DNA from: Eledone cirrhosa
Lineage: Eukaryota
Length of the DNA stretch: 64,000 nt
Direction: 5' to 3'
Assembly: GCA_964016885.1 (NCBI GenBank)
Contig: OZ024743.1
Coordinates: 267,468,001 to 267,532,000 of the forward strand
Both the position numbers and the translations under genes were made by a program. Shown here piece after piece: positions 1 to 64,000 of this stretch (the first letter of the stretch is position 1; the number at the start of each line of letters is the position of its first letter). The notes under the pieces are model-generated. The model did no database searches, was not told where the DNA came from, and saw nothing but the letters and a program-made list of their open reading frames with translations.

Positions 1-454
1 CGTGTTCCCTTTACGGGTCCTTATACATCAAACAAAAGGGACGCCGTATCGTGGATCGTTTCACTGAGCATTTGAAGGACATACGACTCGGGATGGATAC
101 TCCCGTCGCTCGTCATTTCCGTTCTCCTTGTCGCTCTTCCCGACATGTCTCAGCCCTTGGTGTCCTTTTACATTACGGATCACATCCACTTTTCTAAAAA
201 AATATATCTTACACAAAACGCCAGCATCAACAATTTTCCATGAGATGTCAACATGAATGGACCTGTTTTTATCTAAAGACATTTATTTCCAATTACACGC
301 CACCGGTCCCTTCAATCTATTTTATTTCTCATTTTTTTTCTGATGAAGGACTAGCCTCCGAAACGTTAAGACCCTCTTCCTTCTATTTCAAGCGTTAACC
401 AACTCTATTCCTTCCGTATACTGTACTGATTGTGTTGTTATTTCTGTTTACCTT
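1..454 (+). mobile_element. Degenerate 3' end of a Penelope-like element (GIY-YIG remnant plus pLTR with minimal hammerhead at ~335-372)
   Basis: Frame from ~18 reads SLYIKQKGRRIVDRFTEHLKDIRLGMDTPVARHF, a decayed YIG-T-R...RF-EH GIY-YIG segment. It is followed by CTGATGA(340)-aGGA-CTAGCC-TCC-GAAA(360)-CGTTA and ends at (TA)n. Confidence 0.75.
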
Positions 455-467
455 ATATATATATATA

Positions 468-1170
468 TATCACGATAAATTAACGGAGCCATAGACTCTC
501 GCCATTCCCTGTAAATAATGTGCTCAAAGGAGAGGAAACCCTGAGCTCTTTAAAATACAATATGTTGAAAAGGTAACACACTAGAGAGAGATACAGTGCG
601 CTATCAATAAAACAGGAAAAAACACCAGTGTATGGAATCTATAACCTATGAAAGGCAGACTATAGACACGATAATTAAAAATATAAATTAAAATGGCGAG
701 AGTCTATGGCTCCGTTAATTTATCGTGATATTTCGCTCCTTATAACAGTTTTTCCTCTCTCTCTGTTTGGTTGAGCACACTTCTCTGGGTGGTTTTGGGC
801 TGCCCTTTCTCGTCCCTCAGAGGTTCACTGCCCTTAAACACGCTGTGACTTCTCTCTCGCACATGTAGCTGGACAGTCACTTTAAAAATTCTCTTAGTGT
901 TGTCTGAAATGTATAGCCTTACACACGCTGAAGAATCAGAGTTATTCAATTTCTGTTAACAACTTACTAGCGAAACAGATCTCTTTGGATTTGTACGTGT
1001 GTTATATAGTTATAGAGGTATGTATTTACGCTTTACTTTATATTTTTAATTATCGTGTCTATAGTCAGCCTTTCATAGGTTATAGATTCCATACACTGGT
1101 GGTTTTTCCCGATTTTATTGATAGCGGACTGTATCACTCTCTACTGTGTTACCTTTTCAACATATTGTAT
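468..1170. mobile_element. Non-coding hammerhead-bearing element with inverted left arm (retrozyme/pLTR-like), flanked by (TA)n
   Basis: 469-506 is the reverse complement of 692-730, and ~560-690 is the reverse complement of ~1035-1170. HHR at 921-1002. Confidence 0.75.
921..1002 (+). ncRNA. Type I hammerhead ribozyme motif
   Basis: Stem I ACACACG/CGTGTGT; CTGAAGA at 928; GAAA at 972; stem III CAGATC/GATTTG; GUA cleavage triplet. Stem II is long and irregular. Confidence 0.7.
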
Positions 1171-1536
1171 ATATATATATATATTATGGACATTTATGTA
1201 GTAATACTATTGAGATGAATTATTAAAATACCAATCCAATATCTAGTATTAATACAGGAGTACGCTTAGTAAAACATTTAATAAATTATTATCCTCTATG
1301 GACATAGCTAATGCTAAAAAAGTATGGCTAAATCATATTCACTAAATCATTTGCGATTTTACAATCTCGATTAATATTTACGGGTAAGACAGATACATGC
1401 AATAAATTACGTTTAACAAAGTATTATTACACAATATGTTCAAGCTAATTTGTATGCGTTAGTTTGTTACTAAATACATTTATAGATATATTTAAAATGT
1501 ACAGAACTAAGGTTACAAATTTACATACATGTTGTA

Positions 1537-1666
1537 AAATTTGCGATCGTTTCTATACAAGTGACGATTGTAGATGTATATGTAGACAGCACGTAAATCA
1601 AAAACAATTAATTAACAATTATTATACAAAACACAATACATAAACACCTGCATCTCATCAGGAATT
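1537..1666 (-). ncRNA. Degenerate hammerhead motif
   Basis: Minus strand reads CTGATGA-gATGCAGGTG...CACTTGTATa-GAAA-CGATCG-CA. The triplet is mutated and stem I is weak. Same layout as the HHR at 54213-54366. Confidence 0.45.
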
Positions 1667-1699
1667 ATCAATACATATTATTATACATACTTATATTTA

Positions 1700-2045
1700 G
1701 GTATCAGCCGTACTAAAAGTGAGGAATGAAATTTCGTTTCATTCTTTTCCATTTATCGTTTTCGGTGCGCCCGGCCGACTAACTCACACGATATGCAAAT
1801 TAGACTGCTCAGCCGTTAATATGCATAGGGAAAGTATATACTTTCAAACGTTCAATCATCTGACAGAAAGGCTTACGCTGCTGACGATAGATAATAAGCT
1901 TGAAACTAGTACATCGTTCCAGTGTAAGTGTTGAACAAAAGGGCGACGATGGTTGCCGAGCACTGTACGGTGTAATTCGGGCTGTTTGTTTACAAACAAA
2001 GCGAACATTATAATAAATGTTCGGTAAACCGATACGTACACATAT
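1700..2045 (+). mobile_element. Retrozyme-like family A copy (octamer-TATA-hammerhead)
   Basis: Homologous to 26262-26620 and 7413-7488. ATGCAAAT 1793, TATATA 1835, HHR 1875-1917. Confidence 0.75.
1875..1917 (+). ncRNA. Minimal type I hammerhead (family A)
   Basis: ACGCTG-CTGACGA-TAGAT AATA AGCTT-GAAA-CTAG-TA-CATCGT, with palindromic helix III (ACTAGT). Confidence 0.75.
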
Positions 2046-2889
2046 ATATATATATATTTGTGTATGTATATATATATATATACATACTACTGTACGTCTG
2101 TAAACATATATGTATCTGCGGCTTCAGAGTTAAGAGTATGCGGCTTGGTACGTATGTAGGGTATGTGTACTTTGTGTTTTGATTGACGTACGTCTGCAAA
2201 CATACGTGTTTTACATGTAGGTGTGTGTGTGCGCGCGTTATATACGTATTTATTTATTCAAATACGTTCTTTTAATTATATGTACACACCCGCACACATA
2301 CATATATATATATATTTATTTTATATACATTTTATGGGTATTTGGTGTATACATTCGTTTGTGTGGAAGTACAGGCGTTGCGTGGGTTTTGTATGGGCGT
2401 GCGGGGTTTTTTTTGTGTACGTGCTTGTATTTGTATACCAATGGCGAGTGTTTTCGCCTATGCTTGTGTATGTACATATATGTATATATTTAATTTTGAT
2501 TACCTCAGTATTTTATTTAGTTTATTCTTAACTCTGAAGCCGAGAATCATTCGGTTTCCTAGATTGAATTTTAGTCTACGACTTCAGTTATACCTTTTTC
2601 GTGGTTTTGTCTTTGCGTGTAATTGTTCTCTCGATCCACATAATGACGTATTATCTACGCTTCATTGCCAGAGAACCACATTATAGAATATTAGTCTACG
2701 ACTTCATTTATACCATAAACGTGGTTTTGTCTTTGCGTGTAATTGTTTTCACCGCTCAAAATAATTACGTATTATGTTCATTTTTTTCCGTTCTTTGCAA
2801 GGGAACGTTTCCACGAACCAAAGTATCGTTTTCCTGTCTTCCTTCGGTTGCAACATTTTTGGAAATATTCACTTCTGTATTCACAGATT

Positions 2890-3042
2890 GATTTTTTTAG
2901 TTTCAGAAGGGTGAAATCAGCGATTCTTTGCTTAAACTTTAATCTGTTATTTTAATAAATATTTGCTCTACGGTTCTTATATATTTGATATATATTTATC
3001 CTTATCGAGCCCTCTTTGGATTTCAGTCTTCAAATTTATTAT

Positions 3043-3045
<3 letters not shown>
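2890..3045 (+). repeat. Family C (TA)n-associated repeat with variant hammerhead; stem II deleted in this copy
   Basis: Matches 37780-37995, 21560-21640(-), 26205-26245 and 26953-26990(-). Confidence 0.65.
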
Positions 3046-3111
<66 letters not shown>

Positions 3112-3116
<5 letters not shown>

Positions 3117-4697
3117 CGTTTCTCAATTGGTTTAGCAAGATTCGTTATCTGAAAACGTGTGTTGAAACCGATATTGTTATGCTTTGGCAGGGTCATGTTG
3201 CCAATAAGAAACACACGCACCAGTAATTTTCACTCGAATTTATTATTTCAATCCAATTTATTATAAATTAAATTTATAAATTTATAAATTTCCGGTTGGT
3301 TGGTTGGTTCCAAGCAAACACCACAACCACACCCAACCATCGATTACCTGTACTAGACACAGAGCTCTGGTTAGAAACCATTAATAACAAAAAACAAATC
3401 TTCCATTCCCATTATGCCAAACCCATGACTTCCAAATATCTGATCCACCGAAACTCAGCTGTTTCGGAACACACCAAAATCAACATACTGATTGCGGATT
3501 TGATACGGGTGATGAGAAACGTGTCCCGCATGTGCAACCCCAAAGAACTAGAGAGACACATCCAACACTTCATCCACCGTATGCAGTTCTCTGGTTACAA
3601 TCAAAGAGATAAAATCAGAGTATATAGAGGAGCCAGAACCAAATAGGAAAAATGGTAAATAATGATACAAATGGCACCTGCCCCTTGTATAGGAGCAACT
3701 TTTGAAATAGAATAGAAAGAACTAGGAATAAGGTTAATAGAATAAACTTATGGTATGAGAGCAATAAATACCAGAGTGTAAAACCCCTAGAGAGGAATTA
3801 GCTTACAAATTTAGGAGGGTCCTAGATAAACATGAACTTAATATTAAGATAGAAGAAAGACAAGGTACCTCCATAAAAACATTTATTAGCCATACATACC
3901 CTTTTCAAAGACCTCCCTGTATAGATAAGAAATGCATAATCTGTAAACTAAGCCCCCATATCAACTGAAAAACTAGAAATTTAGGATATAGCAAAAGATG
4001 TACTGGAGGACAATGTAAAGATAAGAATATACTGTACATAGGTGAGACAGCTCGTAGTATAGGAGAACGGGTAAATGAACACTGGCGAGAACTTCAAGAT
4101 AAAAAAGAATCATCAATACTCCACCAACATGCTAAAATAGAACACAATGGCAAATTAGAGAACATAGAAATAAAAATAGAATCTACACACAGAAAAGACG
4201 CAATGTTTAGACAAATCACAGACGCAATAAACATAAATGAACTCCAAGCAAAATTAAATAGAAAGCATGAATGGAATAGCAACATCACAACTTACAATTA
4301 AGGACAAAATGAAAACACACACGCACATAGAACAAACAACCAACCAGTAACATGTAAATAAACAAATAAATAAACAAATATAAACACACACAAACACTCG
4401 GATGTAACACATACGCAAACTAAGTACGCAACACCCACAAAAACAAGATGGCGTAGGACACAACAAAGGAGAGGCACAAACAAAAATAAAATAATCCCCA
4501 GTCACTGAAGAGGTCACATAATGTGTGACGAAAGAATTTTGACAATATATGAACAACCGTCCGGTTATGGAACCAACAAACCAACCGGAAATTTATAAAT
4601 TCTTAAATTTATAAATTTAATTTATAATAAATTGGAGTGGAAATAGTGGTGCGTGTGTTTCTTATTGGCAACATGACCCTCCCAAAGCATAACGATA
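3112..4697 (+). mobile_element. 5'-truncated Penelope-like element, copy 1 (RT thumb/GIY-YIG pseudogene plus pLTR), with inverted pLTR piece at 3112-3310
   Basis: LPVLDTELW...HSHYAKPMTS and YIGETAR remnants with stops. pLTR HHR at 4501-4543. The left piece is the reverse complement of the pLTR 3' end. Confidence 0.9.
4501..4543 (+). ncRNA. pLTR minimal hammerhead
   Basis: GTCA-CTGAAGA-gGTCACA-TAATG-TGTGAC-GAAA-GAATTT-TGAC. Confidence 0.65.
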
Positions 4698-4699
4698 TA

Positions 4700-6532
4700 T
4701 TACCTCAATGGCCAAGAAAACCCACACAGATAGATGGAACGGGTGGACCAGAGCCATACGGACACCCGAAAACCACGATGAACTGAAGAAAATGATTGCA
4801 CATGCGGTAGAGGCCAGCATAAAACTAACCCTTAAGGAACATATCTTCAAATTTAATGGAAAAACATATGCCCAAGAGGAAGGAGCAGCAATTGGTGTTA
4901 GCATTGCAGGCGACATAGCTAACTTATTCATGGTATGGTGGGACAGTAGACTTAAACTTAAACTTAAAGAACAATTAGAAGACCCCTTAACCCTGATAAT
5001 GTACTCCCGCTACGTTGACAATATAAACATCGTAGTTAAGACACCCCCACTAGGGAACAGTCAGGAACTAGAGAAAAACACAATGGAAAGCAACCAGCAA
5101 ATAGCTAACTCCATCGACGAGAGTATTAGAGTTACTATAGACTACCCAAGTAAACACTCAACCATCGATTACCTGTACTAGACACAGAGCTCTGGTTAGA
5201 TAGCATTAATAACAAAAAACATTCCTCCATTCCCATTATGCCAAACCCATGACTTCTAAACATCTGATCCACCGAAACTCAGCTGTTTCGGACCATACCA
5301 AAAGCAACATACTGATTGCGGATTTGGTACGGGTGATGAGAAACGTGTCCCGCATGTGCAACCCCGAAGAACTAGAGAGACACATACAACACTTCATCCA
5401 CCGTATGCAGTTCTCTAGTTACAATCAGAGAGATAGAATCAGAGTGTATACAGGAGCCAGAACCAAATGGGAAAAAATGGTAAATAATGACACAAATGGG
5501 ACCTGCCCTTTGATTAGGAGCAACTTTTGGAATAGAATAGAAAGAACTAGTAATAAGGCTAATAGAATAAACTCATGGTATGATAGCAATAAATACCAGA
5601 GTGTAATGTTCGTCGATACAACACCTAGAGGTGAATTAGCTTACAAATTTAGAAGGGCCCTAGATAAACATAAACTCAATATTAATATAGTAGAAAGACC
5701 AGGTACCTCCGTAAAAAACACTTATTAGCAAGACATACCCTTTCCAAAGACCCCCCTGTATAGATAAGAAATGTATAACCTGTAAAATAAGCCCCCATAT
5801 TAACTGTAAAACTAGAAATGTAGTGTATAGCATAAGATGTACTGAAGGACAATGTAGAGACAAAAATATAGTGTACATAGGTGAGACAGCTCGTAGTATA
5901 GGAGAACAGTTAAATGAAGACTGGCGAGAACTTCAAGATAAAAAAGAATCATCAATAGTCCAGCAACATGCTAAAATAGAACATAAGGGCAAATTAGAGA
6001 ACATAGAAATAAAAATAGAATCTACACACTGAAAAGACGCAATGTTTAGACAAATCACAAAGGCAATAAACATAAATGCACTCCAACCAAAATTACATAG
6101 AAAACATGAATGGAATAGCAACATCACAACTTACATTTAAGGTCAAAATGAAAACACATACACTCATAGAACAAACAACCAACCAGTAACATGTAAATAA
6201 ACAAATAAATAAACAAATATAAACACACACAGACACCCGGATGTGGTGCATGCGCAGACTGAGCACACAACACACACACATAAACAAAATGGCGTAGGAC
6301 AGAACAAAGGAGAGGCACAAAAAAACAAAGAAAAGAATCCCCAGTCACTGAAGAGGTCACAGAATGTGTGACGAAAGAACTTTGACAATATATAAACAAC
6401 TATCTGGTTGTGGAACCAACCAACCAACCAGAAATTTATATATTCCTAAATTTATAAATTTATTATGATAAATTGAAGTGAAAGCACCTGGTGCGTGTGT
6501 TTCTTATTGGCAACATGACCCTCCCAAAGTAT

Positions 6533-6540
<8 letters not shown>
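4700..6540 (+). mobile_element. 5'-truncated Penelope-like element, copy 2 (RT + GIY-YIG, frameshifted)
   Basis: ORFs 4708-5181 (GAAIG...YSRYVDNI RT motifs), 5249-5728 and 5823-6032 (VYIGETARS). pLTR ends in (TA)n. Confidence 0.92.
6343..6386 (+). ncRNA. pLTR minimal hammerhead
   Basis: GTCA-CTGAAGA-gGTCACA...TGTGAC-GAAA-GAACTT-TGAC. Confidence 0.65.
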
Positions 6541-6601
<61 letters not shown>

Positions 6602-6610
6602 TATATATAT

Positions 6611-6720
6611 ATTTCGTTTCTGAATTTGTTTAGCAAGATTCCTTATCTGAAAACGTGTGTTGAAACTGATATTGTTATTCTTTGGGAGGGTCATGTTGGC
6701 AATAAGAAACACACGCAACA
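6611..6720 (-). repeat. Inverted pLTR terminal fragment of the same PLE family
   Basis: Nearly identical to 3112-3222. Its right part is the reverse complement of 6488-6540. Confidence 0.8.
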
Positions 6721-7283
6721 GTTATATATATACACACCCTACAACTTCAGGAGGAAATGCCAGCTGTTCCTCATGGAGCTGTACTACGTCATAAGAAAAC
6801 CCCACGAGCTCATAAACAGCTGAGCGGCATCAGTCATAAATTGTACACTCCGAGTGCAGGCGTTGTATTTTGCCTGGGAAGCGACCGCGACATGAAAACT
6901 ATGAACTGGGTCCCCCTGCCCTAGCCATAACACCCCGGTGGGCAGGCGGTATAAACAAACATATGTGAACCAAATGTACATCGCAGACCAGGCGCGAACA
7001 AGCATTAGTGAAGCAACTACCACTATATAATAAATGTACATCTCAGACCCGACTTGAACTGGCACTAGTGAAACAACGCCCATAATATAAAAATACAAAA
7101 CACCATCTTATGAACAGGTATAAAAAACAGATGGGACTAGATTGTTTGAACACCGACCAGAGTTACTCCCCCTGCTCTGCGATAATAACAACACATGCAC
7201 GGAGGATAAGAATGAACTATGATGTTAATTTAACCGTGAAAACCCTCCTTAGTCGAGTATTGATCATTTTTTTTGTTTTCCAT

Positions 7284-7322
7284 GCCCATGATATTCCCAT
7301 TCCGGGCGAAACGTACGTAGGC
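7284..7322 (+). ncRNA. Degenerate hammerhead motif
   Basis: GCC-(CATGATA, mutated core)-tCCC attcc GGGc-GAAA-CGTACG-TA-GGC. Confidence 0.4.
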
Positions 7323-7423
7323 GAAATTGTTATATAAACAAGTTCTAACGGCTTTAAACTCCTTGTATTTATTTCTCTTATATATATACATATATATATA
7401 GATACATACATACAGGAAGGTAT

Positions 7424-7466
7424 ACGTTGCTGACGATAGCTAATAAGCTTGAAACTAGTACAGCGT
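7424..7466 (+). ncRNA. Minimal hammerhead (family A fragment fused to PLE copy 3)
   Basis: ACGTTG-CTGACGA-TAGCT AATA AGCTT-GAAA-CTAG-TA-CAGCGT. Confidence 0.8.
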
Positions 7467-8324
7467 TCCTTTGTCAGTGTTGAAAAAATTGCAATACTGA
7501 TTGCGGATTTGGTACGGGTGATGAGAAATGTGTCCCGCATGTGCAACCCCGAAGAACTAGAGAGACACATACAACACTTCATCCACCGTATGCAGTTCTC
7601 TGGCTACAATCAGAGAGATAGAATCAGAGTGTATAAAGGAGCCAGAACCAAATGGGAAAAAATGGTAAATAATGACATAAATGGGACCTGCCCCTTGTAT
7701 AGGAGCAAATTTTGGAATAGAATAGAAAGAACTAAGAACAAGGCCAATAGAATAAACTCATGGTATGATAGCAATAAATACCAGAGTGTTATGTTCATCA
7801 ATACAACCCCTAGAGGCGAACTAGCCTACAAATTTAGAAGGGCCCTAAAGAAACATAATCTCAATATTAAGATAGTAGAAAGACCTGGTACCTCCGTAAA
7901 AACACTTATTAGCAAGACATACCCGTTCCAAAGACCCTCATGTATAGATAAGAAATGTATAACCTGTAAAATAAGCCCCCATATTAACTGTAAAACTAGA
8001 AATGTAGTATATAGCATAAGATGTACTGAAGGACAATGTAGAAACAAAAATATAGTGTACATAGGTGAGACAGCTCGTAGTATAGGGGAACGAATAAATG
8101 AACACTGGCGAGACCTCCAAGATAATAAAGAATCATCTGTGCTCTACCAACATGCTAAGATAGAACACAGGGGTAAATTAGAGAGCATAGAAATAAAAAT
8201 AGAATCCACACACAAGAAAGACGCAATGTTTAGGCAAATTACAGAGGCAGTAAGCATAAAAGAATTAAAACCAAAATTAAATAGAAAATATGAGTGGAAC
8301 AGCAACATCACAACTTACAATTAA
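7449..8324 (+). CDS. PLE RT thumb/GIY-YIG endonuclease C-terminal fragment (first ~15 codons derive from the fused family A sequence)
   Basis: 291-aa ORF with VVY...YIGET...R...EH...E...LN GIY-YIG signature. Confidence 0.8.
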   Translation: MKLVQRSFVSVEKIAILIADLVRVMRNVSRMCNPEELERHIQHFIHRMQFSGYNQRDRIRVYKGARTKWEKMVNNDINGTCPLYRSKFWNRIERTKNKANRINSWYDSNKYQSVMFINTTPRGELAYKFRRALKKHNLNIKIVERPGTSVKTLISKTYPFQRPSCIDKKCITCKISPHINCKTRNVVYSIRCTEGQCRNKNIVYIGETARSIGERINEHWRDLQDNKESSVLYQHAKIEHRGKLESIEIKIESTHKKDAMFRQITEAVSIKELKPKLNRKYEWNSNITTYN

Positions 8325-8756
8325 GGACAAAATGAAAACACACACAAGACAAAATGAAAACACACACACACATAGAACAAACAACCAACCAACAATAAAT
8401 AAATAAATAAACAAACAAATAGAAAAATATAAATAGAAAAATAGAAAAATGAACACAAACACACACAGACACCCGGATGTGGCGCATGCGCAAACTGAGC
8501 ACGCAACCCACACACAAACAAAATGGCGTAGGATAGAAGAAAGGAAAGGCACAGAAACGAAGAAAGAAATCCCCAGTCACTGAAGAGGTCACAGAGTGTG
8601 TGACGAAAGAACTATGACTATATATATATAAACAACTATCTGGTTGTGGAACCAACCAACCAACCAACCAGAAATGTATAAATATATAATAAATTAAATT
8701 GAAGTGAACAACTGGTGCGTGTGTTTCTTATTGGCAACATGACCCTCCCAAAGTAT

Positions 8757-8762
<6 letters not shown>
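7490..8762 (+). mobile_element. 5'-truncated Penelope-like element, copy 3
   Basis: Open C-terminal ORF, Cys-rich linker (CIDKKCITC...CKT), GIY-YIG (VVYSIRC...YIGETAR), pLTR with HHR, ends in (TA)n. Confidence 0.93.
8575..8619 (+). ncRNA. pLTR minimal hammerhead
   Basis: AGTCA-CTGAAGA-gGTCACA...TGTGAC-GAAA-GAAC-TA-TGACT, CUA triplet. Confidence 0.7.
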
Positions 8763-8837
<75 letters not shown>

Positions 8838-9060
8838 GAGAGAGAGAATGAATGAGATGGATAGATAGATAGACAGATGGGTCCATTAACGTGGGTGCAA
8901 ACGGACATCTTAATAGACATGGAAACCATCATGGAATTATGGAAATAATCTTAACATAAGGAGTAGAATAAGTTGCGAAAGATAAGTTCATGTGACATAG
9001 ACGCATATAAGTTTGAGGAAAATAGTAAAGTCATATCTAGTAATACAGACACATTCACAC

Positions 9061-9091
9061 ACATATATATATACATGTGCATATATGTGTA

Positions 9092-9187
<96 letters not shown>

Positions 9188-9261
9188 CACTTCTATTCTT
9201 TTAAATATATATATATATATATGCAGGAGAATATATATACGCGTATGCATGTGTGTATTTG

Positions 9262-9299
<38 letters not shown>

Positions 9300-9841
9300 A
9301 ATATATACATACATATATACCCATACATTGTTATATATATATGCATATATATATACATACATTTGTATATATATATATAGATATATATACATATATATAT
9401 TTATATATAATGTATATACACAAACACGCAGACGCGCGCACATTTACACACTCATATGTGCATATAGATATATATATAGGGATATAGATATGAAATATAT
9501 ATGCATGCATATATATGCATATAGAAATTATATATATAATCTGATGTAAGGATATAAGTATCTAGAATAAAATAACATTCGTTGATATATGGCTTAGTTG
9601 GCATACGATCTCCAAACGTTATTTAATTTCGATAGCATTGTCGGACAAGAGAGACGAATGGCTACAATGAACAATGCTATCTAATTGAAAAGGTTGAATC
9701 GTTGCTGCAATGTATTTAACGGTGTCGCTGCCAACAGAAATATATGTTTAATACACCTTATACAATAGTATCGCTCTACCTATGACACTTATGCAGGAGG
9801 ATCTTTATACGCGTGTATTTTTGATCTATATATATATATAC

Positions 9842-9914
<73 letters not shown>

Positions 9915-9932
9915 CATATATGTATATATATT

Positions 9933-9964
<32 letters not shown>

Positions 9965-10022
9965 CACGTATATATATATATATATATATATACACGTATA
10001 TATATATATATATATATACTCG

Positions 10023-10053
<31 letters not shown>

Positions 10054-10060
10054 ATGTCTG
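9061..10060. repeat. Compound (TA)n/(CA)n microsatellite fields
   Basis: Direct reading. Confidence 0.9.
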
Positions 10061-10530
10061 TGTGTCTTTTGCCAAACGTTTTCAACACTATACGTTAGAG
10101 GAAATTTGATGGATTAATTGATGATTTGTTGTTCAAATGGATATGAAAATCTTTTTTCTTCTCTTTTTTCTAGCCTGACATTGGTCAACCCATGAGAAGA
10201 AGGTGATTTTTAAATCATTAACTATTGGATATCTACGTTTCACACTTTTTTTTTTCTTCTGTCTTATAACCTCCTTATAAAACCAACCTAAACTTGATGA
10301 ATATATTCTCTTTCGTCTGATTAACTTGCCGTAACTTTAGTTAGGTAATTTATTTTTATTAATTTTTATATCTCTTTATAAGTCAAAGTACACTTAAAAT
10401 GTTTAAAAAGAGTGACTTTCACTTACAATACGATGTAATAATGTAAAGAAACTTTCATAATGACATTTATGTATCAGGAATTAAGAGAGGTGTACATATA
10501 TATAATACACATATAGATGTATATAAAGAC

Positions 10531-10598
<68 letters not shown>

Positions 10599-10781
10599 GT
10601 GTGTGTGTGTGTGTATGTGTGTGTGTGTGTTTGTGCGTTTTTGTGTGTCCATGTATATTTATGTATTTATTTTATAGATAATGATTAAATTTATTGAATT
10701 TACTAGAGATATGCATCGGTATGTTACATACATATTTTATTTCCCAGGTGTACTGAGATGAATGTATATGTGATTCAAATA

Positions 10782-10819
<38 letters not shown>

Positions 10820-10963
10820 AGGGCGTGGTGGTATGTATAATATATATAGGCCTATATACACCAGGAAATCTCGTACTTAAACTACCATATACATGGACAT
10901 TTATTCATAGTTGACTGAATTAACAGAAAAACCACAATCCCCCCCCCCCCCCACACACACACA

Positions 10964-11002
<39 letters not shown>

Positions 11003-11134
11003 TCGCATACATGCGAACATTCGTACATAGAGGCGCAGAAAAAGCATCTACATATATATCTATAATTATGGCATTTAGTGAACAAAAATATAATACGCCT
11101 CAATGAAAATTGATGAATTATAAATATGTATACA

Positions 11135-11296
<162 letters not shown>

Positions 11297-11508
11297 TCAT
11301 GCTTGCATGAATAATACTGTGCGTGTTCATTTCATTTCATTTGAGTTTGAGTCCATGCTCAGGCTAAGTCGAAGACTCTACCCTCAGAGTCTGGTGTGGT
11401 TGCCAGGTTGGATTCTCTGTTTAATTTTGACATGTGTAGGAGCGAGTTTGAGTCAGTTTGTGCTCGTTGTGTATATCCTGGGAGATGGGGTTCATCTCTA
11501 ATGGTGCT

Positions 11509-14440
11509 TTAGTATCTATCCAGCTGCAATTTGAATGATTCCACACTGCATCCTGATAGATTTTTGACACCTACCGGAATGGAGTTGAATAGTTGTGCCC
11601 CTCGAACCAACAGAGTTGACTCTCGCAGGGTTTTCGCTGCCTGGCCAGCCCTTTTGTTGATTGATGGTAGCTGGCAGCGTCTTCCGTGGCGCAGTGAGTG
11701 GTAGGTTTGATACCAAAGTTTGGCACCTTTTGCTCTATCATTTTCCAAATGTATATAATTCGGTATCGCTCAAATCTTCTTTCTATTGAGTACATCTTCA
11801 AGGTGTTGAGTCTTTGCCAATAGTCCAGGTCCCTCGTTTCTGAGAAGTATGAGGTAACATTTCTTTGGAGCGATTCCATCTTAGATAGTTGGCCCTTTGT
11901 TGTTGGTGACCACAACTGAGAACAGTAGTCAATCCTCGGAAGTACCATACTGTTCCAGAGGGTTTTCATTATTGAGGTATCTCTTGATTTGAAGGTGCGC
12001 AAGATCCACCCGCTGTACTTTCTTGCAGTAAGACAGACTGAGTCAAGGTGTTCTCTGAATTTTAGGCTGGTTCCCATGTGGATGCCTAAATCTTTCACAC
12101 ACTGTTTTTCCATTATTTGTTGTCCTGATGGGTTTCTGTAGTTTGTTGTATTTTTCAGATCTTGATCTATTCCGTAGCGAATTAGTTCAAACTTCTTATC
12201 ATTGAACAATATGTTGTTTGTTTCCTGCCATTTGTATATGGTGGTTAGGTCCTTTTGTAAGGCCTCTGTATCCACCTCGTCTTTGATTTGTCTCATGACC
12301 CTGGTGTCATCAGCAAAGTATGAGACGTTGCTGGTTGTATCTTCATCTATGTCAGAGATGAGGATGAGAAACAGGATCGGGCCGAGTACTGTACCCTGAG
12401 GAACACTGGTGGTCACAGGTGATGGTGCTGAATGGGTTCCATTCACAGTGACTGTTTGAGTTCTATTTGTAAGGAACTCATGTATTGATGTACCAACTTT
12501 TCCTCCTACTCCTAGCTTTCGAAGTTTGTGTCCCAGGATGCCATGATCTACCTTGTCAAATGCCTTGGCAAAGTCGAGGTAAATAACATCTGTGTTGTAT
12601 CCATTCTCTTTCTAGGATTTGGTCATGGTGTGCCAGTAGTTGGGAAAGACATGATCTACCTAATCTGAATCCATGCTGATTGCAATTCAGATTGTTGGAT
12701 TCCAGGAACTCAACCAGTTTTCCACGAACTATTCTTTCGAAGACCTTGATAATGTGTGATGTCAGTGAGATTGATCGGTAGTTCTTTGGTTTTGATTTGC
12801 TGTCCCCTTTATGTATTAGATTTATGTGTGCTTCTTTATATGTATTTGGTATTTTGCCATTCTCCATAGATTCCTTCCATATCATGTAAAGGGGTTTCAA
12901 CAATTGTACCTTGCAGTTTTTAAGTATCATGGCATTGAAACCATCAGGCCCCGCAGCCGAGTGCATGGAGAGCTTGTCTATGGCTCTTACTATGTCTTCT
13001 GGGTTGAAATCAATGTCGGATAGGGTAGGTTTTGTATGGTCGATATCCTTGAAGAATTCTCCTGGATCTTCATGGTTTTAGATGGCTCACTGAAGACACC
13101 TTCATACTGTTGACCCAACATTTCTGCCATTTCAATAGGGTTATTCACTACATCCCCATTTTGTCCCTGGAGAGGTCCTATTGTTGACGTGGTATTCGAG
13201 TATTTCTTTGCAAAACTGTAGAAACATTTTGGATTTTTCTTGATGTTTTCTATGGCTCTCTTTTCTGCATTGTTACGTTCTTCATCATAGTGTTGCTTTA
13301 GATTGTCTTCTAATCTGTATATTTGATCAAGGACTTTCTGTAGTTCATTTTTTTTTCATGTCAGCTTAGATGTTTTGTTTCTTAGTCTTGACCTTTTGCG
13401 CATCTGGATCTTTCGCTCCCGTGGTACAGGTTTTTTTGTGGATTTGGTTTTCTTAAGAGGAATATTTTTTGCATATATTTCTTCGACTTGTTTAAGAATT
13501 TCTTGTGTTTATCTGGCCCAGTAAGGTAGAGATCCCAGTCAAAGATTTGTAACTGGTTGTTAATAGTTTCCCAATTTGCCTGGTGATAATCATACCTGCA
13601 TAGCTTTGGCATGTCCTTTTGTTTAAGAGTTGTGGCATTGGGCCCATTACCAATGTGTAAATGCATTTCAATAATATTGTGGTCTGAAAGGATTGTTGGG
13701 GTTGAGTGAAGGTCAAATAGCGTGTCCTCGTTGTTGGTGAAAACCAAGTCGATCGTATTATTATTTCTAGTTGCTTCTGTCATCATTTGTTTGAGGTATA
13801 ATTTCTCTGTGACTTCCAACAGTTTGGCTGCCTGTATTTGTTCGAGGTTGACTTTACCTTTCATCCTTACGGGGTCGATAAAATAAAGTACCAGTAATGC
13901 ACTGGATAATTGCTGGCCTTGTGCCTAAAGTAGAAACATGTATTTGTTCAGCTTTTGTCCCCAGTTTTAGTATGTGTCCATGTGGCCAGATGATGTTAGG
14001 GAAGTTGAAGTCACCAAGGAGGATAATGTCTGGCATTGGACTCGCCATGTTTCCCAGAATTTGTTGGAGCTTTGTCAGTGGCTCAGTGAAGGATAATGTT
14101 GGGCTTTTTGGCGGTCTGTACATTATTGTTACAACTGTATTAAGTTGGATGATTTTTATGCACAACAGGTTGCAGTAGGCATTTGATTCATTGACAAGTT
14201 CTATGCATGCATAGGTATCATGGATATACACGATAACGCCCCTATGGGATCTGCCTTGTCTATCACATCTGAAGATGTTGAATCCATTGATTGAGATTTC
14301 GCTGTTGCGGATGTTTTCGTTGAGATGACTTTCAGTAATTCCAATTATTTTGGAGTTGTTTTCTATTGCTAATTCTTCCAAGAAAGGGACTTTACACTGT
14401 TTTATTTTCGGATAAAGACCCTGGATATTTGCTGTTATTA
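11509..14440 (-). pseudogene. LINE ORF2 (APE-RT), frameshifted and SINE-interrupted
   Basis: Fragments 13854-14381, 13382-13843, 12556-12966, 11571-12446 and 11509-11748. Confidence 0.88.
13844..13938 (+). mobile_element. 5'-truncated MetaSINE-like SINE inserted in LINE ORF2
   Basis: Core CCTTTCATCCTTACGGGGTCGATAAAATAAAGTACCAG. 11-bp TSD TGTATTTGTTC at 13833-13843 and 13939-13949. Confidence 0.88.
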
Positions 14441-14455
14441 TGCTTTTTGTACCGG

Positions 14456-15235
14456 TTACATCTGCCCTATTGTTGGCAAGACTGTTGTAGTTGCTGGGAC
14501 TGTGCTGACTGGATATTCGGTCTGCTGGGCTGTCTGTATTTGTTGTATGTGCCCTGTAAGTCCAGGTGTCAGCCTTTGTATCAATGTTGCCAGGTTTTGC
14601 TGAGTCATCTGTATGGAGTACAGCTGTTGTTGTAGTTGGTAGATTATGCCTAAAAAACTGCTTTCATTCATTACTGTATGGAATTTCTGCGAGTTTGGGT
14701 TTGTTACAGCTGATGTGTGCAATTGAATAGCATGATTTTCTTTCACTGTTGAACCATGTCTTGGTTTCTGCATTTTTGGGAAGTGGTTTTCATACCCTGC
14801 TGAGTTTGGTCCTGGTGGTATGGGTTCAGTAGTTTTTATGCGAATTGTACCCTTCCGGTGCATAAATTTGCAATTCTCGTCAAAACATTCTTTTTTTCTC
14901 AGCGAATTGCGGCACATCTTTGGGTGAAGGAGTTCACATTCTCGGCCATTTTGGCATCCTTTTTTTCGATCAGTACCGAAGTTGATATATGGTTTGCATG
15001 GTTTGGGGTGACTGTACGTGCACCCTTTACCTGAAAGACCATGTTTGCACTTGTTGCTCCTGTAATGGATACATACTGGCCTTTCTTCATTTGAGCGTTT
15101 GCTCTGAATTTGTTTCTTTTCGTGGGAAGTTTGGTCTTTTTCAATGATGATGACGATAATGACGACGATGATGGTGATGGCAGTGGGTCTATTAGTTCTT
15201 TTAGCTGCTGATGTGAATGTTGTAGTTGTATCCAC
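14456..15235 (-). CDS. LINE ORF1 with three CCCH-type zinc fingers
   Basis: CIHYRSNKCKHG..GCTYSH; CKPY..GCQNGRECELLH; CRNS...CFDENCKFMH. Confidence 0.75.
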   Translation of the reverse strand: MDTTTTFTSAAKRTNRPTAITIIVVIIVIIIEKDQTSHEKKQIQSKRSNEERPVCIHYRSNKCKHGLSGKGCTYSHPKPCKPYINFGTDRKKGCQNGRECELLHPKMCRNSLRKKECFDENCKFMHRKGTIRIKTTEPIPPGPNSAGYENHFPKMQKPRHGSTVKENHAIQLHTSAVTNPNSQKFHTVMNESSFLGIIYQLQQQLYSIQMTQQNLATLIQRLTPGLTGHIQQIQTAQQTEYPVSTVPATTTVLPTIGQM

Positions 15236-16911
15236 TTCAATATATTACCAGTTGCGATATTTAAAGACGATATTTAAAGATGTTTTTTTGTTACTGTTGC
15301 CGTTGTTGTGAACTACTTATTGTTTTTCAGTGTCTTCGATTCGTTGTTGATCACTTAACCAAGTTGTTTGTGCAACAAAATATATTTGATAATAACATTA
15401 AATGGGCTGTAGTGAGTAAACAAATTTCGGGCTAGTTTATCCACGTGGTTACAGGTTTCTCACAGTGAGATACGAAGCAGAGTTATTAAAGAGATGGCCA
15501 ACTCTTTTAGCAATGAAATTGAAGTTTGAGGCATGTATGTTATCGGTTTGAAAGAGAATGAACCATGAGTTAATGAAAATATCCACTTCAATATACGACC
15601 AGTTGCGATATTTAAAGATATGTTTTTTGTTGTTGTTTTTTTGTTACTGTTGTTGTGAACTACTTATTGTTTTTCAGTGTCTTCGATTCGTTGTTGATCA
15701 CGTGTCTACATATTTTCGAATAATTTAGCGGTAACTTTGGATTGAGGCATTTTAATCAGGTGCTTTGACATAGCTATCATATTTTATCAATGCAAGGTGA
15801 TCTAATAGCAATCGATAAAAAAAATCCGCAGTCTATCTATTAGACGTCGTCATAAACTTGACAGCTATGATCAAAATGACCGACGGCTGGGGACAGAAAT
15901 CAGTAAAATAATATCTGCACCAAGTTACCTAAATCTTTTAAAACTCAATTAACTTAATTTACAACTTGTAATCAATTGATGTCAGTGACCAAATATATGC
16001 GTATCGCATACGAATCAGACTCACACACAGAGACATACAGACGAACAGAGACAGACAACAGACAGACACAGACACATACACACATACACGCACACACACA
16101 CACACACACACACGCACCCCGCCCCACACACACACAAACAAAGACACACACACATTGAGCTCAACTAAAATATTCATAGCCAAATACTCTTCTTATAAAG
16201 GGCATAAACGTCATATTTGGACATAAAATGACGAAATCGTGGCCTTGACTGAAATCAACAACATCATTGCCCACTGAATGATGCGTGACTATATATAAAC
16301 CTTTCCCTAGCTGTAATCTCTTATTGGGTCAAGTGATCTCAAACACGAAACCGCAGTCCATATATTTTGGCGGGCGTAAGCCTCAAATAATTGCCAGTAC
16401 GTTCCCAGATAATATGAGTTGGGAGGGTGAAAGAGTGTCTGACGGTCTCACGTTAAATAGTTGATAGTCGACTCCTTTTCGAAGGATGTGAGCAAGAAGG
16501 GATGCCAAATGACTGGGGAATTGATGTGCCAGGATTTGCGTAATGATTAATAAAGAGGCTGTGCTTCAGAGAAGGTGTTTAATGGCTGTCTATTACGTTT
16601 TCGATGTTGGAAATGTTGGTAGTAGAACGAGGAATGACAGGGTCATTGAGATTGCCTTTTCTGGGAATGGAGAGGACAGAGCGTACCTTGTTTTCCAAGA
16701 TTAAGATATACCATCTCAGGAACGGGAAATTGAAAGAGGAAATTTAAAGATTTGAAGAGTATAAGGGCATAGCATGGAATATATATTTTGAAGGTGTTAG
16801 AAGGGATATTATCAGCAGCAGAGGTAATTTTGTGTCGACACAATCGACGATAATTCCCCACATGTGGTGTATCCACTGGTATACCCGTTAATCTAAGAGC
16901 CCGATACTAAT

Positions 16912-17085
16912 AAGTGTTTCTACTTTTGGCACAAGGCCAGCAATTAGCCAGTATGTTACTGGTACTTTATTTTATCGACCCCGTTAACCTCGGCGGTATT
17001 TAAACTCAGAATGGCAAGGGCTGTAACACTATGCGTCAAAGCATGGTGTCTGGCCCTCTACCGATACTGCCAATCCACTGCCCGA
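16912..17085 (-). mobile_element. MetaSINE-like SINE
   Basis: Reverse complement of the 44864-45042 family. Confidence 0.8.
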
Positions 17086-17392
17086 TGTTAATAATGTTGG
17101 ATTCTATGACGTAGACAATTACTGAAATCGCTCACACAGTGTGCTATGGTATTCTAAAAATATATCAGATTTCTTTGCTCTGATAAACACTCTCTGCTGA
17201 GGTTTCGAATTCGTGACTCTATTTATATCCACGTTCTTTTGCGACAGGGATGCGGTTCTCTTCCGTTCTGCAGCGTCAGTTAGAATGACAATTATTCCTT
17301 GCGTGTCCTTGTCGTCGTGAAACAATAAATATCACAGTCTTGTCCTAAGCAAATTGGAAATGTTACAAAAGACAATTATGTATGTATATATC

Positions 17393-17682
17393 GGGTAGAC
17401 GCGTGGCTTTGAGGTTAGGATATTAGACTTACAATTGTAAGATCGTGAGCTCGATTCCGGGCAGCGTATTGTGTTTTTAAGTAAGACACTTTATTTCACG
17501 TTGCTCCAGTCCACTCAGCTCTGTTGCACCTGTAATTCCAAGGGTGAGTCTTGTCACATTCTGTGTCACGCTGAATTTCCCTGAGAACTACGTTAATGCT
17601 CAGCCACTTGCATGTTAATTTCACGAGCATGCTCTTCCGTTGACTGTAACTGACGTAGTATCATCATCATCATCATCATCAT
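17393..17682 (+). mobile_element. tRNA-derived SINE (second family) with (CAT)n tail
   Basis: Box A-like GTGGCTTTGAGG and box B-like GAGCTCGATTCC. Related head at 53200-53360(-). Confidence 0.75.
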
Positions 17683-17802
17683 ATATACGGAGGGAGATCG
17701 CGATTCTCAATTATAAATCGTGAAAAATCGAATTCCAATATAGAGCAATATATATAGATAGATATCCATTTACATAGATATATACATAAACATATATATA
17801 TA

Positions 17803-18790
17803 CCTCTGATGGTGTCCAGTAGAGGTAAGGGGGACATCAGTCTATGCATTTCAGGCTTGACTGGCCTTCGTCAGGATGGTCCCTCCCACCGCTTGCTACA
17901 CCTGGACTTCAAAGCAGTCGAGAATATATAGTTTCCTGGTCTGTGTAAATGAGGTGATTAATCTCATTTGCATATGAAGCTGCATAAGTTGGCTCAACTT
18001 ATAATAGAAAAAAATAAGATTTCGCTTCAAGCATAGCTTTATACAATATGTATAGAAATGTTGTATTTCTAAAGAAACACGGTTTTAGGAAGCCGTAGCA
18101 ATGCAAACACCGGGGCTAACGCCATCTGGTGGTGGCCCGCAGGAGCAGGGGGACAACCGTCTATGCATTTCAGGCTTGACTGGCCTTCTTCAGGGCGGTC
18201 CCTCCCACCGCTTGCTACTGTTGGGCTTGAAAACTTTCGGGAATATATAGTTTCTCGTTTGTGTAAATGAGCGGTGGGAGGGACATCCTGACAATGGCCA
18301 ATCAAGCCTGAAATGCATAGACGGTTGTCCACCTTGCTTCTGCTTGACACCACCAGAGGGAGTTAGCCCCGGTATTTTCACAGCTACGGCTTCCTAAAAC
18401 CGTATTTCTTTAGAAATACGAAATGTCTATACATATTCTATAAAGCTATGCTTGAAGGGGAAATCTTATTTCTTTTCTATTATAAGTTGAGCCAACTTAT
18501 GCAGCTTCATGTGCAAATGAGATTAATCACCTCATTAACAGACGAGAAAACTATATATTCTCGACTGTTTTGAAGTCCAGCAGTAGCAAGCGGTGGGAGG
18601 GACTGTCCTGACGAAGGCCAGTCAAGCCTGAAAGGCATAGACGGTTGTGCCCATTGCTTCAGCTGGACACCAACAGAGGGCGATACCTCAGTTTTGCATA
18701 GCTACGGATTTCTAAACCGTATTTCTTTGGAAATACGAAATTTCAATACATTTTGTATAAAACTATGCTTGAAGCGAATTCTTATTTCTT
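17803..18790. mobile_element. Retrozyme-like family B: ~320-nt tandem monomers in two divergent arms, four hammerheads
   Basis: HHR cores at 17849-17874(-), 18168-18193(-), 18288-18313(+, mutated) and 18608-18633(+): CTGA(C/A)GA-AGGC CAGTCAA GCCT-GAAA-TGCA-TA. Period 319-320. Inversion junction at ~18271. (TA)n flanks. Confidence 0.88.
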
Positions 18791-18801
18791 CTCTCTCTAT
18801 A

Positions 18802-18903
<102 letters not shown>

Positions 18904-18998
18904 TGTGTGTGTTTTTGTGAGTGTGTATATATATGTGTATGTGGATATACATATATACATAATAAATGATTAATATATGTATATAGTATATATATTGA

Positions 18999-19160
18999 AT
19001 AGGGTCAGGACCCAGACCGCTGAGCTCCGGCCGTTTCGACAGCTAGATCTGAACAGCGTCGGGGTCCTGTGTCGTTTCATATTACCCAATCTACTACCCT
19101 GAGTATTGAATAATCTGGTGTGTTATGGTCCAATTGGTTCCTTACCACACTTCCTTCGTT
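18999..19160. repeat. ~200-bp hairpin element family H (internally deleted copy)
   Basis: Homologous to 26718-26912, 51576-51778 and 63660-63848. Confidence 0.75.
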
Positions 19161-19163
19161 ATT

Positions 19164-19200
<37 letters not shown>

Positions 19201-20062
19201 TTGGGGTGAGGCATTCTGCGTATGTGTATGTGTATGTATGTTAGATGATTGTCCTCGTTTTTTTGTGCCTCTTTGTCTACCTTACCACAACGAATCCTAA
19301 TTCTCTCTTCTTCTATCAGTCTTCCATCATTACGGCTGTTATCTGCTTTGCTTCTCTCTCGCGCTATTTTTCTCTCCTTTTTCTTTACATAAATATTTGT
19401 TTATTTATGCTTTTCACCTCTTTTAATCTCTTCTTAATCTTGGTTATCCCCTTACCAATTCAAAATCATATCCTTTATTTCCGCTTCTTGTTTTCCCAGC
19501 ATTTTCCCCTTCCATTATTTCTTCCATCTTTACTTCCATCCTACCTACCTCTTCACTCATTCTTTCTTATTATATTGTGTTATATTATATTATATTTGCT
19601 TGTATTTTATTTATATAATTTCTTCTCATCTCATCCTAGTTTTTATTCCTATATCTATTAATGTTTATTTTCATTTATTTATTTCCCTCAGTAGAAATGG
19701 ACAACATTTACACCCACACCACCCACACACATCTCGCGCTCTCTCTCTATATATATATGTATATATATGTATATATATATCTATGGAGAGAGAAAGAGAG
19801 AAGGAGGGGTGAGAGATGCAAGTTATATTTTTCTATCACAATTTGTATATTGTTTATTTGTATATGTTTTGCAATTTTGATATTTATAACTTATCTTATA
19901 TTTCTTTATAATATACTGGGTTCATTTAAAAAAAGAATGTATCGTATTCAATGATATTCATAGTTTACTTTACATATATCTATATCTATATCTATATCTA
20001 TCTATCTATATATCAAGCCACCTATCTCCCCCCCTCTCTCTCTCTCTCTCTGTATATATTTA

Positions 20063-20127
<65 letters not shown>

Positions 20128-20516
20128 GTACATATGTATGTATATATATATATATATTTATATATATATACAGAGAAAGAGAGAGAGAATTAGAGAGAGA
20201 GAGATGTATATATATATATATATATGTATATTTATATGTTTGTATGTATGTATAACTTTGTCGTTAAAATGTTTTTGTTCTAGTGGTGTAAGTGTGCGCG
20301 TTTGTTAGGATCAATGAAGGAGGGTGAATGTGTGAAGATGAAGAGGAAATTGGAGTGTTAGGATAGGTGAAAGGATGATTTTAAAATGGATTGAAGAGGA
20401 ATATGGAAGGAAAGGATTACACACAATGTGTATAGAAGGGTATGTGCATTATAAAACGTATGAATGTACGTATGTACACCATCCCTTTCTCTTTTATAAA
20501 CACACACGCTTATATA

Positions 20517-20723
<207 letters not shown>

Positions 20724-20819
20724 ATATATATTTATATGTTAGGTAATTCCGAAGGAAAAGCAAATGAAAAAAGAGTGCTTTAATTGTTGTTCACTTTCTA
20801 AATATATATATATGTATAC

Positions 20820-20875
<56 letters not shown>

Positions 20876-20989
20876 AAAATTAAAATTAAGGGTTGTCATC
20901 TCTGAGAGACATGCGCCATATCCACTGTAGAATAAGCTCAAAGATTCCAATGAGCAGATCCGAGCATTACATATTAACTAGAAATATAT

Positions 20990-21041
<52 letters not shown>

Positions 21042-21579
21042 AATACAGTAAACAATCGCAGGGAATAATTTGTAAATAATGTAAGATAAGTAGGTAACTA
21101 ATTAAAGGTAGGTAACTAATTAAAGTTTAACTAGAACTTCAAATATAGATACCTTTTAAAATGATTAATCCCCTTTGTATATATTTCTTTAAGTAAGAAA
21201 TATATTTCAACAATTAATCCCTAAATCACAGTAGTCAAATTCACAGATGGTCACCAAAGGTGAAGAAGATAACTATCTGCCTTTACAAAGCAGTTTTTCA
21301 CCTAATGCGGGCCCTAGGAGAACAAAAAGTTGATTTTTGTTATGTGATGTGCATAACACTCCCTGAAACACATGTAATACACATGTAAAGTTTGAAAAAA
21401 ATCGGTTGGGTACTTCTCGGGTTTAACACACACACATACACACACGCGCGCGCGCACAGACACACACACACACACACACACATACACACACACACATAAA
21501 CATATACACACACGCACACACACGCCCTTCCTTCCTCAGTTTTATATATATACATATATAGGTTAAAATAACAGATTAA

Positions 21580-21630
21580 TGTTTAAGCAAAGAATCGTTG
21601 CTTTCACAATTAACGGGATCTTCTGAAACT
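21580..21630 (-). ncRNA. Variant hammerhead-like motif (CAGAAGA core), family C
   Basis: GTTT-CAGAAGA-...-GAAA-GCA...TGC-TT-AAAC; stem II poor. Confidence 0.4.
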
Positions 21631-22021
21631 AAAAACATCAATCTGTGAACGCAGCAGTAAATATTTCGAAAAACGTTACAACCGAAGGAAAACAGGAAGA
21701 CGATACTTTGGTTCGTGAAGACGTTCCCTGGCAATGAACGGAAAATAGCGAACTTAATACGTCATCAATGTTCGTCAGAATGTCGTAATGCAGACAGCCA
21801 GGCATACAGACAGATATTATAAGAGAGCTACGGAGATGGATAACCGGCGCCTAACACCCATTTAACAACAGAAAATTGAAAAATAAAAGCTGCAGTTAAT
21901 ATCTTTAGACCGCAATGAATATATAAATGGAAGTTTGAAGTCAATCGGAGTAGAAATGCCGATTTGTATAGACTTTGCAAAAATAAGGACACACACACAC
22001 ACACACATACAGACAACAACA

Positions 22022-22073
<52 letters not shown>

Positions 22074-22077
<4 letters not shown>

Positions 22078-23315
22078 AAGGAAAAGCGAAGTAGTTTCAG
22101 AAGTTCAAGTCCTTTAATAATAATGCTGTGATATATATTTCAGTGACGACACTGGCCACACTGTTCTGTGTGTGAGTGTCGTGTCATCATCAGACAGCTT
22201 GTTACATAAAAAGGTTATGTTTCCGAGGCAATCCAAATTGGATCGACATGGGAACGGATGAATTGCGTGTTTTGGGGATTTTCATCCGCTCCCTTCTGAG
22301 TACCAATTCACCCCCACCGGCCTGCGCAAGCGCATGTCCGAAGGAAGTTGACCATTAGCCACCGCAGATTTCAACGAAATTTGCTTAGTCAGTTCACCCT
22401 GTCAGCCAAAACAATGGCCCACCAATGCCTGTACCATATTTTACTGCTACCCCTCACCGCTGTGGCAGTCAGCCGAGAGCCAGAGGGGATGGGAGAGTGT
22501 TAGTTTTTACAGGTCATAATACTACCCCTCACTAAGCGTTGACGGTACGACTGACCATCACCTTATAAGGGAAAATAAACTTATTCTAGGTATCATGGTT
22601 TTACGTTGGAAGTTAAGAGTGGGAGTTGGAAATAAAAATTAAAATCCTAAATCAAATATCAGAAATTATAAATTAAACAATTAAGAAATTAACAATTAGA
22701 AATTAAAGAATTTAAAAAAAGAATTAAAAAAATTATTTTCAGGTGATAATTCGGATTGAGGTGAGTAAAAATATAGACTGAAGTGAGTAAATAGTATGGA
22801 GAGAGATGTTTAAGTAATATGTTCTGAGAGGGATTCTAGTGTCACAGTTACTCTCTCCACATATTGAACGACGGTGCCGTACATTATAACTACAGGGCTC
22901 CAAGCATTAGTCAATCTGGTACACAGTCCTAATTTCCATCACATGGAACAAAATCAAAGAAAAACAGACATAAAGTACACAAAAGAAAAGAACAGAACCA
23001 ATAGTGAATAAATGCAAAAACACAGAGTACATATATGCAAAATGATCCATATGATTGTCCATCTGTCCATGTATAGATTGAATTGGTACTCACAAGGGAG
23101 CGGATGGAAAACCCCAAAACACGCAATTCATCCGTTCCCATGTCGATCCAATTTGGATTGCCTCGGAAACATAACCTTATTATGTAACAAGCTGTCTGAT
23201 GATGACACGACACTCGCACACAGAGCAGTGTGACCAGTGTCGTCACTGAAATATATATCACAGCATTATTATTAAAGGACTTGAACATCGGAAACTACTT
23301 CGCTTTTCCTTATTC
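22074..23315. mobile_element. Family D: non-coding element with ~237-bp inverted arms, each containing a hammerhead
   Basis: 22074-22310 is the reverse complement of 23079-23315. HHRs at 22125-22198(-) and 23191-23264(+): GCTGT-CTGATGA-long stem II-GAAA-TATATA-TC-ACAGC. Confidence 0.82.
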
Positions 23316-23376
23316 GATATTTACTCCGTCACTCCTACGTTGAGTGCTTGATTTGAATTGCATCAATATTTACCCT

Positions 23377-23447
<71 letters not shown>

Positions 23448-24102
23448 ATGGGGGGTGAAATTGAAAAAGAGAATGTCTAAACAGTTGGATGGTAATAAAT
23501 TGATTATTAGATAATAATTGCATACATACATACACACATACATGCATACATATATACATCCATATATACGCACATACATGCATACATATATACATACATA
23601 CATACAAATATACATACATGTATACATACTTGGACATACACGTACTTGGATAGAGAAGAATATAGGAATACATTTTCTTGAGATATGGATAAAGTATTTA
23701 ATAAAGAGACAAATTAATATGAGGTTTCTATGTGTGAAGATTGGGGCAATGCAGGGAGAGATGTAATGTTAACAAAATTAAAAAAATAGGGTCAAACAGG
23801 ATGTAAACGTAGAGAGGAAATAACATCTATTTAAGGGAAGACAGAGTGATGTATGATTTGTAGATGAGTGGGAGAAACACAGATCATGAAATAATAATAT
23901 ACGTGGAGAAACACCTAAGATACATTGGACGATATATTGATAGATTAAGTGATATCTTTTGTATTTCTCTCTCTTTCTATCAGCCCGGCTGTATTTCGCC
24001 CCCTTTCATTCCTTTTCTCAGTATTCTCTCTCCCTACCTCACTTTCTGTCTATATATACACACACACACATATATATATGTATATATATATATACATTCA
24101 TA

Positions 24103-24143
<41 letters not shown>

Positions 24144-24256
24144 GGATATGTGTTCCTTCACGCACAAGGCACTAAGGTACGCATGTATTGTCCAACCAAA
24201 TGCCAGTGTGGTTCAATGGTAGGTTAATAAATTAACGAGCCAGAACAAATATAAAG

Positions 24257-24749
24257 AAGGTTTAGCAAATAATGAAAAAGTTTCAAAATAAATTTTAAAA
24301 AATTGACTTTACCTACTATAGTTACCTTTACCGATCGGTTTCGAATCCTAAAATAAACGGAGACCATATGGCCTTCGTTGCAAAGAAAGATTCTCGTCAG
24401 AAGGTTCTTTTCATTCGAAGAATATACAATTCCTGAATTTAAATTACGAACTAGCGCTATCAAAACTGTTCCTGGGATGAGAGTGGATGATGTAGAAACA
24501 GGTTTATCAAGGTCCGAAGTAAAGATAGAGGCAGAAGGAGGTAGGTAAAACCAGCCGCAGCTATCACTAGCAGCAGTCGGAGCGACCAAATTTGTTCTCA
24601 ACTTCTGACGAGAATCTTTCTTTGCAACGAAGGCCGTATGGTCTCCGTTTATTTTTGGGATTCGAAACCGATCGGTAAAGGTAACTATAGTAGGTAAAGT
24701 CAATTTTTTAAAATTTATTTTGAAACTTTTTCATTATTTGCTAAACCTT
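24257..24749. mobile_element. Family E: non-coding element with ~147-bp inverted arms, each containing a hammerhead
   Basis: HHR 24324-24405(-): ACCTT-CTGACGA-GAATC...GATTC-GAAA-CCGATCGG-TA-AAGGT. Second copy at 24600-24682(+). Confidence 0.87.
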
Positions 24750-24793
<44 letters not shown>

Positions 24794-24828
24794 ATATATA
24801 TATATATATACATATACATACATATTCA

Positions 24829-24860
<32 letters not shown>

Positions 24861-24883
24861 CATATATATATATATATGTATGA

Positions 24884-24946
<63 letters not shown>

Positions 24947-24991
24947 TATGTATATATATATGTATGAATATATATATATATATGTATATAT

Positions 24992-25947
24992 ATAGCGATA
25001 TATATGTGAAGAAAAACATAGAATATTCGAAAATATTCTGTATGTTTATAATAAACATTTTGAAGAGCCGGCTACCGCTCTTTCAAACCAGTTCCTGTAC
25101 ACAGCTAAGTATTCTATAAGTCTCTAGCTGTGTCGTTCTCGATAAAAGCATTGGATATGTAATCCTGATGATTTCTAATAAGAATGAAACGCGTAGATTA
25201 CTTCCCTTGCTTTTATCGAGAATCTCAAATTGTAATACGTGACGTATTCTATTCTATAGCGATTGGCTCTTCAAAATGTTTATTATAAACATACAGAATA
25301 TTTTCGAATATTCTATGTTTGTCTTCACATATATATCGCTATTTCAGAGCATTAAATCCAAATTCTAATTTCTGCCGGACCGGCTACCGCTCTTTCAAAC
25401 CAGTTCCTGTACACAGCTAAGTATTCTATAAGTCTCTAGCTGTGTCGTTCTCGATAAAAGCATTGGATATGTAATCCTGATGATTTCTAATAAGAATGAA
25501 ACGCGTAGATTACTTCCCTTGCTTTTATCGAGAATCTCAAATTGTAATACGTGACGTATTCTATTCTATAGCGATTGGCTCTTCAAAATGTTTATTATAA
25601 ACATACAGAATATTTTCGAATATTCTATGTTTGTCTTCACATATATATCGCTATTTCAGAGCATTAAATCCAAATTCTAATTTCTGCCGGACCGGCTACC
25701 GCTCTTTCAAACCAGTTCCTGTACACAGCTAAGTATTCTATAAGTCTCTAGCTGTGTCGTTCTCGATAAAAGCATTGGATATGTAATCCTGATGATTTCT
25801 AATAAGAATGAAACGCGTAGATTACTTCCCTTGCTTTTATCGAGAATCTCAAATTGTAATACGTGACGTATTCTATTCTATAGCGATTGGCTCTTCAAAA
25901 TGTTTATTATAAACATACAGAATATTTTCGAATATTCTATGTTTGTC

Positions 25948-25951
<4 letters not shown>
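24992..25951 (+). mobile_element. Family F retrozyme: ~2.8 near-identical 312-nt tandem monomers with three hammerheads, plus inverted 5' piece
   Basis: CTGATGA at 25165, 25477 and 25789: GTAATC-CTGATGA-TTTCT AATA AGAAT-GAAA-CGCG-TA-GATTAC. 24992-25069 is inverted. (TA)n on both sides. Confidence 0.92.
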
Positions 25952-26044
<93 letters not shown>

Positions 26045-26046
26045 GT

Positions 26047-26120
<74 letters not shown>

Positions 26121-26261
26121 GTGTCATTTTACTCAATAATAATAATAATTATTATATGTATATATCTATCTATTCTTACATCTATATATATATATATATA
26201 TCTAGCGATTCTTTGATTAAACTTTAAACTGTTATTTTAATAAATGAATAAATATACATAT

Positions 26262-26620
26262 ATATAAATGGAATAGAATGAAAAGAAATTTCATTTCTTA
26301 CTCTTAGTACTGCAGTTACTAAAATGTTTCATTCTATTCCATTTATAGTTTTCGGTGCGCCCGGCCGATTAACTCACTCGATATGCAAATTGGGCTGCTT
26401 AGCCGTTAATATGCATAAGGAAAGTATATACTTTCAGACGTTCAACCATCTGGCAGGAAGGTATACGATGCTGACGATAGCTAATAAGCTTGAAACTAGT
26501 ACATCGTTACTGTGTCAGTGTTGAACAAAAAGGTGACGAGGTTGCCTAAACACTGTACGGCGTATTTCGGGCATTATAATAAATGTTCGGTAAACCGATA
26601 CGTGCATATATATATGTGTG
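26262..26620 (+). mobile_element. Retrozyme-like family A copy with short inverted left arm
   Basis: ATGCAAAT 26383, TATATA 26425, HHR 26465-26507 (stem I ACGATG/CATCGT perfect; helix III ACTAGT; GUA). Confidence 0.85.
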
Positions 26621-26717
26621 CATGTCTGTATATATATACATACTACTGTACGTCTGTATATATATATGTATGTACGTATATATACATACTTGCATATATA
26701 TATATATATATATATTT

Positions 26718-26908
26718 AACGAAGGAAATGTGGTAAGGAACCAGGTGGACCATAACGCACCAAAGTACTCAATACTTAGGGTAGTAGAGTGGGTAATAGG
26801 AACGAGTAGGACCCCGACGGCTGAGCTCAAGCCGTTTTCTTTTTTTTTTTTTACTCCAGAATTAGCCGTCGAAACGGCTTGAGCTCAGCCGTCGGGGTCC
26901 TACTCATT

Positions 26909-26912
<4 letters not shown>
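26718..26912. repeat. Hairpin element family H
   Basis: Terminal fold-back GGACCCCGACGGCTGAGCTCAAGCCGTTT / AAACGGCTTGAGCTCAGCCGTCGGGGTCC, in (TA)n. Confidence 0.8.
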
Positions 26913-26958
<46 letters not shown>

Positions 26959-27371
26959 TAACAGATTAAAGTTTAAGCAAAGAATCGCGAGATATATATA
27001 TATATATAAGAATAGATAGATATATACATACAGATATGTATGTATGTATTCATATATACACACGTAGGCAGGCGCACAAATACATATATATGATATATAG
27101 AAAAAGAGAGAGAATGATGGTTGCTGTGAAACTAAGGAAAACGAGTGAATGGTTAACAGAGATATTATTGGAATGATGTTTATCAAGGAGAGTGGGGAAT
27201 GATGTTTGTTATGTATGTGTGTATCAGCGATAGGAGAAAGATAGAAAGATACATTTGGGGAGTCAGGAATATATGAAATAGGGAAGAAAGTTAAAACGGG
27301 GGGCAATATGTAGATGAAAAAGTGATTACTGGAATTCTCGAATAAAGAAGGAAAAAATGTCCCATGGGAAT

Positions 27372-27468
<97 letters not shown>

Positions 27469-27516
27469 GTATATATGTATGTGTGTGAGTGTATGTATCT
27501 ATCTGTATATCTATTA

Positions 27517-27569
<53 letters not shown>

Positions 27570-27741
27570 CGAGAGAGAGAGAGAGAGAGAGATAGAGAGA
27601 GAGAGGGGGAGATATATATAGAGAACTTCTTACAAGTGAAATAGATCGCGTTCTGTAGAAATCATCTCTATATAAAATAATTATGCTTATGTTCTATTAA
27701 TTTATGTAATCGTGATAATTTCCCGATCCGTCACCTATAAT

Positions 27742-28012
27742 AATTGTTTCTACTTTTGGCACAAGGCCGGTAATTATCTAGTACATTACTGGTACTTTAT
27801 TTTATTGAAACCGTAAGGATGAAAGGTAAAATTAACCTCAGCGCCATTTAAACCTAGAACGTAAAGGGCTACGACTCTATCCTACAATGCATGGTGTCAC
27901 CTTCTATAATATTTGTTTCTACTTTTGGCACCAGGCCAGCAACTTAAACAGTGCATTACTGGTACTTTATTTTACTGACCCCTTAACGATGAAAGGCAAA
28001 TTTAACCTCGGC
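27742..28012 (-). mobile_element. Two adjacent MetaSINE-like SINEs
   Basis: TGTTTCTACTTTTGGCAC...CTGGTACTTTATTTT occurs twice. Confidence 0.75.
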
Positions 28013-28384
28013 GTTGTATCCTATTTTGCCATAGTGTCATCATTTCTCTTATTTATTGTTTTACAAATTTGTTAAAATTTGGGTTTCATATCATATCCCC
28101 TGATATCATTCGTGGCTACAGAATTACACTGATTATAACATCAGAAACTTAAATAGTGAAACAATAATTATTAACAGTCAGATTTTAATTTGTCTTGTCT
28201 GCTGCCATCTCTATATATTCTAGTATTAAAATATAGTGTAATCATTATTTATATATTCTAAAATCCTTCCGATGTACCCATATATACACACGCACAAAAT
28301 AAATACATATGAAATCATTAGTGGATGACTCTTGACGCTCATGAGTTCCTGTGCCCTTTCTCAGATTTTGCATGTCATAACGCA

Positions 28385-28522
28385 GGATGTCCAGAAACCC
28401 CCCTCGTCACAATGCAAACATGGTAAGGTTATCGGTTTAGTCGCCGACGACCCGATCATGCTGTACCCGATCATGTTGTACTGGATTATATTACACCAGT
28501 AGAACTCAGGAGGGTCCTGCCA
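28385..28522. repeat. Interspersed repeat fragment (also at ~35632-35770)
   Basis: Shared TTTAGTCGCCGACGACCCGA(T/C)CATGC...GTTGTACTG...CCAGTAG. Confidence 0.6.
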
Positions 28523-30361
28523 TAATATATATATATATGTATATACACTCACACACACACATGCAGGCATACATACGTTTTTGCTTCTATGTGTACATAC
28601 TTATATATTTCTTATTTTGTCCTCTATGTCCTAGGGGCACCATGGAGTTATACAGCGTAGTTTGGGCAATTTTTAAACCTAGCAGAGCCGATCATTTCCC
28701 AAGGTCTGAATATCGCTTATTTCTTCAGGAAAAGAAGTGCGAGTAATAGAGAGGAGTGGTAAAGAGATGCAGAAGTAGAAATGCACCCATTATTAGACTG
28801 GCACTTTCCTCTATCGACCTCGAAAAGATGAACGGCAAAGATGACCTCTGTGGGATCAATGTGCAGGGCGTCAGAACAAATACCACAATGAATTCTCTCC
28901 AACGTTTTATCAAATCTGCCAAATGTCCGTGCTCGATATCAATATAAACGTAACTAAACGCCCATCTGCTATAGATTATAAATCTACTCACATTTGCTAA
29001 ACCAAATCTGGTCTGAACGAAAATTGCACCTTTCAGTACATATTTTATTGAAAATTCTCAACGTTTGAGGACGCATAACAGCTCTGTTCTTTTCTGTGAC
29101 TGCTTCAATTGAATAAAGCAATGTTTAACAAAGGGGCATACGAGCAAAAATATTACAATCATGATTATTTTATCATTTGTATATCTACATCTCAATTATT
29201 GAATGAGACCTTCAATTGTCAGGACGTTAAATGTGCCTACATTTTCTTGCAATAGAATTTCCACGTAATCGAAAACTCCCTGACGTGTAATATTTGCGCA
29301 GGCTCGCGTGTTTATACAATGTTACAAGTTTGAATTCACTTCTTCGTCTAAACCTCACCAAGAATATAGTTTTCATTGGGATAGCTACCACACAATTGAA
29401 ATTATCAATATTTATATCGTGTCAGACGCTTACCTGTTTGTATAATGTTTCCTGTCATCAACAGAGCTATGACTTTTATTTTTAATTGATTCAGCTGACC
29501 TAATTGTAATTAATTATCATTAACATTTAATAGAATCAAATATCACCAATGCTAATTAAGAGACGAATATTTAGTTAATTAACAGCGCCCAGTCCAGATA
29601 TTCCGATAAACAAAGTATTTCGCGTAAGATATCTCTGGTCTCTACAAATAGAGAGATTCCATATGCTAATTCAATTTAGTATAAATAGCAACCAATTTTC
29701 ACTTATTTTACATTTTATCTGCTTAAAATAAGAAATACGCATTTGATAATGTAATCATTGATACACCATTCCTGACAAGATGGGATATCATCTGAAATCT
29801 TGAATGCCTTATATGTTCTGACATGGAGAAGGATAGGGCACTACCAGGTTTAAACTAACTAATGGGTGCCTCGTGTCAAACCGACGCTTTTCGATTCCAT
29901 CAGGGCCCATTTACCTTTACTTAGGTATATATATAAACAAGAAATATATTTAGATAATTAGAAAAATTCATCATATAAAATATTGAAGCACATTAGTTTA
30001 TTGTATATACTTTTAGGAGAGATGGTCACCATTTTAGAAGGCTGCGTTATTTTACGATTTAGAGGGGAGTTCGTTTCCCTAGCTTGGCTGGTAGAACATC
30101 TCTTCTATTTGTTGTTAGGTGTAGGTAAACAATTAAGCAAAAAGAACATACCTCGAGATTATATGTACATGAGCCTTTTAATCAGAGCAATAAACAAAAA
30201 GGTTATCATATCAGTTGCACCTTGATTGGTAATTCGTAATTATCATTAAGTAGCGGTGTTTAATTATCCCGTGACCGCATGGTGTGATATCGCTGTTTCG
30301 CCACCGTGAAATGCGTCTACTCGCATCAACACACAAAGTTGAAAAGTGTGTATTCAGAACG

Positions 30362-30395
30362 TGACGTCAGAACGTGACGTCAGAACGTGACGTCA
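30362..30395. promoter_or_regulatory. Three tandem perfect CRE-type palindromes (TGACGTCA) in the LTR
   Basis: At 30362, 30375 and 30388 (13-bp period). The other LTR has one perfect site (34528) and one imperfect site. Confidence 0.5.
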
Positions 30396-30899
30396 GAACT
30401 AAGGGCAGTTAATCGAATGGCTCCAAATCAAAGCTAGGTGGCGTGATCTTCTACATGGCCTCCCACCAGAATTTTAGAAAAGGAAATAAAAATCGTTTCA
30501 TCGGACCATGTATGTAGAAAAACGATGAGCAACTAGCAAAAAGCCCCAAACCAAGGAGCAATCAGCCCAACCGAGCATGAAGGGCACAACAAATTTCAAA
30601 AGAACATATGAAACAAGCATGCAAGAACGAGAAAAAAAAAAAAAAAAATGTAAATACAATTTTTAAAAGTTCAAATAGTTCAAATAGAAAATACAGGATT
30701 AAAGCGCTGCACAATCGCAGCTTAAACATATACAGTGCTACACAGTGTTTTGCAAAAAGGGTCCAGTGGCCAGTTCATATAATAAAAGTTTGGAAGAGTT
30801 CTTTGGGCCAGTGGACTCATCGACCGGAACGGGTCGTGGTCTTGTATCTTGGTGATTTGGCAAAGAAACAGGTGTGTGTGCAAAAGAGAAAGACAGGGT

Positions 30900-32900
30900 G
30901 TATGAATCTAGCCGTTATGAGTGTTACTGTGGCAGAAGATCCTGGATGTGAAATGCCGTGTAAAACAAGAAACACAGTTCGACGATCGTTCAACGGAACA
31001 AAAGGGCGTGGCGCATCCAAAGAGACATCGCAGAGGATCCGTCCGTCTGCGGTCGATAATGGTAGCTATTTCATCCTGCAATTCACACATTCAGACGATG
31101 TAACATCCAACGATTCGAGGGTAGGCTGATCGGCTGCCAAGCGATTCAAATCTATGTCATCGGACGCCGAGATCGAAGCAATCGGCAAACGAGACAGGGC
31201 GTCGGCCGCTGTATTCATAGAACCCGGAATATGTTGAATATCATTAGTAAATTTAGAGATGAGGTCGAGATCTCTAGTTTCTCTGGGCGAGTATTTGTCG
31301 GCCTTTGCTTGCAAGGCGAATATCAACGGCTTGTGGTCCGTGTAGATGGTGGACGTTCTTCCTTCAAGCATGTGCGAAAAATGCTTCACCGATAAGTATA
31401 TAGCTAACAACTCCCGTCCAAAGGTGCTGTAGCGGGTTTCGGCAGGTTTCAGCTTCCTGGAGAAAAATTCCAACGGTTGCTGTTGATCATTAGCTGCTTT
31501 GTTGCAAAACTGCGCCCACGGCAGTATCCGACGCATCAACACAAAGCGAAAGCTTAGCATTGGACACTGGGTGAGCCAGCAAAGATGCATTGGCTAGAGC
31601 AATTTTCGCATTCTCAAAATCCTCGAGCTGAGTTTCATTCAAAAAATGTCTTTATTTTTCTTTCGGCAATTTTTCAAAATGTCCGTCAAAGAGAAGAGTA
31701 GCTTATCACAATTAGGCACAAACCGCCTATAAAAGTTAATCAGCCCCAAGAATTGGCGCAACTGACGGAGTGAGTTCGGTGGAGGCAAATCCTCTATAGC
31801 TTTAACTCTCTTAGGATAGGTCGAATCCCGTCAGAGTCAAAGACATGACCTAAAGAATTCAGTGATTCCGCACCGAAAACACATTTTGTGGGATTTATTT
31901 GAATACTGTAATCCTTCAGTCGACAAAACAAAAGATTCAAATGACGTATGTGTTCTTCTCTGGAGGAACTAGCAATAAGCAGATCATCAATATAAGTGTA
32001 GACGAAGTCGAAACCACGAGTGATCTCATCCATGAACCGTTGAAAGGTTCTAGCAGCATTCCTAAGTCCGAAAGGCATGGGAAGAAATTCGAATAATCCA
32101 AATGGAGTCGTAATGGCCGTTTTCGGAATATCTTCTTTCCTGACAGGAATCTGATGATAGGCTCGCACCAAATCGAGCTTCGAGAAAATTTTACATCCCT
32201 GCAACGACGATGCAAAATCATGCAGGTGTGGAATAGGGTATCTATCCGGGAGAGTTATAGCATTTAACTTCCTATAATCGCCAGTGGGTCTCCAGTCGCC
32301 AGAAGTTTTGGGTACCATGTGTAACGGAGAAGCCCAAGGGCTCGTAGAAGGGCGAACTATGCCAAGATGCAGCATGGGGTCGAACTCGGACCGTGCTGCC
32401 TTCAATTTGTCCGCAGGCAAGCGACGAGGATCGTGAGAACACTGGGGCGCCAGTTGTAGCGATAAAATGCTCCGTTGTGTGAGTCGGTTCGACAACTCGA
32501 AAATTTTCCTGAGTAAGCTGTGGGAAAGAATTCAACAATGCATGATAGGGATTCCCAGCATTAGCGATGAAAAAGGTCGGGCTAACCGCTGGAAAATTAG
32601 CTTTCTGGCCACAAAGAAAAAAAAACAGTAATGTCGTCTACTAGGCGTCGGCCACGGACGTCCACGGACGTCCACCGTCGGCCACGGACGTCCACCAGAG
32701 GAAGCGAGATTTGTCCAAAGGTCCGTATCGGCGAATGATTGACAGCTTGTTGTAGATTCATTGATGACTGAGGAGGCGTTACTGTCATACAATTGACAGG
32801 CCAAATACTGCACGAAGCTCCTGTGTCTACGAGGAAGGCTCTTCCAGACAGGAGGTACTCTATGAAGAAATGGCGGTTCTGTTGTGTCTGGCAGAATTCA
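30900..32900 (-). pseudogene. pol: Gypsy pol (PR-RT-RH, frameshifted; integrase deleted)
   Basis: [55 protein letters not shown]. Confidence 0.9.
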
Positions 32901-32910
32901 CTTGCCGCCT

Positions 32911-33705
32911 TTAGTGACTCTGATCTACATTTCCCGAAGCTGAATATTTACATGGAGGCCGGCAATGTTTTGCCTTCTCCGCGAAGGTGGCATGATACCA
33001 GCAAAATAATGGATTGCTGGCGGGCGAAGTGGTATGCCGACGTGGAGTCGCGAAAGAACGCGAAATACTCCTAGGCCGCCGGGAATACGGCCTATTCTCC
33101 CTGCATAACCGAGCGACTTGCTGCGTCAAAGCGTCAATAGCTTTTAACATGGCATCCTCGCGTGTCGAGACGGGCTGGTTCGAATGTGAAGAAGAAGCAA
33201 CACACGAGTCCGGGTCGGTAGTCTTTCTAGAAAATTCCACGATTCGATCAGCGGAGGCAGCAATCTGCTCCAAAGAACTGGTATCCACAATGTTTGCCAA
33301 GATAATTTGGACCTTGTTTGGCAGGCGAGAGAAAAATAGTTTCTTTATGAATGGGCTATCTTTGTCTGTCGAGTCGCTGAGGTCCCTGATGTGTAGCAAA
33401 AATTCAGACGCTGTTCTGTCACATAAACACACGTCATCCAACAATGAACGAAATCTGCTTTCAGCAGAACGACTGTTTCTTCTTAATATTTCTTCCCGTA
33501 ACGAATCATACGAAATACCGGCCGATGGGTTCGTTATCAAATCCTTCACCGTTGTAGCGAGTGAAGAAGGAATGCCGCTTATCAAAACGTTGAGCTTCTG
33601 CTCTGTTTTCCCTCCGTTCGCAGCGAAATATGCGTCGAGTTGTGCAAACCAGAGTTTGAGTTCACCTGAGAACGCAGGTAAACTAGGACTACTCATCATT
33701 AGCAT
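32911..33705 (-). CDS. gag: Gypsy gag
   Basis: LPAF...LWFAQL N-terminus and CWYHATFAEKAKHCRPPC C-terminal motif. Confidence 0.88.
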   Translation of the reverse strand: MLMMSSPSLPAFSGELKLWFAQLDAYFAANGGKTEQKLNVLISGIPSSLATTVKDLITNPSAGISYDSLREEILRRNSRSAESRFRSLLDDVCLCDRTASEFLLHIRDLSDSTDKDSPFIKKLFFSRLPNKVQIILANIVDTSSLEQIAASADRIVEFSRKTTDPDSCVASSSHSNQPVSTREDAMLKAIDALTQQVARLCRENRPYSRRPRSISRSFATPRRHTTSPASNPLFCWYHATFAEKAKHCRPPCKYSASGNVDQSH

Positions 33706-36700
33706 GTATCAGTTCTACATAAAAAATACTAAATGATATCCAAGTAAAGAAATGCAACGCGTGTTAGATGTTTGGAACAATGGGAAAACTACACAAATTT
33801 CCCTCAACATCCATGAAGAAAGAAGAAATGCAAAATCCGGAATCGACAAGTCACAATTATTCAAGGCAGAAAAATTAAATGTTTATTATTTTTTTTTAAT
33901 TGGAGAAGGAGATGGCATCACATGATGCGTCTCAGCCAATCATACGGCCGCATTTCGGAGAAGAAAGACAATTGGCAGGAAAATTGGTGGACCAGTCAGC
34001 CATTGTCAATTTTTTTTTTTTTTGTGTTAAACGAACAATTTTCAATTTCTTTATTTTCGCATAGTTGCAAGAAATAAAATATTAGTTTCGTCAATTTTTT
34101 TTTTATGTTTCTCTAGACATTTTTAGAAGTATTTTTTAGAAGGCTCTGTATTGCATAATCGGGCGGGGTCAACCACTTTAGGAGAGATGGTCACCATTTT
34201 AGAAGGCTGCGTTGTTTTACGATTTAGAGAGGAGTTCGTTTCCCTAGCTTGGCTGGTAGAACATCTCTTCTATTTGTTGTTAGGTGTAGGTAAACAATTA
34301 AGCAAGAAGAACATACCTCGAGATTATATGTACATGAGCATTTTAATCAGAGCAATAAAGAAAACCGGTTATCATATCAGTTGCTCCTTGATTGGTAATT
34401 CGTAATTATCATTAAGTGGCGGTGTTCAATTATCCCGTGACCGCATGGTGTGATATCGCTATTTCGCCACCGTGAAATGCGTCTGCTCGCATCAACACAC
34501 AAAGTTGAAAAGTGTGTATTCAGCTACTGACGTCAGAACGTGACTTCAGAACTAAGGGCAGTTAATCGACACCCTCCAAAGTCAAAGCTAGGTGGCGTGA
34601 TCTTCTACATACTTATACATAATGGTTTCTGATTTAGGCACAAGGCCAGCAGATTTGGGGGTGCGGAAAATCGATTAGATTCGATTTATATAATAATAAA
34701 ACACATACACACGCACAATGAGAATTACACGAGTGATGGAATCTAGAAGGCGACAATACTGAGAATTATGTAGTGAAAAGTATATCATTGCTTCAGAATT
34801 CAAATCTTACCGAGGCCTGAGAACGGTCATGTGCAATGACTTTTTCTCTCAGCCTTAACATATGTATGCATATTATGTATATATACGTTCAGCTCGATAT
34901 TCATTAATAGATTATTTACCAACGTACCAAGACGAATGTGTGACTGTACTTGGATACTTGGATTTACGGAGAGAACGTAGCTCATATCATTAATTCATAA
35001 ACTACAAATATCCGCGATATCATGAAACTTGAAAATTCGCAAAATATTCTCTTGATTTAAAGGATGAAAACTTATACAAGATAAGGCGTCAGTTTTCTCT
35101 TTCTTTACAATTGTTCCGCTTGGAAAGTGTCCGGTCAAAAATAAGCTGAAAATTAAGTGAAAAAGATACCTACTTACACACACACATGATGATGGCTGCC
35201 CCCTCGTTATCGAGTGTGGCCATTGCACGATATAACATTATTAATAATATAATATTAAAAATTATTAATTAATGCTATCGTGCAATGCTTGTGCGTGAAG
35301 GTTTTTTTTAAAGTGAGTAAAGACTGTGCACTGAGCCAATCCCACTCCCTGAGCGAGAGTAGCTATAACCCGAAAAGAAAAAAAGATCAACATCATCGGT
35401 ATCTACTGAACCGCAGGTTTTATGTCGGAGTTATCACAGTTTTCTGAGTTGCCTTCTCCTTGAAGAATGCCATGACAAGTGCTAGGGTTCTTCACTCCCA
35501 GTGGTTTAACTACAAGATCTATTTCCCCTCGCATATACATACACATGCATACATGTGTATACATATTTAAACATTTTTGGATGGCCGTTGACTCTTATGA
35601 GTACTTCCGCCCTTTGTCAGGTTTTGTTTTTTGTCCTGCAGGGTGTCTAAAACCACCCTTCTCACCAAGTAAACTTGGTGGGGTTACCGCTTTAGTCGCC
35701 GACGACCCGACCATGCGACAGGTTGTACTGTGTTACATGTTACCAGTAGCACTCGAGAACGACCTGACATACATACATACAAACACACAAACACACATAC
35801 ATACATAGATACACACACACACACACATACATACATACATACATACATATCTTACAAGGATATTTTTCATGTGTTTCTCTTTTAGATTATTTTTCCTTAT
35901 TTGTCGCTAATAATTAATTAATGGCTCGTTTGGTTCCTTGTTTTCGAATCTACCCGACCTCTAATATGTATATATCTTTTCCACATTTATGTTCCTTCCT
36001 AACAAATATAATATATTAAAAACATGCAAAAGAAATTGAAAAAATAAATGTTTGAATGGCAAAACGATTACTCAGAAACACGGTTAGTCTTATTAGCACA
36101 CATAATTATACATATAAACTTTATTAGTGATTCAAACAGACAAACTCTCGTATACATAGGCACCCAAGATCACACATATATACATGCACTTATAACAACA
36201 CATGCGTATTACTTCCTTATTTGTGTACTAAATATTCAGCACTCATTGACGTTCAACTAGTTTGGTCTGGTCTGGTCTGGTCTGGTTGTTTTAATATCCT
36301 AGCAGCAATGTCAGCATTAGGAAAGAGAAAGATGCTGTGTTTATAAAAGAACATTATTTCCGCTTCCGGTTCACTGGTATCTTGCATGACTGTGAAACAT
36401 AAGTATAAAGGGTGGTCTATGCAAAAAATTAAAACAGAAAGAATAATATATAACCAAAAACATGTTAATAGATTTAACATAGCATAGATGTGACTAATTA
36501 TCTATTTATCTATACTATATAATAATTTCTAAGCAGTGCCACATAGCTAAGACATTTGAGGAAGATGTGTAGACAAATTGATCCATCAAAGGAACATAGA
36601 GGCATTATTATATTATATACGTACATGGTTGTGTAGTTAAGGAGATCGCATTGCAAATACGGGGTTTCCAGATTACTCCCACAGGCTGTCAAATTGAACA

Positions 36701-37734
36701 GGTGTCTCCTAAAATAGCCACGTCTTTATTAATACCTTTAAAGCGAAATTTGGTTGATTTACACAGTTGAATCCAGTTGTATATATATGCTCATACATAT
36801 ATACATACGTGCATACATACATACATACATACATACATACATACATACATACATACATACATACATACATACATACTCTATGCTCACGCCTAGAAAATAA
36901 CTCTAATTACAGCCAGAGGCTATAAATTAATTTATAAATACCCTTAATGTTTACACGTGTGGAGTTATGATGTGTGTGTATGTTTATGTCCCATAATTTA
37001 GCGTATACACATAAAGATATCGGGAATATCTGAATAGGGTTGGGGGTTGATGTTATCAATTAAATACCTTTACGGCAGTGCCCTAGCATGATCTCAATCT
37101 AATTATTGAACACAGAAAAAGAATAAACGAATATGAGTTCAATTTTTCCCTTTCGTCTAAGAGAGAACGTGAAATAAATAACCGTTCGAGATATTAGGAG
37201 TAGTGGGTTTGTTAAATCATTAGACCTGATACATTGTCGTATTTCTTTCTGCTGTAGACATTCTGATTTCAAATCCCTCTGGCGCTCAGTTAAAAGTAAC
37301 TATCGGGAAGAATTGTGTAGTGGTGACACTGAGGCCAAAATATTAAACACGATATTGTCTTTGAAAACCTAACATGTCCCAAAAAACTAACATGCACTGA
37401 GCTCAAACTATTTTTATATATGCATATGTGTGCGTATCTGTGTTTGAGAGTGTGTGTGCTTGTCTGTGTTTATATGTGTATGTATGTATAGATTTATGTG
37501 TGTGCGTGTGTGCGTGTGGAAATTCACAACACCTTATACCCCTCATCAGACCTGCTGAATCCTACATGATTCTATTCCTCAGAATCACCTATCCACACAG
37601 AAAAACATTTAAACATATTACATCAACATTGAGATGCACAGTACATAATACATCGTTGAAAAAGGTTTTAGCTTTAAAATATCAAATTTGGTGGCCATAC
37701 CTGGGCCCCAAAACCTGAGGTGGCGCATACATGT

Positions 37735-37779
<45 letters not shown>

Positions 37780-37785
<6 letters not shown>

Positions 37786-37995
37786 TAACTGATTAAATTT
37801 TAAGCATTTAAACGCTGCTTTCACCCTTTACAGGATCTTCTGAAACTCAAAAGTTCCCTTAAGGATGAAAGCAGCGATTCTTTGCTTAAACTTTAATCTG
37901 TTATTTTAATAAATATTTGCTCTATGGTTTTTATATATTTGATATATCCTTATCGAGCCCTCTTTGTATTTTAGTCTTCACATTTATTATTATTA
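37780..37995. repeat. Family C element with inverted left arm and variant hammerhead at 37796-37847(-)
   Basis: Minus strand reads GTTT-CAGAAGA-TCCT gtaa AGGGt-GAAA-GCA...TGC-TT-AAA. Confidence 0.6.
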
Positions 37996-37999
37996 ATAT

Positions 38000-38177
38000 T
38001 GGCAGTATCGGTAGAATGGTCGTACGCGATGCTTTGACGCATAGAGTTACGGCACTTGCCATTTTGAGTACAAATCCCGCCGAGGTTCACTTTGCCTTTT
38101 ATCCTTACGGGGTCGATAAAATAAATAACCAGTAATGCACTTGGATAAGTGCTGGCCTTGTGCTAAAAGTAGAAACA
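38000..38177 (+). mobile_element. MetaSINE-like SINE
   Basis: TGGCAGTATCGGTAG box A-like head, Meta-type core, AGAAACA end. Confidence 0.82.
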
Positions 38178-38348
38178 ATTATTACTTTATATATATAAAT
38201 ATATATATATATAAATGTAATCTGAGATTTTCGAATATTAATAACGTTCGACTCGTTTGCAATTATGCAAACAATCCTCAATTTTATATCCTGTTTATTT
38301 TTGAAAATAGCATATATACCAGCTCTGACAGTTTGGCAGATGAACAGT

Positions 38349-38398
38349 GAACTGTACTGATGAAGGGTGATACCCAGAAACATTAGTGTCTGCAGTTC
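38349..38398 (+). ncRNA. Type I hammerhead within family G element (~38215-38580, between TA tracts)
   Basis: GAACTGTA-CTGATGA-aGGGT GAT ACCCa-GAAA-CATTAGTG-TC-TGCAGTTC, GUC triplet. Upstream ATGCAAAC 38265 and TATATA 38313. Confidence 0.85.
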
Positions 38399-38585
38399 TG
38401 TTCAGATGCCAACACAAGAGCAAGAATGAAGTGTTCATTCTACTGACATGGCTATACAATTGAGGCCTGTTTGCAATAAAATTGAGGCTTAATTGCAAAA
38501 GAATCGAATGTTATTATTAATACTCGAAAAGCTCCGATTACATTTATTGTTTTCAGGCATGTAGAGCGAAAATGTTCTGTATATA

Positions 38586-38627
<42 letters not shown>

Positions 38628-39167
38628 AAAGAATAGAGGTGTAACACACAAGTTATTATATATTGGTAAACGGAATAGAAAATGCTGACAAATTGTTCAC
38701 AGTTGAAAAATGGTTTAATTAGGAATAAAAGAGTATTAGTGATTGTATGGGTTAGTATTCATTTGTTGTTTTAAGTTTTTAAGTTTTTACCGGTTGCGCA
38801 TTTCTAAATGCTTTTCAAAAATAATTTTGAGATAGAGTGTCCGTGCTGTTTGCTCTGATCTGATTAGTTTTGGGAATTCTACCTGTTTTTATGTTAAAAA
38901 AGTGGCTCCAGCGTTATTTTTGTGTTGCAAAAATGCTTGTGGTCAAAACAATTTTGATTGGTCGGTAGAGGTCATGTGAATGTAAAAAGTTGATTTTGCG
39001 CCAAGACTGTTTTTATGTTACAATGTTAAAAAAGTGGCTCCAGCAAAAATTCTTGGTCAAAACAATTTTGATTGGTCGGTAGAGGTCATGTGGATAAAAA
39101 ATTGGTTTTGCGCCAAGATTGAGAAATGACTCTTTCACAACAAATATGTATGTGTGTGTGTGTATGC

Positions 39168-39215
<48 letters not shown>

Positions 39216-39584
39216 AGTAGTAGTAGTAAGGTGTTCGATGCTGCGACAATGGCCAGCAGCGATGTGTGTCAAATGGCTATTACGATAAGTGTGTGTGTGT
39301 GTGTGTGTGTGTATATAGCAGAGTCATTCGAAGGTCAAAAGATATTTTTCAGCTTTTGTCTTATACGGAGAAGTGCGTGTGTGTGTGTGTGTGTATAAGT
39401 CTCTTTGTATGTTGATGTACACGTGTGTATGTGTTTGTGTATATATATGTGTGTGTGGGGGTGGGGGTGGACCAGTATTTTTTACCCCCTGGCAAAATGG
39501 TGTACATTATTCGATTTTTTCAGTAAAATCGGTTCTCTTAATAGAACATCAAAAATCTTAACAATAAAAGGTGTGAAATGATAT

Positions 39585-39634
<50 letters not shown>

Positions 39635-39817
39635 TGTATTCACTACATATATATATATATATATATATACATATATACATACATATATATGCACACATAT
39701 TTTTTTGTATTGCACCATAGAGCATGTGTGTTTACGTGTGTCATTATGTTTATATGTGGGTAGAGATGTGTGCTGATGTAGGTATGTATGTTGACGTGTG
39801 TATGTTGTGGGTTCGTC

Positions 39818-42135
39818 CTAGGGAGAAGTGTTTAGACGGGGTCCGTATTTGTTAATGAAGTAAGATTCCTTGCTGATGCGCTGGGTGTGGGTGGCATTAT
39901 CTTTACATTTGTAGATGGGAAAGATTCTGAAGTTGGTATGATTTTGGGCGGCACAGGTATCAATGTGTTCACTCAGTGGTATTTTCCTGTATTCCCGTAT
40001 TTTAATTTGGGATCTATGGACAGTCATGCGTTGGCGGAGGCTGTTTTTGGTCTGGCCTATGTATTGTTCTCGACAACCTGAACAAGTTAATACATATATT
40101 AGATTTTCCGATGCACATGTGAAATTGTGTTTTACTATAAAACGTTGTCCATCTTTGAAATAGAATTCCGAACCCTCTATTAGGTTGATGCAAATGCCAC
40201 AGTTGGGTCTATCGCATTTTTTTACTGTGGGTTTCGTTGTTGTGGTTGGCAGTACTTTGGCATGTGTTAAGATGTTTTTCATTGACTTGGATTGTCTTTT
40301 GCTCTTTATGATATCGTGTGTTCGTAGAATTTGGTTCATTCTATGGTCCTTTTTCAATACAGGGATGTTCTGGAGGATGGTGTCAAAGGCCTCATTGTTG
40401 AGGGGGTTGTGTGTGGAGATGTATGGAAGAGCTTTTAGTTTTGGTTGATTTACTTTAGGGTGTCTAAGGTCCTGGGTACTGAGTTTTAGGGCACGTTGGA
40501 TTCCATTGTCAATTAGTGATGCAGGGTAGTCCCTGCCTATGAGTGTGTCCTTTAGTTCTTGTAGCCGTAAGTAGCAGATGTTTTTATTGGAGACTATAGT
40601 ACAGATTCTCTTGGCTAAGTTGTAGGGAATATTAATTTTAACGTGTCTAGGGTGGCAAGAGTTGAACGGGAGGTATTGCTTGGAGTCTGTGGGCTTGTTG
40701 TCTGTTTCTATTTTTTTGTTATGGATCTTAATGAGGATGTCGAGGAAGGGGAGTTGTTGATGGCTGTATTCCATCGTGAAGTTAATATTTGTGTTGAGCC
40801 CATTTATAAGGGTGTGAAATTCTTTAAGTTTTTCGATGTATTCGTGCCAAAGGATGAAGCAGTCATCTAGATATCGCTTCCAGTTCCTCTCAATGTGTAA
40901 GTGGAGGGTGTTTCCAAATTTGTTTAGGACTTTAGTGTAGAGGGTGATTTCCAGGTATCCCATGACTAGGTTGGCATAAGTAGGGGCTGTTTTCGTTCCC
41001 ATAGCGGTCCCAGATTTCTGCCTGTAGGGTTTGTTATTGAAAACGAAGTAATTGTTCTCCCAGATAAATTTGAGTCCCTCTATCACGAATTCTTTTTGAT
41101 GCGTTGTGGGAGTTCATTGTGGAAATTATCCAGCCAGAATTGGATAGCTTCTATTCCTAGGTTGTGGGGGATGTTGGAGTATAGGTTGACTACATCGAAC
41201 GTCACTAGTAGGGTTTGTTCAGAAAGTGGCATATTAGGGAGGTGATTGAGCATATCTAGGTCGTCCCTTATATAGCTTTTGATGTGCTTGAGGAAGGGTT
41301 TGAGAAGGGTATCAATGAAGTTGCTAAGACGGTGCGTTTCGCAAGCGGGGCCTGCTATTATAGGTCTTAATTTGAGATCATTGGGTGAGGGGACATTGAT
41401 GACTATGTCTGTGGCTTCCTTGCATGCCTTACTGATTGATTCGCTTTTATGTACTTTAGGGATACCATAGAAAAGGCTGGATTTACTTGTCAAGTCAGTG
41501 ATGAAGCTGAATTCCTTGTTAGTGAGTCCTTCTTTGTATTGGTTGATTAGAGTTTTTAGGTTTCTCATAATTTTCTGTTGATTGTAGTGTTCAGCCTTTT
41601 CGTAGTATGTTTCGTTTTCCAAAGTGGAGAGCGCTAAGTTGATATAGAATTCTGTCTCCATTAGGACTACTGTACTCCCTTTATCAGCCTCTTTAATTGT
41701 AATGGTTCTGTCGGTTTTTAATCTATTTAATTCTTCCCATTCTTTCTTGTTGAGGTTTGGCTTGTGTTTTTGTCTGTGCAAGTGTTGGTAAGGGAAGTTT
41801 GTGATGTGTTCACAGAATTCGTCCAGGATTTTATTTCTACCTTTTGAAGGGGTGTAATTGCTTCTATTTCTGGCTAATGATTCATCCTCATTGTACTGGT
41901 CGAATAGTTGTTCACTAAGTCGTAACTTTCTACAGAAGTCTGTGATGTCTTCCTTCATTTCATAGTAGTTAGAACGTAGTGGGGTCGGTGTGAATTTAAG
42001 ACCTTTGGAGAGTAAGTTGAAAAGGTTGGGTGTTGGTTCTGCACTAGTAAGATTGATAATTTTTATTACTATCGGTTTCTCCTCCCTGTCTTGTGTTATT
42101 TTGTTTGCCTGTATCTGTGTGCTGTGTCTAAAAAA
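39818..42135 (-). CDS. PLE RT + GIY-YIG endonuclease (one frameshift at ~41085)
   Basis: LLSKGLKF, EADKG, FYGIPKVHK, LRPII, FDVVNLY, GTAMGT, WKRYLDD, LPFLD, KCDRPNCGIC linker, LIYVLTC..C..QYIGQT. Confidence 0.9.
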
Positions 42136-42301
42136 TGGTTGGGGTAGAGGGGTTGTCTGCTGATGTTAAGTGGTCTCCTGTGTTTGTTATATTCCTTGTT
42201 GTTGTAAAATGTGGTTCGGGTTGGTGGTTGTAGATTGAATGGGGTGTTCCTGTACTGCGAGTATGGGTGTGTGTTTCTATGTGCCATGTTGTATTGTGGT
42301 G

Positions 42302-43405
42302 TTATAAGTGGCCTACGTTGTTGGTTGTATCGTGTGGTGTGGGTTTGTGTGTATTGTGGAAGTGAGAGTTGAGAAAATGGTAATTACCTTGCTGTCCCCT
42401 TGAAGCGGGGAAGTTGTTGCATCTATCATGGCGGTGGTATCTTTTCCCTATGTTTGACGATGAGGAATCCGCGTAGTAGTTGAGTGATTTGGTATGGTGT
42501 CTCCTTGAAGGGGGAAAGTTGTAAATGTCATTCTGGGGGAGATGATTTCTTGGGTTTTTGTTCCTTCTTATGGTAGCGAGGTTGGGAAGTTCATCTTCGG
42601 TGTGGTGCTTCCTTCTTCGTTTGTTTGAGGCTTGGGGGTTTGAGAAGTTGTTGTGCGGTTCAGTTATGAGTTTTCCTATTTTTATGAACGGGTTATTGAA
42701 GGTGTAATCCGTTTGAAAAGTCGATTCATAGTGTAGGAACCAAGCGGCACTTTTTTCCCAGCGTTGAAGGGATTTCAGTTCTTCTCTGTTGCAGTCCCCT
42801 TTCCATAATTTGGAGATCTTCTCTACCTTGGGGCCTTCAGTTTTGTTGTTGATTTCCAGGAGGATCTCTTCATCGATGGTTTTGATTTTTTCCTCATTTG
42901 TCTGGGCCCTCAGTTTAAGAAGTTCAATTTCTGTCTTCATTTTTTCCAATGCCATTCTTTCCCTAAGGTGTCTTTGAGGTTCGGGTTCATTTGGAATGGA
43001 CTTTATTTGTAGTTTACGGGGGAGAGTTAGAGGGGTTGAGTTAAGCCATTTTTCATATATCTCTGCTTTGTTGTGATTTTGTATCATCTTCCAGAATGAG
43101 AACTTTCTGTCTCTGAGGGATTTGTTCCATTTTGGAATTGTTCGAATTTTCATTTTGTGTGAATCAATCTCACATGGTTCTTCGTTGGTTTTTCCTGGGT
43201 TGGTAGTAGTGAACATAGTTTGGATAGTATCGCAAAGGTTTTGGAGTTTGTCGCCGATTTCGGAGGGATTGTATCCGGTGGCGGTTTCCTTATTTGTGGA
43301 GTCAAGTTTGTCGACCAGCAAAGATAGGTTGGTGTTGATTTTCTTGAGTTCCTGTAGGATCTCTTCATTTGAGTTGATGAGGGTTGTATCCGTTTTTGTT
43401 GGCAT
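42302..43405 (-). CDS. PLE upstream ORF (coiled-coil-like N-terminus, H/N/P-rich tail), function unknown
   Basis: 367-aa ORF starting just inside the 5' pLTR boundary. Confidence 0.7.
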   Translation of the reverse strand: MPTKTDTTLINSNEEILQELKKINTNLSLLVDKLDSTNKETATGYNPSEIGDKLQNLCDTIQTMFTTTNPGKTNEEPCEIDSHKMKIRTIPKWNKSLRDRKFSFWKMIQNHNKAEIYEKWLNSTPLTLPRKLQIKSIPNEPEPQRHLRERMALEKMKTEIELLKLRAQTNEEKIKTIDEEILLEINNKTEGPKVEKISKLWKGDCNREELKSLQRWEKSAAWFLHYESTFQTDYTFNNPFIKIGKLITEPHNNFSNPQASNKRRRKHHTEDELPNLATIRRNKNPRNHLPQNDIYNFPPSRRHHTKSLNYYADSSSSNIGKRYHRHDRCNNFPASRGQQGNYHFLNSHFHNTHKPTPHDTTNNVGHL

Positions 43406-44033
43406 TTTCTGTATCTAGTGTGAGGATATGATAGTTAAAAAAATAGAGGTGTAACACACAAGTTATTATATATTGGTAAACGGAATAGAAAATGCTGACA
43501 AATTGTTCACAGTTGAAAAATGGTTTAATTAGGAATAAAAGAGTATTAGTGATTGTATGGGTTAGTATTCAGTTGTGGTTTTAAGTTTTTAAGTTTTCAC
43601 CGGTTGCGCATTTCTAAATGCTTTTAAAAAATAATTTTGAGATAGAGTGTCCGTGCTGTTTGCTCTGATCTGATTAGTTTTGGGAATTCTACCTGTTTTT
43701 ATGTTAAAAAAGTGGCTCCAGCGTTATTTTAGTGTTGCAAAAATGCTTGTGGTCAAAACAATTTTGATTGGTCGGTAGAGGTCATGTGAATGTAAAAAGT
43801 TGATTTTGCGCCAAGACTGTTTTTATGTTACAATGTTAAAAAAGTGGCTCCAGCAAAAATTCTTGGTCAAAAAAATTATTTTAGAAAAGCATTTAGAAAT
43901 GCGCAACCGGTAAAAACTTAAAAACTTAAAACCACAACTGAATAATAACCCATACAATCACTAATACTCTTTTATTCCTAATTAAACCATTTTTCAACTG
44001 TGAACAATTTGTCAGCATTTTCTATTCCGTTTA

Positions 44034-44103
<70 letters not shown>

Positions 44104-44694
44104 TGCTTAAATTATTTGTGACCAATCCCGGTTTTTTTATAAAAACTGCGATAATATTGCTTTTTGCTGAACTCCTTTTGTAGAGTTTTTTTCGGAATGT
44201 ATTTGACTGTTTTTTTCTTGTAAACAAGCATTCACCTCATTCGGACGTCACTAGCCCTGTTTTCCTCATGTGCGTTTTTCATAATCACGCATGATGGTGA
44301 ACTAGCCAGTTTTAAAATTCCCTTTTTGGCATATAAATCTGTGAGAGTCCTGGTTATCGAGTTGAGCTCTGGTGACGTTTGAAATCCAACCGTGACCATC
44401 TCCACTGAAAGTTTCCATGAAATAGTCTTTAAGACTATACAGAGCATGTGAAGTTTTCCAAATTGAAGGATGAGTATTTTAGACTTTATTTTATCATAAG
44501 TTAAGGCTCTATTGATTTTTTCCCTGGATTTCACTAAATTCTGTGGATGAATTTATATCCTGATTCTATTTGAGTTGAGTTTGAATTATTTTTCCAACAT
44601 CTTACGTTAACTATTTTTCCCATTTTGAGGCTATAGTCGCATATATGTTATGGAATACTCTTAGCTTCTCGTTACAACCCTTTCTATACCTTTC

Positions 44695-44745
<51 letters not shown>

Positions 44746-44863
44746 GTCCACGTGGGGTCGGTAACAGTCATTCCTTAAATTAGCACTCGAATTAAACCTG
44801 TTGATAAAGTGGCTTCCTTGTTCAATCATCTTACCAGAAGCCTAACATTATTTATGTAAGCGG

Positions 44864-45042
44864 TGATTTGGCAGTATCGGTAGAAGGTCGGACGTCATGC
44901 TTTCCAGCATAGTTACGTCCCTTTACGATCTGAGTTCAAATCCTGTCGAGCTTAACTTTGCCTTTCATCCTTACGGGGTCGATAAAATAAAGTACCAGTA
45001 ATGCACTGGGTAATTGCTGGCCTTGTGCCAAACGTAGAAACA
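44864..45042 (+). mobile_element. MetaSINE-like SINE, full length
   Basis: Box B GAGTTCAAATCC; 17-bp TSD ATTATTTATGTAAGCGG (44847-44863 / 45043-45059). Confidence 0.9.
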
Positions 45043-45352
45043 ATTATTTATGTAAGCGGAGAGTACTTGATTTAGGAGTCGCAGAAACCCAAATGCTGGA
45101 TCTTACCAACCATCCAGGGGTCCGGGTAACTTTTCAATCATATATATTTTGATTTGTTTGACCCGAATTACTTGGTCGTTTTTTGGGCTATGCGGATGAT
45201 TGTTTAACCATCGTCTCAGTGTGTTTGGCCTTTAACGTATGTTGTAGCTCTGGTTCGTCTGAATCATTGAGCGCTTGCCACACATCTCGGAAGTTGTTTT
45301 TCCTTAATTCTTAACCCGAAATACGATTCTCGCTAATTTATATTTATATGTA

Positions 45353-46230
<878 letters not shown>

Positions 46231-47400
46231 TAAATAAAAACACGTTAAGGGTACTGCTCACTGTAGAATGCCCAGGCATTTGCAAATTAATTTCGCGAAC
46301 CTGCTTTTCCGTTGATTAATCTACGGGACTCCTACCAGTTGGAAGTGACGAAGATCCAAATCATAGAGAGACCCATATATTTAGCTGTCTATACACAGAA
46401 CATAAAAAGAATGGTCGCTTCCGTGTTTCGGTTTCGATACACAATTTGAATTCTGAAACCTTTCGACGCTTTATTTATCTGACTAGAAAATATCATTATT
46501 AATAATATCTTATCTACTACTCATTTCTTATATACACACACACAAACTCCCCCTCAACCTTATATATATATAGTTCAAGGAGACCAGAAACAGAGGTACA
46601 AAATGTCTTATTAGTTTGACACTTTATATTGAAAACTGGAAGAAAGTTCGACATGTCAGGCTTAAGCCCTTCTTTCGGAGTACAAAAAGGGACAGGGATC
46701 ACAAAGGAGAAACAGAAAAAAAGTCCGATTAAAGATAAAATAATCGGAAAATGAAAAATGAAAACAAGAAAAACCGTTATGTAGTCTTGGTAACAAAGTG
46801 GAGTGTGTGTGTGTATTAGTGTCGTTATATATGTAAATGTATGTTTAAATGTGTGTGATTTTTAAAGGTATATTGTGTAAAGTATCAAAGATAGTGTGTC
46901 GTGGTAGTGGACATGCATGTCTGAGTGAATGTAAGTTTGAATGTGTGTACTGTATATGTATGTCGAAGTAATTTTGTGTGTGTAATGTATCTGGCAGTGT
47001 TAGCGTATGTTCGTGAGACGTGTGGATTTGTATGTGCGAATGTAAGATTATATATATACATACACACACACACATATACATATACAAAAACATTGATGGA
47101 TACATAATGTTGAAATTATGGTTTCTCTGAAAGAGTATAAACCTGGTTGAATGTGTAGTCTGAGAGATAAAGAAGAGAAACTATAGAAGGAAATGGGGTA
47201 GATAGAGAATAAGTTAATTCATACAGAGATTCATTTTTCAGTTGCTATGTCTTTTAATTGCAGAATCATGAAAACAGATATGAAATATCCTTATTTCCGA
47301 TTTCTAACATTATTTTGCTGTTTGTTTTCAGTTTTTCTATTTGTAGTCTAAAAGAATGAAAGATAAATAAGCGAGAATAGATACATAAATATTAATAATT

Positions 47401-47780
47401 GTTTCTGCTTTTGGCACAAGGCCAGCAATTATCCAAGTACGTTACTGGTACTTTATATTATCGACCCCGTAAGGATGAAAGGTAAAGTTAACGTCGGGCG
47501 GATTTGAACTCAGACCATAAATGGACGTAACACTTTGTTGCTATGCGTTGGCGATGTCCCTCTACCGATACTGCCAATCCACCAGATACATAAATATTAA
47601 TGATAATGGTTTCTGATTTAGGCACAAAACAAACAATTTTTTTTTTTGGGGGGGGGGTCGAATAATCGATCCCAGTACATTACTGTTACTTTATTTTACC
47701 GACCACATCAGGCTGAAAAGCAAAGCTGACAACAGCGTGTTTTGAACTCAGAACGTAAAGGGCAGCAACTCTATGCAGCC
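47401..47780 (-). mobile_element. Two MetaSINE-like SINEs
   Basis: The first is flanked by TSD AGATACATAAATATTAAT. The second (47608-47780) is a longer variant. Confidence 0.8.
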
Positions 47781-47809
47781 ATATATGTTTTCCGAGCTCT
47801 AATGATAGT

Positions 47810-48075
47810 GCCAAATTGATATGATCATTCCATCGGCTCGTAACATCGCCTCGAGAGAGTTCGGAAAGCCAAGAAAGTATAAGGAACTATCAATTGAAAG
47901 TGACAAAATGTAACATATTAAGGCCTGTACAATACCAGTGATAGACGGCAGACTTGGAATAATAAAAAATGGAGGTGAAAGATATTTGGGCCGGATACAT
48001 GGAAAGCCATCTCTACAAGAGATACAAAAAATAGTGCTGAATGGCACTGTCCATGTCCCAAGAAGAGCATAATTG
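47810..48075 (+). pseudogene. 3' fragment of an R4/Dong-like RLE non-LTR retrotransposon
   Basis: KYKELSIE..KM*HIKACTIPVIDGRLGIIKNG...PSLQEIQKIVLNGTVHV resembles the restriction-like endonuclease C-terminus. Confidence 0.7.
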
Positions 48076-48964
48076 ATTTAAAAACCTTACAAAGACATTT
48101 ACTGTTGTTTGTGCCCCTGTGGTACTATCTGTGTGACTATTGTTGTAACATGTGTGTCTTATCACATTTTGTCTCAAGTGTCAGACACTTGGCAAAATTT
48201 GGAAAAGAAGCAGAATTCAAAGGAAGTTTCATATGAAAAATAAAATAATAATAATAATGTTAAGAGAATGAACGATGCATTCAAAAATGACATCCATCAG
48301 AAGAAATATAATTCATAACATTGTTCTTTATGTTTTAAAGAGAAATAACGACAAAAAAAGTAGAATGAAAACGATGAATATAATGACAATGGTATAGACA
48401 TGATCGCGCAAAAAATGGACTTCAAGTCAATTTCTACAATGAGTGTTAAAGGTTTTTGCTCAACGAAACAGCATGTTCGTGAAATTTACAGGCCTGTGAC
48501 CGAGTATTCCTCTGGTTCGTGTACACTTAACTTAATGTTTAACCCTTTAATGTTTAAACCGGCCTATCTGGCCAGAATTCTCTCACCTTTTTCTATTCAA
48601 ACCGGCCGTTACTGGTCACTCATACTGAGGTTAAGGTATTCTTCTCAAAATAAATGATATCATTATTATGTGGGATAATTACGTGAGGTAAAGACTTTAG
48701 CGTGAAAATATAATAGTAAATACAGAGTAATGTAAATGCTAAAGGGTTAAGGTGTTTTGATAACCGATTCTGTTTAGCCATCGATCTTCCAAATAGTTTC
48801 TGTCGACAAAATGTGGCTTTTTAAGTTTGTGTTCACTTGAGGGTACAGAGTGAGATCGGACCCTGTAAATAAAATATTTAAAATGATCTTATTGGATATT
48901 CGACCATGCTGCCACCAACACTCACGCGCACACATATACAAATACATTTACACACACAAATGCG

Positions 48965-48996
<32 letters not shown>

Positions 48997-50074
48997 TACA
49001 CACACAAACACACACACACACACACACAAACACATGCATACACCAGCACACCCTTAAGAATACACCGCGATCGTAACTAACACGAAGTAGCTAAGTTACG
49101 TAACAGTATAGTCGGGAAAAATATATTTTACATTCTTTATATATCCACGTATGTAAATCTGTGTCGTATCGTTGAAGGAAAGAGTGCCTCGTGTTTTAAA
49201 TGCAACTGGATTCTCTCTCTCCTCCCCTCTCTCTTTCTCTCTCGCTCTCTCTCTCTCTCTCTTTCTATCTCTCTCTCTTCATCTCTCACTCTTTCGCTCT
49301 CTCACTCTGCTCCACAGAAAACGAATCATGTATCGGCTCCGCAACGTCGCTGCAGAAGGAGAAGCTTGTGTATGTTGAAGTTTTTGAATGAGGTGTTGTT
49401 AAATGTTAAGGTTTTGGGGAGTGCAAATTTCATACAACTATAATTTATTGAGGTTAATACGTCGGTTGCTTCATGCTGGCTTCGGTCTTGTAACCGACAC
49501 ACTAATTCGTTCTCGGGTAGACACACACAGATTTATGAAAGTATATATTTACATATAAAATTGGATGCATACACATTCTTTCATATACATGGAGATAGCC
49601 ACAGATATACGCACGCACATACCCTCACAAAAATAAAATATAACACAATATAATATGTGCTTATATATATATAATATGTGCTTATATATATATATATATG
49701 TATGTATATATATGTATATATATATATATAAATATATATTTATAAACTAACACCATTATCTCAGACAGGCGTCTCTGCATTTTACTTTATCTCTTTCCCC
49801 TCACCACAAGAATACGATTTTCTCACGTTTGTCATGTTTATATAATCTGCACTACAGCACTGTGAGGCATATCGCTCTCTTCCTCCTTTAAAACATATAT
49901 CACATTTTTTTTAAACAATGATTTATTTATTAACGTACAAAAGCCCATTTATACACAACGTGAAAAGTGCAATATAGCTATAGGAACAGAGTATATTACT
50001 AGTATAGAATACATTACAGTTACTCTTCTTGTTCGTGTGTGTGCACGCTTGTGTTTCTGTTAGTTTTTTCTGTG

Positions 50075-50198
<124 letters not shown>

Positions 50199-50658
50199 TG
50201 TGTGTCTGTGTCTGTGTCTGTGTGTGCATGTGTGTTATTATGAGTCATTTGATCTCAGTTTTAGCATACGTATCACCCTCCAGCTATCCACCCTGTTCAC
50301 TGTCTTCAGGGACGGAAATGCGCATTACTCAGTGCCTACTAATGCATAACGTCAACCAATGATTTGTGGTTGAGGTCAGACCTCCGTCGATTCAGATGCC
50401 GAGTGTTTCAGATGTTCGAACAACGCAACAATCTGCCCATGAAATTAAGGAGCAAATGGATTATCACTCTGCAAACACGTGTACTTTTAGCATTATTTCC
50501 ACATAGATTCTACGTAACACAATGTAGGGGTATCTGCAGCGAAAATGTACAGGTATCACTGATTTTATGCAAACGAGTGGACTGGAGGATTGTGCAATTT
50601 GATATTGAATACAAGAACACATCACAAAGCCGGTAATCGCCCTCATGACTTTAATAAT

Positions 50659-50838
50659 TGTTTCTACTTTTGGCACAAGGCCAGCAATTATCCCTTTGCA
50701 CTTACTGGTACTTTATTTTATCGACCCAGTAAGGATGAAAGGCAAAGTTAACCTCGGCGGAATTTGAACTCAGCACCTAAAGGTCCGCAACTGCATGCTG
50801 CAAAGCATCGTATCTGATCCTCCACTGATAGTGCCAAA
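50659..50838 (-). mobile_element. MetaSINE-like SINE
   Basis: Same family, reverse strand. Confidence 0.82.
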
Positions 50839-51527
50839 TACAAATGTGAGCCGAGCAATCTAACCACTAAGGCAATGAAATGTTCATCTGAGAAAAAGAC
50901 AGCAGAATCCAGGTTATATTGACCTATAATATAGATACTAACTTACGTATTTTGTGTTTTTATGTTTTCGTTTATAACAGGATTTAATCGGCTATATAGC
51001 AGCATGATGGTGCTATCATTAGTCTAGGAAAGAATAACCTCTAGAATGTTGTTTTTCACCTTTTTGCCATCTGAGTTGAAGTCTCAATGATGGCAATGTT
51101 GCCGGCCATCATTTCAGGTTGATAAGTAAAGTACTTGTACAGTATTGGAGTCGAGTTACCTTTCCTGCTTTCTTTCTTTATTTTTTCTTGTCATAACCTC
51201 TTGTTTCCCTACTCATTCTCCCCCTCCGTTTCATTGCAAGCGATACATAATGTGAAGACAAGTCTTGTTGATAGAGTGAGCATAATTTGTATTGCCAGCA
51301 TCTATGAACTATTGGGGATAGAACAGATCGATAGCAAACGTACTCTGGATCGAATAACTATAGCGAGTTGTTATGTGAATGTGGGAAATGGGTTATAACT
51401 TCTTGTTTTGCAGCTCTGCATGCTGCATGAACCCTTATCTACTGATTGGTTCATGTGGACAACAGGACTTCCTCGTTTAAACGTGACGGAAACTTCCCTT
51501 TTCCAAATATGAGAGACAGAGAGAGAA

Positions 51528-51575
<48 letters not shown>

Positions 51576-51578
<3 letters not shown>

Positions 51579-51776
51579 AAGGAGTAGGACCCCGACGGCT
51601 GAGGTCAAGCCGTTTCGACAGCTAATTCTGGACTAAATTTAGTCCAGAATTAGCCGTCGAAACGATTGAGCTCAGCCGTTGGGGTCCTACTCGTTCCTAT
51701 TACCCACTCTACTACTCTAAGTATTGAGTACTTTGGTGCGTTATGGTCCACTTGGTTCCTTACCACATTTCCTTCG

Positions 51777-51778
<2 letters not shown>
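51576..51778. repeat. Hairpin element family H
   Basis: Fold-back at 51576-51698, in (TA)n. Confidence 0.8.
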
Positions 51779-51834
<56 letters not shown>

Positions 51835-53199
51835 TAAGGGTAACAAGCACTTTACATATCGTCATCGCAATTGGGAACGACAAGGTAAACTCACCACATT
51901 TGAAATCAATGCGAATTGAGCGGAACGAATATCACGAAGCAGTCTATCCGATATTATAACAATTCTGCCACTCTGCCACCTTCTACTGTACTGATGGATT
52001 CTAAATATAAGTTCCTTAGATTACAATTAGCCTAATATTTATTGATGAATGCTAAATGCAATAACAAGTTTATATATCTGCTCTGGTCTGTCTTATCGAA
52101 TCCTTCGAATCACCATTAGATGTAATCCAATTTCGGTTTAGAAAGCCGGTACGATAAATTAGAATTGAAATAAAACATGGAAACGAAAGACCAAATACAT
52201 ATAATTAAGTACACAAACATGACAACCTAAAACTACGAGTTAATTCAAATTGCACTATATAATACACTCCTATAATTACTCCGTCGAAATATTTGCTGTA
52301 TTTAAACTTGCCACAAATTTCACGTTTCAGCTTCACACTAAAAAATATCTTTACTCTTATCTTTGATTGTTCATAACATCAACCTATAAGTTCATTTCTA
52401 TCCAGAAACCAGGCTAAATGATATTTATAAAAGCATATGAGAAGCTATATTTTCGTCATTCGAGCATTCTACACATTTCGTATGCAAAACGACTGCTATC
52501 TCACTTAAAACTTTACTTTTTTGTTTCCCTGTGACTAAACCGGCTTCGTTCAACATATGGTAGAGACTACACTCGGAGGAACCAGGTGGGCCAGCGGGAT
52601 ACACCATAATGAAGGTGCGACCACGGATGCCATTATATTAACATATAACAACTGAAACTAAACACCAGCGATCCTGAAAACACATTTTTATCTAAATCCT
52701 TTAGTACAAAAAACAACTTCATTTAATTTTTGTTATAAGAAATAAAATATATTAAAATTTAAATATTCAAATTATTGTTTCTGAAAGAAAATCAAAAAAG
52801 TAATTTGCTGTTTTTACTTGCAATAAGAACTTAAGTGAATTATTAAAACAAAAAAGAATTCTCATTATATATTCAAACGTTACTTCTTGTTGACTCAGAT
52901 GGAATGTTATTGTACTTTCCAAGTGAAATTACGGAATATTAAATTAAATCAATTAACAAAGAATGTTCTTAACAAAAATTAAATTTAAATTTATATATTA
53001 ATGAATTTATAAATGAGAAAAGACAGTGTTTTTATTTAATTATATAGTTTTATTTATTTAAGGTGTTGTTTGGGAAAAGAGTTTTTGTAATGTGAGAGTG
53101 TGAACAAAGGGAGTATTTTGGGGGGAAGTCGAACGATAAGATCGCAGACCTCATTCGCCAAATCGGACCAAGAAAACAAGGTTTCCATTGGCTTTCCCA

Positions 53200-53360
53200 T
53201 TGCTGATACTATGCACCAGTTGCAAATCCTGGCAGGAAGAACAACGTGAAATAAAGTGACATTCTTGAGGACATAAAGCATCGCCCGTTCCGGGAATTCA
53301 CTTCACAACCTCTCGATTGTGAATGCAATTCCCTAACCACTAGGCCACACGCCTTCACAA
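53200..53360 (-). mobile_element. tRNA-derived SINE head (family of 17393)
   Basis: Minus strand reads GTGAAGGCGTGTGGCCTAGTGGTTAGG...CACTTTATTTCACGTTG. Confidence 0.7.

Positions 53361-64000: not shown

Follow-up and report, generated by a model that had tools for sequence, protein, structure and literature searches.

The interval 17803–18790 of the window analyzed here, a 64,000-nt stretch of Eledone cirrhosa contig OZ024743.1, is very probably a real, decayed and previously undescribed member of the non-LTR retrozymes, designated family B. The explanation that we favor with considerable confidence is that this locus is a mutated copy set in (TA)n, left by one old insertion carried out in trans by the RT/GIY-YIG protein of a PLE, and that it probably yields no monomer today. 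Across the family, copies are frequently arranged as two head-to-head arms whose outer ends cluster at two fixed points of the repeat unit, usually with one arm at each.

Results

Architecture of the element at 17803–18790

The element is composed of two divergent arms of one ~320-nt repeat, with TA-rich tracts on either side (Table 1). The left arm contains monomer positions 211 to the end, one full monomer and positions 1–40, and the right arm contains positions 271 to the end, one full monomer and positions 1 to ~155. The outer end of the right arm lies at the U-rich end site described below as site B and continues into (TA)n; that of the left arm lies at position 40, an uncommon end site that is distinct from the second major site, A. 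The inverted pair of arms is ~84% identical, the unit measures 319–321 nt, each arm holds 1.5–1.6 units, and GC content is ~43% over aligned sites.

Four hammerhead-like cores begin at 17874 (−, CTGACGA), 18193 (−, CTGAAGA), 18288 (+, CTGACAA) and 18608 (+, CTGACGA), and downstream of every one come a 15-nt stem-loop II, GAAA, a short palindromic helix III and AUA. Every full monomer contains an octamer together with a TATA element, the right-arm octamer being mutated. A sequence-only reading of the window had described four hammerheads in ~320-nt units with an octamer–TATA cassette, about 1.5 monomers per arm, and adjacent monomers that had diverged, unlike those of a second hammerhead family in the window, family F. 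All of this is borne out: the four cores are type I-like, cut-to-cut spacing is 319 nt in the left arm and 320 nt in the right, and segments of the element differ pairwise by 8.5–15%, against 99.6–99.8% identity in family F.

No frame of at least 120 aa lies inside the element in the open reading frame list, and one frame (18574–18969) exits the element into the microsatellite. TRF listed no array of ~320-nt period at the locus. Nothing in the window reached the Rfam gathering score, and relaxing the cutoff to E=10 brought up no hammerhead family, only microsatellite-driven matches. A relaxed hammerhead scan passed three of the four motifs, L_outer being the exception, and the strict scan passed one. 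Since Rfam is blind to these motifs, the hammerhead call is built on core motifs and pairing.

Table 1. Features of the family B element and its flanks, in window positions. Cut sites are predicted.
Feature	Positions	Strand	Remarks
Left TA-rich flank, likely target	17738..17802
Left arm	17803..18271	−	469 nt, ~1.46 monomers
Hammerhead L_outer	17837..17880	−	core intact; stem I 3/6 pairs; predicted cut after 17843
Left cut-to-cut monomer	17843..18161	−	319 nt
Only intact octamer + TATA cassette	17923..17973	−	octamer 17973–17966, TATA from 17930, offset 43 nt
Hammerhead L_inner	18156..18199	−	core intact; one C-A mismatch in stem I; predicted cut after 18162
TATA upstream of L_inner	18242..18249	−	its octamer removed by the junction
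Head-to-head junction	18270..18271		2-nt overlap
Right arm	18270..~18790	+	~521 nt, ~1.62 monomers
Hammerhead R_inner	18282..18325	+	G8>A; U-U at stem II base; 1-nt stem I deletion; nominal cut after 18319
Right cut-to-cut monomer	18320..18639	+	320 nt
Right cassette	18511..18559	+	mutated octamer 18511–18518, TATA 18552–18559
Hammerhead R_outer	18602..18645	+	core, stem I (6/6) and stem II intact; helix III palindrome broken (U15.2>G); predicted cut after 18639
Right flank	18798..18901		(TA)34 then (AG)18

Condition of the four hammerheads

The family majority hammerhead is complete in its core, stems I and II, helix III and AUA, and pairing across 24 copies is retained in 93% of 621 cells, compared with 32–53% for slid controls. 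With a palindromic helix III of 2 bp, it agrees with the canonical type I hammerhead of metazoans, described as cleaving weakly alone and better as a dimer (PMC4209133). Among the four motifs of the locus, L_inner is the best preserved, and R_inner is likely dead, a G8C change being known to abolish cleavage in a PLE hammerhead (PMC11167929). Two consecutive units with complete hammerheads, by which a 2026 preprint recognizes an 'active' element (bioRxiv 10.64898/2026.07.22.740005), are absent here, where R_inner carries G8>A and stem I of L_outer retains three of six pairs.

The junction removes the whole upstream cassette of R_inner as well as the octamer upstream of L_inner, and the only intact cassette faces L_outer and 40 nt before the TA flank. 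Both inner hammerheads thus lack a full cassette, so that any monomer made here would depend on an outside promoter. A read-through transcript is predicted to fold as a long hairpin with 84% of its bases paired. Cleavage at successive AUA sites had been proposed to release a ~320-nt monomer; given lesions in all four hammerheads, the cassette loss at both inner ones and the hairpin folding, such release from this locus appears unlikely.

Dispersion, divergence and decay of family B

The right arm as query gave 3,372 first-look candidates in the 3.0-Gb genome and a query near the family majority gave 3,214, with 40 scored in each case. The genome contains 108 exact matches to a 35-mer core, on many contigs, and 0 to its reversed control, which argues that the repeat is not due to chance. 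Many pieces related to family B were also present in one sequencing run (contigs, small word share). No young copy was seen among the 40 scored candidates of the near-majority query, where the best non-self long match was 96%, and neither a long nor a homogeneous array of family B was encountered, with 886 nt as the greatest arm length among the copies seen. One family B insertion is repeated seven times, 58–106 kb apart, at 143.3–143.8 Mb of one contig (L067–L073; G000 C1), likely as a segmental duplication.

Over 30 loci (101 segments) the distance to the majority sequence is 5.8%, and copies diverge by 9.3% within a locus and 10.7% between loci. Segments of the same arm share 16.6% of derived variants, those of opposite arms 13.5% and those of different loci 3.8%; the highest value in 300 permutations was 6.6%. 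Concordance at 14 diagnostic sites, which like the majority reference were derived from these same 30 loci, is 87% within the same arm, 84% between opposite arms and 56% between loci; a few loci (L006, L030) look mosaic at these sites. By these comparisons, the copies within an insertion likely derive from a single template or source, with ~4.6% of subsequent drift in each.

Mutations are found at 26 of 592 core positions (4.4%) and at 912 of 17,398 others (5.2%; p=0.40), and 35 of 54 cores are intact. Compensatory changes were seen in none of 27 pairs (24 copies) and covariation gave no support for the fold, so that the structure is drawn from pairing and core motifs. The differences between monomers, as judged from these sequence comparisons, look like neutral decay after insertion. 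The divergence of adjacent monomers emphasized by the sequence-only reading is real and behaves like neutral decay with age, and family F is most simply regarded as younger than family B. CpG decay is weak, with transitions at 5.5% of CpG and 4.3% of other G/C positions, and CpG-based dating was left aside for this reason.

Arm ends cluster at two sites, and paired arms mostly use one of each

Head-to-head arms were found at 18 of 30 loci ranked by similarity, at 14 of 22 picked by pattern (30 loci minus 8 duplicates) and at 23 of 40 further loci, for a total of 55/92. The first of these sets is biased because it was ranked by a query ending at site B; the fresh 40 loci were taken in order from the 35-mer match list, skipping those at or beside earlier loci, and were chosen for a perfect 35-mer. 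A tail-to-tail arrangement was seen once (L066) in the first 52 loci. Most arm junctions abut within 6 nt, without a spacer.

The outer ends cluster ~40 nt apart, at site A ~115 nt and site B ~155 nt downstream of the cut. Of the 63 arm 3' ends in the fresh set, 54 lie at site A (100–128 nt after the cut) or site B (140–168 nt), windows that together make up 18% of the monomer, and 5' ends are scattered. The 3' ends continue into (TA)n in 33 of the 63, and such tails blur end positions by several nucleotides. Ends similar to the position 40 end at 17803–18790 were found at a few loci (L019, L084, L152 and L171). Where both ends could be classified, one arm ended at A and the other at B in 30 of 35 pairs overall: 16 of 20 in the first sets (p=0.005; windows 105–128 and 144–168, with another end in 12 of 32 pairs) and, for the fresh loci, 14 of 15 (p=5e-4; another end in 8 of 23 pairs). 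The two-site end pattern is a property of the family, and 17803–18790 itself combines site B with the uncommon end.

Neither arm of 17803–18790 lies wholly within the content of its partner, which implies that each was copied from a template longer than itself. Such a template would be circular, or else a multimer left uncleaved and spanning ~1.8 units or more, and either one RNA or two sister RNAs would serve.

These features match the 'tail' pattern of PLEs, in which insertions carry inverted 5' copies, often a 30–40-bp tail at one end, and a bias to (TA)n and other microsatellites; the origin of the inverted and tail structures is named as unresolved in that account (PMC8557442). In work with a purified PLE protein, both strands of AT-rich targets were nicked and extended, reverse transcription had two start sites that bound the tail, the protein is predicted to be a dimer, and uncleaved RNA was used in vitro (PMC11167929). 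The inverted 5'-truncated copy typical of PLEs is represented in family B by the same 55 of 92 loci.

The octamer–TATA cassette and host small RNA genes

Host U6 genes (L031, L032 and the array on C19) and the RNase MRP gene (L126) carry an octamer at −76 to −78 and a TATA element at −30. In the top U6atac locus (L121), an octamer variant with one mismatch takes the same place. Two further U6 loci, four further U6atac matches and the five array copies with an interruption lack the octamer, and it was found at that place in 0 of 10 U1 and 0 of 3 U2 loci among those listed. The U1 and U2 loci (L051–L060, L127–L130) have in common a different motif near −56, and several have TATA near −30. An identical 12-mer is shared by U6 (L031), MRP (L126) and family B. 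Within the window, 30 octamer-like words occur, five with TATA at 40–50 nt, and three of these five lie within hammerhead elements. The tandem U6 array (L033–L050; G000 C19, ~31.78–31.84 Mb) has a ~1.8-kb spacing, and in the five fetched copies its promoter is interrupted just upstream of TATA by other sequence. A third hammerhead family in the window (26326–26671 and 1736–2115), unrelated to family B by sequence, also places an octamer and TATA ahead of its core, at an offset of 42 nt (26383 and 1793).

By its layout, the family B cassette resembles the upstream Pol III arrangement of host U6, U6atac and MRP genes, and this U6-like cassette is a putative Pol III promoter. The octamer–TATA offset is 43 in family B and 46–48 in the host Pol III genes, 3–5 nt longer, and several U1 and U2 loci also have TATA near −30; these two points weigh against a firm assignment of the polymerase. 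The predicted transcript start is the 5' side of an extended helix I. Site B coincides with a T4 run and might mark a Pol III transcript end, and since T4 runs occur in the monomer, Pol III transcription would need read-through. The cassette suggests how such elements get transcribed.

PLEs and other elements of the window

Family B DNA was present in 0 of 30 GIY-YIG loci and 0 of 10 young-PLE loci taken from more than 10,000 candidates, so no autonomous partner was seen among these, and tblastn with the window PLE gave only one copy, ~1 kb from locus L002. Ten open frames of at least 150 aa lie downstream of family B arms.

Among the PLEs of the window, either an inverted 5' piece is present or the ends lie in (TA)n. 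The one at ~38600–44100 (−) encodes RT, a CxxC motif and GIY-YIG over several frames, has an inverted 5' piece, (TA)n flanks and terminal repeats of ~450 nt that are 98% identical, and was negative in a hammerhead scan. At 7413–8324, a 76-nt hammerhead piece of the family found at 26471 is fused directly to the 3' part of a young PLE, a junction that possibly reflects a template switch between retrozyme and PLE RNA; comparison of the ORF at 7440 with a PLE N-terminus yielded no match. This young PLE has 41,069 candidates, with top matches 97–99% identical, open frames to ~1,300 aa, many opposite-strand pairs and a minimal hammerhead of its own.

Family F (24990–25960) has a type I hammerhead in a 312-nt unit that is present 2.9 times, together with a 78-nt inverted 5' piece and (TA)n flanks, which is the family B architecture in young form. 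Beyond the octamer and short AT-rich words, family B showed no useful similarity to family F or to the 26471 family. The window also contains a broken LINE-like element with APE endonuclease and RT (11571–14663, −) and a broken LTR-type element with RT and RNase H (30581–33708, −), both by Pfam.

Discussion

Comparison with known systems

Family B shares with the metazoan non-LTR retrozymes (PMC7229834; bioRxiv 10.64898/2026.07.22.740005) a ~320-nt non-coding unit of ~43% GC, a type I hammerhead with 2-bp palindromic helix III, a partial tandem arrangement and a PLE-rich genome, and it conforms to the description of a non-LTR retrozyme unit as 150–450 nt in tandem with GC below 45%. Unlike them, its arms hold at most ~2.7 units and are apparently old, and ~60% of sampled loci are head-to-head with fixed, paired end sites. 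In the preprint, retrozymes are proposed to be non-autonomous PLE derivatives from co-occurrence and sequence trees.

With PLE insertions (PMC8557442; PMC11167929; PMC4209133) family B has in common the inverted 5'-truncated copy, (TA)n targets and two end sites ~40 nt apart downstream of the hammerhead, as in the PLE tail. It differs from PLEs in having no ORF, a canonical rather than minimal hammerhead, and a small-RNA-gene cassette. Poseidon PAc showed no strand difference in start site in vitro (PMC11167929), whereas the paired arms of family B mostly differ. Opposite-strand hammerhead pairs 100–700 bp apart were already noted in Schistosoma (PMC4209133). Small-RNA-type promoters of their own are likewise carried by other hammerhead repeats, of snRNA-type Pol II in newt satellite 2 and of Pol III in the schistosome (cited in PMC2220036 and PMC6765202); unlike these, the family B cassette is like that of host U6 and MRP genes, and its copies are short, dispersed insertions.

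In the literature searched, which included few subscription papers, no report was found of the paired-end-site pattern or of a host-matched U6-type cassette for retrozymes.

In LINE-1 twin priming, cDNA primed by both target strands gives rise to an inverted 5' piece. The arms of family B differ from that outcome in overlapping in content and in both ending at fixed RNA sites, and contiguity between an arm's outer end and its partner's inner start is lacking.

Alternative explanations

Were the locus an active source, it would be transcribed and cut at successive AUA sites to release monomers of ~320 nt, linear or circular. The left arm, with both catalytic cores intact at a spacing of 319 nt, would be compatible with this, the majority monomer circle is predicted at −106 kcal/mol compared with −69.5 ± 5.5 for 60 mononucleotide shuffles, and related elements yield circular RNAs in coral, mussel and axolotl (PMC7229834). 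All four motifs are lesioned, however, neither inner hammerhead retains a full upstream cassette, a read-through transcript would fold into the hairpin described above, and the cores bear no sign of selection; for Xenopus only one of nine dimers was cleaved in vitro (bioRxiv 10.64898/2026.07.22.740005). We consider an active source very improbable. The private nature of most differences between monomers, which are equally frequent at catalytic and other positions and break pairs without compensation, speaks against a heterogeneity that preceded insertion, through a heterogeneous source array or RNA switching, and that would be no measure of age. The few mosaic loci and a same-arm concordance short of 100% could be accommodated in this way, and yet a long or homogeneous array that could have served as such a source is missing among the copies seen; we regard pre-existing heterogeneity as quite improbable, if slightly less so than activity.

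The head-to-head structure might alternatively be attributed to independent insertions of the two arms into one (TA)n hotspot, or to a fold-back DNA copy. Tracts of (TA)n do attract many elements, as illustrated by the unrelated PLE near L002, but the sharing of haplotypes by opposite arms well above the between-loci level, the close abutment of most junctions and the non-random pairing of A with B ends all argue against separate events, and a simple fold-back is excluded at 17803–18790, since neither arm is contained in the other. This reading is largely refuted, and of all those weighed here we hold it to be the most improbable.

A model for family B insertion

The single PLE-mediated insertion favored above can be laid out as a scheme in which the polymerase, the cleavage, the form of the template (circle or multimer) and the identity of the enzyme are what we infer, whereas the anatomy, the dispersion, the clustered and paired end sites, the variants common to both arms, the neutral-looking mutations and the motif match to host Pol III genes are observed. 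A tandem source copy would be transcribed, likely by Pol III, from the U6-like octamer and TATA just upstream of a hammerhead. The read-through RNA would either remain multimeric or be cut at AUA, probably by paired hammerheads, and circularized. A PLE protein would then nick both strands of a (TA)n tract, and each nick would prime a cDNA templated by the RNA, with site A typically used by one nick and site B by its counterpart. The two cDNAs would stop at variable points and be joined head-to-head, and the product would afterwards decay neutrally, by ~4.6% per copy.

A more specific proposition, which we judge to be evenly balanced, is that family B is a retrozyme with a host U6-type Pol III cassette whose copies preserve a record of how PLEs insert, and that one PLE complex, likely dimeric, primes from both (TA)n strands at two staggered sites, ~40 nt apart, of a single RNA that is circular or multimeric. 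The locus at 17803–18790 is itself an ordinary decayed copy, and it is the family-level pairing of end sites that is worth pursuing; the one-A-one-B pairing is a prediction that could be tested in the existing in vitro PLE assay. The insertion structure of family B lends support to the proposed use of PLE machinery by animal retrozymes, beyond the co-occurrence and trees of the preprint. If the proposition is true, the inverted 5' copy and the one-sided 'tail' of PLEs would be two results of one coupled event.

What the first reader, a model, noticed from the sequence alone, without database searches (positions are those of the whole stretch)
24992..25951. Family F: recent rolling-circle-like insertion of a highly structured 312-nt retrozyme
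Seen: ~2.8 monomers, identical as far as I can read. HHR stem I extends through an internal loop into a perfect 15-bp helix (TTCTCGATAAAAGCA/TGCTTTTATCGAGAA). Other hairpins are ACACAGCTA/TAGCTGTGT, ATAGCGAT/ATCGCTAT, AGAATATT-TTCG-AATATTCT and AATACGT/ACGTATT. Known: metazoan retrozymes are tandem HHR repeats of a few hundred nt that yield circular RNAs. Inference: RT went round a circle nearly three times, so the family is probably active.
Basis: partly seen in the sequence, partly recalled or inferred. Interest (0 to 1): 0.8.

Follow-up and report, generated by a model that had tools for sequence, protein, structure and literature searches.

The report
Young retrozyme copied from both ends
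This is one copy of a young, protein-free 312-base jumping repeat that carries a hammerhead (self-cutting RNA) motif and sits in TA microsatellites as two back-to-back arms, a layout that likely records a Penelope-type retrotransposon enzyme copying one probably circular RNA from both ends of a DNA cut.

Summary
The array is real: 25068-25951 is 2.83 identical 312-nt units, each with a type I hammerhead motif. The element is a dispersed young family (587 exact ribozyme copies; 9,411 with a 310-nt subfamily). Most insertions are two head-to-head arms whose 3' ends face (TA)n, one stopping near unit position 132-141 and the other near 165-174 (43 mixed, 1 same-type, in loci not chosen by their ends). 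That is the Penelope 'tail' of two reverse-transcription start sites. Both arms share one haplotype (41 of 42; chance 14%). Locus-private variants fill all units, 732 cut-site junctions show no unit-private indel, and younger arrays are longer. This favours one template copied from both ends of a cut, probably a monomer circle, but an uncut multimer is not excluded, and unit number also changes after insertion. No RNA, cleavage or partner enzyme was shown. It is a new member of a known kind (non-LTR retrozyme, non-autonomous Penelope-like element). The scan noted the same two-arm anatomy in other genomes.

The parts
24753..24991 (.). (TA)n target tract, left flank
   Evidence: TRF; sequence
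24992..25069 (-). Inverted arm, 78 nt, unit positions 70-147. Its outer end (147) is atypical: family long ends lie at 165-174, so it is likely trimmed or an odd start
25068..25069 (.). Junction of the two arms, 2-nt overlap
   Evidence: family-wide 58 of 99 junctions overlap by 1 nt or more
25068..25951 (+). Direct arm, 884 nt = 2.83 identical 312-nt units, from unit position 185 to the short end at 132 (match runs on to 141 in the TA tract)
25136..25222 (+). Extended stem I: 15-bp helix (25136-25150 with 25208-25222), internal loops and 6-bp stem I; repeats at +312 and +624
25159..25201 (+). Type I hammerhead motif 1, predicted cut after 25195; palindromic 6-nt stem III, predicted to work as a dimer; U-U first pair in stem II
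   Evidence: cofold; dimer rule from PMC4209133 passages
25471..25513 (+). Hammerhead motif 2, predicted cut after 25507
25783..25825 (+). Hammerhead motif 3, predicted cut after 25819
25196..25507 (+). Full monomer from cut to cut (312 nt, 34% GC, longest open frame 56 aa); the second is 25508-25819
25295..25369 (+). Conserved end module: 8-bp hairpin (25295-25314), short end site (25327-25336), conserved tail motif, long end site (25360-25369); inferred RT-recognition and start region
25267..25267 (+). Locus-private base (unit position 72) in all direct units and in the inverted arm; fixed in no other of 61 loci
25952..26108 (.). (TA)n target tract, right flank

Best explanation
This is one insertion of a young non-coding tandem element with a type I hammerhead motif in every unit, laid down as two head-to-head arms in a (TA)n tract, likely by a Penelope-type RT/GIY-YIG enzyme that cut both strands and primed from both ends on one RNA that was probably a monomer circle. 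Shown: the units, the motif, the dispersed young family, the two-arm geometry, the two end sites about 36 nt apart used one per arm, and the shared haplotype of the arms. Inferred (about 0.9): mobilisation in trans by a Penelope-like element. Inferred (about 0.8): a staggered cut, each 3' end extended from one of two internal start sites on the same RNA, and the two cDNA ends joined through microhomology or short templated inserts. Inferred (about 0.65): array transcripts are cut by dimer hammerheads and ligated to circles, and strand-displacing RT laps the circle a random number of times. Later DNA events add or remove units.
For: Copy number: 587 exact 36-mers, 9,411 with the young subfamily, 1,232 short ends of that subfamily. 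Ends: of 62 loci of the 312 family, 43 have one short and one long end, 1 has two long, 0 two short; of 51 young loci 49 are mixed, and 17 of the 19 not chosen as end pairs. Ends are internal, not at the ribozyme cut, as in the two start sites 30-40 nt apart of the purified anole element, which cuts and extends both strands (PMC11167929). Arm haplotypes identical in 41 of 42 and 29 of 35 loci against 14% and 9% for cross-locus pairs. Locus-private variants fixed in all covering units in 8 of 51 and 9 of 61 loci. 0 unit-private indels at 732 cut-site junctions; 5' ends not piled at the cut (4 of 111, 0 of 100); arm lengths fit an exponential and are uncorrelated. The younger subfamily (0.00047 singletons/nt against 0.0025) has longer arms (4.7 against 2.0 units, p = 1e-6). 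Target duplications in 14 of 92 loci against 3.4% in cross-locus controls. The end module is conserved in sister families with different hammerheads and its hairpin covaries. A coding Penelope-like element in this genome (L218) has the same two-ended layout in (TA)n.
Against: No partner found: no RT or endonuclease frame is joined to any copy examined, and none of 50 GIY-YIG loci carries the module in its own end repeat. Variants shared by only some units occur in 5 of 51 young and 16 of 61 older loci, a few in both arms (L040, L150, L179), which a single monomer circle does not explain. L084/L085 show unit number changing after insertion or in assembly. The window's own left arm ends at 147, off both sites; 7 of 62 loci have such an odd end and 11 have one arm. 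Stem II opens with U-U, not the usual G-C (PMC4209133). In vitro the anole enzyme used unprocessed RNA and did not need the ribozyme, and 8 of 9 Xenopus retrozyme dimers did not cleave. 32 of the 49 young mixed loci were chosen as end pairs, so they do not test the rule.
Confidence: 0.7

Rival explanations
1. Same Penelope-type two-ended insertion, but the template is an uncut linear multimeric transcript of an existing array; the hammerhead is slow or idle and no circle is needed.
For: Unprocessed RNA was the main substrate in vitro; most Xenopus dimers did not cleave; part-shared variants, some in both arms; clean junctions and no pile-up at the cut are expected here too.
Against: New variants become fixed in every unit of both arms in 17 of 112 loci, which needs a one-unit bottleneck. 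Arms of 8-10 identical units on both sides of very young insertions. Nested haplotypes each fixed across whole loci.
Confidence: 0.22
2. Short (1-2 unit) Penelope-type insertions that later grew into arrays by unequal exchange or slippage at the DNA level, as proposed by Li et al. 2026.
For: L084/L085 differ in unit number; periodic variants in the longest arms (L043, L148, L150); model.
Against: Younger loci have longer arms, most unit variants are singletons (68 and 215), and arm lengths run smoothly from below one unit upward.
Confidence: 0.07
3. Ordinary satellite or assembly artefact.
For: Perfect identity of units; (TA)n flanks are hard to assemble.
Against: Hundreds of dispersed loci with distinct junctions; the tandem joint and the unit are in run contigs of this and another organism label.
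Confidence: 0.01

Closest known systems
Metazoan non-LTR retrozymes (Cervera and de la Pena 2020, PMC7229834; Li, Clavereau and Pollet 2026, bioRxiv 10.64898/2026.07.22.740005)
   Same: 150-450-bp tandem units, type I hammerhead in each, low GC, no ORF, stable predicted fold, thousands of copies; Penelope-like elements proposed as the mobiliser; RT on a circle proposed to give tandem cDNA.
   Different: In the parts read, neither paper describes insertion ends, inverted arms or start sites ('inverted' occurs 0 times in PMC7229834). Here expression, circles and cleavage are untested, and no parent pLTR was found.
Insertion units of EN+ Penelope-like elements (PMC3846280, PMC8557442, PMC11167929)
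   Same: Head-to-head inverted arms, 30-40-nt tail at one end only, AT-rich or (TA)n targets, two internal RT start sites, target duplications of about 10 bp or more, microhomology junctions.
   Different: No ORF; each arm is a multimer of one small unit running through the ribozyme cut up to 10 or more times; the one-short-one-long rule and the shared haplotype of both arms are measured here.
L1 twin priming (recalled, not read here)
   Same: Both target ends prime on one RNA and give an inversion.
   Different: Here both primers start at fixed sites 36 nt apart in unit phase and the arms cover overlapping sequence with independent lengths.

Membership tests
Metazoan non-LTR retrozyme | Tandem units of about 150-450 bp, GC under 50% | tested here: met
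   312 nt, 34% GC
Metazoan non-LTR retrozyme | Type I hammerhead motif in at least two consecutive units | tested here: met
   Three cores with stems I-III; no Rfam gathering hit; stem II opens with U-U
Metazoan non-LTR retrozyme | No protein coding, no LTR layout | tested here: met
   Longest open frame 56 aa; arms end directly in (TA)n. PBS and PPT were not searched for separately.
Metazoan non-LTR retrozyme | Dispersed multi-copy family | tested here: met
Metazoan non-LTR retrozyme | Expressed as monomeric linear and circular RNA | not testable with these tools
   No RNA holder listed; one circular 342-nt contig in a run of unknown kind fits a circle or a tandem array
Metazoan non-LTR retrozyme | Self-cleavage | not testable with these tools
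   Needs an in vitro assay
Penelope-like element insertion (non-autonomous) | Inverted 5'-truncated arm, head-to-head | tested here: met
   51 of 62 and 49 of 51 loci
Penelope-like element insertion (non-autonomous) | 30-40-nt tail at one end only | tested here: met
   43 mixed, 1 long-long, 0 short-short; the window's own left end is atypical
Penelope-like element insertion (non-autonomous) | AT-rich target with duplication longer than 4 bp | tested here: met
   (TA)n flanks; 14 of 92 against 3.4% control, unreadable in pure TA
Penelope-like element insertion (non-autonomous) | End sequence shared with an autonomous RT/GIY-YIG partner | tested here: inconclusive
   None in 50 GIY-YIG loci out of 10,596 candidates
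Autonomous Penelope-like element | RT and GIY-YIG ORF | tested here: not met
   No ORF in or joined to the copies
Plant LTR retrozyme | Type III hammerhead in two LTRs, 4-bp TSD | tested here: not met
   Type I motif in tandem units

The most novel reading that the evidence does not exclude
These insertions are a genomic record of two-ended rolling-circle reverse transcription: a dimeric Penelope-type enzyme sits on one 310/312-nt RNA circle, each subunit starts at its own fixed site from one end of a double-strand cut, and both lap the circle. Each insertion therefore passes through a single RNA molecule, and changes made on the RNA (A-to-G is enriched, possibly A-to-I editing) become fixed in the genome and found new sublineages. 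The conserved hairpin-plus-tail module would then be a portable signal that lets any small circle be written into (TA)n.
Probability: 0.3. Interest if true: 0.8.

Novelty: new member of a known kind. Interest (0 to 1): 0.5.

Why it matters
How animal retrozymes move, and why Penelope-like elements leave inverted arms and a tail, are both open in the papers read. This family gives about 1,300 near-identical recent insertions whose ends, haplotypes and lengths test those models directly. It points to one template, two fixed start sites used one per DNA end, and probably a circle. It also defines a short candidate recognition module for a reconstitution assay. The class of element itself is known, and the scan has noted the same layout in other genomes.

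Tried and rejected
Rfam scan: no hit. Sequencing runs: no RNA holder listed, so nothing follows on expression; runs with small word shares were not used. Partner search led nowhere: open frames near arrays were unrelated neighbours; 30 tail-motif loci and 4 wider stretches were sister retrozymes; 50 GIY-YIG loci lacked the module in their end repeats (the output was cut, the seven longest-frame loci were reread); an older relative led to more non-coding families (outputs of 59 and 64 were partly cut). A suspected pile-up of 5' ends at the ribozyme cut did not hold (4 of 111, p = 0.24; 0 of 100). L1-type twin priming with abutting arms was rejected because 5' ends are uniform over the unit. Counting RT laps from unit number was rejected (L084/L085). 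Target duplications cannot be read in pure (TA)n. Empty-site polymorphism was not tested. No earlier notes exist for this genome. The organism was not identified.

Full report
Observation. The tandem array is 25068-25951, 884 nt or 2.83 units of 312 nt, with no mismatch at lag 312. Each unit has a type I hammerhead motif: 6-bp stem I, full core, 4-bp stem II that opens with U-U, and a 2-bp stem III with a palindromic 6-mer; H17 lies at 25195, 25507 and 25819. Two copies cofold through that palindrome, the dimer arrangement described for metazoan hammerheads (PMC4209133, passages). Rfam has no gathering-level hit. The first 78 nt of the finding, 24992-25069, are not part of the array: they are the reverse complement of unit positions 70-147 (numbered from the cut), with 1 mismatch, overlapping the direct arm by 2 nt. 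Both outer ends run into (TA)n.

Family. The monomer gave 242 matches in the 39 of 500 candidates scored. An exact 36-mer of the ribozyme occurs 587 times, and 9,411 times when a 310-nt subfamily is admitted. That subfamily has 1,232 short ends joined to TA and 687 long ends on the forward strand alone (the reverse count is inflated by repeated matches), so about 1,300 insertions. A related unit of about 309 nt is abundant in a run of another organism label, and a third label has a single 342-nt contig that closes on itself; its run kind is unknown, so it fits a circle or a tandem array. No RNA holder was listed.

Insertion anatomy. I held 66 stretches with the 312 family and dropped 4 (a duplicate, a continuation, a tandem duplicate, one with an N gap). 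Of the 62 left, 51 have two head-to-head arms with 3' ends outward: 43 have one short end (about 132, match running to 141 through a short TA tract in the unit) and one long end (about 165-174), 1 has two long ends, none two short, and 7, this window among them, have one odd end; 11 have one arm. These loci were chosen by unit match, not by ends. Of 52 young loci I dropped 1 (N gap); 49 of 51 are mixed, but 32 were chosen as end pairs, so the fair figure is 17 of 19, of which 8 were chosen for having a long end. Junctions overlap by 1 nt or more in 58 of 99 and have inserts in 28 of 99. Informative target duplications were seen in 14 of 92 loci against 3.4% in cross-locus pairs; L105, outside pure TA, is the clearest at about 12-15 bp. 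This is the layout known for endonuclease-bearing Penelope-like elements: inverted arm, 30-40-nt tail often at one end only, microsatellite targets (PMC3846280 and PMC8557442, passages). The purified anole enzyme cuts and extends both strands, is predicted to be a dimer, and starts at two internal sites that bound the tail (PMC11167929, parts 1-2 of 4). A coding element in this genome, L218, has inverted end repeats that stop at two sites about 65 nt apart in TA (read). A staggered cut with both 3' ends extended gives exactly the observed geometry; that step is inference.

One template. Where both arms share 200 or more positions, their fixed haplotypes are identical in 41 of 42 young loci and 29 of 35 older loci, against 14% and 9% for arms from different loci (61 older loci there, one more dropped for an N gap). 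The window shows it too: a base at position 72 fixed in no other locus is in all three direct units and in the inverted arm.

Circle or multimer. For a circle: private variants fixed in all covering units in 8 of 51 and 9 of 61 loci; no unit-private indel at 732 cut-site junctions, which argues against repeated jumps on cut monomers; 5' ends uniform over the unit (p = 0.29, 0.28) and not piled at the cut (4 of 111, 0 of 100); arm lengths compatible with an exponential (p = 0.09, 0.12) and uncorrelated; and the younger subfamily has longer arms (4.7 against 2.0 units in 52 chromosome-1 arms, p = 1e-6), the opposite of slow growth. Against: variants in only some units in 5 of 51 and 16 of 61 loci, some in both arms; periodic patterns in the longest arms; and L084/L085, one duplicated locus with the same junction but 0.4+4.0 against 2.4+3.0 units. 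The anole enzyme did not need its ribozyme in vitro and 8 of 9 Xenopus dimers did not cleave. I put the circle at about 0.65.

Recognition module. A hairpin, the short TA tract and a conserved tail motif recur in sister families with other hammerheads (2,191 matches to a pattern that excludes this family) and those families end at the same two sites. In 10 family representatives the 8-bp hairpin is 93.8% paired with 4 pairs changed on both sides, above 500 of 500 shuffles for pairing and covariation score; the rows are related, so this is supportive only. No autonomous partner carrying the module was found among 50 GIY-YIG loci of 10,596 candidates or next to any copy.

A side lead. Template-level (locus-fixed) changes are rich in A-to-G on the ribozyme strand: 13 of 42 against 18 of 256 single-unit changes, or 12 of 41 after merging shared sites and re-polarising by hand (p = 1.4e-4; A-to-G against T-to-C alone 12:6, p = 0.09). 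A-to-I editing fixed by RT would explain it, but so would RT error bias or tolerance of G-U pairs, and the 5' neighbours do not clearly fit. It is a lead, not a finding.

Known and new. The element meets every sequence feature of metazoan non-LTR retrozymes (PMC7229834: abstract, passages, Results part 1 of 3, Discussion; its supplementary model figure was not seen). That paper proposed circles copied into tandem cDNA with Penelope-like elements as candidates, and Li et al. 2026 (parts 1-3 of 5; supplements closed) tied retrozymes to pLTRs by homology and favoured local amplification. Seven searches found no paper that reads retrozyme insertion ends or arm haplotypes; the library lacks most subscription papers. 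The scan's own notes report the same two-arm, two-site layout for retrozymes in other genomes; I reached my reading before seeing them and they are not independent support.

Verdict. A real, young, very abundant non-LTR retrozyme; new member of a known kind. Its value is the measured insertion record, which makes the Penelope partnership and the circle model testable. Interest 0.5.

Noticed in passing
window 24224-24750: Another hammerhead-bearing element with inverted arms between (TA)n tracts; core on the minus strand at 24400.
   Followed up: no
window 1881, 7430, 26471, 38357: Hammerhead motifs of other families; three share a palindromic stem III and belong to an abundant tandem family also seen in L038, L047, L050, L083.
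   Followed up: partly
window 7400-8760: A hammerhead-family fragment runs directly into a Penelope-like coding fragment (7440-8324), possibly a template switch between a retrozyme and a coding RNA.
   Followed up: no
window 39818-43414 (-), 57628-59412 (-), 3272-8324 (+): Three kinds of Penelope-like coding remnants; GIY-YIG confirmed for 39818-41113 only.
   Followed up: partly
window 11571-15244 (-) and 31066-33708 (-): Frames that look like a LINE and an LTR retrotransposon remnant, judged by eye (labels recalled, not tested).
   Followed up: no
window 26750-26910: Short palindromic element ending in (TA)n.
   Followed up: no
L109-L138, L233-L262: Older sister retrozyme families of about 320-330 nt keep the end module; many have a U3-A8 pair in place of C3-G8 in the ribozyme core and longer stem III.
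   Followed up: partly
L057, L092, L093, L218, L224: A short palindromic family shares this family's core and stem II but not its end module; possibly the source of the ribozyme.
   Followed up: partly
L143, L147, L166, L171, L172, L175, L178, L180: A young sublineage has a change that turns the U-U first pair of stem II into A-U; three of these loci also gain a base beside the cut that pairs in stem I. Natural variants for a cleavage assay.
   Followed up: no
L059: Both arms end at the long site and the flanks are mirror images, the one exception to the short-long rule.
   Followed up: no
L046:3390-5700: The array follows directly on a different palindromic hammerhead element, with no inverted arm of its own.
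   Followed up: partly
L084 and L085: Duplicated locus with the same arm junction but different unit numbers.
   Followed up: partly
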